A stretch of DNA of 52,133 bases, taken from positions 1 to 52,133 of IMG/VR virus record IMGVR_UViG_3300004770_000001; one strand, 5' to 3'. The notes beneath the pieces were generated by a model, which saw only the letters and a program-made list of their open reading frames with translations, made no database searches and was not told the DNA's origin. Numbering within the stretch: the stretch's first letter is position 1; each line of letters opens with the position of its first letter. This document shows, piece by piece, positions 1 through 52,133 of this stretch. This DNA is from a virus (Duplodnaviria; Caudoviricetes). The translations under genes were made by a program, and so were the position numbers.

Positions 1-70
1 TGGTAAAGCTACGCAGGTGCATCACAAAAAAGGCCGGGGCGAATATCTCAACCGAACTGAAACATGGCTG
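1..70. repeat. 70-bp direct repeat identical to 52064-52133 (circular assembly overlap)
   Basis: tggtaaagct...aacatggctg occurs at both ends, and an ORF reads in frame across the junction. Confidence 0.95.
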
Positions 71-165
71 GCAGTATGCTTTAACTGTCACCGAATGATT
101 GAAGAAAACCCTGAATGGGCAAAGCAAAAAGGTTTTTCATTAAGCAGATTAGAAACAAAAACTAT

Positions 166-1866
166 ATGAATCCACAATTCCTAATAATAGATCTTTTTTG
201 CGGCGCCGGGGGCACTACTACCGGTTTTGCGATGGCGGAACATAATGGCCAAAAAATTGCAAAGGTTATTGCTTGCGTAAACCATGATTGGAAAGCAATT
301 AAAAGCCACTGGCAGAATCACCCGGAAGTCGAGCATTATACCGAAGATATTCGGACGCTTGATTTAAAGCCGTTGGTTCAATTATTATCACAAAATAGGG
401 CAATATACCCTGACGCAAAAGTTATTTTATGGGCCAGTCTTGAATGTACAAATTTCAGCAAAGCTAAGGGAGGCCAGCCGAGGGATGCCGATAGCCGCAC
501 TTTAGCTGAACATTTGGATAGGTATATATTGGCTCTTAACCCTGATTATGTGCAAATCGAAAACGTAGTTGAATTTATGAGTTGGGGGCCTTTAAATGAG
601 CATGGTAAACCAGTAAGTAAAAAAGCAGGCAGGGATTGGATGCGCTGGCGTAACCATATTGATAGCCTCGGGTACCGCAATGAATGGCGCGAACTTAACA
701 GCGCAGATTTTGGGGCATACACCAGCCGTAACCGTTTGTTTGGTTGCTTTGCTAAACCAGGCTTACCGATAGTTTGGCCCGAAAGCACACATGCTAAAAA
801 TCCAGGTAAACATGGCATGTTCGGAAATGTAAGCAAGTGGAAATCCGTTAAAGATGTGCTTGATTTTGACGACGAGGGCGAAAGTATTTTTACACGTAAA
901 AAGGAGCTTTCACCAAAAACTTTAGAGCGAATTTATGCAGGTTTAATTAAATACGTTGCGGGTGGAAAAGATAAACACGAGGCCTTTTTAATTCAATACA
1001 ATAGCGGCAAAGATCGGGTTACTTCGGTTGAAAATCCTTGCAACACTATACCAACAGAAAACAGATTTGCGTTGGCTCAAATGGCTTTTATCGCTAAAAC
1101 TTTTAGCGGTCGTCCTGAAGGTAAAGTTATACCCGTTACCGGCCCGGCTGGCACCATTACAACAACGGCCGGTCAGAGTGTAGTAAGATGCTTTTTGCAT
1201 AGCTATTACGGTAATGGCGATAACAACAGATCTATTGAAGAACCTTGCGCTACCCTTACAACAAAAGACAGATTGGTTAAGGTTCAAGCGCAATGGCTTG
1301 ATAGAAACTTTTCAGGAGGTGGTCAGCATTCATCAGTCGAAGAACCTGCCGGAAGTGTTTTATCTGTTCCTAAATTAAACCTGGTCCAAGCCGAGCCGTT
1401 TATAATGAATACCAACTATAACAACATTGGCAGCTCAATTAATCAGCCATCGCCTCCGTTATTAGCCAGTCGTCGTCATAGCTACATCGTTAATCCATCG
1501 CACGGCGGTCACAGCACCAGCACCGAAGCACCATGCCCCGTGATCATTGCAAGGCAAGACAAAGCACCGTTATATCTTTTACAAGTAGAACAAGCTGACG
1601 TTGTCATCCCAGTTTACGAAGAAGATCCGCAGGTCATGGTTGACATTAAAAAATTCATGTGCCTTTACGGAATATCCGATATTAAAATGCGGATGCTAAA
1701 AGTTCCAGAGCTGCTGAATATTCAGGGTTTCCCTTCAAACTACAATTTATACGGCAACCAGTCTGATCAAAAGAAATTTATCGGCAATAGTGTTGTTCCG
1801 CACGTTGTAAAATGCTGGTGCGAGGCCATGACAAAACGTTTAAGAGAAGAAAGGATAGCGGCATGA
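166..1866 (+). CDS. C5-cytosine DNA methyltransferase
   Basis: Motif I IDLFCGAGG, catalytic LEC, IENV, RNRLF, C-terminal IGNSV; repeated SVEEPxxT units in the variable region. Start moved to ATG 166 (ATGA overlap with the upstream gene). Confidence 0.9.
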   Translation: MNPQFLIIDLFCGAGGTTTGFAMAEHNGQKIAKVIACVNHDWKAIKSHWQNHPEVEHYTEDIRTLDLKPLVQLLSQNRAIYPDAKVILWASLECTNFSKAKGGQPRDADSRTLAEHLDRYILALNPDYVQIENVVEFMSWGPLNEHGKPVSKKAGRDWMRWRNHIDSLGYRNEWRELNSADFGAYTSRNRLFGCFAKPGLPIVWPESTHAKNPGKHGMFGNVSKWKSVKDVLDFDDEGESIFTRKKELSPKTLERIYAGLIKYVAGGKDKHEAFLIQYNSGKDRVTSVENPCNTIPTENRFALAQMAFIAKTFSGRPEGKVIPVTGPAGTITTTAGQSVVRCFLHSYYGNGDNNRSIEEPCATLTTKDRLVKVQAQWLDRNFSGGGQHSSVEEPAGSVLSVPKLNLVQAEPFIMNTNYNNIGSSINQPSPPLLASRRHSYIVNPSHGGHSTSTEAPCPVIIARQDKAPLYLLQVEQADVVIPVYEEDPQVMVDIKKFMCLYGISDIKMRMLKVPELLNIQGFPSNYNLYGNQSDQKKFIGNSVVPHVVKCWCEAMTKRLREERIAA

Positions 1867-1893
1867 CCCACTATCTACGCTACTTCGGGATTG

Positions 1894-2061
1894 TTACGCT
1901 GGTGGGGTTGTTTTTGCGATGATTATGTTCAATCGCTTTGCGTCCTTTTTTATCCAATGCTCGATTTGTGCGCCTTGTGATCGGCTTTCCCTTTTTGCGA
2001 TTTCTTCGAGTACGGGTTTTAAGTTTTCGTCAATCTTAACTGTGACCATTTTTTTTGCCAT
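1894..2061 (-). CDS. Ribbon-helix-helix (Arc-like) DNA-binding protein, 55 aa
   Basis: Manual translation MAKKMVTVKIDENLKPVLEEIAKRESRSQGAQIEHWI; TATATTTG promoter element just upstream on the minus strand (start may be ATG 2049). Confidence 0.7.
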   Translation of the reverse strand: MAKKMVTVKIDENLKPVLEEIAKRESRSQGAQIEHWIKKDAKRLNIIIAKTTPPA

Positions 2062-2073
2062 GCACAAATATAG

Positions 2074-2148
2074 GTATTTACAAAGTAAACTTACAAGCGT
2101 GACGAAAATAGTTTAAAAATATTACTAAAAAAGTATTGACAAAGTAAA
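2074..2148. promoter_or_regulatory. Pair of putative operators GTATT(T/G)ACAAAGTAAA between divergent genes
   Basis: 16-bp repeat at 2074-2089 and 2133-2148 with a palindromic TTTAC-N3-GTAAA core. Confidence 0.55.
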
Positions 2149-2194
2149 TATTAAACTGTACTTTTATCAAAGCAAAACAAACACCCAATAAAAA

Positions 2195-2365
2195 ATGGAA
2201 ACTCTTGAAAAGATAAAAATGGATGGCGCAGGTTTTATAGACAAACTTCGCAGAGGTGAAACACTAACCGAAGATGAAAGGTATGTTGTCAAAATCTACA
2301 ATTCACTTTATGCTGGGAAAGCTGGCAACGCAGGTAAAAGAAAAGTTATAAAAACGGGGAGATAG
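2195..2365 (+). CDS. Small hypothetical protein, 56 aa
   Basis: Manual ORF METLEKIKMDGAGFIDKLRRGE... with A-rich leader. Confidence 0.55.
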   Translation: METLEKIKMDGAGFIDKLRRGETLTEDERYVVKIYNSLYAGKAGNAGKRKVIKTGR

Positions 2366-2404
2366 CCTGCACAGCAATTAAGAAAGCAACTAATATTTAA
2401 AGAG

Positions 2405-3151
2405 ATGAAGCGAGTAATAAACTTTAGCGGTGGTAAAACATCGGCATTGATGACTATTATGTTAAAGCCAACGGATGATGATATTGTGTTATTTACTGAT
2501 ACGGGAAGGGAGCATCCGCTTACTTATAAGTTTATTGAAGATTTTGAAAAGTATGAGGGGATAAAAGTTAATCGGTTTTCTTATACACATCATAAATCGC
2601 CGGGATTAACTGGATTTGATGCTCTTAATAATCATAAAACTACACTGCCTAACCGAATGAAAAGACTTTGTACTACTCATTTAAAAGTAGACGCAGGAAA
2701 GAAATTTTTAAGGCCATTAATTGGGATGACTTATGAGCAATACATCGGTTTTAGATTTGACGAGCCTAATTGGGTAAAAAACTTTAAGCCAAACTATAAA
2801 AAATCAACAGCTAAATTCCCCTTGTATGAAATGGGCATAACCAAAGAAATGGTAAATCAATACTGGTTAACAAAGCCATATACTTTAGAAATACCGTCAA
2901 TACTGGGGAATTGTGATCTATGTTTTTTAAAAGGCAAAAATGTAATTATTCGCATCCTGCAACATTACCCGGAATTGGCCGACAAGTGGATTGCAGACGA
3001 AGAACAAATGCTTGCTAAGACTGGCAAAAAAAACATTACTTATTTTCCTGATATTACTTATAGACAGTTGCTTAATATAGCTAAATCACAAAAATCATTA
3101 TTTGACCTTGAAGAAGCATTACCTGCTTACTCATGCTCATGTACTACTTAA
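2405..3151 (+). CDS. Phosphoadenosine phosphosulfate (PAPS) reductase family protein
   Basis: PP-loop SGGKTS, FTDTGREH, RLCT..LK, GNCDLCF, C-terminal CSC. Confidence 0.85.
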   Translation: MKRVINFSGGKTSALMTIMLKPTDDDIVLFTDTGREHPLTYKFIEDFEKYEGIKVNRFSYTHHKSPGLTGFDALNNHKTTLPNRMKRLCTTHLKVDAGKKFLRPLIGMTYEQYIGFRFDEPNWVKNFKPNYKKSTAKFPLYEMGITKEMVNQYWLTKPYTLEIPSILGNCDLCFLKGKNVIIRILQHYPELADKWIADEEQMLAKTGKKNITYFPDITYRQLLNIAKSQKSLFDLEEALPAYSCSCTT

Positions 3152-3204
3152 ATAAACTAATCAGCAATAAGGATACCAACAAGGGGACATAAAACTTTAA
3201 TAAG

Positions 3205-3384
3205 ATGAGTAAAATTGATTTTTTAATCGTAGTCGGCTATTGCATTTTTTGTTGTGTAATTATGACGTTGGAAGCATCACATGTTTTTGATTGGAAGGCT
3301 GCTTTGCTTTTTGTTGTTATTGGCCTTGCTCTATGTTTAGTATTATTTGACCATCAACCAAAAGACCCCAGCCATGAAAAGTAA
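3205..3384 (+). CDS. Small membrane protein (2 hydrophobic segments)
   Basis: Manual ORF MSKIDFLIVVGYCIFCCVIM...AALLFVVIGLALCLVLF. Confidence 0.5.
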   Translation: MSKIDFLIVVGYCIFCCVIMTLEASHVFDWKAALLFVVIGLALCLVLFDHQPKDPSHEK

Positions 3385-3649
3385 AGAGAGAATAATTAGC
3401 GATTGCATAAAAGGGTTTTATCCGGTACTTGACGAAAATGGACAGAATATCCCTGCATATTCACATGATGACGTTCTCGACGCAATGGAATCCTACGCCA
3501 CCCAACAAACAGCCGAACTTCAACAAGAGGTGGAGAGGTTGAAACTGGCAATAATAGAAATCGGGAATCATTTATGCGAAGGTAATTACATCGCTGCCCA
3601 CAGATATTTACAATCCATTAACCCCCAACAAGATGAAAACGGAAGATAG
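3374..3649 (+). CDS. Hypothetical phage protein
   Basis: ORF with ATG 3374 in a tightly packed operon. Confidence 0.6.
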   Translation: MKSKERIISDCIKGFYPVLDENGQNIPAYSHDDVLDAMESYATQQTAELQQEVERLKLAIIEIGNHLCEGNYIAAHRYLQSINPQQDENGR

Positions 3650-3929
3650 TAACAAGCTGATAGCAGAGTTCATGGGACTTCACTTTGATATTGAAGTTAA
3701 TCAAATTCCTGCATTTGATAAGGACTGGAATAAATTAATACCAGTAGTTGAAACGATTGAGAAAAAAGTAATTCGATTTGAGATAGGTAGAGAATCGGCT
3801 TTAATAACACTACGAGCTTTGAATTTCCCTGAAATATATGTAGAGTCATGGGCTGAAGCAAATTCCAAACTTGATGCTACCTATCAAGCCGTAGTTCAAT
3901 TCATTCAATGGTACAATCAAAATCATTAA
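3633..3929 (+). CDS. Conserved phage protein (ABA-sandwich-like)
   Basis: NKLIAEFMG...DWNKLIPVVETIE...YQAVVQFIQWYN pattern typical of Bacteroidota phage nin-region proteins. Confidence 0.6.
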   Translation: MKTEDSNKLIAEFMGLHFDIEVNQIPAFDKDWNKLIPVVETIEKKVIRFEIGRESALITLRALNFPEIYVESWAEANSKLDATYQAVVQFIQWYNQNH

Positions 3930-3948
3930 CACATAAAATGAAAGAGAA

Positions 3949-4242
3949 ATGAAAACAGGAATAGAGCTTATTGCTGAAGAACGAGCAGAGCATCCCAAAA
4001 AACATGGATGGGATAATAGTCACGATCAGGAACACGTCAACGGTGAACTTGCAAAAGTAGCCGCAACGCTTGCCGTAATGGGAACGGATGCGGTCGTTGT
4101 TGACCCTTATGATGGTTACGGAACAGGTAAAGACCCCTGGGGACTGGAATCAAAATTAGAGCATGACGATATACATCGGCTTAAGGTAGCAGGGGCGTTA
4201 ATAGCTGCTGAAATTGACAGGCTTTTAAATATTGTACCATGA
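3949..4242 (+). CDS. Conserved phage protein of unknown function
   Basis: IAEER...GW..HD.EH.NGELA...LKVAGALIAAEIDRL pattern. Confidence 0.7.
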   Translation: MKTGIELIAEERAEHPKKHGWDNSHDQEHVNGELAKVAATLAVMGTDAVVVDPYDGYGTGKDPWGLESKLEHDDIHRLKVAGALIAAEIDRLLNIVP

Positions 4243-4613
4243 CATTAGCAGAAACCTACACAGCAAACAACCTGGACGGGCAGACATGGCTCGTGTGCCC
4301 CGGACACCCCGACATTCTCCTCACCGACCACCTGCCTGACGGAACAAAGGTTAGGGGGGATGAGATAGAGGTTAACGAATATATTTGCTACGAAAAGAAT
4401 GGCATTTTAGAGCAAGTCGCCACATTAAATAAAATGAGATTTGAGGCGGTAGGTATTGACGATGAACTTTTAAGTATTTGCGATTGGCTTTTAGAAAAAT
4501 ACAATGATGATTTCATGTCAGAAAAAGGTAAGTTTTATCATATATCTCGGTTAAGCATAGCTGGAATAATTATCGAATATCACAAAATTAGGGAGAAAAG
4601 TAGGGAGAAATAG
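4239..4613 (+). CDS. Hypothetical protein
   Basis: ORF with ATGA overlap. Confidence 0.55.
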   Translation: MTLAETYTANNLDGQTWLVCPGHPDILLTDHLPDGTKVRGDEIEVNEYICYEKNGILEQVATLNKMRFEAVGIDDELLSICDWLLEKYNDDFMSEKGKFYHISRLSIAGIIIEYHKIREKSREK

Positions 4614-4677
4614 CAGAAAATTAAGGAGAAAAAGTAAAGCTATTAACTGATTTATATCAAACAAAAGTAAAGGTAAC

Positions 4678-5019
4678 ATGACAAAAGAAATAGAACTTGC
4701 TGCTGAGGATGCAGCGAACCAAAAGTACCCCTATTGTAAAACAGCAACCAACCCTTGTTATTCAGGTATGCACGATGCCTACAAAGAAGGCTTTTTGGAT
4801 TGCGCACAATGGATGGCAACCCGTGATCGGTGGGTAAGTGTGGAAACTGCAAAACCAACGGATAATCATAGGTATCTAATAATAGATGACGATGGGGATG
4901 TTTCAATAGATTTTTACAATTTAGATGAAAATAGGTTTTTTTGCGAAGAAGCGGATGATATGTTTGTTACGCATTTTAAAGAACTCCCCTCACCACCACA
5001 ATCAAAGAACAATGGCTGA
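4678..5019 (+). CDS. DUF551-like phage protein
   Basis: WVSVETAKP...VTHFKELPSPP signature. Confidence 0.7.
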   Translation: MTKEIELAAEDAANQKYPYCKTATNPCYSGMHDAYKEGFLDCAQWMATRDRWVSVETAKPTDNHRYLIIDDDGDVSIDFYNLDENRFFCEEADDMFVTHFKELPSPPQSKNNG

Positions 5020-5224
5020 TATAACAATGTGCAACAATGAAAAATGCCCATTAAGAATGGAGTGTTTTCGATACAGGGCAATTCCTAATCCATATAGGCA
5101 ATCATACTTTGCTGATATTGTCTTAAAAGATGACGGCACTTGCGATAATCAAATGCCAATAGTTGATGGCAAATATTTAAACGGATATAATTGTTCGGCC
5201 TCAATAACTTATAACACGAAATGA
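5012..5224 (+). CDS. Small Cys-rich phage protein
   Basis: MADITMCNNEKCPLRMECFRY...QSYF...C; start at ATG 5012. Confidence 0.65.
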   Translation: MADITMCNNEKCPLRMECFRYRAIPNPYRQSYFADIVLKDDGTCDNQMPIVDGKYLNGYNCSASITYNTK

Positions 5225-5286
5225 AAACAGTTTTATCCATCCTCCTTGCCTTTATAGTATCGGCATCGGTAGCACAAGTAATATGA
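5221..5286 (+). pseudogene. Orphan signal-peptide mini-ORF (21 aa), probable remnant 5' end of a secreted-protein gene
   Basis: MKTVLSILLAFIVSASVAQVI*, resembling the N-terminus of 5852-6385. Confidence 0.5.
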
Positions 5287-5855
5287 ATCTGTACGGTCAA
5301 ATTAATCCAGTGTTTAAGCAAAACGTTTCTGATGAAGTTAAACGCGTTGTTTTATTTAATCCGACCGAATTGTATAAATCTATTAGCATAGACAACAGGA
5401 ATCGTTACCAAAAAATTAGCATGGATTCATGGCCAGTAATTGAGAAGTATTGTAATTGCGGATGCGGTGCTAAATTGACGGGACGGCAAAAAAGATGGAG
5501 CAATCCAGATCACGTATTAATACCACTTAACATTATTGAAATCATAAGAGGCGACAGCGATGTAATTAGGCGAATGATGCTTTCTTATTTAGATGAAAAT
5601 TGCGCTATATGTGGCAAGTCAGGGTATCTGCAAGAGAAAATAACAGAAGTAAAATTACCAAACGGTCGCACTTATCATAAAATTTGGTCCCAAAACGGGA
5701 TACATGTTGACCACATATTGCCTGTAGATAAAGGTGGTGGAGGTTGCTGGCTGGGTAACTATCAATTTTTATGTCATGTATGTAACCTGCAAAAAGGCAA
5801 AAAAATAAACTACGAAAAACCAAAAACATTACCATTTTCAACATTATTTGAATGA
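5283..5855 (+). CDS. HNH endonuclease
   Basis: CAICG...HVDHILPVDKGGG...NYQFLCHVCNLQK. Confidence 0.85.
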   Translation: MNLYGQINPVFKQNVSDEVKRVVLFNPTELYKSISIDNRNRYQKISMDSWPVIEKYCNCGCGAKLTGRQKRWSNPDHVLIPLNIIEIIRGDSDVIRRMMLSYLDENCAICGKSGYLQEKITEVKLPNGRTYHKIWSQNGIHVDHILPVDKGGGGCWLGNYQFLCHVCNLQKGKKINYEKPKTLPFSTLFE

Positions 5856-6385
5856 AAACCAAACTAACCCTTATTCTCACCTTAGTAGCTTCGGTGAGTT
5901 TATCACAAGTACACAAGCACGTAGATAGCGTGGCGAAAAATGGAACTCAATTGTCACCACCATTACGCATGTCAGGCAAAACCACACCTCTATTAATGTT
6001 TGATACTACTAAGGTTTTAATAATTGATACTAATCAAAAAGGCAACTTACTTTTGTATCACTCATCCGGAACAAACGTATTATTCAATCCTAAGCGCGAT
6101 ACAGTTCCGGTATTCGTTTTAAAGGTGGCGCATGTAGATACAATTCATAATACAATGGGAAGCCTGCAAATATTAGGATACGATAAAATATCAACGCTTG
6201 AATTTTATTCACATGCCAATGTGATTTGGATAAAAGCCTTTGCAATCAGAGAAGAACAACTCGCTACTCCCGATAGGTGGATAATTGGCGAAAAAATACC
6301 GATGGAGTTTCAAACAATCGGATACCTATACGCCGACAAAAAAACCCCCATTACAGAAAATGTTTACATGAGTTTGGGACGATAG
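5852..6385 (+). CDS. Secreted hypothetical protein (SPI signal peptide, Gln at +1)
   Basis: MKTKLTLILTLVASVSLS/Q; several D-(S/T)-hydrophobic motifs. Confidence 0.6.
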   Translation: MKTKLTLILTLVASVSLSQVHKHVDSVAKNGTQLSPPLRMSGKTTPLLMFDTTKVLIIDTNQKGNLLLYHSSGTNVLFNPKRDTVPVFVLKVAHVDTIHNTMGSLQILGYDKISTLEFYSHANVIWIKAFAIREEQLATPDRWIIGEKIPMEFQTIGYLYADKKTPITENVYMSLGR

Positions 6386-6577
6386 CACTTTTACGTTTAA
6401 AGAGAAATGACCATTCCGTCGAAATCACCAAAATGGTAAACCGGATCTAAAGATAAAAAGGGCACAATCATCAACCAGGTAAATGCAAGTTTAGATTTAG
6501 TGCAACGATAGGACCGGAAGATGTGCCGCCGGTCTTTCGTTTTGAAATATCAAAAGTTTTTTGTAAATTGTAAGAGA

Positions 6578-7090
6578 ATGAAGCCTTCGGAAGGCAAAAA
6601 AATAATAAAGGATTGCTTAGATCGGGGATGGGTGAAAGTAGGTGATAAACTGATTACTCCAGCCCAGGCGAAACAGATGCCGGCAGTCAAACGAAAAAGG
6701 GCAAAGAAAGCTATTAAAACCGGATGGATAGACGACGACAGAAACATCAGAAACAAAGCAAAGCATACTGATCAGTTTGTCCGGCTAATAGAGATAGAGT
6801 TTGGATTAACTGTTTTTCCAGAGTTCTATTTTGACGTAGAAAGAAAATGGCGTATTGATTACGCAATTCCACTAAAAAAAGACGGATCTAAATTAAAATT
6901 AGCCATCGAGGTTGAGGGTGGTGCTTTTACCGGAGGCCGACATACCAGGCCGATGGGTTTTATTAATGACATGGAAAAATACAATAAAATGTCAGAAAAT
7001 GGATGGATTTTAATTAGGATAATTCCAGCTAATTTGCTATCTTTAAGTACGTTACAAAAAATAAAAGCAATTATTTTTAATGGAAAATGA
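6578..7090 (+). CDS. PD-(D/E)xK endonuclease (DUF559/Vsr-like, possible resolvase)
   Basis: EFYF..RKWRIDYA...LAIEVEGG....GRH.R..GF..DMEKYN. Confidence 0.8.
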   Translation: MKPSEGKKIIKDCLDRGWVKVGDKLITPAQAKQMPAVKRKRAKKAIKTGWIDDDRNIRNKAKHTDQFVRLIEIEFGLTVFPEFYFDVERKWRIDYAIPLKKDGSKLKLAIEVEGGAFTGGRHTRPMGFINDMEKYNKMSENGWILIRIIPANLLSLSTLQKIKAIIFNGK

Positions 7091-7625
7091 AATTTGGAAA
7101 GATGTTCCCGGTTATGAGGGGCTTTATAAAATAAGTTCAACTGGAAAGGTAAAATCTTTATTTAGGGTAGTTAGATTCAAAAATCACACACGAGATATTA
7201 AAGAAAAAATACTTAAAGTAACTCTTACTCCAGATGGTTATTATCGTGTAGAATTAAATAAGGATTGTAAGGGTAAAAAATACCCTATTCATAGATTAGT
7301 CGCTTTGGCTTTTATTTCAAACAATGAAAATAAACCGGCTGTTAACCACATTGATGGAGATAAAACAAATAACAATATATCTAATCTTGAATGGGTTACA
7401 AGCAAGGAAAATACTGTTCATGGATTTAAAACTGGCTTAATTAAGGTAGTATTTGGCGAGGGTCATGTTCGCGCAAAATTATTAAAGTCCCAAGTAACCG
7501 AAATAAGGCAAAAATTTAAATCAGGTCAATTTAAAAATCAAACAAAAGTTGCTGAAATGTATAATGTTTCCAGAACCACAATTTGGAGTATTGTAAGAGG
7601 TAAAAATTGGAAACAAGCAATTTAA
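7080..7625 (+). CDS. NUMOD4-HNH homing endonuclease
   Basis: EIWKDVPGYEGLYKISSTG (NUMOD4); HRLVA, VNHIDGDKTNN..SNLEW; C-terminal HTH. Confidence 0.9.
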   Translation: MENEIWKDVPGYEGLYKISSTGKVKSLFRVVRFKNHTRDIKEKILKVTLTPDGYYRVELNKDCKGKKYPIHRLVALAFISNNENKPAVNHIDGDKTNNNISNLEWVTSKENTVHGFKTGLIKVVFGEGHVRAKLLKSQVTEIRQKFKSGQFKNQTKVAEMYNVSRTTIWSIVRGKNWKQAI

Positions 7626-7734
7626 ATTGTTTAATCCAGGTAGAGCCAAAAGAGTTAATTACTCAAAAAACAATAGACTTAATTAAAAAAGCTATTAATA
7701 ATTTTTCACCTAAATGAAAGGATTGAAAAATATT

Positions 7735-7742
7735 TATATTTG
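7735..7742 (+). promoter_or_regulatory. Bacteroidota -7 promoter element upstream of terS
   Basis: TATATTTG matches TAnnTTTG and lies 6 nt before ATG 7749. Confidence 0.55.
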
Positions 7743-7748
7743 TGTATT

Positions 7749-8168
7749 ATGGGACCAGGCAGACCGAAAGCTATCAAATCACCAGAGGAATTATGGGATT
7801 TATTTACCGCATACGTTAAAGATGTAAAATCTGATCCTATACTTGTACATGATTTTGTAGGTAAGGATGCTTTTGAAATAGAACGTAAAAAAGAACGACC
7901 ATTAACAATGGAAGGCTTTGAAGATTACGTTGCGACAAATGGTGGCCCGCTCGAATTGAAGCAATATTTTGCAAATATTGAAGATCGCTACGAAGAATTT
8001 ATTCCTATCTGCCGCGTGATAAGGAACAAAATCCGCAGAGATCAGATTGAAGGCGGCATGGCTGGCATCTATAATCCTTCAATTACTCAGCGTTTAAATA
8101 ACCTTGTCGACAAGTCAGAAACCACAATAAGGGAACAGCCATTATTCGATGACACAAAGGAAAGTTAA
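7749..8168 (+). CDS. terS: Terminase small subunit (P22 gp3-like DNA-packaging protein)
   Basis: GRPK.IKSPEELW..F..Y, RPLT..GF, GIYNPSI..RLN; directly upstream of TerL. Confidence 0.85.
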   Translation: MGPGRPKAIKSPEELWDLFTAYVKDVKSDPILVHDFVGKDAFEIERKKERPLTMEGFEDYVATNGGPLELKQYFANIEDRYEEFIPICRVIRNKIRRDQIEGGMAGIYNPSITQRLNNLVDKSETTIREQPLFDDTKES

Positions 8169-9372
8169 CGAATATAACGGGTTTGCTTTAACGACTGCGA
8201 TAAAGAAACTTCGCAAACTTACCAAACGGGTTAAAGTAATACCAGGTGGAACAAGTGCCGGAAAAACCTATGGCATTTTACCTATTCTTATAGATACCGC
8301 AACCAAAACACCAGGACTTGAAATATCTGTAGTTTCCGAATCAGTTCCACATTTGCGTAAAGGCGCTTTAAAGGACTTTTTGAAAATAATGAAAGCTACG
8401 GGCCGGTATATCAATCAAAACTACAATCGGACTTTTTTAACATATACTTTTACAAATGGCAGCTATATAGAGTTTTTTAGCGCAGATCAGGAAGATAAAG
8501 TTCGAGGTCCGAGGCGCCATATTTTGTACGTAAACGAGTGCAATAATATAACCTTTGACACTTATCATCAGCTTGCAATTCGTACCAGTCAAAGTATATG
8601 GGTTGACTTTAACCCCTCAAATGAATTTTGGGTTTACGAAGAATTAAAACCCGATGCAGATACTGAATGGCTAACGCTTACTTATCAGGATAACGAAGGA
8701 TTGCCGGATTCGATAAAAAAGGAAATCGAAAAGGCAAAAGTGAAAGCCTATAAAAATCCCGATGGTAATATTTTAGATCCCAATAACATAAAAAACAAAT
8801 TTTGGGATAACTGGTGGAAAGTTTACGGATTGGGTTTATTAGGGTCGCTGGATGGTGTTATTTTCACAAATTGGGAACAAATAGACGAAGTTCCAAAAGA
8901 AGCGGAATTATTGGGCATAGGGCTTGACTTTGGTTATACAAATGACCCGACCGCAGCTATCGAGGTTTATAAATGGAACGGCAAAAGAATATTAAATCAA
9001 ATCATCTTTCAGCCGGGATTGTTAAACTTTCAAATTGCCGAAAGGCTACCGAAAGGAGTTAAAGTTATCGCGGATAGTTCTGAGCCTAAATCCATTGAAG
9101 AAATAAAAAGATTTGATATTGATATAAAGGGAGCTACAAAAGGCCCGGATAGTGTGATGTTCGGCATCCAGGCAATGCAAACGCAGGAATATTTAATCAC
9201 TAAAAATAGTGTTGATCTTATTAAAGAATTTCGGCAGTATTGCTGGGACACTGACAAGACTGGTAAAAAGCTAAATCAACCCATTGATACATTCAATCAC
9301 GGTATAGATGCGGTTAGGTATCACGAAATGGAAACCCTGTTAAACCCTGCATTTACATGGGCCTTTGATTAA
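8149..9372 (+). CDS. terL: Terminase large subunit, PBSX family
   Basis: Walker A GGTSAGKT, Walker B YVNE, DFNP, nuclease GLDFGYTNDP, NHGIDAVRY. Confidence 0.95.
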   Translation: MTQRKVNEYNGFALTTAIKKLRKLTKRVKVIPGGTSAGKTYGILPILIDTATKTPGLEISVVSESVPHLRKGALKDFLKIMKATGRYINQNYNRTFLTYTFTNGSYIEFFSADQEDKVRGPRRHILYVNECNNITFDTYHQLAIRTSQSIWVDFNPSNEFWVYEELKPDADTEWLTLTYQDNEGLPDSIKKEIEKAKVKAYKNPDGNILDPNNIKNKFWDNWWKVYGLGLLGSLDGVIFTNWEQIDEVPKEAELLGIGLDFGYTNDPTAAIEVYKWNGKRILNQIIFQPGLLNFQIAERLPKGVKVIADSSEPKSIEEIKRFDIDIKGATKGPDSVMFGIQAMQTQEYLITKNSVDLIKEFRQYCWDTDKTGKKLNQPIDTFNHGIDAVRYHEMETLLNPAFTWAFD

Positions 9373-9374
9373 TA

Positions 9375-9393
9375 TTGCAAAACCGCAACACGA
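9375..9393 (+). promoter_or_regulatory. Structural-gene upstream motif copy 1 (before portal)
   Basis: TTGCA-AAACC-GCAACACGA. Confidence 0.75.
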
Positions 9394-9449
9394 ATTTTTA
9401 AAGCTATACAACAACACTATTGTAAATTTATACCTATCAAATACATTAG

Positions 9450-10940
9450 ATGAAGTGGCCTTCTTTCGGTTTAAGTAAAAAAAAGCCGGGTGCCGGTGGT
9501 GCTATTATGGACCCTGCGGTTAACCCGGTTAATCCTATAAACGATTATAATGCGGCAATCTTTGGTTGGTTAAACAATAATCAGCCATTATACTACGACG
9601 ACAAGTTTACTAACTATGTCGAGCGTGGTTATATGAGTACGCCGGACGTTTTCATCTGTATTAATAAAATCAATCAAAAGCTTGCAATGTGTCCTCCGGT
9701 ACTTTACGAGGTTGCAAGTGAAGATGTCGCACAAATCAGGAAATACAAAAATCTGATCAGCTCACCCGACATAAAAGCGCAATACCAGGCAAAGCTTATC
9801 GAAATTAAATCGCTTAAAAAGGTTTACGAACCAACAATAAGCAAAATGCTCAATAAACCTAATCCTTACGAAACTTGGAGCGATTGGGTTAAGAATTGGG
9901 CCGGGTTTAAACTGATAACTGGAAATACTTACACTTACCTAAACGGACCGAATCCAGAAAAAGGAATGTGGAATGAAATGTTCGTTTTGCCTTCTCACTA
10001 CATCGAGATTGTTTCAGGTGGACCGTGGCAGCCGGTTAAAGGTTATAGGTTAGTCGGACAAGGCCATTATTACCAAAGTGAAAATATCGCATTTACAGCA
10101 AATCAGGTAGTACATAGCAAAACGTTCAACCCGGATTATCGTTCTATCGGTTCGCAGCTTTACGGTATGTCACCGTTAAAGCCGTTTTTGATTACTTTGT
10201 ACAAAAACCAGGTAACAAGGGAGGAACTTTCAAGGCAAGCTAAAAACGGTGGCGTTCTTGGTTTTATTGGTCCGGGTAAAGATGGTATCCCTTTACAATC
10301 AGCACAAAGGGACGATTTAAGAGAGCAAGTTAAACGGGCTAAAATGGGGGATTCTATTTCTGATCGTTTGTTTGTAAGTAGCGGACCATTAAACTGGCAG
10401 CAAATCGGATTGCCATCCGTAGAATTGCAATTACTTGAATCGTTAGATTGGGATCAAAAAGATATTTGCAACGCTTACAACGTTCCTATTCAGTTAATGA
10501 ACTCGCAAGAGGCTAGCACTGACAATAATATGCAGTGGGCAATGAAGCAGTTTATCTACAATGCTATCATGCCGGAGGCTAACGAACTCGGTGACATGCT
10601 TACACGGGCATTGTGCGCGAATCTTAATGCTAAAAGTGCGCAAACGGGTAAATCTTACGAAATTATCATTGATACTACCAGTTTACCCGAAATGCAAGAA
10701 GATCAGCAGAAAATAGCTGCATGGCTGGCTGAATCTGATTGGCTTACTTACAATGAAAAGAGAGAAGTTCAGGGCTTTGGTAAATCTACACTTGCAGGAA
10801 CAGACGAATTGTTTATTGATAGCAATAAAGTATTACTTCGTGATGCAGCTTCATTTGATAATGAGATAACAGCAGCAGCAGGTAAAGAAAGCCCGGCACC
10901 AGTAGAACCGAATCCTAAAGAGGATGATCCACAACTATGA
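9450..10940 (+). CDS. Portal protein (HK97-like)
   Basis: LNKPNPY, TGNTY, YGMSPL, ICNAYNVP, LTYNEKR..QG; follows TerL. Confidence 0.92.
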   Translation: MKWPSFGLSKKKPGAGGAIMDPAVNPVNPINDYNAAIFGWLNNNQPLYYDDKFTNYVERGYMSTPDVFICINKINQKLAMCPPVLYEVASEDVAQIRKYKNLISSPDIKAQYQAKLIEIKSLKKVYEPTISKMLNKPNPYETWSDWVKNWAGFKLITGNTYTYLNGPNPEKGMWNEMFVLPSHYIEIVSGGPWQPVKGYRLVGQGHYYQSENIAFTANQVVHSKTFNPDYRSIGSQLYGMSPLKPFLITLYKNQVTREELSRQAKNGGVLGFIGPGKDGIPLQSAQRDDLREQVKRAKMGDSISDRLFVSSGPLNWQQIGLPSVELQLLESLDWDQKDICNAYNVPIQLMNSQEASTDNNMQWAMKQFIYNAIMPEANELGDMLTRALCANLNAKSAQTGKSYEIIIDTTSLPEMQEDQQKIAAWLAESDWLTYNEKREVQGFGKSTLAGTDELFIDSNKVLLRDAASFDNEITAAAGKESPAPVEPNPKEDDPQL

Positions 10941-11748
10941 TAATGTTTTAGACTTCGACCGTGACAAGTTCGCTAAGGAGTTTAAAAGAACGCATCACAA
11001 GTATGAGCGTTCTGTTATTACATTATTTCAAAACGCATTAAAGCAGCAGGTAAAACCAGTTATTGATTTTGTAAAAGCAAACGGATCTGAAAACCTTAAA
11101 ACTCATTTATCTGCGCTAATTACTATTTCACCTATCCAGCACGCATACCGGGAATGTTATGTTAAAGTAGGTGTTCAACATGCGGAATTTATCTATAAAT
11201 GGATTCAAAAAATAGCAGGTAAAAAGGACTTAGGTTTTTTTAGTGCAGTTTGGCGAAAGTTAATGCAACACTTTTATTTGACTGATAGCGCACAACGGGT
11301 AAAGAATGTTAGCGACACTACTAAAGACAGGATTGCTCAGGCACTCGATGAAGCAGAGGCGCAAGGCTTAACGAAAAGCCAAACAGCGGATTATTTGGTT
11401 AACACTTTACAAAGCGACGATTTTACGAGGTCGAGGGCGCTAACAATCGCAAGAACCGAATCAACGGCAGCGGCCAGTCAAGGCGCAATGCTTGCGGCAG
11501 ATAGTTCAGATTATTTAGTCGGCAAAATATGGATTCCGATTGTTGATGCAAACACAAGGCCAGCTCATGCAGAAATGGACGGTGAACCTGCTATCTCTTT
11601 AACTGATCAGTTTGATGTCGGTGGTGAATTATTGAGTTATCCAGGGGATTTGTCTGGATCACCGGGTAACGTTATTAACTGCCGGTGTTGTGTTGCGATG
11701 GTTCCACTGGCTGATGATAACGGGCTGCCGATACTAAAAGCTGCCTAA
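10924..11748 (+). CDS. Minor head morphogenesis protein (Mu gpF / SPP1 gp7-like)
   Basis: RALTIARTE, KIW...DANTRPAH, YPGD...INCRC. Confidence 0.9.
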   Translation: MIHNYDNVLDFDRDKFAKEFKRTHHKYERSVITLFQNALKQQVKPVIDFVKANGSENLKTHLSALITISPIQHAYRECYVKVGVQHAEFIYKWIQKIAGKKDLGFFSAVWRKLMQHFYLTDSAQRVKNVSDTTKDRIAQALDEAEAQGLTKSQTADYLVNTLQSDDFTRSRALTIARTESTAAASQGAMLAADSSDYLVGKIWIPIVDANTRPAHAEMDGEPAISLTDQFDVGGELLSYPGDLSGSPGNVINCRCCVAMVPLADDNGLPILKAA

Positions 11749-12005
11749 ATATTCACCTGAAAATTTTCATCATAAGTATAAACAGCCATCGGGCATGTTA
11801 TTTTGTGGTTGTAGATTGCGATGCAAATCGGACTGCCTGCTAATATCGCTTCAATATCTTCCTTACTGGGTTGAAACTGCATTAAAATGTACGGGTTGCC
11901 TTCTTTATCAATTCCCCTCATTCCCGGAATAGGGATACAATCCTTTTCAAATCGGGCCGGAATTTCGCTTTGATAATTTGAACCTTTGAAGTCAACTGGC
12001 AACAT
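11745..12005 (-). CDS. Hypothetical protein (reverse-strand cassette)
   Basis: ORF MLPVDFKGSN...FQPSKEDIEAILAG. Confidence 0.65.
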   Translation of the reverse strand: MLPVDFKGSNYQSEIPARFEKDCIPIPGMRGIDKEGNPYILMQFQPSKEDIEAILAGSPICIAIYNHKITCPMAVYTYDENFQVNI

Positions 12006-12022
12006 TCGTGCAAGTTACGCAC

Positions 12023-12382
12023 TTACCATGAGATTTTTATAAAATGTTGGCGTTGATATACTTCTTCCGAAACAGAATAACCTAAGCTTTTAATGTATTC
12101 TAATCCGGCTTCATTAATTTCGGAATGAAATGTTCTTATAAACCGATGGCCATATTTAGCATTCTTTTTTATGTTATCCAATAAAGTATTTACTTGATTG
12201 GCATTTATTGTTAAAGCCAATCTTTCGGCTTCCAAAACCAAATAACGAGCCTTTTCAACATCAAAATCATTAAGCTTATCATCTTCTTTAATTCTGTTGA
12301 CATTTAACAAAATATCTTCAAATTTTACAAGGGTTTTTACCGATTTGTGTTTTTGTGGCCTAAATGCCTGAAATAATCCCAT
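12023..12382 (-). CDS. Hypothetical protein (reverse-strand cassette)
   Basis: ORF ending YIKSLGYSV...KISW. Confidence 0.65.
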   Translation of the reverse strand: MGLFQAFRPQKHKSVKTLVKFEDILLNVNRIKEDDKLNDFDVEKARYLVLEAERLALTINANQVNTLLDNIKKNAKYGHRFIRTFHSEINEAGLEYIKSLGYSVSEEVYQRQHFIKISW

Positions 12383-12412
12383 TGTTAATGATTTTTTGTT
12401 AAAAAATGTGAA

Positions 12413-12877
12413 TTAATGACCAAATGAAGCAAAAATACCGCGAATCATATCTTTTGATTCAGTCTTATTGATTTTACCCTCCGGTACACTAAACGGTAAT
12501 TCCTGATTAAATAATTCAAAAGTTAAATTCTGTAATTCGTGAATAAACTTTAAAGTTTTTATAGGGAACTGTTTATCAATCTCATTGTATTGCCCAATCC
12601 AAAATTCAAAACCATGAGTTAAAAAAAAGTTTAATTCTGAATGTTGAAAAATACCTTTTTCCGATTCAAAAAAATTTGAAAGTAGTAATTCGTGTGTTAA
12701 TTCAATGCCTTCTAAATTATCTTCCCTATCCCAATCGAGCGATACCTCAAAACTGGGTTCGACATTTATTCCGTAATCGCAAACACTATCGACAATAACC
12801 GGGTAATATCCATTTGTATAACAAATGTTTGTTTGATTTACGATATTCCCTACTCGAAGTGATTTTGTATCAATCAT
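12413..12877 (-). CDS. Conserved Bacteroidota-phage protein
   Basis: LRVGN.V...IELT.ELL...IHELQNL.F.L...EL pattern. Confidence 0.7.
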   Translation of the reverse strand: MIDTKSLRVGNIVNQTNICYTNGYYPVIVDSVCDYGINVEPSFEVSLDWDREDNLEGIELTHELLLSNFFESEKGIFQHSELNFFLTHGFEFWIGQYNEIDKQFPIKTLKFIHELQNLTFELFNQELPFSVPEGKINKTESKDMIRGIFASFGH

Positions 12878-13074
12878 GCTGTCTTTTTAATTATCTGCCA
12901 TTCAATTTCAGCAGGTTCATAACCAAACTTTGCAAAAAACCATATTAAGGTGCTTTGCTTTACGGTTCCGTTCTTCCAACGGCGCTTAATTGAAAACGCA
13001 GTACTGTGATTCATTACACCTGCATAAAACTTCGGCTCGGTGCAAATAATTCCCATTAGCTCGTCTGTAGTCAT
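12874..13074 (-). CDS. Small basic protein, possible HTH regulator
   Basis: 66 aa, STAFSIKRRWKNGTVKQSTLIWFFAKFGY; divergent from the protease gene. Confidence 0.55.
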   Translation of the reverse strand: MTTDELMGIICTEPKFYAGVMNHSTAFSIKRRWKNGTVKQSTLIWFFAKFGYEPAEIEWQIIKKTA

Positions 13075-13184
13075 AGGCTAAAAAATTTTCATGTTTGATA
13101 TTTTTACCAAAATGACCAACAGCTAAACAAAGGCGTAATCTTCAACTATTTAGGTCAAGTAAAGGTAATTACAAGCATTTGTAT

Positions 13185-13203
13185 TTGCAATAGTGCAACA
13201 CGA
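13185..13203 (+). promoter_or_regulatory. Structural-gene upstream motif copy 2 (before prohead protease)
   Basis: TTGCA-ATAGT-GCAACACGA. Confidence 0.75.
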
Positions 13204-13252
13204 TAATTTTTCACAATGATGAAAATAAATCTAATTTTATTGAGGTATAGCT

Positions 13253-14158
13253 ATGACACTTCCAAACGGTAATTTTCTTAAAAGCAAAACGGGCATTGTA
13301 GAAGTGCCTAAAAAGTTTCTTGAATTTAAGAGCATTAACAACGCTTCGGCTGAAATCAAGGACATTGATTTTAAAAACCGTATTGTTTCCTGTTATTGGA
13401 GTGCTTTTAATAATAAAGACTTCGACGACGACATAATGGTGCAGGGATGCTACAAAAAGTCAATAGCCGAAAACGGCCCGCAAGGGGCTAATAAGATATT
13501 TTACTTAAAGTCACACAACTGGGAAAACCCATTAGGCAAGCCTACTTTATTGCAGGAAGATTCAAAAGGTCTTTATGCTGAAATCCCTGTAACATCGGGA
13601 GCATCATTCGCTGAGGATACTTTAAAGCTGATGGCAGCCGGATTGATGATTCAGAACTCGGTAGGTTTTCAAACGGTGAAATACAATACAGTTATGCCGG
13701 ATGAAAACGATTGGCAGACCTGGTACCGGGAAATATTAGAGGTAAAACTTTATGAAGGATCAGCGGTGGTTTTGGGTGCTAATGAAGATACACCTTTTCA
13801 GGGCTTCAAAAGCATGACACCTGCGGAGCTTGTTGATCTTGAAAGCAAAATATTTAAAACACTTCGCTCTGGAAATTTACGGGACGAAACTTATGAACGG
13901 TTAGAATTTGCAATTAAACAGTTGCAAAGGGAAACATATTTATTGGGTCAATCTGAAAAGTCACTTACTGAAAACGAACAGCCGAAGATGATGACGGTGA
14001 GCTGCCCTGAATGTAATAAAGACATGGATGTTGACGACGATTCGTCGGAAATGGAATGTCCTTACTGCAAGTGCATGTTTACTAAGAGTTTCACTGTTAC
14101 GAAGCGTAAGCCGAAAGGAGCGATTGGAGCAATAGCGTCAATTAAAATAAATCTGTAA
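13253..14158 (+). CDS. HK97-type prohead protease with C-terminal Zn ribbon
   Basis: YWSAFNNKD..DD, SHN..PLGK, SVGF, EVKLYEGSAV.LGAN; CPEC...CPYC tail. Confidence 0.9.
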   Translation: MTLPNGNFLKSKTGIVEVPKKFLEFKSINNASAEIKDIDFKNRIVSCYWSAFNNKDFDDDIMVQGCYKKSIAENGPQGANKIFYLKSHNWENPLGKPTLLQEDSKGLYAEIPVTSGASFAEDTLKLMAAGLMIQNSVGFQTVKYNTVMPDENDWQTWYREILEVKLYEGSAVVLGANEDTPFQGFKSMTPAELVDLESKIFKTLRSGNLRDETYERLEFAIKQLQRETYLLGQSEKSLTENEQPKMMTVSCPECNKDMDVDDDSSEMECPYCKCMFTKSFTVTKRKPKGAIGAIASIKINL

Positions 14159-14177
14159 TCAAAAAAATTTAACAAAA

Positions 14178-15641
14178 ATGAAAACCATTAAAATATTAAA
14201 CTCCCTGTTTTTTGCGGTGGCGTTTTCTTTATTTGTGGGTGCCGCTACACAATCGCCGTTTGTTGCGATGGGTGTTTTTGGTTTCCTGATGATCGGTGGC
14301 CTTGTGCTTAACGCATCGAAATTTAATACCGATGGAATGCTCGGTGAATTTTTAACCATTTTGGATTCGGATTCCGAAGAAATCAAAGGTTATAAAAAGA
14401 ACATGAATAGCCTGGGCGATGCCGCTGTAAAAAAGGCTAAGGAAGAAGCCGCTAAAGAAGCAGAAGAAAAAGCTAAAAAGCTAATCGAAGATGCTGTTAA
14501 AAAGGTAAACGAAGATGCTGAAACTAAGATCAAAGTTTTGCGCGACGAAGTAGAGGCTAAAAACAAAGAAACCGAAGATGCTTTAACTCAGCTTAACCGT
14601 TTCAAAGAAATCGGCAAAGCTAATGAGAATAAAGGTGTTTCTTTTCAGGATTCATTGCTTGAGCAAATGGCAACTCCGGAGGCTTTGGATGGTTTCAAAC
14701 AACTTGCAAGCGGTAAAAAAGGCGCTGGCGTTAAATTGGAATTGAAAACCGTTAGCACTATGGGCTTATCGAGCATTTCAGGTCTTGACGTTGCTCGTGC
14801 CGAATTGCTTCCTGGTATCCTGCCAATTCCGAAGCGTAAAATTCACGTTCGTGACATTATCGCAACAGGCCGCATGACCGCATCAGATATCCACTTCTTG
14901 AAGATGACTTCAACTGATGGTACTGGTGCTATGTCGGTAGCAGAAAACGCTCAGATCAACCAGATCGATTTTAACTTTATCGAATCACTTGCTCCAAGCC
15001 AGTACATTTCGGCATTCTTGAAAATCAGCCGTAAATCACTTGATGACATCACTGCATTGCGTGCTTCGATTGCTGATCGTTTGTTACAGGAATATTTGCT
15101 TGCTGAAGATACTCAGCTTTTGACTGGTAACGGCTCAGGTTCAAACTTAACTGGTTTGATTAACTCGGCTAACTCATTCGCTTACGCTGGTTCTAAAACT
15201 AAGCCTGTCGAAATGTTGATTGATGCTGCAGCTTATGTTGAAACTAACAACCTGCAAGTTACAGGTATATTGTTGCACCCGATTGACTGGTCTTCAATCC
15301 TGTTAACTCAATCTTCTGGTTCAACTGCCGGTATCTACTCGCTGCCAGGTTTAGGTGTTGTTAGTTTGCAAAACGGTATCCTGCATATCAATGATATTCC
15401 GGTTTACAAATCTACTGCAATATCTCAGGGTGAAGCTCTGTTGGGTGACTGGCAGAATGGTGCGCAGTTGTTCTTACGTGAAGATCCTATTGTTGAGTTC
15501 TTCGAGCAAGACGGTACAAACGCACAATACAATCAGATTACTGTTCGTGTTCAGGGTCGTGTAGCATTGCCAGTTTACTACGGTGGTGCAGGTGGCGCAT
15601 TCTGTCGCGTTAACATCTCTGGTTCAGGCTATCAATCTTAA
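14178..15641 (+). CDS. HK97-fold major capsid protein with N-terminal hydrophobic hairpin and coiled-coil delta domain
   Basis: Follows protease; ISRKSLDD, EDTQLLTGNG, LLHPIDW, LLGDW, NQITVR motifs; K/E-rich coiled coil at about aa 65-150. Confidence 0.92.
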   Translation: MKTIKILNSLFFAVAFSLFVGAATQSPFVAMGVFGFLMIGGLVLNASKFNTDGMLGEFLTILDSDSEEIKGYKKNMNSLGDAAVKKAKEEAAKEAEEKAKKLIEDAVKKVNEDAETKIKVLRDEVEAKNKETEDALTQLNRFKEIGKANENKGVSFQDSLLEQMATPEALDGFKQLASGKKGAGVKLELKTVSTMGLSSISGLDVARAELLPGILPIPKRKIHVRDIIATGRMTASDIHFLKMTSTDGTGAMSVAENAQINQIDFNFIESLAPSQYISAFLKISRKSLDDITALRASIADRLLQEYLLAEDTQLLTGNGSGSNLTGLINSANSFAYAGSKTKPVEMLIDAAAYVETNNLQVTGILLHPIDWSSILLTQSSGSTAGIYSLPGLGVVSLQNGILHINDIPVYKSTAISQGEALLGDWQNGAQLFLREDPIVEFFEQDGTNAQYNQITVRVQGRVALPVYYGGAGGAFCRVNISGSGYQS

Positions 15642-15695
15642 TAGCATTTGGGTAGTGGAAACACTCTTAATAGTTGATTAATTGTTTGTTGGGGA

Positions 15696-15724
15696 AAGGC
15701 CGGGTTAAAATCCCGGTCTTTTTT
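15696..15724 (+). terminator. Intrinsic terminator after the capsid gene
   Basis: AAGGCCGGG-ttaaaat-CCCGGTCTT followed by a T run. Confidence 0.8.
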
Positions 15725-15752
15725 AGAACTAAAATATTTCAAAAGTAACACT

Positions 15753-15926
15753 ATGGCAGATGACCAAAAAGAATACACACCGTTAAAACTCGATAAGGGA
15801 CTAAAGGAAGTAGTTAAGAAAAAAGCCGAAGAAGAAAACAGATCGGTAAATAACTACATCGAAACATCCTTAATCGAAAAGACGGGGTATAAAAAAGGCA
15901 TACATACTAAAAAACGTGAATATTAA
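15753..15926 (+). CDS. Ribbon-helix-helix (Arc-like) protein, 57 aa
   Basis: Manual translation ...TPLKLDKGLKEVVKKKAEEENRSVNNYIETSL; TAATG coupling to the next gene. Confidence 0.75.
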   Translation: MADDQKEYTPLKLDKGLKEVVKKKAEEENRSVNNYIETSLIEKTGYKKGIHTKKREY

Positions 15927-16534
15927 TGGGTTTGGAAAGCATTGAATTTAACGGCAAAGTTTATCCGTCTTTTCAGGCTACGGGTAACGCTGCGAGGTGG
16001 TGCAGACCATTCGCTGACGAAATACTCAAAGGTTTAACTCACGGCTTAGATATTGGCTATTCCAAAGAAGAATGGAAGTATCCGGGATCTATAGGTATCG
16101 AGCCGTCAATAAACCCTCAGTTTCATGCGATGAATTTGCCAGTTTACGGAGGCGAGGGATTTGATTACATCCATAGTTCCCATAGCCTTGAACATGTTAA
16201 AGAAAATTGGATGAATGTTCTGGATTATTGGATGAGCGTTTTACGGGTTGGCGGTATTCTGTTTTTGTATCTGCCGCATGTATCACAAGAATACTGGCAG
16301 ACATGGAGCAACCGTAAGCACGTTCACCAATTCACTGGCACCGAAATAGCGGACTATCTCAAATCAAAAGGCCACAAGGTTTTTTTAAGTAGTGTTGATC
16401 TAAATAACAGCTTTATTGTTGTTGCTGAAAAGTCTATTTACAGCGATAGCAAAAGCAACGATCCCAAAACAAAACTCGGTGATTTACCACCAAGTGAACG
16501 ATTCACCTTTGATATAACCGGGAACGCACAATGA
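15926..16534 (+). CDS. Class I SAM-dependent methyltransferase
   Basis: GLDIG, FDYIHSSHSLEHV, VLRVGGILFLYLP. Confidence 0.85.
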   Translation: MGLESIEFNGKVYPSFQATGNAARWCRPFADEILKGLTHGLDIGYSKEEWKYPGSIGIEPSINPQFHAMNLPVYGGEGFDYIHSSHSLEHVKENWMNVLDYWMSVLRVGGILFLYLPHVSQEYWQTWSNRKHVHQFTGTEIADYLKSKGHKVFLSSVDLNNSFIVVAEKSIYSDSKSNDPKTKLGDLPPSERFTFDITGNAQ

Positions 16535-16689
16535 CATCAAAAATTAAAATCAGAGTTATTCAGCGGACATCTAAAAAGCCTAAAAGGGAATTATCAAATA
16601 CAACATTCTTTTTTAGATACGGCAGGTTTTTGCTTGCTGAATCAAGTATAACAAGAACTGGAAGAACTAATTTTAAATCCTACTTGTAA
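16531..16689 (+). CDS. Small basic hypothetical protein, 52 aa
   Basis: Manual ORF that fills the gap, with ATGA overlap. Confidence 0.4.
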   Translation: MTSKIKIRVIQRTSKKPKRELSNTTFFFRYGRFLLAESSITRTGRTNFKSYL

Positions 16690-16690
16690 A

Positions 16691-16990
16691 ATGATAAAAT
16701 GGTTTAAAAAAGTATTAGCGATGCTCATTCGCTACCATTTAGCCGGGAAGGGTTATCAGTTCATTGAACCTTCCTTAGTAAAGGTTACACCAAGCTTAGT
16801 TTACAAAGGAAAAATTGCGCCTGCAGGAAAGGTTTTCTATATAGCATCACTTAAATATCGTGGCGTTTATTTTCATAAAGATGTAGCTATTGAAAGAAAA
16901 GACATCAGTCCGGCTGACGAAAAGAAACTGATTAGGTTATGCCAGGTGAAATTTGTTAGAGGTATTGAAAAACGAATCAATAAAGCATGA
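16691..16990 (+). CDS. Hypothetical basic protein
   Basis: ORF coupled to the glycosyltransferase gene. Confidence 0.6.
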   Translation: MIKWFKKVLAMLIRYHLAGKGYQFIEPSLVKVTPSLVYKGKIAPAGKVFYIASLKYRGVYFHKDVAIERKDISPADEKKLIRLCQVKFVRGIEKRINKA

Positions 16991-18891
16991 AAGTCGGAGT
17001 TATAATTTGCTGCTATAACAGGCCCGAATATTTGAAAGAATGTTTATGGAGCCTTGAACGAGTTATGCTTCCTGAAAGTGCAGAAATTCTGATTATCGAC
17101 GATGCCAGCAATAACAATCAAACGCTAAACCTTATAAATAACTTCACTCATAAAAACCCGGTTAGAAAAGTCCTGTTAAAAGAGAATGTAGGCATCAGAG
17201 GTGCGCTAATTTACGGCTTTGACCTGTTCTTTGGGTTAGGATTAGATTTAGTTATAAACTTCGATAGCGACGCTATAATTAAGCCTGACGGGGTATTGAA
17301 ATTAATTCAGGCTTATAAGGAAATTCCCGGTAAGCTTTTAACAGGGTTTCATTCAACAACGCGAAATGCTAATGGAACCGAAAGGCATCATATTATCAGC
17401 GAAGAAAAAAGCTTATATCTTAAACAGTCTGTTGGCGGCATAAACTTTTGTATCGACAAACAGGCATATGATAATTTTGTCAAACCTGCTTTAAACATTG
17501 TCGGCAACTGGGACCATAACGCTTGTATAAATGCAGGTGGCGCTTACTGCCTAAAAGAAAGCATCTGCCAGCACATCGGATTTGATAGTAGTATGAACCA
17601 TACCGAACAGCCGGACGTTGCAGACGACTTTTTTTATTACGATTTACCCGATGTTACACTGCTTTGTGTCGACAGCAATCCTGAACGGGTAAAACCTGCT
17701 TTAAAAAAATGCACTGAGTATATCAGATTTGGAGAAGTAAAGGTATTGCACCCGAATATCAATTCAAAAGAGCAATATAGCGAATGGTGTATTGATGAAA
17801 TGCACAAAAATATTAACACTTCGCATGTTTTGGTATTTCAACATGATGGATTTGTAAATAACTGGAAAGCGTGGGATGATAGCTGGACGCAATATGACTA
17901 CATCGGCGCTCCCTGGCATTATACAGATGGTTACGATGTGGGGAATGGAGGCTTTTCGCTTCGGTCAAAAAGACTGATGGAATTGGTTAGCACAATCGTA
18001 AAACAAAAGCATCCGGAAGATCACCACATTTGCCGAACCTACCGAAAAGAACTCGAAGCACACGGAATGAAGTTCGCACCCTTGCACGTAGCGGAAAAGT
18101 TTTCATTTGAGGGCTATTTGCAGCCGAATAAGGTACTTTCTGATCAGTTTGGTGTACACGGACCTAACCCGCGAAAATCGCCTGGAGTCCCGGTTAAAAC
18201 TCAAAAATATATTTTCAATCAATTTTTGTCGCTGGGGGACATTCTGTTTTTAATTCCGATGGCAAGGGCATTGATGCATGAAGGTAATTCTGTTCTATGG
18301 CCTATTGAAGATCAGTACCTAAATATCAAAAAACACTTTCCTGATATAAACTTTGTAAGTAAAAAAGAAGTTGATATTAACTACGAAATCCGGGCGACAA
18401 ATAACACACCTCATGGCGTTGTATTGCCTTATCGCTGGGCTTCGGAAATACTAAAAAAGGATCTTCGCTTTTGTATGCGGTCAAAATATGACCTTTACGG
18501 GCATAATTATTTAATGTGGCGCAATCTTTACTGGAAACGGGACTACGCCAGCGAAAACAGGCTAATTAACCTTTTAAACCTACCGAAAGACTTCATTTTG
18601 GTTAATCGTTTCTTCGGGCATGAATTTAAGCATAAAATAACACCTGAAATAAACTCGAACTTACCACAAATCGAAATGAGGCCGATTGAGGGCTTTACTT
18701 TGATTGATTGGCTGGCAGTAGTTGAGAAAGCTTCTGAAATTCACATGGCAAATTCAAGCTTAAACTATTTAATTGAGTTGATGCAGTTAAATATCCAGGT
18801 TCACCTTTATAAGCGTGGCATCTGGGGAGAACGGGAATTTGAGTACAGCGACTATCTATTCACTAATAAATGTTTCATTTTTCACAGATAA
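16987..18891 (+). CDS. Multidomain glycosyltransferase (GT2 + DUF5672-like + GT-B-like C-terminus)
   Basis: VIICCYNRP, IIDDAS, FDSD; FQHDG...YDYIGAPW...VGNGGFSLRS...ED; LGDILF...NSS. Confidence 0.85.
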   Translation: MKVGVIICCYNRPEYLKECLWSLERVMLPESAEILIIDDASNNNQTLNLINNFTHKNPVRKVLLKENVGIRGALIYGFDLFFGLGLDLVINFDSDAIIKPDGVLKLIQAYKEIPGKLLTGFHSTTRNANGTERHHIISEEKSLYLKQSVGGINFCIDKQAYDNFVKPALNIVGNWDHNACINAGGAYCLKESICQHIGFDSSMNHTEQPDVADDFFYYDLPDVTLLCVDSNPERVKPALKKCTEYIRFGEVKVLHPNINSKEQYSEWCIDEMHKNINTSHVLVFQHDGFVNNWKAWDDSWTQYDYIGAPWHYTDGYDVGNGGFSLRSKRLMELVSTIVKQKHPEDHHICRTYRKELEAHGMKFAPLHVAEKFSFEGYLQPNKVLSDQFGVHGPNPRKSPGVPVKTQKYIFNQFLSLGDILFLIPMARALMHEGNSVLWPIEDQYLNIKKHFPDINFVSKKEVDINYEIRATNNTPHGVVLPYRWASEILKKDLRFCMRSKYDLYGHNYLMWRNLYWKRDYASENRLINLLNLPKDFILVNRFFGHEFKHKITPEINSNLPQIEMRPIEGFTLIDWLAVVEKASEIHMANSSLNYLIELMQLNIQVHLYKRGIWGEREFEYSDYLFTNKCFIFHR

Positions 18892-18894
18892 GCC

Positions 18895-19857
18895 TTGAAA
18901 ATATTACTCATTCCCCACAACTACAAGCCTTTTTTTAACGCTGGAGGCGAAACATACCTGCATAACATGGTAAAAGCTTTGCAGCCATACGGTCACGAGT
19001 TTAAAGCCATTGTTTACGCTGAACAACCCTACGTTTATGACGGAATAGAATGTATTCCGCAGGGAAATTTATCTACAATGTGGGCAGCTCATTCGGGGCT
19101 GTTAAATTGGTGTGATTTAGTGATCACGCAATTACTCGGAACCGCATATGCTTACAACAAAGCACACCAGTTTAAAAAGCCGCTTGTATTCATCAGCCAC
19201 AACCAACATCGCAGCTACCCGATTAACGAACCATCAAATAAAAACACCTGGATTATTTACAATTCAGAATATCTAAAACGTGAAGTTAATTTTACCCATC
19301 CGTCGTTCGTTCTGCCGCCAATCATTGATTACAGGAACTTTACTCCATCTCCGGCCAGTAAGCGAAAATACATCACATTGGTAAACTGCAACGAAAACAA
19401 AGGCGGTAAGATTTTTATAAAGCTTGCAGAACGTATGCCGGAATATCAGTTTTTAGGAATCAAGGGACCTAAAACATACGGCGAACAATTCACAGCAGAA
19501 CTACCCAATTTAACCTACGTAGATAACAGGGAAGATATAACAGGCTACTTATCGCAAACAAAAATATTAGTTGCACCATCAGAGTTTGAAACTTACGGAC
19601 AAGCAGCTACAGAGGCTATTTGTATGGGTATTCCCGTTGTTTGCTCACCAACACCCGGACTAAAAGAAAATTTATCACATTGTGGTATTTATATTGATAG
19701 AAATGATGTAAATTTATACACCGACATTCTTCAACTGCTAATGAGTGATTCCGGCTATTACAGCCAGCAATCTGCACGTGCTTTAAAACGTGCGATTGAA
19801 CTCGATCCACAACCAAACGTTAAAAGTTTAAACGACTGGCTATTAAAAATTAAATAA
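18895..19857 (+). CDS. GT4-family glycosyltransferase
   Basis: GGE near the N-terminus, NKGG, PSEFETYGQAATEA..GIPVV (EX7E). Confidence 0.9.
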   Translation: MKILLIPHNYKPFFNAGGETYLHNMVKALQPYGHEFKAIVYAEQPYVYDGIECIPQGNLSTMWAAHSGLLNWCDLVITQLLGTAYAYNKAHQFKKPLVFISHNQHRSYPINEPSNKNTWIIYNSEYLKREVNFTHPSFVLPPIIDYRNFTPSPASKRKYITLVNCNENKGGKIFIKLAERMPEYQFLGIKGPKTYGEQFTAELPNLTYVDNREDITGYLSQTKILVAPSEFETYGQAATEAICMGIPVVCSPTPGLKENLSHCGIYIDRNDVNLYTDILQLLMSDSGYYSQQSARALKRAIELDPQPNVKSLNDWLLKIK

Positions 19858-20393
19858 TGGCAACACAATTAGATGTGCTTTCCCTTGCGGATGCAAAAGA
19901 TTACTTAGCAATTGATTTCCCGGATTGGGACAGCACAATTACGCTTGCAATTTATGGTATGGTTAACCTTGTTGAACAGTTAACCAATTACAGGCTATAT
20001 GAACGACAAGAAGTCATTCAGGTAGGTACGGTTAAATATGATGCTTTTCAGTATCCTATAAATAATATCGTCAGCGTAATTGATCAGAATGGGTATCCCT
20101 CTGTTTACAAATTAGAGCAACTTCCGCTGCGGTGGGCTTTTACTTTTAAGAAGCCTGTTCAGGACTTTTACGCTGACGATTATTCTTATTACACAGGCCC
20201 GGCAGTAAACTATCTAAATACGATTACGCTCGATGTAGGTTATGCCGACACTTCTAAAATTCCTGATGCTATCGTTTATGCGATTAAACTTCTGGTTACG
20301 GAAGTAATGGAAAACAGGATTCCAACAAAAGAATCCATGCCGAACGATATATCAATGCTGTTAAATCCTTACATGCGGTCAACTTATTTTTAA
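19857..20393 (+). CDS. Head-tail connector (HK97 gp6-like)
   Basis: LSLADAKDYL...IPDAIVYAIKLLV...LLNPY. Confidence 0.85.
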   Translation: MATQLDVLSLADAKDYLAIDFPDWDSTITLAIYGMVNLVEQLTNYRLYERQEVIQVGTVKYDAFQYPINNIVSVIDQNGYPSVYKLEQLPLRWAFTFKKPVQDFYADDYSYYTGPAVNYLNTITLDVGYADTSKIPDAIVYAIKLLVTEVMENRIPTKESMPNDISMLLNPYMRSTYF

Positions 20394-20396
20394 AAG

Positions 20397-20828
20397 ATGA
20401 ATCCTGGATTATTTAATAAGCGAATACGGTTTTTTGTTGAAACTGCAACCCAAAATGAATACGGTGGATCTGTTACAACTTTAACACCTGTATCTAATGT
20501 TTCACCGGATGCTAAAGACGGCGACCATACAGCTACATGGGGAGCTTTAGAACCTATTCGCCAATACCATCAATTTGCAATCGAGGCCGGTGCCAGCGTT
20601 ATGAATGGCGACCGTTTTTTGAAGATACGGAAACGGGCAAGCTTTTACCCAACTAAAAATATGGTGTTTCAGGACATCAGCGATCCTAATAATACAAATC
20701 CTGACACTTACACGATAGTTTCAGTATTACCTTACTGGCCAGGTGCTAAAGCAAGTTTCCAAAACGGACAGGAAACAGCTTACCATGATCAGTATTTTGT
20801 TTGGATGCTCGGAGTAAAAAGAAGTTAA
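20397..20828 (+). CDS. Head closure / head-tail adaptor
   Basis: MNPG.FNKRI.F...NEYGG...W; synteny. Confidence 0.75.
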   Translation: MNPGLFNKRIRFFVETATQNEYGGSVTTLTPVSNVSPDAKDGDHTATWGALEPIRQYHQFAIEAGASVMNGDRFLKIRKRASFYPTKNMVFQDISDPNNTNPDTYTIVSVLPYWPGAKASFQNGQETAYHDQYFVWMLGVKRS

Positions 20829-21430
20829 TGACAGCGTTTAGGATAGATGGAGTTCAGGAAACAATTCAAAAGCTTTTAGCTATATCTGACAGGTCCGCAC
20901 GAATCGCATCGGCTCAGGTAAATGTAATAGCTGATAAAATTGTTTTGGATGCGAAGCAAAGCGCACCGGCTGATCTCGGAACTATTCGGCAAAGTATCGG
21001 TAAAGAAAATGCCGACACGCAAGGGCTATTAGTTTCGATATTTTGTTCTGCACCAGAAGCGCCATTTCAGGAATTTGGGACAGGTGGAAAGGTTGATGTT
21101 CCTGAAGAAATGGCCGATGTTGCAGCGCAGTTTCAGGGGCAGAAAAGCGGAGGGATGGAAGATTTTATTAAGGCGTTGACTGATTGGGTTAGGCGGCATG
21201 GTTTGACAGGGGTTTACAGCGTTGCTACTCATAAACGAGTTACCAATAAAAACTTTACAAAACAAAGCAATGCGGATGCCGACGAACAAGCTGCCTGGGC
21301 AATAGCAAAAACAATATTAAGGGACGGATTAACACCTCAGCCTTTTTTATATCCGGCTTATGTAGAGCATAGGGACGAACTTTTGCCAGCTTTACAAAAT
21401 GCCCTGCGCGAAATGATGACGCAGCAATAA
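20828..21430 (+). CDS. HK97 gp10-like tail component
   Basis: AK.SAP.DLG.IRQSI, EFGT, PQPFLYPA. Confidence 0.85.
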   Translation: MTAFRIDGVQETIQKLLAISDRSARIASAQVNVIADKIVLDAKQSAPADLGTIRQSIGKENADTQGLLVSIFCSAPEAPFQEFGTGGKVDVPEEMADVAAQFQGQKSGGMEDFIKALTDWVRRHGLTGVYSVATHKRVTNKNFTKQSNADADEQAAWAIAKTILRDGLTPQPFLYPAYVEHRDELLPALQNALREMMTQQ

Positions 21431-21460
21431 ATTTCATATAAATGAAAACTTTGAAATAAA

Positions 21461-21889
21461 ATGGTACCTGATAAATACATACGAAAAGCCTATTATAATT
21501 TACTTAGTGGGTTGGTTAGCGGAAGCGTTGCAGTTCCCGTTTATGATAAGCTTGTACCTAAATCAGTCGATCCTGTTCCAGCCGTTAGGGTTATTATAAA
21601 TTCAATCACTAAAAAACAGGCAGATACTTCAAGAGCAGGTCACGATTGGAACGCTACTATTGAACTCGATATAATAGCTGAGTTTAGCAATGGTAATGTT
21701 AACTCGGTTATAGTTGATGACATTGAAGATCAGATCAGCACAATAATCGATTTAGCCGGGCCGGATATTAGCGTGGATAATTTCACCGTTTACAATACTC
21801 AGGTAACAGTTGCAGCCGACAGAGTTATGAACTACCCGACACGATCAGTTCATAGCAGGGTGGTAAGGTATAATCATATTTTGGGATAG
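21461..21889 (+). CDS. Tail terminator (DUF3168-like)
   Basis: Synteny between gp10-like and tail tube genes; VPVYD..P. Confidence 0.7.
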   Translation: MVPDKYIRKAYYNLLSGLVSGSVAVPVYDKLVPKSVDPVPAVRVIINSITKKQADTSRAGHDWNATIELDIIAEFSNGNVNSVIVDDIEDQISTIIDLAGPDISVDNFTVYNTQVTVAADRVMNYPTRSVHSRVVRYNHILG

Positions 21890-21890
21890 T

Positions 21891-21909
21891 TTGCATTTAT
21901 GCAACACGA
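21891..21909 (+). promoter_or_regulatory. Structural-gene upstream motif copy 3 (before major tail protein)
   Basis: TTGCA-TTTAT-GCAACACGA. Confidence 0.75.
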
Positions 21910-21971
21910 AAATTTAAAGCTATTAACCGTTTACTTTTTATCTTTAATTGATAAATTCATAATCATTTAAA

Positions 21972-22409
21972 ATGAGCGCAAAAAAAGAAAAGGGTAAAGA
22001 CCTCATCGTCTATATTAATGGCGTTGCGGTACTTTACGACGAATCCAGCACAATTAATTTCACTGCAAAAACAGCCGATACAACCAGCCGGGCATCACAA
22101 GACGCTAACGGTACTATCTGGGAGGAAGCAGTTCCTATTTCAATCGGTATAAAGATAACTGGTAGCGGATTTTTGGTTAATGATAATCCTTCAGGCGGTG
22201 CCGCTGTTTATTCGTCAGGCCGTTTATATACTGCCCTTGCTAATCAAACTCTGGTTTATGCTACATGGAAAAGCCAGGACGGTTTATTCTTATATGGTTG
22301 CGATTGCTTCGTAATGGATCTTAAAGTAACTGCAACTGTTAAAGATGTAGCGAAATATGACTATACGCTGCAAGGTAACGGTGTTGTGAGCTTAGTTCCA
22401 GTTAGCTAA
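21972..22409 (+). CDS. Major tail tube protein
   Basis: KGKDL, DTTS, C-terminal Y.YTLQGNG; upstream of the chaperones. Confidence 0.8.
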   Translation: MSAKKEKGKDLIVYINGVAVLYDESSTINFTAKTADTTSRASQDANGTIWEEAVPISIGIKITGSGFLVNDNPSGGAAVYSSGRLYTALANQTLVYATWKSQDGLFLYGCDCFVMDLKVTATVKDVAKYDYTLQGNGVVSLVPVS

Positions 22410-22816
22410 TGGCTGAAATTACTGATTTCAATCTTCCTGAACCAGTTGTGTTAAACATTGGTGGCGAAAAGTTCTTATGGCACTTCAATAATTATGCGCT
22501 CGTTGAATTAGGCCATTTAACTAAAAGCGAACCGTTTAACGCTCATATAGCTTTGCAAAATGTAGCAAAGCGCGATGTAATACAAGGCCTGGCTTATTTG
22601 CTTTATGCCGGATTGGTGGGTTACGAAAAGATGCAGGGAAATTTTGATCATGGCATTGAAATGAAAAAGATTGCTGGGTTTACTGCGACTGCCAATATAA
22701 ACGATTTTGCACCATTGTGGGATGCTTTCAAAGCTTCTACGGACATGGGCGAGTTTCTGGTAACACTGAGAGGCAAAGAAGATAAAGACGCTGAAAAAAG
22801 CGTAAAAAAAAAGTAG
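22409..22816 (+). CDS. Tail assembly chaperone (gpG-like)
   Basis: Synteny; ends in slippery A AAA AAG TAG. Confidence 0.8.
   Translation: MAEITDFNLPEPVVLNIGGEKFLWHFNNYALVELGHLTKSEPFNAHIALQNVAKRDVIQGLAYLLYAGLVGYEKMQGNFDHGIEMKKIAGFTATANINDFAPLWDAFKASTDMGEFLVTLRGKEDKDAEKSVKKK
22804..22813 (+). other. Programmed -1 ribosomal frameshift site
   Basis: AAAAAAAAAG just before the stop; the -1 frame is open to 23151. Confidence 0.8.
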
Positions 22817-23151
22817 AAATAAACTGGCGTAGTATCTGCGAGTTTGCGCTCGGTGATGTAGGACTACGAAAACATGAGTTTCTTTCTATGACATGGTATG
22901 AATATACCGTTTTACTCGGTGGGCATATCAAAAGAAGTGTAAAAGAATGGGAGCATTCCCGGTTTATCGCTTATTATACCTATTGGGCTAACAGCGATGA
23001 AAACCGTGATAAAATAACAGATTTCCTGCCATTAGTAACTGATCCTGAACCAGAAGCGGCTAAAGAGTTAAGCCAGGATGAAAAGGATAGGATTTTTGCA
23101 GAAATAAAAATAAGGGAAGAAGCATTTAAACAGATCAAAAATGGCGGGTGA
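22813..23151 (+). CDS. Tail assembly chaperone gpT-like part (frameshift extension)
   Basis: -1 frame reads VEINWRSICEFALGDVGLRKHEFLSMTWYEY..., a typical GL...EF..MT..E motif. Confidence 0.75.
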   Translation, partial: VEINWRSICEFALGDVGLRKHEFLSMTWYEYTVLLGGHIKRSVKEWEHSRFIAYYTYWANSDENRDKITDFLPLVTDPEPEAAKELSQDEKDRIFAEIKIREEAFKQIKNGG

Positions 23152-25075
23152 AGATTTAAGGCTCACCATTGGGGCCGACATAGATGCTTATCAAAACGGC
23201 TTAAAACAGGCCGGACAACTCACACAGAATTTTAGTAATGATGTATCACGTTCATTAGCTGGGGCAGCAGCATCAACAGATGCTTTAGGCGGCTCAGCAA
23301 TGTCAGCGTCGATGAAGTTTTATACCATGCGTTCGGGCGTAAGTGCTGCCCGTGATGGTGTAATGGCTTTTACTTTAGGTGGTCAAGCGGCAGAACGTTC
23401 CTTGCTTGCAATGGGTCACCACATCACAAGCTTAGTAAACGAAACCGGAAGTTTTAAAGGCGCTTTAGGTGCTTTAGCTTCGTCGCTTTGGGGTCCGGGT
23501 GGTTTAATATTGGGTATTACTCTTGCGGTTGAATTATTTGATAAATTCGGTTCATCTTCAAAGGGTGCCGCTCAATCATCAGCCGAATATATTGATAGTT
23601 TAGATGCAATAACTCAGGCTACAATAAAAGGCAAAGAATCAGGCGAGCAGGAAATAACCCGGTTAAAAATTCTTTACGATGCTACTCAAAACCATACACT
23701 TTCTTTACGGGATCGGAATAAAGCATACGATGAACTCGAAAAGAAATATCCTAATTGGTTTAGTAATGCCGAAAGAGAAAAGACGCTGTTAGGAGAAAAC
23801 AAGAAGGCTTATGATGATTTGTCAAAAGCTATACTTGCTTCTGCTTTGGCTAAAGCTTATGAAGATCAAATAGGTAAAAATGCCGAACGCGAATTTGCTA
23901 ATCAGAATAAAATAACTGACTTATCTAAGCAAAGGGATCAGGCTCAAGGGAGTTACAACAGCCAACTTTCAAGCCTTAAAAAAACATATCCTGGTATTCC
24001 CGAAAGTGAATTAAAAACCCTATACGGCCCGGCTTTGGTCGGTGACATGCAAAAGGTCGCAAGTTTGCAAAAGCAAATAAACGACCTGCAAACTGATAGC
24101 GGATTAATCACTAAGCAAAATCTTGAATTACAGAATTTAGCTACAAATAATGAAGTAAAAGCTGGATTTAGCACAAATCCCGGTGGCGATACTAATAAAA
24201 ATACCGATGCTGTAACGGGGCTTGATTTATTAAAGCAAAAACAGCAAGAGTTTAAAACTGCTTTGGATGATGCTGTAGCTGACAATAAGCCGGCGGAATA
24301 CATCAAAAACCTTGCTATTCAGTACACTGCATTAAGCGAAAAAATCAGCGAGGTTGAACAGAAAATTGCAAACTCTCAGGTAATTGGTGGTGGTGCCGCT
24401 CCTCTTACAGCAGTAGGCACGAAAGCTACGACTATAAACGGGAAAGATGATAATCAATTATCAACAGATAAGCTAACTGGCGACGATATAGCTAAAATGG
24501 CTAAAGCCTATGAAGATTATGTTCATTGGCTAAATATGGCACACCAAAGCAATGCCGACCTTAAAAAAGATAATGCAGAAGAAAATTTAGCATTTAAAGA
24601 ACTTTCAAAAACGGTAGGTCAGGGATTGGTTGGTGCTTTTGAAGCCGCGATGCAAGGAACTCAAAGCTTTGTTCAGGCAATGGGTCAATTTCTTGAAAAG
24701 TTAATTGAAAAGTTAATTGCGGCGGCAGCGGCAGCAGCAGTTGTAGCTGTTTTAATGACCGTTATTTCAGGCGGTTCGTTTTCAGCAGAATTTGCTTCAT
24801 CATTTGGTCAGTTAAGTGGGTTAACGGGCGTAATAGGGTCATTGGGCGGCACAGCAACATCAAGTTTACCACAACACGCAAACGGTGGTATTGCTACATC
24901 TGCATCAATAGGAATATTCGGTGAAGCAGGGCCAGAAGCATTGATTCCATTAAACCGAATGAATGAATTTACAGGTGGTGGCGGTGGAAATATGGAAGTT
25001 ACGCACCGGGTATCGGGATCTGATTTGCTTTTAGTTATTAATCGTGCAACAAAAACACAAGGCCGTAAATCATAA
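23141..25075 (+). CDS. Tape measure protein
   Basis: Ala/Gly-rich helical protein after the chaperones; C-terminal HANGGI...GEAGPEA.IPL. Confidence 0.88.
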   Translation: MAGEDLRLTIGADIDAYQNGLKQAGQLTQNFSNDVSRSLAGAAASTDALGGSAMSASMKFYTMRSGVSAARDGVMAFTLGGQAAERSLLAMGHHITSLVNETGSFKGALGALASSLWGPGGLILGITLAVELFDKFGSSSKGAAQSSAEYIDSLDAITQATIKGKESGEQEITRLKILYDATQNHTLSLRDRNKAYDELEKKYPNWFSNAEREKTLLGENKKAYDDLSKAILASALAKAYEDQIGKNAEREFANQNKITDLSKQRDQAQGSYNSQLSSLKKTYPGIPESELKTLYGPALVGDMQKVASLQKQINDLQTDSGLITKQNLELQNLATNNEVKAGFSTNPGGDTNKNTDAVTGLDLLKQKQQEFKTALDDAVADNKPAEYIKNLAIQYTALSEKISEVEQKIANSQVIGGGAAPLTAVGTKATTINGKDDNQLSTDKLTGDDIAKMAKAYEDYVHWLNMAHQSNADLKKDNAEENLAFKELSKTVGQGLVGAFEAAMQGTQSFVQAMGQFLEKLIEKLIAAAAAAAVVAVLMTVISGGSFSAEFASSFGQLSGLTGVIGSLGGTATSSLPQHANGGIATSASIGIFGEAGPEALIPLNRMNEFTGGGGGNMEVTHRVSGSDLLLVINRATKTQGRKS

Positions 25076-27684
25076 TGGTTACATTATACACCTTTAGAAA
25101 AAGTAATTATTTATACACGGTTTACCGGGATGATACTAACTATGCCCTTGTAAATTACTATTCTACTTATTCGCCGGGCGTTGACAGCCAGCCGCCAGCT
25201 AATACTACTATTTCAGTAGTTTGCGTGCCGGGTACCTACGATCAATATTCCTACAAAACTCAAACTGCCGTTCCTTATGTTTACATTGACATAAACCATG
25301 ATGCTGCGGAATGCGGATACGTGCCGCCAGCTTGTGACGTTGCTATTTCAAGTTTTACAAAAAGCGATCAGACTGCAACGGGCGTAAATGACGGCAGCGC
25401 AAATTTATTTTGTACTTCCTCATCGCCTCCAATAACTTACTACTTATACACATCAGCGGATGTTTTAGTAACTCAAAATACTACCGGGTTATTTACAGGC
25501 CTTGCGCCAGGTGATTACTACATCAAAGCTTATGATACTCGTTTGTGTTATCAGATTCAAACCTTTACTATTTTAGCTTATGATGAAACATCGCAAACGC
25601 ATTGGAAATATCGTTTAGATTTCACAAGTTTAGACGGCCTTACAAGCTGGGAATTGAGGCTTATAGATGTTTTCCATAATTACGATAATACAGTTTACCC
25701 GATTGACATAACAGGGCAAGATGAGCCTATCGTCAAAAAAGTAGCAGATCCAAACGAAGATAAAACGACTTCAATAATATGCACAACGCTGGATATAAAC
25801 CTTGAATATACCGGAAACGATTTTACTATTGAAGAATTTATAGTTCCTGAGCAAAGCTGGAAAGTTGAATTATATAAAGATGGCGTTTTGGACTTTCAAG
25901 GCTGGATTTTGCCGGACGAAACGCAAAACTATTATTCAGATGCCCCCTATGCAGTTACCCTGACAGCTACCGACGGACTGGCAAGCTTAAAGGGCAATCT
26001 TTGGGGAGATGGTTCGGGCGGTCAGGGTTATGGATCGTATCAAATCGCGCAATACGGCTTTACTTCATGGGCGCTTCTTGTTAAACAGTGCTTAGATCAG
26101 TTAGGCTACGATTACGGTAGCACAACTATAATTTCATCGCTTCAATTTGCCGGAACTTATGATGTAAATCTATGGGTTGAAATAGGCATGTGGAGTGATA
26201 TTCTTTACGATTCGTCAGGCATTCCTACCGATACCTATTCTGCATTAGGCTTGCTTTTGGGAGGCTTAAAATTAAGTATCGTCCAGCATAAAGGCTATTT
26301 TGTTTTATTCAATAGTAACGACCTTTTTTATTTAAACAAATCTGCAAGGTCGGCAGACTTTGAAAATGCAGTTTATCAATTAGGCCCGACATTTGAGAAT
26401 ATTGCGGAAACTGGTACAGCGGTAGAGCAACCATTAAATCAATTAATTGGCAAAGATTATCCCGGCATACCAATTAATCCCCCACAAGGTATAAATTACG
26501 ATAAAGCTTATAATATTAAAGAAAGAGTAGATTTTAACTCTTTGGCGTTGCTTTTTACTAATCCGAGTTTTGAAGTTGGCGCCGTTCAGGGTAATTTGCC
26601 ACCTGAATTTCAATTTTATGGACCCACACCCACACCGGCTTATTGTAATTACGACCCAGTAATACCAGGAGTCACAAATTCAGGAGCATTTGACGGTGTA
26701 TGGGAATTACAAACCGAATGGCATACAGCATCAGGAGTCAATGCTCCAGCATTTGGAAGTCAGGCTCAGCTTATTAATCCAATAGTTATTGATCAGCCTT
26801 TGGTTGGTATCAATCTGTCATATCAATGGCGAGGTAATACACCATTTAATTCATATATAAAAATTGGCCCATCAGTAGCTTTAATATTTACCGAAACATC
26901 AACAGGTCTAACATGGTGGTGGAATAATAGGCCAACTCCCGGCCCTGCTTGGAAACCATTTACATCGGAATCCGATATAGGTGCTTTATATGTTGGTGAT
27001 GATGCAACTGATAATAGATGGCACAATTTTACGGTTCAAACAGCATCATTGCCAAATAGTGGAATTGGAACTATTCAAATTATGATAAATGGCCCTGGTT
27101 ACGTTTATACAACCGGCCATGAGCTTCCAGCAGGAACACTAATTTCTGTATCTATTGATGACTTAAATATTACCCAGTACAGTACAATAGTTTCATCAGT
27201 AAATCAAGTAGCTGAAATACATCAGACTGCTAAAGTAGTGGAATTACCAAATTCAAACATTAAAAATCCGAATCTAAATCTTTTTACTTTCCCCACAAAC
27301 AAACGTTGTGCAGGAAATATATTCTATTGCCCGGATATTAGCATTAATTATGCTTCGGGTATCGTTGCTAATACTTGGAATTTCGCTTTGAAAGTTGCTG
27401 ACCCATCAGATAGACTACCTGCGACAATCACAAGGGCATACGCTCGAAACTATGCCCGGCAAATGCTAAAATGGGAAGGTGACGTTAAAACAAACTACCT
27501 GCAATTTTACGGAACGTTCCAAGTCGAATACTTTGATAGTAAAGTTTTTTTAGCATTTTCTATTGAAAGCAAGCTTAGATCAGGCATTCATCATGTGGTA
27601 TTAATCGAGATTGACGATTCCGATGCTCAAAACGTTTACACCTATACACCTGTATATGAGAACAGCGCGAGAACGCTTCAATAG
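25075..27684 (+). CDS. Tail tip/hub protein with N-terminal SprB-like repeat
   Basis: Follows TMP; F.GWI.P...VTLTATDGLASLK motif; SprB-like unit at 25333-25548. Confidence 0.7.
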   Translation: MVTLYTFRKSNYLYTVYRDDTNYALVNYYSTYSPGVDSQPPANTTISVVCVPGTYDQYSYKTQTAVPYVYIDINHDAAECGYVPPACDVAISSFTKSDQTATGVNDGSANLFCTSSSPPITYYLYTSADVLVTQNTTGLFTGLAPGDYYIKAYDTRLCYQIQTFTILAYDETSQTHWKYRLDFTSLDGLTSWELRLIDVFHNYDNTVYPIDITGQDEPIVKKVADPNEDKTTSIICTTLDINLEYTGNDFTIEEFIVPEQSWKVELYKDGVLDFQGWILPDETQNYYSDAPYAVTLTATDGLASLKGNLWGDGSGGQGYGSYQIAQYGFTSWALLVKQCLDQLGYDYGSTTIISSLQFAGTYDVNLWVEIGMWSDILYDSSGIPTDTYSALGLLLGGLKLSIVQHKGYFVLFNSNDLFYLNKSARSADFENAVYQLGPTFENIAETGTAVEQPLNQLIGKDYPGIPINPPQGINYDKAYNIKERVDFNSLALLFTNPSFEVGAVQGNLPPEFQFYGPTPTPAYCNYDPVIPGVTNSGAFDGVWELQTEWHTASGVNAPAFGSQAQLINPIVIDQPLVGINLSYQWRGNTPFNSYIKIGPSVALIFTETSTGLTWWWNNRPTPGPAWKPFTSESDIGALYVGDDATDNRWHNFTVQTASLPNSGIGTIQIMINGPGYVYTTGHELPAGTLISVSIDDLNITQYSTIVSSVNQVAEIHQTAKVVELPNSNIKNPNLNLFTFPTNKRCAGNIFYCPDISINYASGIVANTWNFALKVADPSDRLPATITRAYARNYARQMLKWEGDVKTNYLQFYGTFQVEYFDSKVFLAFSIESKLRSGIHHVVLIEIDDSDAQNVYTYTPVYENSARTLQ

Positions 27685-27688
27685 TTCT

Positions 27689-27707
27689 TTGCAGTTTTGC
27701 AACACGA
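27689..27707 (+). promoter_or_regulatory. Structural-gene upstream motif copy 4 (before second tube-like gene and fibre genes)
   Basis: TTGCA-GTTTT-GCAACACGA. Confidence 0.75.
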
Positions 27708-27766
27708 AAATTAAGCTGTATAAGAAGCATGTTGGGTAAATTTATGCCTGTTGAATAGTGGAATAA

Positions 27767-28444
27767 ATGGCAATAAAGGGTAAGGATTTAATATTAAGTC
27801 TATCCGTTAATGGAGTTGTCAAGCCTTTTTTATATTGTAAGACCTGTACGCTCACCCAAACTGCCGATGTGTTAGAAACGACCACACGCGGATCGGGCAG
27901 CGCACGTTCATACGATTATAATAGAACGTCTTACAAAATCCAGCTTACGAGTCTTGCTGATTTGTTAGATGTAACTTATTCAAGCCTTTATTTACAAAAC
28001 TGCCTGAATAATAGGATTAAGGTAACTTGGAGTTTTAAACTCGATTACACAACTTATTATAGCGGTAGTGCTTTAGTTACATCAGCAGCTATTGATTCGC
28101 CAAACGATGGTGTTTCGACGTTTACGGGGGAGTTAACAGGTGATGGCGCTATCGCTATCGCTGCAACCATTCCTCCAGTAGCAGAAAATTACAATTATAT
28201 CCGGGCGCTTTATGGTGATCCTCGATTCAGCACAAACGGTTTAGGTCAGGTAGTATTTACTGATCCTGCATTGAAAGGATTTACAGGATATCCAATTTTT
28301 GCAACTCAGCTATCTACTTATTTCACTTTAGCAAACATAAGCTACGATTCGGTAGATGGTAGCTTTACTATTCTTTCGGATGGCTTTAGTTTATTAAGCG
28401 GATACGATTTGATCATTTATCCATACCAGGTTCAAGAAACATAA
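27767..28444 (+). CDS. Second tail-tube-like protein with C-terminal extra domain
   Basis: IKGKDL...ETTT...YSGSALVTS...TFTGELTGDG, paralogous to 21972-22409. Confidence 0.7.
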   Translation: MAIKGKDLILSLSVNGVVKPFLYCKTCTLTQTADVLETTTRGSGSARSYDYNRTSYKIQLTSLADLLDVTYSSLYLQNCLNNRIKVTWSFKLDYTTYYSGSALVTSAAIDSPNDGVSTFTGELTGDGAIAIAATIPPVAENYNYIRALYGDPRFSTNGLGQVVFTDPALKGFTGYPIFATQLSTYFTLANISYDSVDGSFTILSDGFSLLSGYDLIIYPYQVQET

Positions 28445-28448
28445 TGAA

Positions 28449-31400
28449 ATGAAAAGGCTTTTATTAATAGTTACCATTATATCAGCATTTGTTACAGCGT
28501 CTTTTGCTCAGACAAAGCCAGTAGCAACCCGTACACCCGATGGCCCTCAGTTTATCGGGGACGCGAATTTAAAAGCAACAAAATATTTAATAGTACCCAT
28601 TTCAAGTGTTACGGGAATAACAGGCGGTACGGTTGATAGTGCAGGATACATCCGATACAATCCATCTACTAAAAACTTTGAGGGTTATTATGGCCCGGTT
28701 CATGGCTGGGGCGCTATTGGTGCTGCATCAGGAAATATTGTAGCAAAAGCCGATAGTAATACTTTTCCTGGTTACGTTACCCGTACAGCTTTAAAAGATT
28801 CATTAGCGAATAACACCCTAATATTTTCAAGACGGTTTAAAAACGTTTCAGGAACGGTTGATTTAGCTATCGGTGACAGTTCGGCCACATCCACAAATAA
28901 CAAACTTGTATTCAAAAATAATAACGGTGATTTAGTCACTCCTAACATCGTGTATGCTGCCGGAAGTACAAATACTATTACTTATACCGGAATGAAAATA
29001 GTTGCTTCAGGTGGGCTGCAAATACCTACCGGAGCAAGTTCAGGGTATGTTTTAACAAGCGATGGATCAGGGAATGCTTCATGGTCGGCAGGTGGAACAA
29101 CCAATATCTATAACCATAACGGCACATTAACAGGTAACAGATATTTTAACGGTGGGTTTCATCAATTGCACCTTGATTCATTGTCCGGGTATTATCAAAG
29201 TGTTGCAGGTACCGACGCTTTGGGAGAAGAAGATGCAACTACTTCATTCTATGGCAATACTAATACTATAAGTTTTTCTTATTGGGGTGGTGATTATTAC
29301 GCATTTTCATCTTCGGATGACGGCACAGGAAATTCAACAATGAACCTTTCGCATCAGCAAGGTTCAAGCTATGAATCCTTTTCGTTTGACAATAATAACA
29401 CAGGTATAAAAGTAATCGATCAATTGGGCGGTTATGGATTAGTTGCTTCAACAGGTGTTGACAGTACCAAAATGGGAACAGGTTCGGCTACTTACGCTAC
29501 AGGAAAATGGGTAATAAACCGAATAAAAAATTATTTTACGGCAGTTGGTGGGGCTACAAGTCAATCAGTAACTTTTAATAACAGCGGTTCAGGTGCTTCG
29601 TCAGGTGCTTTTTTTAACGGTACGGCAGCCAAAACAATTAGCTATAACACAATCGGTGCGCAAGCGGCTTTGAGTGGAACAGGTTTCGTAAAGATTTCAG
29701 GTTCTACGATTAGCTATGATAATTCGACCTATCTAACAACGGCGGCTGCAAGTTCAACCTATCAGCTTGCTTCAAACATCGAAACAACATTAACAAATTC
29801 CACTTATTTATATCCATCAGGAAGCGCAGTCACGGCGGCAATAGCGGCTATTTCAGTACCAACAGGAGCAAACCCGACAGGATCAGCCGGTTTGACTGCC
29901 GTTAACGGTTCTGCAACCACTTTTATGCGCAGTGATGCTGCACCTGCCATTAACCAGGGGATTGCGCCAACATGGACGTCGCAACATAATTATCAGCTTA
30001 ACTCACTCGGTACAACAATCGCGGCATCAAACGCTTCAATTTTTGTAGCCAATACAACAGCAGCCACTTCGGGAACTCAGCAATATTCGCCACTTATTGG
30101 GTGGCAAGCTCAATACTATAATACGACGGCATCTGCATCAAGATCGGTAGCGGCTTATTGGGGGCTTCAATCGCAATCGGGCACTGGATATGCTTACTTA
30201 GCAATGTACGCTTCTATAGATGGTGGTACACCTGCTTATAATGGCGTTGAAATAAGTTTGACAGGCTCTATGATTGCTGGGGCTTATACTTCAAGCAGTA
30301 CGTTTACAACAGCAAATAATGGTATAGGTGTTACTTCTACGGACGGCTATATTATGGCTAACGCCACAGCAGCGACAAACTCACTGGCTCAATGGTCGCG
30401 CAGATCACGGCAAAGCTCATTTTATTGGACTGGATCTACATCAAATCAGGCAGAAGCAACAGAGGAATTGCAAACCACTACCTCAAATACTGCTCAATAT
30501 GTTATTTCAGGGCGTACAGGTGGTTCAGGCTCATTCAATCCATACTTCGGCATAAGTGTAATCAACGGCAACTGGAGCTTAAACGGAACGGCTGGCACGA
30601 CCGGGCAAGTTCCGTCAAGTACAGGTTCGGGAATGCAATGGATAACTCCGATATCTTTAACAAGCCTATCCGCAACAACTCCTTTATCATACAATAACAC
30701 TACAGGTGCTTTTACCATTCAGCAAGCAAGCGGAAGTCAACCGGGTTATTTAGCATCAGCAGACTGGACGACTTTTAATGGCAAACAAGCCGCACTTTCA
30801 GGAACTGGATTTGTTAAAATATCGGGTACGACAATAAGTTATGACAACTCAACTTATTTAACTACCACAACTGCGGCTTCGACATATAGCCCGATTGCAG
30901 GTAGTTCGTCAATCGTTACGGTGGGTTCGCTTACATCAGGATCTATCCCTTATTCACTTTTAAGCGGAACGGTTCCGACATGGAATCAGAATACCACAGG
31001 AACGGCAGCCAATATAACAGCCACATCAAATAGCACCTTAACGACATTATCGGCTTTATCGCTGCCTTATTCACAAATTACAGGCACACCGTCATTATCG
31101 GGTTATATTCCCTATACTGGCGCGACTGGTAACGTGACGCTGGGTAGCTATTCAATCACTGCTTCACAATTCTTAGCTGGCACACTCGGCTATACAGATA
31201 CGGGCATTTTAGGGGCTTTGCAAAGCTCTGTCAATGGGTACAATCAATTCATTATCCAAAACACAAACACAGGATCGTCAGCATCGGCAAATTTAGTATT
31301 GAATAACAGCGCAAGTAGCGCAACGAATTACTACGGTGAAACGGGTATTAATGGCGTTAACTTTTCAAACGGTTCAGGGTCTTTAAACGGGCCGGGTAAC

Positions 31401-31823
31401 GTTTACTTTGATGCAGTTGGTGAAGATATAGTTGTAGGAACTTTCTCAAACAATGCAATTCACCTGGTTGCAAATAATAACGCCACAGACGCAATAACCA
31501 TATCAGGTTCAAATGCTATTTCATTCCCTCAATTAAGCACCAACGGACTATTAAAAACAAGCGGGGGCACTGGGGCTGTAAGTGTTGCGGTGGCTGGAAC
31601 TGATTATGTTTTAGCATCAAACTTTGTTACATCAGAAGTGCCATCCGGAACTATCAACGGTAGCAATACCAGCTTTACGCTTGCCAACACTCCGGTAACG
31701 GGAACTATCAGGCTATTTAGAAACGGAGTAAGAACTACAGCATTTACTGCGTCAGGTAGCACAATCACCATGAGCGCAGCACCATTAACAGGGGATACAC
31801 TTTTAGTTGATTATCAAAAATAA
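28449..31823 (+). CDS. Ser/Thr/Gly-rich tail-fibre-like protein with Sec signal peptide
   Basis: MKRLLLIVTIISAFVTASFA/Q; IRYNP...FEGY, ADWTTFNGKQAAL and internal duplicated repeats typical of phage fibres. Confidence 0.7.
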   Translation: MKRLLLIVTIISAFVTASFAQTKPVATRTPDGPQFIGDANLKATKYLIVPISSVTGITGGTVDSAGYIRYNPSTKNFEGYYGPVHGWGAIGAASGNIVAKADSNTFPGYVTRTALKDSLANNTLIFSRRFKNVSGTVDLAIGDSSATSTNNKLVFKNNNGDLVTPNIVYAAGSTNTITYTGMKIVASGGLQIPTGASSGYVLTSDGSGNASWSAGGTTNIYNHNGTLTGNRYFNGGFHQLHLDSLSGYYQSVAGTDALGEEDATTSFYGNTNTISFSYWGGDYYAFSSSDDGTGNSTMNLSHQQGSSYESFSFDNNNTGIKVIDQLGGYGLVASTGVDSTKMGTGSATYATGKWVINRIKNYFTAVGGATSQSVTFNNSGSGASSGAFFNGTAAKTISYNTIGAQAALSGTGFVKISGSTISYDNSTYLTTAAASSTYQLASNIETTLTNSTYLYPSGSAVTAAIAAISVPTGANPTGSAGLTAVNGSATTFMRSDAAPAINQGIAPTWTSQHNYQLNSLGTTIAASNASIFVANTTAATSGTQQYSPLIGWQAQYYNTTASASRSVAAYWGLQSQSGTGYAYLAMYASIDGGTPAYNGVEISLTGSMIAGAYTSSSTFTTANNGIGVTSTDGYIMANATAATNSLAQWSRRSRQSSFYWTGSTSNQAEATEELQTTTSNTAQYVISGRTGGSGSFNPYFGISVINGNWSLNGTAGTTGQVPSSTGSGMQWITPISLTSLSATTPLSYNNTTGAFTIQQASGSQPGYLASADWTTFNGKQAALSGTGFVKISGTTISYDNSTYLTTTTAASTYSPIAGSSSIVTVGSLTSGSIPYSLLSGTVPTWNQNTTGTAANITATSNSTLTTLSALSLPYSQITGTPSLSGYIPYTGATGNVTLGSYSITASQFLAGTLGYTDTGILGALQSSVNGYNQFIIQNTNTGSSASANLVLNNSASSATNYYGETGINGVNFSNGSGSLNGPGNVYFDAVGEDIVVGTFSNNAIHLVANNNATDAITISGSNAISFPQLSTNGLLKTSGGTGAVSVAVAGTDYVLASNFVTSEVPSGTINGSNTSFTLANTPVTGTIRLFRNGVRTTAFTASGSTITMSAAPLTGDTLLVDYQK

Positions 31824-31824
31824 T

Positions 31825-34800
31825 ATGAAACGGATACTATTTTTTATTGCTTTTTTATTTGCATCAACTTTTGCTTTTGGGCAGGCAGGCAACATTGTAG
31901 CTGGGCAGGTAAATACTTCTGCCTACACGCCGTTGGATACGGGATATATTTCTTTAAACAAGCTCAAAGTAAATAGCACAATAGCTTATTTCGGTAACTC
32001 CATATCTGCAAGAGGCTTGGTGGGTGGTGAGCCTACATCAAAGCCTACCTATTGGAGTGCTTTGGGGTATGCGACATGGACACAACAATTAACCAATTAT
32101 AAGCTATTTGCGCCTCGTTTTTCAGACTCTTTGGCAATATCCGGGCAGACTACTACGCAAATGCTTGCAAGGCTTGGCGCGGCTTTAAATTACAAATTGG
32201 ACGTTGTTGTTATTGAGGCCGGAACAAACGATATAGCAACAGGTGCATCATCACAGACAATAATCGACAACCTGCAAAATATAGTTAATGGATTTGTGGC
32301 AAACGGAACACGGGTTTATATCCTAACCGTAATGAAAAGATGGTCGCCAGCGACTTTTACAAGCGGACAGGAAACAATAAGACAGGCGGTAAATACAGCG
32401 ATACTTGGCATGGCTACCACAATGGTAACGCCGATAAATCTTGAAAATGCGATGAATAGTTCAACCCTTTTCGGGTCGGATGGTATTCATCCAACATCAA
32501 CAGGTGCTTATACTATTGCTACTTTATTAGCTCCCAAAATTCAAACTTATTTACCGACAAATATCAGCATAACTGATAATATCGGCAGCGATAATAACTT
32601 GGTAACAAATGGTAACTTACTTGCAGGTACTTCGGGAACGACCACAAGTGCAAGCGGTACGGTGGTATCAAACTTTAATCTGAATGGTACTAATGCAGGG
32701 GGTGGTACAATTACAGGATCAGTCACAAATGCCAATAATGCCAATCAACAGGTTATTACTTTATCCGGAACGTACACTTATTCAGCATCAAATGGGTGCA
32801 GTCTTTATAGTGGATTGGTTGCAGCTTCAAATCTTTATGTTAACGATGAATTGGAGGGGTATGTTGATTTTGAAATCACCACTCCTTTAACCAACGTACA
32901 GGCTATTTACTTACAAAATGGTATTTATGATGGTAGTTCAACTTTATTGGCATCGGGCTATACCAACTATTATGCAGGTGATAATCCGATATATCCTTTG
33001 GGTAATGGCAGGTATCAAATGAGAACGCCACCTATCACAATTACAACAGGCACACCGACACAGATTGACGCAAAAATTACCATTTTATTTAATGAAGCAT
33101 CAGGGTCATTGGGCGGTGTTGTAAGGATTTGGAAAGTAGGTTTAAGAAAGATTGTCAATAAATCATACGCTACACAATTTCCGGGACTCAATACCAACGG
33201 TATTTTACACCTATATGGTGGAAACGGAACGGCTTATAGCGCGCCACTTAGTTCAGGTGACTTACCTGCGGGTGTTGCTTTCCTTGCATCGGCACAAACC
33301 TTTACAGGGTTAAACCAGTTCAACGTTACTAACACGGCTACATCTGGCAGCCAATATGGCTTTCAAATTAACCCTACATATAACCAGGCATCGGGAACGG
33401 GAACAAATACCGACCTTTTAATTAACCGAACGGAAACGGCTATAATGTCGGGGACTCAGTTATTAGAGGATTTACAGGTAGGCGGTACTTCTAAATTTAG
33501 TGTTTCAAGAACAGGGGTTGTAACGGCAGCAAATACAATAACTACGCCAACGATTCAAACACCGGCGGTAACAACCGCATTAGGCTCTAACTCATCGTTA
33601 ATTTCGTTGGGCGCAAATGGTACATCGGTGGTAAGGAATATTAGCGATGCAAATTCGGCGTTTTTTGTAAATAATAAACTGGGAACTGGTGATATTCAAG
33701 ATTGGCAGTTTGCTACATCAAACGTAGCTACAATGGGTTATAATGGTAAGTTTACTTTGAATGGTAGTATAAGCGCATCATCGAGCCTTGCACAGGGTAT
33801 ATTTGCTAACCATACCCTAACAGCAGTAGCAAATAATGACGTTTTGGTTGAGGGTGATTTTAACCCAACCATTGCGGGTGTAGGTATCATATCAACTTTG
33901 GGGTCGGTGACAGGCGGTTCATCTTATACCAACGGAACTTACACTAACGTTCCCTTAACAGGTGGTAACGGTTCAGGCGCACAGGCAACGGTAGTTGTTT
34001 CAGGCGGTGCTGTTTCGACGGTGACAATAACCACAGCCGGAACAAGGTATGTTGTGGGTGATATTCTTTCCGCAGCAGCAGCAAATATTGGTGGTACAGG
34101 TTCGGGATTTAGCGTCCCGGTAGCAACATTAACCCAAACGGTAACAGGTGCGGTTTTAAGGGCTACTGTAAGCAATATTGGTCAGGGTAGTGGTTCGTCA
34201 GGTTCATGGTCAGATGGATTGCTGATGTTAAACTCTACAGCAGCAACAGCTACACTAACTCAAAACGCGCCGGGAATACATTTTTCATCTTACGGATGGA
34301 ATACAGGTTCATCAGCATCACAAGTTTTTGATAGCTATATAGTAAGTTCAGCGCAAACAGGTGCAACATCACCGGGGGGTAATATTGGTTTTATATTCTA
34401 CCAAAACGGCACTAAATCTGGAACGTCATTTGCTTTTGCCCCGTCACTTGCTTCGTTCACATCAGCACAGCTACAATTAACCCACTCCGCACAAGGCGCA
34501 ACGGTATTTACAAGTTTGGCCCTATTAAACACAACAGCATCAACAGTAGGTACACCTAACCAATGGACTAACCAATATTATCAGGAGGGAACTGTCTGGA
34601 ATACGGGCGGAACACCCGCGAATAACCCATTTGCTTTTGGTTTAATTGGTGAGGGTACATCAAGTGCTAACCCTTACGCATCATGGTATTTTCAGACTTA
34701 TTTAGGCACAAGCAATACCCCGACATTTGTGAATATGGCATCATTTACCACGCAAGGGCAGTTTAACTTAGCATTAGCTAATAGCAACGTTCAGGCAGGA

Positions 34801-35544
34801 TCACAGGCGGGTACAATCTTTAACATCGCTGCATCAACGGTAACAGATAACTCCACAGCATCGGGTACAGTAACAAATTTCGCGGTTATCGGAACAGGTC
34901 TAACCACATTAGCAGCAACCAACGCAAGTATTACTTATACCAATGGGTACGGTGCTTTCTTTACACAGCCAACAAACGGCACTAACGTAACCATGACGAA
35001 TAAATATGCTTTAGGTCTTGCTTACGATGCTACCCACTTAGCTACGTTCGCTGTAAGTTCGGCAGGTTTACTTACAATTAACGCCACAAGTACAATAACA
35101 ATAACCCCCGCAACAACATTTAGTACTACAGTTTCAGGGCCGACAGCATCGACGTTAACAAATACAACCCAATTAGCCACTACAGCATACGTTATAAACA
35201 ACGTTCTTACAAAGAGAACCGCACAGGCTATAAACGCCACAGCGACCGCTACAGCAGCGCAAATGGCAGCAGGGTACATTACGTCAACATCAGCAGCAGC
35301 GACTACCATAACTTTTCAAACGGCAACGGCTTATGCAACAGGCTTGGGTGCAGCAGCAGGGTCGACGGCAGATTTATACATAGACAATACAGCAGGTGCA
35401 AATACGGTGACAATAGTGTTAGGCTCAGGTATGACAGGCGTAAATAGCCCATCATTAACGGTTTCTACGGGTGCATCGGGAATTGCCCTATATCACTTTA
35501 CATTTTCGTCAACATCAGCTTGTACAGTAGTAAGATTACAATAA
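31825..35544 (+). CDS. Fibre/spike-like protein with signal peptide and SGNH (GDSL) hydrolase domain
   Basis: MKRILFFIAFLFASTFAFG/Q; FGNSI, SGQTT, GTND, DGIHP; NTTQLATTAYV fibre motif. Confidence 0.75.
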   Translation: MKRILFFIAFLFASTFAFGQAGNIVAGQVNTSAYTPLDTGYISLNKLKVNSTIAYFGNSISARGLVGGEPTSKPTYWSALGYATWTQQLTNYKLFAPRFSDSLAISGQTTTQMLARLGAALNYKLDVVVIEAGTNDIATGASSQTIIDNLQNIVNGFVANGTRVYILTVMKRWSPATFTSGQETIRQAVNTAILGMATTMVTPINLENAMNSSTLFGSDGIHPTSTGAYTIATLLAPKIQTYLPTNISITDNIGSDNNLVTNGNLLAGTSGTTTSASGTVVSNFNLNGTNAGGGTITGSVTNANNANQQVITLSGTYTYSASNGCSLYSGLVAASNLYVNDELEGYVDFEITTPLTNVQAIYLQNGIYDGSSTLLASGYTNYYAGDNPIYPLGNGRYQMRTPPITITTGTPTQIDAKITILFNEASGSLGGVVRIWKVGLRKIVNKSYATQFPGLNTNGILHLYGGNGTAYSAPLSSGDLPAGVAFLASAQTFTGLNQFNVTNTATSGSQYGFQINPTYNQASGTGTNTDLLINRTETAIMSGTQLLEDLQVGGTSKFSVSRTGVVTAANTITTPTIQTPAVTTALGSNSSLISLGANGTSVVRNISDANSAFFVNNKLGTGDIQDWQFATSNVATMGYNGKFTLNGSISASSSLAQGIFANHTLTAVANNDVLVEGDFNPTIAGVGIISTLGSVTGGSSYTNGTYTNVPLTGGNGSGAQATVVVSGGAVSTVTITTAGTRYVVGDILSAAAANIGGTGSGFSVPVATLTQTVTGAVLRATVSNIGQGSGSSGSWSDGLLMLNSTAATATLTQNAPGIHFSSYGWNTGSSASQVFDSYIVSSAQTGATSPGGNIGFIFYQNGTKSGTSFAFAPSLASFTSAQLQLTHSAQGATVFTSLALLNTTASTVGTPNQWTNQYYQEGTVWNTGGTPANNPFAFGLIGEGTSSANPYASWYFQTYLGTSNTPTFVNMASFTTQGQFNLALANSNVQAGSQAGTIFNIAASTVTDNSTASGTVTNFAVIGTGLTTLAATNASITYTNGYGAFFTQPTNGTNVTMTNKYALGLAYDATHLATFAVSSAGLLTINATSTITITPATTFSTTVSGPTASTLTNTTQLATTAYVINNVLTKRTAQAINATATATAAQMAAGYITSTSAAATTITFQTATAYATGLGAAAGSTADLYIDNTAGANTVTIVLGSGMTGVNSPSLTVSTGASGIALYHFTFSSTSACTVVRLQ

Positions 35545-37037
35545 TGAAACGCATACTAATCATATTATTCCTACTATACAGCTTTGCGGCATCAGCTCAA
35601 TATTGCGGGCCATATACAGCGCATTCCAACATCAGCGAATCGGGACATAGTTACGAAACGATACGGGGCGATTCAATAAATTGCGGAAGTTCTGCCGGGA
35701 TTTACCTTTATAACAGTCACGATATTCATATCACTAAGTGTAAATTCGTGAATGGCACAAGTAGTGCAGGTGTTGGCATTTACCTTTTAGGGTGTTATAA
35801 TATAACTATTGATAGCTGTTTTTTTAGCGGGACTGCATCCGGTTGCTATGCGCAACTTTGTACAGGTGGTATAGTATTTCAATACAATCATGACCTTAAC
35901 GAAGTTGGCCCATTACCTAGAGGGCAAATGATTCAGCTTAATACTTGCTCAGGATCAGGCAATATTATTCAGTACAACATTAGCCAGTCATTTCCGGGTG
36001 TTGGCAACTACGAAGATCACATTAACCTATATAAATCAAACGGTACATCAGGTAGTTATATAACTGTAAAATATAACACCATTTACGGCGGTGGACCGTC
36101 GACAACGGGGTCAGGAATTACGGTCGCGGATGGAGGCGGCAGTTACCAGGATATTGAATATAATACCGTAATAAATCCCGGTTACATCGGTATGCAAGCC
36201 GCTGGAGGTACTTATATCAACATCAGCAACAACACAATCTATTCAAAACAAACTACGGTATCTCATTTGGGTCTAGGATACGGAAATTATAGCGGTTCAC
36301 CATCGAATAACGTTGTGATGGGATACAACCGAATTAAATTTATAAATAGTTCAGGATCTGAAGCTGATACTGCACACCATTATTCAGCCGGGACTTATCA
36401 GGTATCAACGCCAATTAACTGGACTACAAACACCGTAAATGCTTCAATAGATAGCACCATTGTAAGTTTCCCCTTATGGGCCGCTTGTATTCTAAGCCCA
36501 GTAATAAGTTATACTGCCCCATCGGCTTTAACTTATGGATCAGCAATGGCAACTCTAACACCGACAAATACGGGCGGCATCGCAGCAAGTTTTACTATTA
36601 CACCGTCTTTGCCATCAGGTTTAAGTTTTAATACTTCTACGGGCGTTTTTAGCGGCACTCCATCGGCAGTTATTTCGGCTACATCTTATACCGTAACGGC
36701 AACAAATACGGCAGGAAGCGGAACGGCATCTGTTTCACTAACAGTAAATAAAGCGCCATTATCAATTTATGCAAATAGCCTGTCAAAAGTACAAGGAACG
36801 GCTAACCCGACTTTAACAGCAAGCTATTCAGGTTTTGTTTTGGGTGATACGCCGTCATCATTAACAACCCTGCCAACATTAAGCACAGCAGCGACCACAA
36901 GCTCACCCGTCGGCACTTATTCGATTACAGCCAGCGGAGCAGCTTCGTCAAATTATACCATTAGTTATTATTCAGGTACTCTGACTATATACAGCGCACT
37001 TTTAAAGCATCACAAGTTTAAAATCTTAACACATTAA
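35544..37037 (+). CDS. Signal-peptide protein with right-handed beta-helix, Ig-like (He_PIG) and MBG-like domains
   Basis: MKRILIILFLLYSFAASA/Q; GIYL/NI.I..N repeats; LPSGLSFNTSTGVFSGTP; KAPL...ANPTLT.SYSGFV.GD...VGTY.IT.SG...NY. Confidence 0.75.
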   Translation: MKRILIILFLLYSFAASAQYCGPYTAHSNISESGHSYETIRGDSINCGSSAGIYLYNSHDIHITKCKFVNGTSSAGVGIYLLGCYNITIDSCFFSGTASGCYAQLCTGGIVFQYNHDLNEVGPLPRGQMIQLNTCSGSGNIIQYNISQSFPGVGNYEDHINLYKSNGTSGSYITVKYNTIYGGGPSTTGSGITVADGGGSYQDIEYNTVINPGYIGMQAAGGTYINISNNTIYSKQTTVSHLGLGYGNYSGSPSNNVVMGYNRIKFINSSGSEADTAHHYSAGTYQVSTPINWTTNTVNASIDSTIVSFPLWAACILSPVISYTAPSALTYGSAMATLTPTNTGGIAASFTITPSLPSGLSFNTSTGVFSGTPSAVISATSYTVTATNTAGSGTASVSLTVNKAPLSIYANSLSKVQGTANPTLTASYSGFVLGDTPSSLTTLPTLSTAATTSSPVGTYSITASGAASSNYTISYYSGTLTIYSALLKHHKFKILTH

Positions 37038-37043
37038 CATGAC

Positions 37044-37376
37044 ATGACACAGGTTCAATCTATCGAAGCCCTAACATCAGAGGTAAAACATTTAGTAAAT
37101 ATGTTTAGCGATCACGCTAAAAAACTGGAAGAAGTTCATGTTAAAGTTTCCGAGATTCAATACGACATCAACGGAACAAACAATACTGAGGGCTTCGGTG
37201 AGCGTCTTAAAAATATTGAAAAATGGAAAGAAGAAACTCATGTCAAATTGCAGAAAGATGATGTAGAGGATAGCACTCAAAAATCAATACTTGATAGTGC
37301 ATGGTTTAAAGCAGGGATAGCAATTTCAGCAATAGCGAATATTGTAACTATCATAATGATGGTTATTAAAAAATAA
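37044..37376 (+). CDS. Coiled-coil protein with C-terminal transmembrane helix (lysis-associated, XhlA-like?)
   Basis: Heptad-like N-terminus; AGIAISAIANIVTIIMMVI tail. Confidence 0.6.
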   Translation: MTQVQSIEALTSEVKHLVNMFSDHAKKLEEVHVKVSEIQYDINGTNNTEGFGERLKNIEKWKEETHVKLQKDDVEDSTQKSILDSAWFKAGIAISAIANIVTIIMMVIKK

Positions 37377-37379
37377 AAC

Positions 37380-38525
37380 ATGCCAACACCAACCAATTTC
37401 AAGCAAGAACATATTGATGAAGCTGTAGAAATTGTAAAAGCGTTGGGTTGCTCTTTTGCGTCAGCAGCCACAACAATTTTAGACAAACATAATTTAAGTG
37501 ATTATAATCCTGTTAACTTTGCAAAGCAAGTAAGGCGGTATTATCATAAATCTGTAAGTAAGGAAAATGGGATTGAGGCAATTTGTGATCAGCAAGGAAT
37601 TGATATAAACGATGTAAATCATTATTGGTATAAAGGCCAGCATCATTCGATTCATGTTAAAAACAAGGCACCAGGCTACGACGAAATAAAGGATGATATT
37701 ATCGCAGAAATGCGAGCGCATGCACCAATATATCCGACTATTCGCAGGGATGCACCAAAAAATCCGCATTTGCTTGTAATAGATCCCGCCGATGTTCACA
37801 TCGGTAAATTGTGCAGTGCATTTGAGGTAGGCGAAGATTACGATAATCAAATAGCTATAAACCGGGTTCGGGAGGGTGTAAACGGAATATTGAGCAAATC
37901 GGCAGGATGGAATATTGATCGAGTTCTTTTTATTATTGGCAACGATATATTGCACATAGACACGCCAAAGCGGACCACTACGAGCGGAACGCCACAGGAT
38001 ACGGATGGAATGTGGTATAATAATTTTTTAATCGCTAAAAGGCTTATAATCGATATGATTGAACTATTGCGAGGCGTTGCACCGGTATCGGTTCAATATG
38101 ATCCCAGCAATCACGATTATACAAACGGTTTCTTTTTAGCTGATACCATTAGTTCGTGGTTCGCGAATTGCGAGGATGTTTCTTTTAATGTTAGTATAGC
38201 CCACCGCAAATATTTCACTTATGGTGCTAATCTAATTGGAAGCACTCACGGAGATGGAGCAAAAGCGCAAGATTTGCCGCTTTTAATGGCTCAGGAAGCC
38301 GCAGAACATTGGGCCGGGTGTAAGCATAGGTATTTTTATACTCACCACATGCACCATAAAATAAGTAAGGATTACGGCAGCGTTTGTATTGAAACATTAC
38401 GCAGTCCGAGCGGAACAGATAGCTGGCACCACCGAAACGGGTATCAGTATTCACCGAAAGCAATAGAAGGGTTTATTCACCATCCTGATTTCGGTCAGGT
38501 AGCGAGGTTGACCCACATATTTTAA
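37380..38525 (+). CDS. Calcineurin-like metallophosphoesterase
   Basis: DVHIG, GNDILH, SNHD, THGD, HHMHH motifs. Confidence 0.85.
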   Translation: MPTPTNFKQEHIDEAVEIVKALGCSFASAATTILDKHNLSDYNPVNFAKQVRRYYHKSVSKENGIEAICDQQGIDINDVNHYWYKGQHHSIHVKNKAPGYDEIKDDIIAEMRAHAPIYPTIRRDAPKNPHLLVIDPADVHIGKLCSAFEVGEDYDNQIAINRVREGVNGILSKSAGWNIDRVLFIIGNDILHIDTPKRTTTSGTPQDTDGMWYNNFLIAKRLIIDMIELLRGVAPVSVQYDPSNHDYTNGFFLADTISSWFANCEDVSFNVSIAHRKYFTYGANLIGSTHGDGAKAQDLPLLMAQEAAEHWAGCKHRYFYTHHMHHKISKDYGSVCIETLRSPSGTDSWHHRNGYQYSPKAIEGFIHHPDFGQVARLTHIF

Positions 38526-38704
38526 GGATAGGTACAATTTGTACCCGGCCTTTTTTTGAGGTGTATTATTGGCACCTCAAGTGAATTATTGCCAAAATAT
38601 AGGAACTATCGACGAGTTGTCGACAGATTGTAGACAACTAAAATATACGTTTAAGCATATAATTTCAAATAAGCATAACAAATTATATCTATTCACATAT
38701 AATC

Positions 38705-38884
38705 ATGCAAGTAACAGCCACATACACCAACCCGGACACGGGCAAAAAAGAAAAGCGAACAGTAACAGTTCCACCGGGTGCCAGCGAATCAAAAACTAAA
38801 CTGGGCGTTATTTGGGCCGTTAAATTAGTTTATGGTGATCATATTAAAGTAAGTTTTCTAAAAGATGACAATACGCAAATTTGA
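38705..38884 (+). CDS. Small hypothetical protein, 59 aa
   Basis: Manual ORF MQVTATYTNPDTGKKEKRTVTVP... Confidence 0.55.
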   Translation: MQVTATYTNPDTGKKEKRTVTVPPGASESKTKLGVIWAVKLVYGDHIKVSFLKDDNTQI

Positions 38885-39191
38885 AACCGGAAGTGTAAGG
38901 GATAGCGATGTAGATAAACCTTTAGTAAACCATGATCCGGCTTATTCCAGGCTTCGTTATGGCGTTCACATGCGTAACGGTGCTAATAAGTACGATAAAG
39001 GGAATTGGAAGCTGGGGCAACCCTCGGAGGCGGTTTTAGAAAGTTTACATCGGCATCTTGCATTTTACGAAATGGGCGACCGAACAGAAGATCATTTAAT
39101 GGCTATAAAATTCGCAGTTAATATGCTTGCACAGAATGAAGAAAAGGAAGGAATACCATTTGATTTTTTTAAGCAGCCAGCGGCAACATGA
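38865..39191 (+). CDS. dATP/dGTP diphosphohydrolase-domain protein (DUF5664-like)
   Basis: FETGSVRD, GANKY..GNW..G, SL.RHL, EDHL motifs. Confidence 0.8.
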   Translation: MTIRKFETGSVRDSDVDKPLVNHDPAYSRLRYGVHMRNGANKYDKGNWKLGQPSEAVLESLHRHLAFYEMGDRTEDHLMAIKFAVNMLAQNEEKEGIPFDFFKQPAAT

Positions 39192-39469
39192 AACACAAGG
39201 TTTTAAAATTTCAGAATGACATCTACTGTATAATTCGATACCGGACTATATTCGGCATTCCTGTCTATTTTAAAGCCAAAACATTCGATAATCAAAACGA
39301 TTTCTTAGACGACTTATATAAGCTTGTGACTAAACCAGAACCAACAATACCCGAACTAATCAAAGAAAAGGAACGACTGCAAGCCGAAATCGATCAGGTT
39401 TGCCGCAAACTCCGTGAAAAGCTTAATATCGATATGAAACAATTTACAAAAAAATATTCAATTAAATGA
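39188..39469 (+). CDS. Hypothetical protein
   Basis: ORF with ATGA overlap. Confidence 0.6.
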   Translation: MKHKVLKFQNDIYCIIRYRTIFGIPVYFKAKTFDNQNDFLDDLYKLVTKPEPTIPELIKEKERLQAEIDQVCRKLREKLNIDMKQFTKKYSIK

Positions 39470-39515
39470 AAATTTTGAAAATAAATTATTTACCTTAGTA
39501 TCACTATTGAAACAT

Positions 39516-39602
39516 GAACGGGTGCCGCAGATGGTTAGCGGACAGAGTAAACGACTGGCTTTAGTTGCTCTGTAGTCGTGGGTTCGACTCCCACCCCGTT
39601 AG
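39516..39602 (+). ncRNA. tRNA-like RNA with an elongated, bulged anticodon arm
   Basis: Acceptor AACGGG/CCCGTT, D arm CCGC-AGATGGTTA-GCGG, T arm GTGGG-TTCGACT-CCCAC; the anticodon stem CAGAG/CTCTG encloses 20 nt. Confidence 0.75.
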
Positions 39603-39619
39603 CTTATTTTAAACATTTT

Positions 39620-39988
39620 ATGGCAAATTCAAATCCTACCTTGTGGCAGCGTATTTCAAGCGAAACGCCTCCGTTTTGGTTAAAAGTTCAAAAGATATGC
39701 CTTGCTTTGGCGGCAGTTGTTTCTTACCTGGCATTGCAGAAATTGATACCCGCGGAAATAACCGACACGGTTTATAAAGTGTGTTTAGGTTGTGCTGGCC
39801 TTTCTCAGTTTGCTGTTACCGATATTGGTATGGTAAACGGCGCTGTCAACAATCCGTTATCTGCATTGTCTGATTTATCAACCATTAAATCACAAGTTGG
39901 TGCTATTCATCAGCAAGTAGTAGCTCCGGCAAAGCCTGAAACTATTGATAGTGTAATTGAAAAGGTTGCGGACATAAACGCTCAATAA
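39620..39988 (+). CDS. Putative holin
   Basis: WQRI.SETP.FW.KVQK then two hydrophobic helices; TAATG-coupled to the lysin. Confidence 0.7.
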   Translation: MANSNPTLWQRISSETPPFWLKVQKICLALAAVVSYLALQKLIPAEITDTVYKVCLGCAGLSQFAVTDIGMVNGAVNNPLSALSDLSTIKSQVGAIHQQVVAPAKPETIDSVIEKVADINAQ

Positions 39989-40623
39989 TGGCAGGTTACA
40001 TTAAAGGCGTTGATATTAGCCATCAAAACGATGGCTTTAATTTCGACCATTTAGACCCGGAAGTAAAGTTTATTTATCTGAAAGCTACTCAGGGCGCAAA
40101 GTTTCAAGATCCAGCATTTCAGGCCAACTGGAAAGCTGCAAGGGATAAAGGCTTATTGCATGGCGCCTATCACTTTTTGACAGCGACTGACAGCGTAAAT
40201 GATCAGGTAGATAATTTCCTTTCACGTGGCGTGGATTGGAGTTTGCCGAACGTATTGCCGCCGATGCTCGATGTTGAGGACCAGGTACCGGCAGCGTTAA
40301 ATGCAAACATCACCAAAAACAAACCAGCTTTTATAAAGCTCGTTACCGATTGGATTAACATCGTTGAGGCTGAAACTAAGCGCAAGGTTGTTATCTATTC
40401 CTATAAGAACTTTTTTAACGATTATTTGAATAGCCAAAGTTGGCCTAATAATCCACTTTGGCTCGCATCATATCAGCCAACACCTCCGGGATTGCCTCAC
40501 GGATGGAATGATTGGACTTTTTGGCAATATAGCCAATATGGTACAATGGCAGGAGGTGTAAAGGGTGGCAGTCTTGATCTTGATTATTTCAACGGCACCA
40601 TTGAACAACTGGCAGCACTTTAA
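39988..40623 (+). CDS. GH25 muramidase endolysin
   Basis: GVDISHQN, LKATQG, GAYHF, LDVE, LWLA.Y, FWQYS, DLD. Confidence 0.93.
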   Translation: MAGYIKGVDISHQNDGFNFDHLDPEVKFIYLKATQGAKFQDPAFQANWKAARDKGLLHGAYHFLTATDSVNDQVDNFLSRGVDWSLPNVLPPMLDVEDQVPAALNANITKNKPAFIKLVTDWINIVEAETKRKVVIYSYKNFFNDYLNSQSWPNNPLWLASYQPTPPGLPHGWNDWTFWQYSQYGTMAGGVKGGSLDLDYFNGTIEQLAAL

Positions 40624-40663
40624 AGAGTAACGAATTATCAATTAACCATAAACAAAAATCAAA

Positions 40664-41185
40664 ATGTCAATTTTCAGTTTCCTCAGTCACCTATTTTTAT
40701 CGCTTTTTAACTCGACAAAAGCGGCATGGGAAAAGCTTCCCGTTGCAACCCAAAATTCAATCCTTAACGGATCTGAAATTCTACACATTATCAATGCAGG
40801 TGTCGACGCTGATCCTGCCGCAGTTGCAGCGACAATCGAAGCGACATTCCCGACCGAAACAAACATCTATGACGGACTTGTTGCCGTTGCAAAAGGTTTC
40901 AATTTAATTGCCGACAAAGCTCCGGTTGATTTGCCTGGTGTTATTGCTCTTATTCAGGCCCACCTTAAATCTTTGGATTCGTCTACATGGCCAGCGATTA
41001 TAAGCGGTGCAGCAGGTTTACTAGGTTCAATTTTGGCGGGGAAAGAAACTCCGTTTGAAGTTGTGTTAACATTGCTTCAATGGGTTTACACTAACCTTGT
41101 AAAACCTAAAGTTGTAACCATTGCGCCGGTACCGACCGTAGTTACTGGAGTAGCAACACCGAACGCAGCCGAACCAGTATCTTAA
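40664..41185 (+). CDS. Hydrophobic hypothetical protein downstream of the lysin
   Basis: A-rich leader; amphipathic N-terminus. Confidence 0.65.
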   Translation: MSIFSFLSHLFLSLFNSTKAAWEKLPVATQNSILNGSEILHIINAGVDADPAAVAATIEATFPTETNIYDGLVAVAKGFNLIADKAPVDLPGVIALIQAHLKSLDSSTWPAIISGAAGLLGSILAGKETPFEVVLTLLQWVYTNLVKPKVVTIAPVPTVVTGVATPNAAEPVS

Positions 41186-41385
41186 ATCAATCGCATAAAC
41201 AGGCCGGAAGGGAAAATACCGACTTTTACCGTTTGGGTAATTACGGACAGAAGTACACGGCTTGTTTACTTAAATAACAAAATTGTGGAATTAATTGTCT
41301 GGATAATAGGTTTCATTATTTGCGCCTTATATGTTTGGGGTGTTGGAAAATCCATTATCGATGACTATAAACATTTTAAAAACAA

Positions 41386-41697
41386 ATGAAAAAAGTAATA
41401 TTAGCTATCGTTTTAATCTGTTCGATTTCGACCATTTTAAAAGCACAAACCAAAGCAAAGGCCGACACCTCAAAGCCAAAGTATAATTACTTTGTGACGG
41501 TGCCAATTAACGACTATCAGCAAATCGTAAACTCGCTGAACGAGTATAAAAGACTTCAGATGTACGATCCAACCGCGAAGCCGGAGCAACAAGTTCAGCT
41601 ATTCAAAGGCATCGAGGCATATTTGAAAGAATTGCCTAACCGGGTTAAATTGGATAGTGTGTTGGCAAAGGGATCATCAATAGAAGGGGCTAAATAA
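41386..41697 (+). CDS. Secreted hypothetical protein
   Basis: MKKVILAIVLICSISTILKA/Q signal peptide. Confidence 0.7.
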   Translation: MKKVILAIVLICSISTILKAQTKAKADTSKPKYNYFVTVPINDYQQIVNSLNEYKRLQMYDPTAKPEQQVQLFKGIEAYLKELPNRVKLDSVLAKGSSIEGAK

Positions 41698-42035
41698 TGG
41701 AAAACATACGGCTTACGTCCAATGACGGTATTATTTGCGATAATCCTAACTGTGATTATAAAGACCCATCGGTGCAACTGGATGACGTAGGATTATGGCT
41801 AAATAAACCTTGCCCTAAATGCGGTGAAAACCTTTTAACTCAGGAAGATTACGATAACTTTAAAAAGGTTATTGCAATGGTTAAAATGTTAAATGCACTT
41901 ACACCGGAAGAATTAGCATTGCTTGGTAACACCGTTTACGATGGGAGCGAAATATCGGATAAAACTCCGGTTGTATTTAACGTCGGCACACACAAGGAAA
42001 TTTCATTGGAATTAGTTGAGGATAAAAAACCATGA
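41697..42035 (+). CDS. Zn-ribbon hypothetical protein
   Basis: CDNPNC...CPKC. Confidence 0.7.
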   Translation: MENIRLTSNDGIICDNPNCDYKDPSVQLDDVGLWLNKPCPKCGENLLTQEDYDNFKKVIAMVKMLNALTPEELALLGNTVYDGSEISDKTPVVFNVGTHKEISLELVEDKKP

Positions 42036-42601
42036 AAAAACTAATCTTCATTTTTTTTTCGCTTCTTGCTTCATGCGGTCAGGCTGCATTAGCCCAGCAA
42101 CAGGTCATTAAATATCCTGGTTATGTAAGCTATTGGAATCCGAAAACATTAATTCCTGACAGCGTTATCTGGACGGCTGCCCCTCATAAAAAAGTAGTTG
42201 GCAGGGCGGCTGGATTTCACGCGACCGGAGGCCGACCGAATTTATCAAAGGATTATGCTAAATCGGGTTATGACATAGGCCATAATTGCGACGCTTCGGA
42301 TGAAAATTCAAATAAAACCGACGAGTATAATTCATTCGATTTCTGTAATACATTCCCTCAGCGGCCCAACAATAACAGGCTTGTTTGGCTACAGCTTGAA
42401 AACTACACACGATCATTAAATCAACCTGTAAAAGTTAAAGTTTACTGGCAGGGGGTCAGCGGATATTTAAAACCGGATAATGTAGCAATCCCGACTTATA
42501 CTATTAAGGAATTACGCTACGCTGGAAAGTTTGAAAAGTACATAGTTCCGAATAACGATACCGTTTCACGGCACCCATTCACATATTATAAAGCGAAGTA
42601 G
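42032..42601 (+). CDS. Exported DNA/RNA non-specific endonuclease (NucA/Serratia-type)
   Basis: DY..SGYDIGH, N.FPQ...NR..W..LE...R; signal peptide with LASC lipobox or ALA/Q site. Confidence 0.85.
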   Translation: MKKLIFIFFSLLASCGQAALAQQQVIKYPGYVSYWNPKTLIPDSVIWTAAPHKKVVGRAAGFHATGGRPNLSKDYAKSGYDIGHNCDASDENSNKTDEYNSFDFCNTFPQRPNNNRLVWLQLENYTRSLNQPVKVKVYWQGVSGYLKPDNVAIPTYTIKELRYAGKFEKYIVPNNDTVSRHPFTYYKAK

Positions 42602-42630
42602 TTTTTTTCATAAATCAGTTTTTGTTTAGC

Positions 42631-42662
42631 AAAGCCGGTGACGCGAGGTTTCCGGCTTTTTT
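42631..42662. terminator. Terminator between the convergent late operon and integrase
   Basis: AAAGCCGG...CCGGCTTT followed by a T run. Confidence 0.7.
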
Positions 42663-42663
42663 G

Positions 42664-43848
42664 TTAAAACTCCAAAACACTACCCTTCATCAAATGACTG
42701 TTATCTATCACTAAATCCCGTTTATAAATTTCAAAGGCTTTTTGTGTTTTGTGACCTGAAAGAACCATTATTTCTTTATCGGTAAACCCTGCGTTTATCA
42801 TGTCACAGATTGCGGTACTTTTCCAACTATAAGGGCCGTAATCGTCGCTAATGTTGAGATTATTCAACAAAGCCCGGTATTTATTCAGGAAGTAGTCAAC
42901 ACTCATTCTATGGGCTGAAACTTTGCCAGCTTCACCAAAAACATAATCCCCAGGCAATGCAGTTTTACACCTTTTGCGGACCAAAGAAAGTAACTGATCA
43001 GAGATAGGTATTAGCCGATCACCTGTTTTGCCAATTATCCTTATATGCCGGGATTGTTCGTCGATATCTTGAACTTTCAAAGCCCTGATTTCTGCCGGAC
43101 GCATAAGGGATAAATATATCCATTCGATATACTCTTTTAGGTTAACGTCACCTTTCCGCAATGCCTCTTTTATTTTATTTGCGAGTACCGGCGTATATGG
43201 TTTATTCTTTTGTGACTTTGTGATTTTTAGATCCACATTATCAATATCAAAAGTGTAAACTACCCCCCGATGAATTGCTTTCTCTAATTTGTGACAACGA
43301 TTGAAAAACCCTGCATAAAATTTCAGGTAGTTGTTGAAAGTCCGGGCCGACCATTTATGACCATTGCTGTTCAAAAACTTTTGCACCTGGTATTCTGTGA
43401 AGTCTTTCGCCGGGGTATATCCTAAATTATTTGCTTTGATCCATTCAATAAAATCAGCTAAATAATTATTGTAGGTATGAATTGTGCGAGGCGAATAGTT
43501 CTGATTTGCCGTAAAAGTTTTAAACCTGATAATAGCTTCCGTTATGGACCAGAATTTTACTTTCTTTTCTTTTATCTCAGCTTCGGCTTTTTCGATATAT
43601 TGGATTATTCGTTTTTCCTTATCAAACGGACTATTACCTGCCTTCAGCCATCGCAATACATCGCTACAAAGTTCGGCGGCGGCACGTTCTTTTTCGGCGG
43701 CTTCCTTTATATAGTTTATTCCTGATCGTGTCTTAAAAGCTTTGAATTTGCCTGTTAAATTATTGAAGTAATAGAACTGCACAAACCAATCACCGTTTTT
43801 GCATCGAACTATTTTAGGTGATTTATATGGTAATCTGTAACGGCCCAT
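42664..43848 (-). CDS. int: Tyrosine recombinase (phage integrase)
   Basis: MRPAEI..L, GKTG, YSWK, SGHKT, F..Y; start moved to ATG 43848 because the upstream in-frame stretch contains attP. Confidence 0.9.
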   Translation of the reverse strand: MGRYRLPYKSPKIVRCKNGDWFVQFYYFNNLTGKFKAFKTRSGINYIKEAAEKERAAAELCSDVLRWLKAGNSPFDKEKRIIQYIEKAEAEIKEKKVKFWSITEAIIRFKTFTANQNYSPRTIHTYNNYLADFIEWIKANNLGYTPAKDFTEYQVQKFLNSNGHKWSARTFNNYLKFYAGFFNRCHKLEKAIHRGVVYTFDIDNVDLKITKSQKNKPYTPVLANKIKEALRKGDVNLKEYIEWIYLSLMRPAEIRALKVQDIDEQSRHIRIIGKTGDRLIPISDQLLSLVRKRCKTALPGDYVFGEAGKVSAHRMSVDYFLNKYRALLNNLNISDDYGPYSWKSTAICDMINAGFTDKEIMVLSGHKTQKAFEIYKRDLVIDNSHLMKGSVLEF

Positions 43849-43875
43849 TAATTGATTCCGAAAGTCTTTAAAACT

Positions 43876-44069
43876 TAGTCCGTTTTTTACTCCGTTTTTT
43901 TTGTTTTTCTTTAAAAACCCTGTTTTTGATGGGTTTAAAGCAGGTTGAATAGTGCCCAGAACGAGATTCGAATTGTCGTCGTTTCGGCTTTGTGTATTAA
44001 AAAGCGGCTTTTTGCAGGGTTTGGCCATGTTTTCAGGTAGATATTTACACCGTTTTTTAGTCCGTTTTA
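43876..44069. mobile_element. attP: tRNA 3'-end core (43950-43972) flanked by tandem 12-bp arm-type repeats
   Basis: Minus strand TTCGAATCTCGTTCTGGGCACTA is a T-loop plus acceptor strand; TA(G/C)(T/A)CCGTTTT(T/A) at 43876, 43888, 44046, 44058. Confidence 0.8.
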
Positions 44070-44462
44070 TCTTTCATAAGCTTTCATCCTGGCTTTCATC
44101 ACATCGAGTTCCTGGCGCATGATTTGAAGTTCGGTCCGCAAAAGTTGAATTTCGTGTATCAGCTTCGTGTCTTTTACATTTCCTTTCTTTTCGCCAGATC
44201 CACCGATAAACCATTCTGGGCTATAACCTAATATTTTTACTACTGCATCAATGGTTGAGCGGGTTACTTCATATTTTCCGGTAAGCATATTGTGAAGGCT
44301 ACCGACACTAATCCCCATCTTTTCAGAAAAGTGTATCAAGCTTCGCTGTTTGTAGGGCTGTTCGGCTTTCCATTCATTATAAACCTGGTTAAACCTTTTT
44401 TGAATCGGGCTTAATTTGGTTTTTGGATTAATAGCTTTTGCGGTATTTGAAGCGACCATCAT
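44067..44462 (-). CDS. XRE-family HTH regulator with C-terminal coiled coil
   Basis: FSEKMGISVGSLHNMLTGK...YSPEWF.GG.G. Confidence 0.8.
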   Translation of the reverse strand: MMVASNTAKAINPKTKLSPIQKRFNQVYNEWKAEQPYKQRSLIHFSEKMGISVGSLHNMLTGKYEVTRSTIDAVVKILGYSPEWFIGGSGEKKGNVKDTKLIHEIQLLRTELQIMRQELDVMKARMKAYER

Positions 44463-45007
44463 TAAAAATCTGATTTTGTAATAGATGAATTTTCAGACAT
44501 AATCAGTTTTAGGTTAGTAGTCACATCGTCAATATGTTTTTCGAGTGCTATAATCCTTTTAACATGATTGTCATAATTTTTACCCTCATTAGTGGCTTTA
44601 TATTCCTCATAAAGCGTTTTTCTTTCGAGGTGTGACATTATGAGGGTATTGTAAAGAATTTCAATGTTTGAAAAAGTATATCGGTATTTTCCTTTTTTAA
44701 AATCTATTGTTACCGTATAACGAACCTGAAACTGCATTGATCCTAAACCCTGCGGAATAATAAGATTTTGAATAGAGGTATAAACGCATGAATTGTTTTC
44801 AATGGCAATATTTGAGGCCATTGTATTATTCGCTAAAAACTTTCTGATTCTTGATTTAATCTGATCGTCATTTAAGGAAGTATCTATCTTAACAACTTCC
44901 TGATAAAATGCGGCTTTATTAGGTGTGTCAATTTTTAACTTAAATTGAGTTTGAGCCAATCCCCAAAAAGGGATAAAAATTAATAGCGTAAAAAATATCT
45001 TTTTCAT
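44462..45007 (-). CDS. Secreted DUF4468-like protein in the repressor operon
   Basis: MKKIFFTLLIFIPFWGLA/Q; YQEVV, YTVTIDFK.GKYRYTF. Confidence 0.7.
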   Translation of the reverse strand: MKKIFFTLLIFIPFWGLAQTQFKLKIDTPNKAAFYQEVVKIDTSLNDDQIKSRIRKFLANNTMASNIAIENNSCVYTSIQNLIIPQGLGSMQFQVRYTVTIDFKKGKYRYTFSNIEILYNTLIMSHLERKTLYEEYKATNEGKNYDNHVKRIIALEKHIDDVTTNLKLIMSENSSITKSDF

Positions 45008-45018
45008 TTTGATAGGGT

Positions 45019-45786
45019 TTATTTGGTTTGTGTAACATTAACTACATTGAATATTTGTAAACACTGATCGAGGTTTAAATCGAAGTCAGCGTATATTTCT
45101 TTATTTTGGTTTAAAGAATGACAGGTTATTATTCCCTTTTCGGTGTCATGCTTTGTTATTTGTTTGACGAAAATTCCATCTTCGTGAACTATGATATAAT
45201 CCTGGTACCGGTGAATATGGAATTTATTTCGCCAATGGTGCTTTTGAATTTCCCGGCCTGTAACAGTACTGCCTTCGGGTATTGAGTTTTTTGTCCCGTC
45301 ATCCATGCTATCGCCGTCAACTATAAAGGCCATGTACTTACCGCGATATACCCGGCTCACAGCGAATGAATGTTTTTGGGTGAAGTTTTCTTGAATGTAA
45401 TTTTCGTCATTATAATTATTGATATATCCGGCCTGAGCTTTAATAGGAACAAGCGGAACAACCATTATATATTGATCAGGTCCTATTTGAATAAATGGCG
45501 ATTCTTCGTCACCTTGTCCTATTTCGCCAATTATCAAACCGTTAGATTTAGGTATTTGATTTGTTACATCTGATAAATTATCAGCTTTGATAAAATTTTC
45601 TTTTACATTGTGTAAATCAATCCCCAATTTTTCCCGGACATTTTGTAAAAGGTCGGGTTCTAATTCCCCACTTTTGTAATAGATGTAAAGCATCTGCCGG
45701 GACACACCCAGCTTATCGGCAGCTTCTTGAACCGTCATTCCTGTTGACCTTACAGCCTTTTTTAAATTTTCCCCGTTGATAGTCAA
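45019..45786 (-). CDS. cI: CI-like repressor (HTH + S24 peptidase)
   Basis: MTVQEAADKLGVSRQMLY; AQAG cleavage site, VDGDSM, FVK, SLN. Confidence 0.88.
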   Translation of the reverse strand: MTINGENLKKAVRSTGMTVQEAADKLGVSRQMLYIYYKSGELEPDLLQNVREKLGIDLHNVKENFIKADNLSDVTNQIPKSNGLIIGEIGQGDEESPFIQIGPDQYIMVVPLVPIKAQAGYINNYNDENYIQENFTQKHSFAVSRVYRGKYMAFIVDGDSMDDGTKNSIPEGSTVTGREIQKHHWRNKFHIHRYQDYIIVHEDGIFVKQITKHDTEKGIITCHSLNQNKEIYADFDLNLDQCLQIFNVVNVTQTK

Positions 45787-45865
45787 TGTGTTATATGATT
45801 TGTATCATTTTTTGTAAATTATTTTACAAAATGTATTGACAATATGTAAAATAACCGTAAATTAG
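45602..45865. promoter_or_regulatory. Lysis/lysogeny switch region with TTTACA-N3-TGTAAA-like operators
   Basis: Copies at 45602-45616 (perfect arms), 45635-45649, 45823-45837, 45836-45850; TAAATTAG -7-like element near 45858. Confidence 0.6.
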
Positions 45866-45886
45866 CATTGTAATTAATTCAAAGAT

Positions 45887-46108
45887 ATGCAATTCAATTC
45901 AACAGAAACAATAGACATGCCTAAAAGTGCCACTGAGCGACTGGATGAGTTAGTGGTTGGCGCAAACATTTTAGTGAACGGTGAAAGTAAATCGAAATGG
46001 TATAGCGCAATGGCCAGGGTTGAAGATCGTACCGACAAGGAAAAACAGTTCACAATGAGAACCATGCGTGACGGCTCCGGTGAAGTAAGAGTTTGGAGGA
46101 TAAAATAA
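45887..46108 (+). CDS. First early gene divergent from cI (Cro-position DNA-binding protein)
   Basis: Position; C-terminal F..R......VRVWRI pattern. Confidence 0.65.
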   Translation: MQFNSTETIDMPKSATERLDELVVGANILVNGESKSKWYSAMARVEDRTDKEKQFTMRTMRDGSGEVRVWRIK

Positions 46109-46281
46109 TGCAGTTAATTCATTCCAATATCAGCAAGACAGCCACTAAAAAGGATAATGGTATATCTGTTTGGTCTATTGGATATGAAGCTAAACTTCAC
46201 CGGGAAGCTTTAAAAAAATACAAAAACAGGATCGAAGCAATAATAGAAGCTGACCCAACTAAAGCAGAATATTTTAAATAA
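46108..46281 (+). CDS. Hypothetical protein
   Basis: TAATG-coupled ORF. Confidence 0.55.
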   Translation: MQLIHSNISKTATKKDNGISVWSIGYEAKLHREALKKYKNRIEAIIEADPTKAEYFK

Positions 46282-46331
46282 AAAAGGCCCGGCGGGAACC
46301 GAGCCAATTCATAAAATAATTTTCAACAACT

Positions 46332-46706
46332 ATGCAAACCTACACAAATTCTATCAATCAGTCAACAAAAATTCTCGCAGCAGGAGCCGCGAAAATTGCA
46401 GCAGCCAGAGAAGTGTTAAAACGCACCATTACAAAGAAATGCTACTTCATTGAAGATTACACCGATGGCGATGTGATCGAAGTAACTATCTACGATCAGG
46501 ACGACAACTTTACTGATATCACTATCAGCCGTGACGAACTATATCAGTTCATCTCAAATCATTACAGCTTTATCGCTGATGAATTTACCGGAGGCGAACA
46601 CAACCAATATCAGAGCTACGCAAGTGCCGAAGAATTTCTTGAAGAAAACTGCATGAGCGACATTCTGAAAGACTATGTAAACAATACTAAACTTTCATTG
46701 TCATGA
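46332..46706 (+). CDS. Acidic hypothetical protein
   Basis: ORF with A-rich leader. Confidence 0.65.
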   Translation: MQTYTNSINQSTKILAAGAAKIAAAREVLKRTITKKCYFIEDYTDGDVIEVTIYDQDDNFTDITISRDELYQFISNHYSFIADEFTGGEHNQYQSYASAEEFLEENCMSDILKDYVNNTKLSLS

Positions 46707-46870
46707 AAAAACCATTGGTATTCTTCGCGCTGATTGCGCTGTTAGCCGGACTGATTGTGCTGGCTAACAAAAAACTGATTACTCCACTGGAGGCTGAGGT
46801 TTTAATCGTAGTTACTGTCATTTCGGGTGGCCTTTATTTATCAAATTCTTTCGGGAGGGCTGAGGCATGA
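46703..46870 (+). CDS. Small two-TM membrane protein
   Basis: Manual ORF MKKPLVFFALIALLAGLIVLA...; ATGA overlaps at both ends. Confidence 0.6.
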   Translation: MKKPLVFFALIALLAGLIVLANKKLITPLEAEVLIVVTVISGGLYLSNSFGRAEA

Positions 46871-47115
46871 GCAACGTAAAGATAAAAGCAATGTATGTTC
46901 GGTTTGACGAAATGCTTGCCCGGCCTAAAGTTCATTTAAGCGAACACGAAAAGTTCTTAATTGATATCAATGTCAATTCAGCTTTCAACACTTTCAAATC
47001 ATTGTTTAGTGCAGAACTGGCAGCCGAAGGACTTTCTATAGAGTTTATCGATTACGATATACCGACCTATGAATTTATGAAGGATGCCAAAGAAAGTGAG
47101 GTAGCTCATGTCTGA
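46867..47115 (+). CDS. Hypothetical protein
   Basis: Coupled ORF. Confidence 0.6.
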   Translation: MSNVKIKAMYVRFDEMLARPKVHLSEHEKFLIDINVNSAFNTFKSLFSAELAAEGLSIEFIDYDIPTYEFMKDAKESEVAHV

Positions 47116-47382
47116 TCAGGAATACGAAGCGGTAATTGTTGCATTTAAGCAATTCGGGATATTACTCGCATTCATCACCTTTTGTGCAGGGATTTTAATC
47201 TACATAGGCCGATGAACTTTCCCGACTACATCAAAGAGCAAATCCGGGAAACAGAGCGCATTCAATGGCGGCTCGAAGCATCCCGGCAAAGGTTTAACTG
47301 GATTGAAAAAATGATCCTGGCCTTTTTGAAAATAGCATCTAAATAATCAACGAATAATTTTTCAACAACAAAACCCAAAACA

Positions 47383-48027
47383 ATGGAAAATAAGCCAGCC
47401 AAAATCAATCTTGGCGAATTATGTACCCAGCTTGAATTAGCAAGCAAGATTGACAGCCTTAATAGCCTGTTAAATCAAACCCCACCTTCAGCATGGCTCA
47501 AAGAGCATAAAGGTGTAAAGTATCAACCGATTGAGCGTGTTAGAAACAACGTGCTTACAATATTCCAGGATTACGACTGGACAATCACCGAAGTTAAAGT
47601 TATTGCTAACAGCATCCTTGTAACCGGATTTATAGAATACACAAATCCGGTAACAGGCAGAATAGCTAAAAAATCCGGTGTTGGCGCGTGGCCTATTCAA
47701 TTAAAGGCTGGATCTAACCCGACTGACTTTGATAAAATCGTACAGGATGCAATCCAAAAGAACGCACCTGCCGCCGAAAGCCTTGCATTTAAAAATGCTT
47801 GCAAAAAGATAGGTCGTTTATTCAGCGATGGCGCGGACGAAGATATAATCTTCAATCCTGTTTATTCAACTGCCTTTGAAAACAAAAGAGCAGAAAACGT
47901 TGAAAACTTCGACGAAAAGACGCTGGATACAGAACTGAAAATAAATCAGGCTATCGCAGGTGGTTTAATAACCAAAGAGCGCGGAAAGGAACTTAAAGCT
48001 GCATTGAAAGGAGAGCTTGCTATATGA
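47383..48027 (+). CDS. Single-strand annealing protein (Rad52/Sak-like)
   Basis: Y.PI..V...L..IF, SGVGA, A.S.AFKNA.KK.G.LF; upstream of exonuclease and SSB. Confidence 0.7.
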   Translation: MENKPAKINLGELCTQLELASKIDSLNSLLNQTPPSAWLKEHKGVKYQPIERVRNNVLTIFQDYDWTITEVKVIANSILVTGFIEYTNPVTGRIAKKSGVGAWPIQLKAGSNPTDFDKIVQDAIQKNAPAAESLAFKNACKKIGRLFSDGADEDIIFNPVYSTAFENKRAENVENFDEKTLDTELKINQAIAGGLITKERGKELKAALKGELAI

Positions 48028-48737
48028 ACGTATTAGAAGCACCACAGGGATCAAAAGCCTGGTTAGACGCAAGAATGTACCGCTTTACTGCATCCGAAGT
48101 TTATAAGCTGTTTAAAGGTGGTAAAAGACCTATGACGGCGGCAGAACTGGAGGCCAGAGAAAAAGGCGACCGTAGAACTACTGTAGAAACTGTTTTTGGT
48201 GATGGTGCCTTGACTTATATCCGCAGAAAGGTAACAGCTTCTTTAACTTCAGGTCTATCCGAAGAATATCACTACTTCGAGAATAAAAATACCGAATGGG
48301 GCAAGGAATACGAAGCGATGGCAGCAGAAAGGTTTTCAGAAATCACCGGCCTTGAACTCGAAGAATGTGGACTGGTTATTTACAATGACATTTTCGGAGG
48401 CAGCCCGGACCGTTTGGTTAAGGGTTACAAAGAACTGATTGAAATCAAATGCCCAGCCGATAGCGCAAATCACACCTTGAATTTAGCCTGTAATAACGCT
48501 CAGGATTTAAAGGAATTGTCCGAAGATTATTACATACAGATACAGGGCAATCTGTTAGCTACAGGCTACGAAAAGGGCTATTTCGTTAGCTATGACTGGA
48601 GATTCACGCTACCAAACCTACAAATTAAAATAATAGAGGTGCCAGCGGATCTCGAAGTGCAATCAGAGCTTTTATTCAGGCTTGATCAGGCCGCCGGAGT
48701 AATGAACGAATTATTGGAAAAAATCACAGGAATTTAA
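48024..48737 (+). CDS. YqaJ/lambda-type exonuclease
   Basis: QGS..WL.AR...TAS, WG..YE..A, SPD, IEIKCP, YY.Q.Q. Confidence 0.92.
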   Translation: MNVLEAPQGSKAWLDARMYRFTASEVYKLFKGGKRPMTAAELEAREKGDRRTTVETVFGDGALTYIRRKVTASLTSGLSEEYHYFENKNTEWGKEYEAMAAERFSEITGLELEECGLVIYNDIFGGSPDRLVKGYKELIEIKCPADSANHTLNLACNNAQDLKELSEDYYIQIQGNLLATGYEKGYFVSYDWRFTLPNLQIKIIEVPADLEVQSELLFRLDQAAGVMNELLEKITGI

Positions 48738-48740
48738 GAA

Positions 48741-49022
48741 ATGGAAATAGTAAGTATATGCGTGAGTGATATCCCAAAGGATAAAATCACAGTAAGCACC
48801 AAAAACGGCAAGAAGTATTTAAGTATTGTCGTTGACAAGCGTAAATCACCCGATCAATTTGGTAACGATTTGACGGTTTACCTAAATCAAACCAAAGAAG
48901 AACGTGAGGCCAAAGCAGACCGGGTTTATGTTGGTCAGGGTAAAACCTACAACTTTAATAACACCGAAAGCAAGCCAGCAGCAGGAAGTAAAAAAGCGGA
49001 CGACGACGATTTGCCGTTTTAA
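48741..49022 (+). CDS. SSB-like protein
   Basis: NGKKYL, DQFGN, acidic DDDLPF tail. Confidence 0.75.
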   Translation: MEIVSICVSDIPKDKITVSTKNGKKYLSIVVDKRKSPDQFGNDLTVYLNQTKEEREAKADRVYVGQGKTYNFNNTESKPAAGSKKADDDDLPF

Positions 49023-49200
49023 AAATAACGGCGGCAAAAACTAATCAATTAATCATTCACTTAAAAAACCCTTAAAAGGAAAGGAAAACAGTGTTTATCA
49101 TCGGTTTAGCCGCCACCGATACTACAGGTCAGCCATAGAGCTGGCCTTTGCCAGTGAGGGGTTTCCCACTTTCTCATTTGCATAGGGTTTTAGTTGATTT

Positions 49201-49232
49201 CCGTTCCCGGCGCGAGGCTGGGGACGGTTTTT
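49201..49232 (+). terminator. Intrinsic terminator
   Basis: CCGTTCCCGGC-GCGAG-GCTGGGACGG followed by TTTTTT. Confidence 0.75.
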
Positions 49233-49254
49233 TGAAAACTTAAAAAGAAAAAAA

Positions 49255-49551
49255 ATGAAAGCTGAATTTTATAACACGATCGGACTACAAGGTGATTTAT
49301 TCACGATGGCTAAAGAATCAGCCGCTAACCAGGCTGTAAACATTCTTGATGTATTCAAAAGGCTGGGCGAACCTTTGACACCTGCCGAAGTTTTAAAGTG
49401 TTTAGAGGCAAAAGGATTCATTTACCCTATCACATCTGTACGCCGGGCAATAACTGATTTAACAGCTTCAGGTGAGCTTGTAAAGTGTAGCGAAATGAGG
49501 CCGGGATTATATGGTCAACCTAACCATACATGGAGGGCGAAAGCCGCATGA
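49255..49551 (+). CDS. Winged-helix DNA-binding protein
   Basis: LTPAEV...PITSVRRAITDLT..G.LVK...G.YG. Confidence 0.7.
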   Translation: MKAEFYNTIGLQGDLFTMAKESAANQAVNILDVFKRLGEPLTPAEVLKCLEAKGFIYPITSVRRAITDLTASGELVKCSEMRPGLYGQPNHTWRAKAA

Positions 49552-49751
49552 TTTATTTAGGGCAAAATATCAAAAAACTGAGAAAGGAAATGAAATTAAC
49601 TCAGGATCAGTTTGGCGATTTGTTCTGCATACCGGGTAAAACCATTCAAGCATACGAAAACAGGGGAATTGAAATGCCTTACCAAAAGCTGATTGTTTTA
49701 TCGAGGTATTTTAAAATATCAATCGAAGATTTATTAACCAAACAACTATGA
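49548..49751 (+). CDS. XRE-family HTH regulator
   Basis: NIKKLRKEMKLTQDQFG...TIQAYE. Confidence 0.85.
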   Translation: MIYLGQNIKKLRKEMKLTQDQFGDLFCIPGKTIQAYENRGIEMPYQKLIVLSRYFKISIEDLLTKQL

Positions 49752-50152
49752 TAGCAGAAATATTAGAGCCGGTTAAGCCGGTCCGTTACAACGGAGTTAC
49801 CAGGATTCAAACGGTATTTGTAAAACCAGTTGAATTAAATTCTTTTGAAAACCAACTGGAAAAAGCAAATCAAATAGCCAGATATGTTTTTTCTTTCTAC
49901 GGTTTAGATATTTTTTCAGTTAAAAAAAGATCACGTAAAGCTGATAATGTATTGGCAAAACGGGTTGCTATCGGCCTTATCTGTTCCAATCTTTTTAAGT
50001 TAAAAGATCGCAACGTTGCCGCAATTTTTGGCATCGACAGAACAACTGTAATTTTTTACAGGTCATCATTTAATGACTATGCAAAGTTTTACAAGGAGTT
50101 TAAAACAGAGGTTAATTCGATCGCTGAAATATTAAAGTTAAGAACCGTTTAA
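49748..50152 (+). CDS. DnaA C-terminal-like HTH protein
   Basis: SRK...V.AK......VAAIFG.DRTTVI resembles the DnaA domain IV signature. Confidence 0.65.
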   Translation: MIAEILEPVKPVRYNGVTRIQTVFVKPVELNSFENQLEKANQIARYVFSFYGLDIFSVKKRSRKADNVLAKRVAIGLICSNLFKLKDRNVAAIFGIDRTTVIFYRSSFNDYAKFYKEFKTEVNSIAEILKLRTV

Positions 50153-50161
50153 TCTACCGAA

Positions 50162-51013
50162 ATGGCTAAACAACCTTACATACCGCTCTATATCGGCGAC
50201 TGGGAAAAGGACACAAATTGTCTTACAAATTTGGCAGAATATGCTTTGTTTAAATTGACATTTAAGCTGTTTAATGCTGAAAAAAGAGGTGTTTTTTGTA
50301 CTAATTTTCGCACACTTTCAGTGCTTTTTAAGGCCGATTTGGACACAACAAAGGAGATTTTTAACGAAATTATCTTTAATAAAGTGTTAGATATTGAAGC
50401 GGGTGAAGACGGAATTTTTATTATAAAAAGCCGCCGCATGTTGCGCGAAAGCAATATTTCTGAATTGCGCTCAGAAATCGGAAAAAAAGGCGCAATCAAA
50501 AAGCAAGCAAAACGTAAGCAAACATTAAAAAACAGCGAAGCAAAACATCAGCAAAACACTGATAATGATATTGAAGATGATAATATAAATAGTGTTGATG
50601 CTAATCAAAAAATTAAAGGTGCGGATTTTGAAAAAAACAAAGCAATCGATGATTTTTTAGAGCATGTTAAGCCTTCTAAATCTTCGGCAAAAAAAGAGAA
50701 AGAACTACCGAGCCATTTTCAAGTAATTGAACACATTGAAAAAACTGCACACTGGCGAAACACTTGCGAGCATTACGGAATAAAATCCGATCAGCGCGAA
50801 TCACTGTTTAAAATTTTCTACGAGCAGAAAGAGGATAATTATAAAATAAGGCTTCCGACCTGGACTGACATTGCTCAAAACTTTTACTTCTGGGTAAAAA
50901 TCCATTTGAGCAAAAACGAAATCGATAAAGTTAAAAATCAGATTTCAAAACCAAACAGAGGCCCGGCAGCTTCCATCGAAACATTCACAGCAATTTTAAA
51001 ACCAGTACCATGA
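50162..51013 (+). CDS. Replication initiator (DUF1376/YdaU-like)
   Basis: PY.PLY.GDW..DT..L; RS..GKKG; internal iteron-like repeats. Confidence 0.7.
   Translation: MAKQPYIPLYIGDWEKDTNCLTNLAEYALFKLTFKLFNAEKRGVFCTNFRTLSVLFKADLDTTKEIFNEIIFNKVLDIEAGEDGIFIIKSRRMLRESNISELRSEIGKKGAIKKQAKRKQTLKNSEAKHQQNTDNDIEDDNINSVDANQKIKGADFEKNKAIDDFLEHVKPSKSSAKKEKELPSHFQVIEHIEKTAHWRNTCEHYGIKSDQRESLFKIFYEQKEDNYKIRLPTWTDIAQNFYFWVKIHLSKNEIDKVKNQISKPNRGPAASIETFTAILKPVP
50501..50560 (+). repeat. Iteron-like AGCAAA(A)C repeats, probable origin of replication
   Basis: Four copies inside the initiator gene, followed by an AT-rich tract. Confidence 0.55.
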
Positions 51014-51792
51014 GCCAGTTAATCAAATCCGAAAACGTTCTTAGCCAGCCCAACGCTTTGCAGGTTCACGAAAACGAACTGTTTAACACCGTAGCAGCTT
51101 CGATAGCAAAATGCTATGCTGATTTGAATCAGGCTATGCCTTCTGATCCTACATATTTGGTAACAGAGGTGACAAATTCGATTTTAAACCGGTTTCCTGC
51201 AATGAGGCTGCCTGAGATACCTATCGCATTCGCAAACGGCATACGAGGCGATTACGGGCAGTATTTCGGGTTAAGCGTAATTAGCTTCGAGCAGTTCATC
51301 GAAGGCTATCTAACGAGCGAGAGCCGCCGTAAATTGGTTCAGGAAAGAAACAAAGTAAACGATTTAAAATCCGAGCCAACAAAAGATGAAAAATTTGACA
51401 CGGCTAAGAATTTAACGCTTGAAGTTTTTGAAAAGGTTAAGTTAGGAAAGCAGGTCGGATTGAATGGCGCCACAGTTTATGAGTTTTTAAATTCCATTTC
51501 TCTGATTGGTCCTGATTACAAAAAAGGAGTTATGCCGAGGGCACTCGAAGAATATGTTCAGGAATTAAAAGCCGAGGCCGTTAACTGCATGGAGATTATA
51601 AAAAGACGGTATTTAAATCAAAGGCTTGAACTACTCCAGCAGAATATCGAAGCAGATGCGATAACTCCAGATCAGTACAAAGAATGCAAAAGAGTTGCAA
51701 AGCGGCTGATTTTAACCGATTGGATGCGTGATCACATGCTCGAAGAAACGGATTTAAACGCTTTGATTGAATCCCGGAGGAATGCAATATGA
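51010..51792 (+). CDS. Replication-associated hypothetical protein (helicase-loader position)
   Basis: Coupled to the initiator; EI..AF..G..G.YG motif. Confidence 0.55.
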   Translation: MSQLIKSENVLSQPNALQVHENELFNTVAASIAKCYADLNQAMPSDPTYLVTEVTNSILNRFPAMRLPEIPIAFANGIRGDYGQYFGLSVISFEQFIEGYLTSESRRKLVQERNKVNDLKSEPTKDEKFDTAKNLTLEVFEKVKLGKQVGLNGATVYEFLNSISLIGPDYKKGVMPRALEEYVQELKAEAVNCMEIIKRRYLNQRLELLQQNIEADAITPDQYKECKRVAKRLILTDWMRDHMLEETDLNALIESRRNAI

Positions 51793-52133
51793 AGCAATGT
51801 TCAACCTTTGGTTGCTGGCATCCGGTGTTTTCCAAAGGGCTTTGTCAAACTCACTGGCGGCAGCAATACGGCAAACCGATAAAAAAAAGTAAGACATTAA
51901 AGCAAACCGACGAAGATCCTGCTAAACCGTTTAAGGTTTACAGAACGGCTGAAATAAAAAAAGTAAGTACCAGGCAGCAGAAGCTTTTAGCGGAATATTC
52001 AATCCTTCATAAACAATTCATGGCCAATCATCCAGAATGCGAAGCCAAAGCCGAAGGATGCGATGGTAAAGCTACGCAGGTGCATCACAAAAAAGGCCGG
52101 GGCGAATATCTCAACCGAACTGAAACATGGCTG
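51789..52133 (+). CDS. HNH-like Zn-binding nuclease, 5' part (continues across the junction to TGA at 167-169)
   Basis: Manual translation MKQCSTFGC...HPECEAKAEGCDGKATQVHHKKGRG...WLAVCFNCHRMIE; ATGA overlaps at both ends. Confidence 0.75.
   Translation, partial: MKQCSTFGCWHPVFSKGLCQTHWRQQYGKPIKKSKTLKQTDEDPAKPFKVYRTAEIKKVSTRQQKLLAEYSILHKQFMANHPECEAKAEGCDGKATQVHHKKGRGEYLNRTETWL
52064..52133. repeat. 70-bp direct repeat identical to 1-70
   Basis: Exact match to the window start. Confidence 0.95.

What the first reader, a model, noticed from the sequence alone, without database searches (positions are those of the whole stretch)
14178..14630. Major capsid protein with an N-terminal two-helix membrane anchor
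Seen: the HK97-fold capsid ORF begins MKTIKILNSLFFAVAFSLFVGAATQSPFVAMGVFGFLMIGGLVLNA, two hydrophobic segments of about 18 aa, followed by a charged coiled-coil delta domain. The start has a strong A-rich leader (aaaaaaatttaacaaaaATG) 19 nt after the protease stop. Established: HK97 delta domains are soluble scaffolds removed by the prohead protease. Inference: proheads may nucleate on the inner membrane and be released by proteolysis (for example near ELK-T), or may enclose membrane. Together with the exported fibres this suggests envelope-associated morphogenesis.
Basis: partly seen in the sequence, partly recalled or inferred. Interest (0 to 1): 0.8.

Follow-up and report, generated by a model that had tools for sequence, protein, structure and literature searches.

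The report
Capsid protein with swappable membrane-hairpin leader
The shell protein of this tailed phage starts with a conserved, optional two-helix hydrophobic hairpin that looks like a membrane anchor, which is unusual because such shells are thought to assemble free in the cytoplasm.

Summary
ORF 14178-15641 is an HK97-family major capsid protein. It sits directly after an S78 prohead protease in a complete 52-kb phage genome with terminal repeats, probably from a Bacteroidota host.

Residues 1-46 form two uncharged hydrophobic helices with basic flanks. A disordered linker, an 85-residue helix and the HK97 fold follow. Start-codon context and homologues both support translation from ATG 14178.

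New here: 25 of 55 full-length homologues carry the leader. In the short forms whose DNA I read, a stop lies just upstream, so the leader is truly absent. Presence and absence are scattered over the capsid-core tree (17 changes) but track the 28 residues after the leader (2 changes). In one near-identical genome pair, DNA homology vanishes only across that segment. The leader is therefore an exchangeable cassette on otherwise equivalent capsids.

No other gene co-varies with it. The phage has its own GH25 endolysin and a candidate holin.

Membrane tethering of the precursor is the most likely consequence but is not shown. Obligatory envelope-associated morphogenesis is not supported. One bioinformatic precedent exists: Gordonia phage EpicDab gp9.

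The parts
13253..14158 (+). Prohead serine protease (Peptidase_S78) with a C-terminal CxxC...CxxC insertion. It is the gene directly upstream, and no scaffold gene lies between it and the capsid gene.
   Evidence: Pfam PF04586 E 6.2e-18, phrog_80 E 1.5e-28; ORF list.
14159..14177 (+). A-rich, Shine-Dalgarno-less translation initiation region of the capsid gene.
   Evidence: Sequence. Start-context score 5.19, against a mean of 2.69 for the window's gene starts and -2.85 for all 888 ATGs. In L001 and L002 the capsid ATG likewise sits 7 and 3 nt after the protease stop.
14178..14249 (+). Residues 1-24: basic N-terminus (MKTIK) and hydrophobic helix 1.
   Evidence: Mean KD 1.92 and moment 0.05 for residues 6-24. 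AF2 helix 2-24. 24 of 24 full leaders have two K/R in the first 6 residues.
14250..14255 (+). Residues 25-26: tight turn (Q-S, followed by P27). In homologues the indels of the leader fall here.
   Evidence: AF2 secondary structure; leader alignment.
14256..14315 (+). Residues 27-46: hydrophobic helix 2, with a Gly that is invariant at residue 40 in the four leader modules of A2.
   Evidence: Mean KD 1.88 and moment 0.14. AF2 helix 27-46. G40 invariant in A2.
14316..14375 (+). Residues 47-66: flexible linker that includes the conserved junction motif G-x-L-G-E-F-L-x-I. Leaderless homologues begin (MEELFxIE) at the position of GEF.
   Evidence: pLDDT below 50 for residues 49-57; alignments.
14346..14429 (+). 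Residues 57-84: the part of the delta domain that is inherited together with the leader (ETK..K..N type here; EVKxVKEKLNxVY type in leaderless forms).
   Evidence: On this segment the leader state needs 2 changes (0 of 500 shuffles as low), against 17 on the core. For pairs with core identity of 85% or more, this segment is 74% identical in same-state pairs and 35% in different-state pairs.
14376..14630 (+). Residues 67-151: K/E/A-rich long helix of the delta (scaffolding) domain.
   Evidence: AF2 single helix 67-151; composition 18 K, 16 E, 12 A of 85 residues.
14631..14747 (+). Residues 152-190: remainder of the delta domain, up to the inferred maturation site ELK|TVSTMG.
   Evidence: Position 14 of the HK97 mature chain 1ohg_A aligns with query 207. 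The cleavage itself is inferred, not shown.
14748..15641 (+). Residues 191-487 plus the stop codon: HK97-fold shell domain (mature capsid protein).
   Evidence: PF05065 residues 206-468; PDB hits 9osb, 9lbm, 3qpr, 1ohg; AF2 fold.

Best explanation
The capsid gene is translated from ATG 14178. The precursor has four parts in order: a roughly 46-residue helical hairpin of two uncharged hydrophobic helices, with a basic N-terminus, a short neutral turn and basic residues after helix 2; a flexible linker; a long helical delta (scaffolding) domain; and the HK97 shell domain.

Shown:
- The hairpin is real, translated and under selection.
- It is an optional cassette (leader plus about 28 following residues) that recombination has moved among otherwise near-identical capsid genes.
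- It is confined to this capsid family.

Inferred:
- Its hydrophobicity and positive-inside charge pattern should make it insert into the cytoplasmic membrane as an N-in/C-in hairpin, leaving the scaffold and shell domains in the cytoplasm. Newly made capsid protein would then be tethered to, and concentrated on, the inner face of the membrane.
- A closed shell keeps its delta domains inside and is about 50 nm across (recalled sizes). The tether (a 20-residue linker plus a roughly 13-nm helix) cannot reach a flat membrane from all subunits. The hairpin must therefore be cut off before or during shell closure, or at the latest be discarded with the whole delta domain by the S78 protease near K190|T191. 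It is not expected in the virion.
- Leaderless alleles build the same shell, so the hairpin is an accessory modulator (where and when assembly-competent subunits become available, or what the released peptide does to the membrane) rather than a core part of morphogenesis.
For: Start site and translation:
- Best start context of the five in-frame ATGs tested, and in the top 1.5% of 888 ATGs.
- The capsid ATG follows the protease stop by 19, 7 and 3 nt in the window, L001 and L002.
- The residue aligned with Met54 is I/L/V/A/S/G in other leader-bearing proteins, so there is no conserved internal start.
- The frame is open and the leader kept in 25 of 55 full-length homologues and in 3 of 82 related loci.

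TM-hairpin signature in 24 full leaders:
- 24/24 have two K/R in the first 6 residues.
- 22/24 have no D/E and 23/24 no K/R in the interior.
- 19/24 have K/R in the last 10 residues.
- Interior mean KD is 1.5-2.1.
- Helical moments are very low, 0.05 and 0.14.
- Indels concentrate at the turn.
- AF2 gives two helices with pLDDT about 85.
- Structural neighbours in the ESM Atlas are TM hairpins of membrane proteins (a lead only).

Cassette behaviour:
- 17 state changes on the core tree, at least 11 forced by starred branches, no different from shuffled labels (18.4).
- 2 changes on the 28 residues after the leader, with 0 of 500 shuffles as low.
- L001 (leader) and L002 (none) are 78% identical in DNA through the protease and 88% from capsid codon 100 (L001; codon 45 in L002) onward, with no detectable homology between those points.
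- The short forms L005, L006, L007, L009, L010 and L023 have a stop 1-5 codons upstream of their ATG.

Delta-domain removal: alignment to mature HK97 gp5.
Against: - Membrane insertion is not demonstrated. No TM or signal predictor and no experiment were available.
- Capsid cores that are near-identical work without the leader (P0014/P0018, window/P0001), so any role in assembly is dispensable.
That could be harmful, or could saturate the insertion machinery, in which case many precursors might stay cytosolic.
- No protease site between hairpin and scaffold was identified.
- No membrane-associated partner gene co-varies with the leader in 3 leader-plus versus 7 leader-minus genomes.
Confidence: 0.5

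Rival explanations
1. The functional product is the released hairpin peptide, not the tether. Cleavage of the delta domain would liberate a two-TM, N-in/C-in peptide in amounts tied to capsid production. It could act on the membrane as a holin- or antiholin-like lysis timer, a PMF modulator, a superinfection-exclusion factor or an anti-defence factor. This is the idea proposed for Gordonia phage EpicDab gp9.
For: - The topology (two TM helices, basic flanks, charged helical C-terminal part) is what the EpicDab paper likens to the D29 gp11 holin (PMC9671378, section 26 read).
- EpicDab gp9 does carry hydrophobic segments at 9-39 and 42-58 by my own rule.
- The patchy, recombining distribution on equivalent capsids is what one expects of an accessory or conflict-related module.
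- Leaderless capsids function without it.
Against: - The window has its own lysis cassette: a GH25 endolysin at 39988-40623 (Pfam E 2e-40) preceded by a 136-aa ORF with one TM segment at 39578-39988.
- Both G001 (leader) and G002 (no leader) have clusters of small TM proteins, so the leader does not replace a missing holin.
- No gene is lost or gained together with the leader.
- The leader module has no sequence relative outside this capsid family: 4 hits in 1.84 billion representatives, three of them capsid proteins of this family and the fourth a weak match (E 2.2e-4) to an unexamined 3189-aa protein. It has no match in cultured phages, including EpicDab.
Confidence: 0.2
2. The hairpin does not enter the membrane. 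In the cytoplasm the hydrophobic N-termini of many precursors cluster. At the tip of the inward-pointing scaffold domains they would form a micelle-like hydrophobic core at the centre of the prohead, which would help nucleation or size control and be degraded at maturation.
For: - Delta domains point inward in HK97 proheads (established knowledge; recalled).
- My own arithmetic, not a tool result: 415 x 47 residues is about 2,600 nm3, a sphere of about 8.5 nm radius. The 85-residue helix (about 13 nm) plus the linker could span the remaining distance in a T=7 prohead.
- Very high late expression might outrun the membrane-targeting machinery.
Against: - A cytosolic core does not need the conserved positive-inside charge pattern, the fixed helix lengths or the variable turn that are seen.
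- Strongly hydrophobic N-terminal segments are normally captured co-translationally (established knowledge).
- Leaderless alleles build the same shell.
Confidence: 0.15
3. The shell closes around host membrane and yields an internal lipid core or vesicle. This would be a tailed, HK97-fold phage with membrane-assisted or membrane-containing morphogenesis.
For: Only the presence of the hairpin on the inward-facing domain and the precedent of membrane-attached T4 prohead initiation (PMC9958956, passages read).
Against: - Near-identical shells exist without the leader.
- No lipid-handling or membrane-remodelling genes co-vary with it.
- An enclosed vesicle would block DNA packaging and has no exit route (inference).
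Confidence: 0.03
4. Annotation artefact: the capsid protein really starts at a downstream Met, and the hydrophobic stretch is untranslated or is a separate small gene.
For: - In-frame Met54 lies two residues before the point where leaderless homologues begin.
- Some database entries start inside the leader (P0009, P0019, P0020).
Against: - Weak start context at Met54 (-0.42) against 5.19 at Met1.
- Met54 is not conserved.
- No stop separates the leader from the capsid in any of 4 DNA sequences or in the 22 further proteins with a leader.
- The MK.IK..T..LF motif and the charge pattern are conserved at about 35-45% identity.
- The start position relative to the protease stop is shared with leaderless genes.
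Confidence: 0.05

Closest known systems
HK97 gp5 and other capsid proteins with a fused delta (scaffolding) domain
   Same: - HK97-fold shell domain (PF05065; PDB sequence hits 3qpr and 1ohg).
- S78-type protease gene directly upstream, with no separate scaffold gene.
- Long helical N-terminal domain that ends where the mature HK97 chain begins.
   Different: - The delta domain here is about 190 residues, against 103 in HK97 (the HK97 figure is recalled).
- It is preceded by a two-helix hydrophobic hairpin.
- According to PMC9671378 (section 26), the HK97 delta domain has coiled coils but no defined TM helices.
Gordonia phage EpicDab/EricDab gp9 (MK660712), a capsid-protease fusion with two predicted N-terminal TM helices and a coiled coil (PLoS One 2022, PMC9671378)
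   Same: - Two hydrophobic segments at the extreme N-terminus of a capsid precursor, followed by a charged helical stretch; I reproduced segments 9-39 and 42-58.
- Predicted N-in/C-in topology, and the idea of release by the head protease.
- Evidence is bioinformatic only.
   Different: - No detectable sequence similarity: tblastn of the window's N-module against the phage collection that holds this record found nothing at E of 0.01 or lower.
- Different architecture (protease fused between leader and capsid), host phylum and genome size (16.7 kb).
- The authors report no other holin-like gene in EpicDab, whereas this phage has an endolysin with an adjacent TM ORF.
- The EpicDab start codon is itself uncertain, according to the authors.
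- The cassette-like presence and absence among near-identical capsids is shown only here.
Phage T4 prohead initiation on the inner membrane (portal gp20 with gp40, YidC)
   Same: A tailed-phage prohead that begins attached to the cytoplasmic membrane (PMC9958956, passages read).
   Different: In T4 a single portal vertex is attached, and the capsid protein gp23 is soluble. Here every shell subunit would carry its own anchor, which a closed shell cannot accommodate.
Two-TM (class II type) holins, and the M13 procoat helical hairpin
   Same: Short N-in/C-in helical hairpin with basic flanks. The comparison with the D29 gp11 holin comes from PMC9671378. The comparison with M13 procoat is recalled, not tested.
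   Different: - It is not a small free-standing protein and is not adjacent to the endolysin.
- No sequence relative outside this capsid family, apart from one weak, unexamined match.
- A signal-peptidase-type (-3,-1) site is no more frequent than in shuffled leaders: 22/22 against 95%.

Membership tests
HK97-family major capsid protein (Pfam PF05065 Phage_capsid) | Sequence match to the family profile above the curated cut-off | tested here: met
   84.1 bits against a cut-off of 24.2, E 1.5e-23, residues 206-468; phrog_10, E 5e-33.
HK97-family major capsid protein (Pfam PF05065 Phage_capsid) | Relatedness to solved HK97-fold capsid structures | tested here: met
   phmmer hits to 9osb_A (2e-30), 3qpr_A (6.7e-24) and 1ohg_A (8.9e-23). 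The AF2 model shows the expected strand and helix order after residue 184. No structural search was run.
Delta-domain (scaffold-fused) capsid assembly system of the HK97 type | Prohead protease gene directly upstream, with no separate scaffold gene between protease and capsid | tested here: met
   S78 protease at 13253-14158, a 19-nt spacer, then capsid at 14178.
Delta-domain (scaffold-fused) capsid assembly system of the HK97 type | Long helical N-terminal domain that is removed proteolytically from the mature shell | tested here: inconclusive
   A helix at 67-151 is predicted, and the mature HK97 N-terminus aligns to about residues 191-194. The cleavage itself cannot be tested with these tools.
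Integral membrane helical hairpin (two TM segments, N-in/C-in) | Two uncharged hydrophobic stretches of about 19-23 residues with low helical moment | tested here: met
   KD 1.92 and 1.88; moments 0.05 and 0.14. AF2 helices 2-24 and 27-46. Interior free of D/E in 22/24 and of K/R in 23/24 leaders.
Integral membrane helical hairpin (two TM segments, N-in/C-in) | Positive-inside charge distribution | tested here: met
   Two K/R in the first 6 residues in 24/24 leaders; K/R after helix 2 in 19/24; a neutral turn.
Integral membrane helical hairpin (two TM segments, N-in/C-in) | Actual insertion into the membrane | not testable with these tools
   Needs fractionation or topology reporters. Dedicated predictors (DeepTMHMM, SignalP) were not available.
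Cleavable Sec signal peptide (helix 1) | (-3,-1) small-residue cleavage motif enriched after the hydrophobic region | tested here: inconclusive
   22 of 22 leaders have a compatible site, but so do 95% of composition-preserving shuffles.
Holin (two-TM class) | Small free-standing membrane protein encoded next to the endolysin | tested here: not met
   The hairpin is the N-terminus of a 487-aa capsid protein 25 kb from the GH25 endolysin (39988-40623), which has its own upstream TM ORF.
EpicDab gp9-type TM-bearing capsid precursor | Sequence homology of the leader | tested here: not met
   No tblastn match of residues 1-90 in the phage collection that holds MK660712. The resemblance is architectural only.

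The most novel reading that the evidence does not exclude
A family of tailed phages makes its major shell protein as an integral inner-membrane precursor. The membrane hairpin, carried on a recombining cassette, would control when and where assembly-competent subunits are released, or would couple capsid maturation to a membrane event such as lysis timing, exclusion of other phages or evasion of defence. That would make the cytoplasmic membrane a regulated staging platform for HK97-type capsid assembly. Natural leader-plus and leader-minus allele pairs provide a ready-made experiment.
Probability: 0.25. Interest if true: 0.85.

Novelty: new variant of a known kind. Interest (0 to 1): 0.62.

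Why it matters
HK97-type capsid assembly is treated as a soluble, cytoplasmic process, with the delta domain acting as a soluble scaffold. A conserved membrane-type hairpin on that scaffold would mean one of two things. Either capsid subunits are staged on the membrane, or the discarded scaffold has a second job in the membrane.

The same shell occurs with and without the cassette, 88% DNA identity apart. The contribution of the hairpin could therefore be measured directly by swapping natural alleles, without engineering artificial mutants.

The result also warns annotators that capsid genes of this family have two legitimate start architectures. In addition, it shows the delta domain to be a recombination hot spot.

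Tried and rejected
1. Gene-call artefact for the short forms. Rejected: in L005, L006, L007/L023 and L009/L010 a stop lies 1-5 codons upstream of the ATG. In L002 the ATG follows the protease stop by 3 nt.

2. Repeated simple deletion of the leader. Rejected in favour of cassette exchange: the 28 residues after the leader co-segregate with it, and DNA homology is lost across the whole segment in L001 against L002.

3. Signal-peptidase site. The (-3,-1) scan does not discriminate: 22/22 leaders against 95% of shuffles.

4. Leader as a substitute for a missing holin. Not supported.

5. A partner gene co-varying with the leader. None was found among 863 crude ORFs of 10 genomes, 3 with the leader and 7 without. 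Four of the leaderless genomes and one leader-bearing genome are 59-84% complete, so absences are soft.

6. The protease Zn-ribbon insertion as a correlate. Rejected: it is present in the window (leader) and G002 (no leader) and absent in G001 (leader).

7. A free-standing or differently attached relative of the leader. The profile search of 1.84 billion representatives gave 4 hits. Three (P0008, P0002 and the 189-aa fragment P0067) are capsid proteins of this family. The fourth is a weak match (E 2.2e-4) to P0068, a 3189-aa protein that I did not examine.

8. More leader-bearing DNA from metagenomes. The scan returned only the contig already held as L004, so no dN/dS analysis was possible.

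9. One search contained a scripting error for L105. It was redone.

10. A look-up of 'membrane' in the 2010 T4 head review returned nothing. The 2023 review was used instead.

11. Earlier findings of this scan were not open to the session.

12. Literature. Five full-text searches found only PMC9671378 describing TM helices on a tailed-phage capsid precursor. Subscription journals and supplementary files were not searched.
Full report
**What is there**

The window is a complete virus record of 52,133 bp with direct terminal repeats. It is an HK97-family major capsid protein:
- Pfam PF05065, E 1.5e-23, residues 206-468.
- phrog_10, E 5e-33.
- Sequence hits to solved HK97-fold capsids, including HK97 gp5 itself.

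The gene directly upstream (13253-14158) is an S78 prohead protease. Nineteen A-rich nucleotides separate its stop from the capsid ATG. No scaffold gene intervenes, so the long N-terminal part of the capsid protein is a fused delta (scaffolding) domain.

Position 14 of the mature HK97 chain (1ohg_A) aligns with query residue 207. The mature N-terminus therefore falls at about residues 191-194, in ELK|TVSTMG. This is inferred by alignment, not shown.

**The leader**

- Residues 6-24 and 27-46 have mean Kyte-Doolittle hydropathy 1.92 and 1.88, and very low helical moments of 0.05 and 0.14. They are uniformly hydrophobic rather than amphipathic.
- The best 19-residue window elsewhere in the protein reaches only 1.12.
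- AlphaFold2 on a 54-sequence alignment (mean pLDDT 74.9) predicts helices 2-24 and 27-46 with block pLDDT about 85, a low-confidence linker at 47-66, one helix at 67-151, and then the HK97 fold.
- The nearest structural neighbours of residues 1-66 in the ESM Atlas are TM hairpins of assorted membrane proteins. This is a lead only.
- No dedicated TM or signal-peptide predictor was available.

**Is it translated?**

I built a position weight matrix from the upstream regions of the window's own longer ORFs. These are A-rich and lack a Shine-Dalgarno motif, which in my recollection is typical of Bacteroidota. Scores:

| Site | Score |
|---|---|
| ATG 14178 | 5.19 (top 1.5% of 888 ATGs) |
| Mean of the window's gene starts | 2.69 |
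| Met76 | 1.16 |
| Met54 | -0.42 |
| Met31 | -5.7 |
| Met38 | -8.7 |

In two related phages the capsid ATG sits 7 nt (L001, leader) and 3 nt (L002, no leader) after the protease stop, so both architectures start at the same genomic place. The residue aligned with Met54 is I, L, V, A, S or G in other leader-bearing proteins, so there is no conserved internal start.

**Homologues**

A search of 5.8 billion proteins gave 66 relatives. For the tree I took the window plus the 54 relatives that are at least 395 aa long and rank among the first 56, making 55 rows. I dropped the fragments P0047 and P0055 and the more distant P0057-P0066. Of these 55 rows, 25 have a hydrophobic N-terminus and 30 do not.

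In 24 full-length leaders:
- 24/24 have exactly two K/R in the first six residues.
- 22/24 have no D/E in the interior.
- 23/24 have no K/R in the interior.
- 19/24 have K/R in the last ten residues.

The consensus is MK.IK.LT..LF.VLM......A...(turn)...L..GS....G.LGEFLTI.A.DS. Indels fall at the turn. This is the pattern expected of an N-in/C-in membrane hairpin.

The short forms begin ME(E/D)LFxIE, at the position of GEFLxIE in the long forms. They are not gene-calling artefacts. In L005, L006, L007/L023 and L009/L010 a stop lies 1-5 codons upstream of the ATG.

Among 82 related loci (80 viral, 2 genomic), only L001, L003 and L004 carry a leader; four loci are 5'-incomplete. No cultured phage in the phage collection matches the N-terminal 90 residues, and none of the 30 whole-protein matches listed (of 632 records) starts before query residue 60.

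A profile of leader plus junction (A2, four sequences), searched against 1.84 billion representatives, found four proteins. Three are capsid proteins of this family, one of them a 189-aa fragment. The fourth is a weak match (E 2.2e-4) to a 3189-aa protein that I did not examine.

**The main new result: the leader is a mobile cassette**

On a tree of the capsid core (window residues 135 to the end), leader presence and absence are fully interspersed:
- 17 changes are needed, and at least 11 are forced by well-supported branches.
- This is no different from shuffled labels (mean 18.4).

The closest relative of the window (P0001, 80% identical in the core) lacks the leader. I know this only from its protein sequence. 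P0014 (leader) and P0018 (none) have almost identical cores.

On the 28 residues that follow the leader, the state needs only 2 changes, and 0 of 500 shuffles do as well. Among pairs whose cores are at least 85% identical, this segment is 74% identical when the state is shared (24 pairs) and 35% when it differs (37 pairs). That tree rests on few columns.

At the DNA level, L001 (leader) and L002 (none) are 78% identical through the protease and 88% identical from L001 capsid codon 100 (L002 codon 45) onward. No homology is detectable across the roughly 290 nt (L001) and 119 nt (L002) in between. Their genomes are collinear mosaics.

Two ancient N-terminal alleles of the delta domain therefore exist, one with and one without the hairpin, and recombination shuffles them among equivalent shells. 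P0034 and P0042, in a more distant core clade, carry a shorter leader with the same ETKAAK signature.

**What goes with it?**

Nothing that I could find. I compared crude ORF sets (863 ORFs) of 10 genomes, 3 with the leader and 7 without. No protein family is present in all leader genomes and absent from the others, and none is present in four or more leaderless genomes and absent from all leader genomes. Several of these genomes are incomplete.

- The Zn-ribbon insertion in the protease tail does not track the leader.
- The window has a GH25 endolysin (39988-40623, E 2e-40) with a 136-aa one-TM ORF abutting it upstream.
- Both G001 and G002 have clusters of small TM proteins, so the hairpin does not replace a missing holin.

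**Mechanism**

The most likely reading is that the hairpin is captured co-translationally and inserted N-in/C-in. The precursor would then be tethered to the inner face of the membrane.

A closed shell keeps its delta domains inside. The tether is at most a 20-residue linker plus a roughly 13-nm helix. All subunits of a roughly 50-nm shell (size recalled) therefore cannot remain anchored in a flat membrane. The hairpin must be severed before or during closure, or at the latest be discarded with the delta domain.

The same shell is built without the hairpin, so it is an accessory. It may stage or time the supply of subunits, or the liberated peptide may act on the membrane. None of these steps is shown.

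Rivals are the released-peptide (holin-like or exclusion) idea, a cytosolic micelle-like core inside the prohead, an enclosed membrane, and an annotation artefact. They are weighed in the Rival explanations section.

A signal-peptidase site after helix 1 cannot be judged: 22 of 22 leaders have a compatible site, but so do 95% of shuffled leaders.

**Comparison with what is known**

- The system is an HK97-type delta-domain capsid with an added hairpin.
- One paper (PMC9671378; section 26 read in full, other passages by term search) reports two predicted TM helices and a coiled coil at the N-terminus of the capsid-protease fusion gp9 of Gordonia phage EpicDab, and proposes a protease-released holin-like peptide.
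- I fetched that record and found hydrophobic segments at 9-39 and 42-58 by the same rule.
- There is no sequence similarity to the leader here, so the two are independent inventions.
- T4 proheads start on the inner membrane through the portal (PMC9958956, passages read), but T4's shell protein is soluble.
- Five full-text searches turned up no other report of a TM-bearing capsid precursor in tailed phages. Subscription journals and supplementary files were not covered.

**Host**

Leaderless relatives lie in a Mucilaginibacter MAG and a Chitinophagaceae MAG. Several window ORFs carry signal-peptide-like N-termini whose hydrophobic stretch is followed by A-Q, a pattern I recall as typical of Bacteroidota. 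A Bacteroidota host is therefore likely.

**Verdict**

Obligatory envelope-associated morphogenesis is not supported.

The cassette behaviour is new and gives a clean experimental handle. I rate the finding as a new variant of a known kind, interest 0.62.

Noticed in passing
window 15926-16534 and 16987-18891: A methyltransferase (Methyltransf_23, E 1e-7) and a 634-aa GT2 glycosyltransferase with DUF5672 (E 5e-19) lie directly after the capsid gene, inside the head module. Both are conserved in 9 of the 10 related genomes compared, with or without the leader. Virion glycosylation or another modification is a possibility.
   Followed up: partly
window 28449-31823, 31807-35544, 35520-37037: Three large fibre-like ORFs (1124, 1245 and 505 aa) start with signal-peptide-like sequences (MKR + hydrophobic stretch + A-Q). 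The last has Beta_helix, He_PIG and MBG_2 domains. G001 and G002 also have a giant ORF with a hydrophobic N-terminus. It is unexplained how exported proteins would join a cytoplasmically assembled virion, or whether they are secreted enzymes instead.
   Followed up: partly
window 13253-14158 (protease residues about 240-275): The protease tail carries a CPEC...CPYC zinc-ribbon-like insertion (weak HypA hit, E 4e-4, below the cut-off). It is also present in G002 and absent in G001, so it is another mosaic element. It does not correlate with the capsid leader.
   Followed up: partly
window 39578-41185 and 42032-42601: Lysis region: a 136-aa one-TM ORF abutting a GH25 muramidase (E 2e-40), followed by further ORFs with hydrophobic segments. 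Separately, there is a secreted or lipoprotein-like DNA/RNA non-specific endonuclease (E 1e-12) with an LLASC lipobox-like N-terminus.
   Followed up: partly
window 11745-13074 (minus strand): Four small ORFs (86, 119, 154 and 66 aa) on the opposite strand are wedged between the Mu F-like head gene and the protease. None has a homologue in G001; one (154 aa) has a partial match (39%, 27% coverage) in G002. They look like an inserted moron block.
   Followed up: no
G002 coordinates 20539-20697 (locus L086): A 52-aa two-TM ORF sits in the head-tail connector module of leaderless G002 and has no counterpart in G001. It has no counterpart by BLASTP in the other two genomes compared. It does not recur in four or more of the leaderless genomes.
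   Followed up: partly
window 3205-3384 and 46703-46870: Two further small ORFs (59 and 55 aa), each with two hydrophobic segments, lie in the early or accessory regions. Their function is unknown.
   Followed up: no
delta domain, window residues 85-134 (14430-14579): The middle of the delta domain is itself mosaic. Mean pairwise identity is 0.34-0.39 against 0.71 in the core, and a three-residue indel (as in EEKAKWEEK) is shared across both leader states. This points to further recombination inside the scaffold domain.
   Followed up: partly

Follow-up and report, generated by a model that had tools for sequence, protein, structure and literature searches.

Sec signal peptides on tail-fibre-like proteins and predicted glycan-acting enzymes in the late operon of a temperate Bacteroidota phage

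Assembly of tailed phages is taught as a wholly cytoplasmic process, and to our knowledge tail fibres carry no signal peptide and are assembled in the cytoplasm. In the phage genome analysed here, three consecutive large genes of the tail region (encoding proteins A, B and C) nevertheless begin like Sec substrates, which raises the question where their products go and whether they become part of the virion. The window (the whole stretch of 52,133 nucleotides that was analysed) is a complete 52-kb genome of a Bacteroidota phage with direct terminal repeats; since an integrase and repressors are encoded, the phage is temperate. The features referred to below are:

23141..27684, + strand: tape-measure-like protein of 644 aa and distal tail protein of 869 aa (phrog_30292/14295), neither with a signal peptide
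27767..28444, + strand: tail-tube-like protein of 225 aa (phrog_1407 match), without signal peptide
28449..31823, + strand: protein A, 1124 aa (ORF list)
31807/31825..35544, + strand: protein B, 1239 aa from the ATG (ORF list)
35520/35544..37037, + strand: protein C, 497 aa from the ATG (ORF list)
39578..40623, + strand: lysis genes, encoding a membrane protein of 136 aa and a GH25-type endolysin of 211 aa (phrog_291 endolysin, E 3e-36)
41386..41697, + strand: protein of 103 aa with a signal peptide (rule-based signal scan)

Genes A, B and C are part of a tail module, in which they follow the genes for the tape measure and the tip proteins. They are tightly packed downstream of the tape-measure, 869-aa and 225-aa genes: A is separated from the 225-aa gene by 4 nt and from B by 1 nt, B and C overlap by 1 nt, and 6 nt separate C from the next gene; the fibre position and translational coupling proposed in an earlier, sequence-only reading of this DNA are thus borne out. 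One of the upstream tail genes in the 23141..27684 region matches a virion structural protein (phrog_23570, E 3e-8), and the ESM Atlas neighbours of the 869-aa protein are viral clusters only. An equivalent layout was seen in the related stretches L002, L005, L032, L041, L064, L070 and L081. In nucleotide and protein searches, neither A nor B nor the structural module as a whole had a close relative among cultured phages. For the "structural-gene motif" previously noted at 27689, repetition was not confirmed, as the 19-mer at 27685-27703 occurs only once in the window. The operon holding A, B and C also encodes a DNA-repair-type exonuclease and is therefore not purely structural. Taken together, A, B and C are best explained as late-operon proteins of a temperate Bacteroidota siphovirus, with an origin in tail-fibre and depolymerase modules.

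The N-termini of all three proteins read exactly as quoted in the earlier reading and show the signal peptidase I (SPI) pattern of Bacteroidota: a basic start, a strongly hydrophobic core, small residues at -3/-1 (S-x-A in A, A-x-G in B, A-x-A in C) and Gln at +1. This preference for Gln after the cleavage site of SPI substrates has been described as the Q-rule (PMC5837995, PMC10653852). In A the signal spans residues 1-20, with predicted cleavage before Gln21. Signals were called by our own rule-based scan, which looks for a basic n-region, an uncharged hydrophobic core of about 8-15 residues and small residues at -3/-1. It flagged A, B and C, which have the top hydropathy scores of the genome (3.35-3.94), and further the genes at 5852, 41386, 42032 and, on the minus strand, 45007; weaker flags fell on the capsid gene and a few antisense ORFs. 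None of the three genes has an in-frame Met shortly behind the signal that would give a cytoplasmic isoform. AlphaFold2 modelled residues 2-17 of A as a helix, in a poor model of residues 1-120 (9 sequences, mean pLDDT 53.8); the model of residues 1-420 (4 sequences) was likewise poor (mean pLDDT 32.5), and both fell short of the quality needed for a fold search.

Other export routes were considered for A, B and C. The lipoprotein (SPII) route was rejected, as their c-regions contain no Cys and no lipobox; the gene at 42032, by comparison, has a lipobox-like Cys. Type IX secretion cargo status was rejected as well, since none of the three matches TIGR04183/TIGR04131 or PF18962 (Pfam, NCBIfam, E 0.01), and these collections gave no other outer-membrane or surface sorting signal. 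With neither a T9SS C-terminal domain nor a lipobox, surface display would lack a recognisable route.

Protein A is, judged by its sequence, built of phage fibre modules. Its signal is followed by a conserved head domain of about 65-85 aa, by fibre repeat modules and, at the C-terminal end, by a small beta domain; this is a layout of a conserved N-terminal head and variable distal parts, with no enzyme domain. No match to A was found in Pfam, PHROG or NCBIfam. Its nearest ESM Atlas clusters are viral and tail-fibre-like (0.91, a lead only), and 310 viral-contig relatives, among 598 candidate stretches from IMG/VR, share residues ~403-425 and 735-818. Together with the PHROG and ESM Atlas leads to fibres, these relatives confirm that the fibre motifs seen earlier in A and B are real.

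B is a predicted SGNH/GDSL hydrolase. The esterase domain lies directly behind the signal (PF13472, residues 56-227, E 2.7e-18, 67.6 bits against a cut-off of 32.9), the SGNH blocks (Ser, Gly-x-Asn-Asp, Asp-x-x-His) are visible in the translation, and the protein matches phrog_6102 lipase (E 2e-30). PDB sequence matches are acetyl esterases (5b5l, E 3.4e-5). The C-terminal part is fibre-like, with a weak match to phrog_438 baseplate wedge at residues 695-762 (E 2.7e-5). A signal is also present in a B-like protein of L002 and in the fusion protein P0001.

C is likewise a predicted enzyme, with a right-handed beta-helix directly behind the signal (PF13229, E 5e-8, 33.2 bits against a cut-off of 25.9), followed by He_PIG and MBG Ig-like domains (PF05345, E 1e-10; PF18676, E 7.5e-22). 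A PDB sequence search with C gave no match. Signal-bearing homologues occur in L002 (67% identity, with a C-terminus that is not conserved), in L070 and on the chromosome of a Mucilaginibacter MAG, there in a non-phage context, and Cellulophaga phage phi17:2 has a signal-less homologue among its fibre genes.

The survey of homologous loci that the sequence-only reading had suggested did find the signal, followed by Gln, conserved in relatives of A. The residue is present in A, the A-like protein of L002, P0001, P0002, P0004, P0005, P0006, P0035 and P0037, and further in a 174-aa protein of L087 and a 701-aa protein of L094, i.e. in eleven sequences, which is hard to explain without cleavage by SPI. 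All readable relatives of the head domain of A have a signal and then Gln. An exhaustive search of 1.84 billion representatives with the head gave 125 matches; the five with their best match over the head were inspected, and all five show a hydrophobic N-terminus followed by Gln (P0005 is apparently cut at its start), so that no head-domain homologue without a signal was found among the inspected matches of this search. Scans with the head alignment gave a single motif match among viral contigs, on a giant-virus MAG contig, and no match in metagenomes.

Among 74 readable fibre genes that share the central module of A, only nine have a signal. The gene next to a signal-bearing fibre tends to carry one, too (8/9, as against 9/56 for signal-less fibres; 7/8 against 5/43 after removal of duplicates, Fisher P 5e-5), and neighbouring small genes bear signals of the same type. 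In L041, L032, L005, L064, L070 and L081, no long fibre-like gene other than the signal-bearing one lies behind the tail tip. The 1336-aa protein of L041, encoded downstream of baseplate-hub genes, clearly has a classical tail-fibre tip: this tip matches phrog_5481 tail fiber (E 9e-15), and among its 186 matching records from cultured phages are T5-like ltfA and the distal tail fibre of Thermus phage phiFa. The kept signals suggest that these phages may export fibres and sugar-cutting enzymes from the cytoplasm while the particle is still incomplete.

What such an export would be good for is less apparent. It had been supposed that the proteins could be modified in the periplasm, given their D-S/T motifs and the Cys-rich C. 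The D-(S/T)-(A/I/L/V/M/T) sequons are not enriched, with 5 observed versus 3.8 expected in A, 1 versus 3.5 in B, 3 versus 1.1 in C, and 19 versus 28.0 over eight signal-bearing fibres. Richness in Cys is common to C and its signal-less phi17:2 homologue, and the cysteine content of signal-bearing and signal-less fibres does not differ. Export for O-glycosylation or disulfide formation was therefore rejected as unsupported, and the sequon and cysteine counts disclosed no benefit of export for A, B or C.

An exported fibre would have to meet a tail built in the cytoplasm, and the 225-aa protein encoded directly upstream of A offers a candidate docking site. Its N-terminal half is tail-tube-like (phrog_1407 major tail protein, residues 2-137, E 1e-19), with a weak Phage_tail_2 match in addition, and the C-terminal ~90 aa are a candidate adaptor domain for fibre A. 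This C-terminal domain is 42% identical to the C-terminal end of a 196-aa protein of L002 and 59% identical to P0128; further relatives were found in metagenomes, and viral-contig scans with the 225-aa protein gave no match. The gene directly downstream encodes a signal and a head in the window and in L002/L088 and L087; the exception is L086, where the start is ambiguous and similarity to the head is not significant (E 0.11). The domain thus accompanies the head on three different N-terminal carriers, of which that of the window is tube-like and those of L002/L088 and L087 are LysM-like. Conversely, L002 and L041 share the same carrier domain and differ in both the C-terminal domain and the fibre head. 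No significant co-variation with fibre heads was detected for the upstream proteins of L070 and L081. A 95-aa protein upstream of the L094 fibre looked alike by eye and was rejected as an adaptor domain (BLASTP E 1.2, hhalign probability 2%).

These observations led us to a tentative proposal, which we consider quite possible: A, B and C would fold in the periplasm after their export, and fibre A would dock on the tail at lysis via the C-terminal domain of the 225-aa protein. In this scheme, the three proteins would be made as Sec/SPI precursors under the Q-rule, translocated to the periplasm, cut before Gln, and folded there together with small co-exported proteins. The 103-aa protein is a candidate for such a partner or chaperone. 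It has no family match, but a 66% relative in L084 and a 110-aa relative in L002, where it is encoded between the genes for the B-like and C-like proteins (BLASTP 41% over 58 aa, E 4e-7, largely in the N-terminal part). The membrane protein, the endolysin and later steps would then open the inner membrane and the wall, and tails would meet the periplasmic pool. With the lysis genes at 39578..40623, periplasm and cytoplasm would merge at the end of infection; the 136-aa membrane protein, for which a family search gave no match, is a putative holin by position. The conserved head of A would dock onto the C-terminal domain of the tube-like protein, and B (as a polysaccharide deacetylase) and C (as a glycan-cleaving enzyme) might either ride on A or act free on envelope or matrix. 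We found no precedent for docking after lysis. A broader version is possible but on balance doubtful: a guild of Bacteroidota phages might have a periplasmic arm of virion assembly, in which fibres, small partners and polysaccharide esterases are Sec-exported, trimmed by SPI to Gln (pyroglutamate), and joined to cytoplasm-built tails only at lysis via matched head and adaptor domains.

A point against the proposal is that B and C have no head or other anchor domain and that their enzyme domains abut the signal as in ordinary secreted enzymes. The C-like enzyme in a non-phage context, the L086 locus, the exonuclease in the operon and the negative sequon and cysteine counts speak against it, too. 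All three proteins might instead be exported non-virion enzymes or adhesins that descend from fibre genes. B and C would then strip or deacetylate polysaccharides of envelope and matrix, and A would bind these, so that progeny escape capsule, debris or biofilm, or receptors on dying cells are destroyed. This is the main alternative, which we consider somewhat less probable. The position of both enzyme domains directly behind the signal, the resemblance of the B esterase to carbohydrate acetyl esterases and the C-like secreted enzyme in a bacterial chromosome fit it. A set of exit enzymes would also accommodate the other exported proteins of the phage, including a lipoprotein-type DNA/RNA non-specific endonuclease. 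Moreover, 3261 of 64,678 prophage CAZymes (~5%) have signal peptides according to a survey from which tail fibres and structural proteins were excluded by design (PMC13507307). However, A has no enzyme domain, and its conserved head with variable distal parts is the layout of a virion-anchored fibre. The head furthermore goes together with a domain of a tail protein that has no signal, and the signal-bearing protein is the sole fibre candidate in the tail modules of several relatives, one of them with the classical fibre tip.

Lysogenic conversion appears improbable. Here the exports would be expressed from the prophage and alter envelope or adhesion, or bind the tail tip of superinfecting phages in the periplasm and so keep them out. 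The phage is indeed temperate, He_PIG and MBG domains are typical of bacterial surface proteins, the Q-rule proteins of Porphyromonas gingivalis phages were read as host-modifying by their authors (PMC10367356), and co-variation with a tail-tip domain would suit an exclusion factor, too. On the other hand, A, B and C show no sign of the promoter and terminator of their own expected for morons: with spacings of 4, 1 and -1 nt, they follow closely on the tail genes, and scans that are weak for Bacteroidota stayed at chance level for sigma-70-like sites (60 versus 55.3 expected), for the Bacteroidota-type promoter pattern (4 versus 5.2 expected, none in 27-37 kb) and for terminator-like sites (no excess). 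In addition, no outer-membrane or surface sorting signal was found, and fibre-module proteins of 1100-1200 aa are unlikely as exclusion factors. Very improbable, finally, is that the hydrophobic N-termini are not working signals and that A, B and C stay in the cytoplasm, uncleaved or otherwise processed, for ordinary tail assembly: the capsid protein was weakly flagged by our scan, and SignalP flags on capsid proteins are mentioned in PMC10367356, but all three proteins have the full n/h/c layout without a Met for reinitiation shortly behind it, Gln +1 is kept in eleven relatives, and neighbouring small genes carry the same signals.

Should fibres be exported as proposed, they would escape pipelines that predict receptor-binding proteins, the mature form starting with Gln would be required for recombinant expression and host-range engineering, and virion maturation would come to include the timing of lysis. 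Were the proteins free exit enzymes instead, they would represent a class of late exported phage factors that is made from fibre parts, recurrent and so far unrecognised.

Compared with classical fibres and tailspikes (the T5 L-shaped fibre LtfA; SGNH-esterase and beta-helix tailspikes), the locus shares the position behind tape measure and tail tip, the modular build of a conserved N-terminal and variable distal part, esterase and beta-helix domains, a small gene after the fibre, and sequence modules common to hundreds of phage fibres. The difference lies in the Sec/SPI signal with Gln +1 on the precursors of A, B and C and on neighbouring small proteins; we found no paper on signal-bearing tail fibres. 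Phage proteins exported by Sec are known, such as Lom and Bor of lambda, Llp of T5, SAR endolysins and o-spanins, some of which adjoin tail-fibre genes. Such morons and lysis proteins are small membrane, lipoprotein or lysis proteins without fibre modules, and SAR domains are weakly hydrophobic and uncleaved. Export by the host Sec system is shared, but A, B and C, with about 500-1240 aa, have fibre or enzyme modules and strongly hydrophobic, predicted cleavable signals. That a signal is not expected on a phage part is illustrated by PMC6199706, where the lack of a signal peptide served as an argument that a protein belongs to a phage and not to the bacterial surface. Close in the signals themselves are five Q-rule signal genes of unknown function in P. 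gingivalis phages (Matrishin et al. 2023, PMC10367356), which are likewise phage-encoded SPI substrates with Gln +1 in a Bacteroidota host; compared by description, they are not linked to tail fibres in the main text of that study, where the term "tail fiber" does not occur. Finally, B and C could count among the secreted CAZymes of prophages, from which they differ in that the enzymes are fused to fibre modules and encoded in the tail operon.

Genes that stand in the fibre position and carry an N-terminus of the Sec/signal peptidase I type (signal) are real, conserved and recurrent, and the prediction of A, B and C as exported fibre-type proteins is well supported. A sequence-only reading had quoted three open reading frames with their N-termini, which the window translation confirmed. 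The genes considered here are:

21972-22409: first paralogue of the major tail protein family (phrog_1407)
27767-28444, plus strand: second phrog_1407 paralogue (225 aa), behind the tail tip gene, with an extra C-terminal domain
28449-31823, plus strand: A (1124 aa)
31825-35544, plus strand: B (1239 aa)
35544-37037, plus strand: C (497 aa)

Spacing is 4 nt between the 225-aa gene and A and 1 nt between A and B, followed by a 1-nt overlap of B and C and 6 nt to the next gene. The latter (37044-37376), directly 3' of C, encodes a coiled-coil protein of 110 aa with a membrane segment at its C-terminus; a part in lysis is possible, since its relative in L002 (12950-13291, 38% identity) comes after an endolysin-like gene. 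Just 3' of the exonuclease gene closing the A/B/C operon there is a hairpin with a T run (38531-38545) that resembles a terminator, terminator-like sites overall being at chance level.

The 52,133 bases have direct terminal repeats and are a whole viral record estimated to be 100% complete. PHROG and Pfam scans of the window identified the large terminase, portal, head protease, major capsid protein, a tail terminator-like protein, a 145-aa major tail protein, a tape-measure-like 644-aa protein and an endolysin, plus an integrase and repressors on the minus strand. The structural, endolysin, integrase and repressor genes point to a temperate siphovirus-like phage. A search of the window for tRNA genes was negative, and a nucleotide-level search of cultured phages gave no close relative.

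For A, there was no match in Pfam, PHROG or NCBIfam and no PDB relative by sequence. Relatives are encoded in 310 of 598 candidate IMG/VR stretches, most matching A residues ~403-425 and 735-818. By ESM Atlas features, the clusters closest to residues 21-400 are viral and tail-fibre-like (0.91), along with a connector cluster of T4 gp9/10 type (0.89); these are leads only. In B, residues 56-227 match an SGNH/GDSL domain (PF13472, E 2.7e-18; phrog_6102, E 2e-30) and residues 695-762, weakly, a baseplate wedge; among solved structures, acetyl esterases come closest to B in sequence. C combines a right-handed beta-helix (residues 39-232) with He_PIG and MBG domains. A Mucilaginibacter MAG encodes a signal-bearing C-like enzyme in surroundings that are not phage, an indication of a Sphingobacteriia-like host.

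Signals were scanned by rule (net positive n-region, uncharged hydrophobic core, small residues at -3/-1). The core hydropathies of A, B and C (3.35-3.94) are among the highest in the genome. The scan is not free of false positives, as the capsid protein and some antisense ORFs were flagged, more weakly. In all three proteins Gln directly follows the predicted cleavage site, a pattern that excerpts of PMC5837995 and PMC10653852 give for Bacteroidota signal peptidase I substrates. Four further plausible exported proteins start at 5852, 41386, 42032 and 45007 (minus strand). The third of these (42032-42601) is a DNA/RNA non-specific endonuclease (PF01223, E 1e-12) with a lipoprotein-type signal and a lipobox-like Cys, i.e. 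an exported phage nuclease adjoining the lysis genes.

The proposal of Sec signals with Gln at +1 on three fibre-position proteins was borne out by the scan and by conserved relatives: homologous loci include signal-bearing relatives of A, B and C. On the viral contig L002 (16.9 kb), whose tail module is different, A-like (1006 aa), B-like (867 aa), 110-aa and C-like (417 aa) genes are consecutive, and in all four products Gln comes after a signal. The A-like P0002 (839 aa) also has a signal; P0001 (1923 aa) joins A-type signal and head (the conserved N-terminal domain of mature A), SGNH domain and B-type C-terminus behind a single signal, which makes A and B separate or joined versions of the same architecture.

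When mature A residues 21-240 were searched exhaustively with HMMER against 1.84 billion representatives, 125 matches were obtained at E 0.001 or better, about 120 of which cover only a repeat at A ~170-235. The five proteins with their best match over the head (P0004, P0005, P0006, P0035 and P0037) display a hydrophobic N-terminus, then Gln, then the head, P0005 being apparently cut at its start. Signal and head also occur in a 174-aa protein of locus L087, a contig-end gene of L088 and, together with tail-protein PHROG matches, in a 701-aa protein of a bacterial genome (L094, G128:C1:1377000-1396000), which needs a TTG start, has Gln after the signal and is 36% identical to A residues 1-82. 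The 701-aa protein belongs to a ~10-kb phage-like element (about 6050-16200 of L094) with endolysin and replication protein, in which PHROGs recognised no capsid or terminase. Residues 38-91 of the head alignment are matched at 43% by 664-1056 of L085, a contig labelled giant-virus MAG. No signal-less homologue of the head was found among the 1.84 billion representatives and the further loci examined. Since the same head of ~65-85 aa is joined to distal parts of 80 to 1900 aa, its layout is that of an anchoring domain.

Among the best 80 loci sharing A's central module, 74 fibre ORFs had a readable 5' end; 9 have a signal-like N-terminus (L002, L005, L032, L040, L041, L046, L064, L070, L081) and 65 do not. 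L071-L073, with a hydrophobic start and no basic residue, were left out of the signal count. Where readable, the next gene is also signal-bearing after 8/9 signal-bearing versus 9/56 signal-less fibres; with loci of identical N-termini removed the counts are 7/8 versus 5/43 (Fisher P 5e-5, a guide only because the loci are related). Behind the tail tip of L005, L032, L041, L064, L070 and L081, no other long fibre-like gene accompanies the signal-bearing one. In L041 the signal-bearing protein (1336 aa) follows a tail protein, tape measure and two baseplate-hub proteins; at its tip there are matches to phrog_5481 tail fiber (E 9e-15) and to 186 records of cultured phages, T5-like ltfA and the distal tail fibre of Thermus phiFa among them. 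Downstream, L041 and L070 each encode a small protein with a signal (129 aa and 120 aa), and these two are homologous (E 7e-11). In six loci (L044, L051, L054, L058, L059, L069) a signal-less fibre precedes a 338-504-aa protein (109 aa in L054) with signal and Gln at +1, so both kinds of protein mix within one fibre locus.

The candidate docking partner of A is the 225-aa protein, which has no signal, in contrast to A. Its N-half is a major tail protein paralogue, both copies matching phrog_1407; the last ~90 aa reappear at the end of a 196-aa protein of L002 (42% identity), in P0128 (59%) and in four metagenome loci, one being the L002 contig again. The carriers are of several kinds: the window has a tube-like one, those of L002/L088 and L087 look LysM-like by eye, and that of locus L086 is a 635-aa protein. 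The gene 3' of the carrier encodes signal and head in the window, L002/L088 and L087; in L086 it shows no detectable head (E 0.11; unclear start). Between L002 and L041 the carrier domain is common (44% over 80 aa), whereas C-domain and fibre head both differ. Such co-travel would be expected of an adaptor and the fibre end held by it.

We tentatively favour export followed by docking at lysis, which we rate just short of an even chance. A, B and C would cross by Sec, lose the signal before Gln and reach their fold in the periplasm; tails would meet the three proteins once inner membrane and wall are breached through the lysis genes (39578-40623 and neighbours). A would dock through its head onto the C-domain of the 225-aa protein; B and C would either travel with it or work unattached. 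Export itself is very probable, judged by its sequence features; docking is what we infer. As neither a T9SS C-terminal domain nor a lipobox was found in A, B or C by Pfam and NCBIfam searches, the predicted destination is the periplasm until lysis. In the main rival reading, the three are enzymes exported late for exit or for destroying receptors, and never join the particle; this is rather unlikely as a whole and suits B and C better than A. Lysogenic conversion is improbable given the tight coupling of the three genes and the lack of promoter/terminator signals, scans for which are weak in this phylum. That the N-terminal signals are non-functional is more doubtful still, being disfavoured by the conserved Gln.

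The suggested purpose of export, periplasmic modification, was not borne out: neither sequons nor cysteines are enriched. D-(S/T)-(A/I/L/V/M/T) sequons number 5 versus 3.8 expected in A, 1 versus 3.5 in B and 3 versus 1.1 in C (P 0.085, not significant), 19 versus 28.0 across eight distinct signal-bearing fibres and 179 versus 222.4 across 42 signal-less ones; cysteine content did not differ between the two fibre groups. Among the proteins tested, only the product of 5852-6385, a 177-aa signal-peptide protein without family match, has a sequon excess (4 versus 0.7, P 0.002). Between the capsid gene and the tail genes (15926-19857) are encoded a methyltransferase (202 aa), a GT2 + DUF5672 protein (634 aa) and a GT4 glycosyltransferase (320 aa), enzymes that might glycosylate virion proteins in the cytoplasm.

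Full-text searches of the literature gave no report of signal-bearing tail fibres. In PMC6199706 the lack of signal peptides is counted in favour of DGR targets having come from phages, and one survey gives signals on 5% of prophage CAZymes, with tail fibres excluded (PMC13507307). Cellulophaga phage phi17:2 gp052, whose flanking genes are annotated 'structural protein', shares 35% identity with C residues 9-297; unlike C, it has no signal and begins directly with the helix. The nearest precedent is provided by Porphyromonas gingivalis phages, for which excerpts of PMC10367356 describe five proteins of unknown function with signals followed by Gln at +1.
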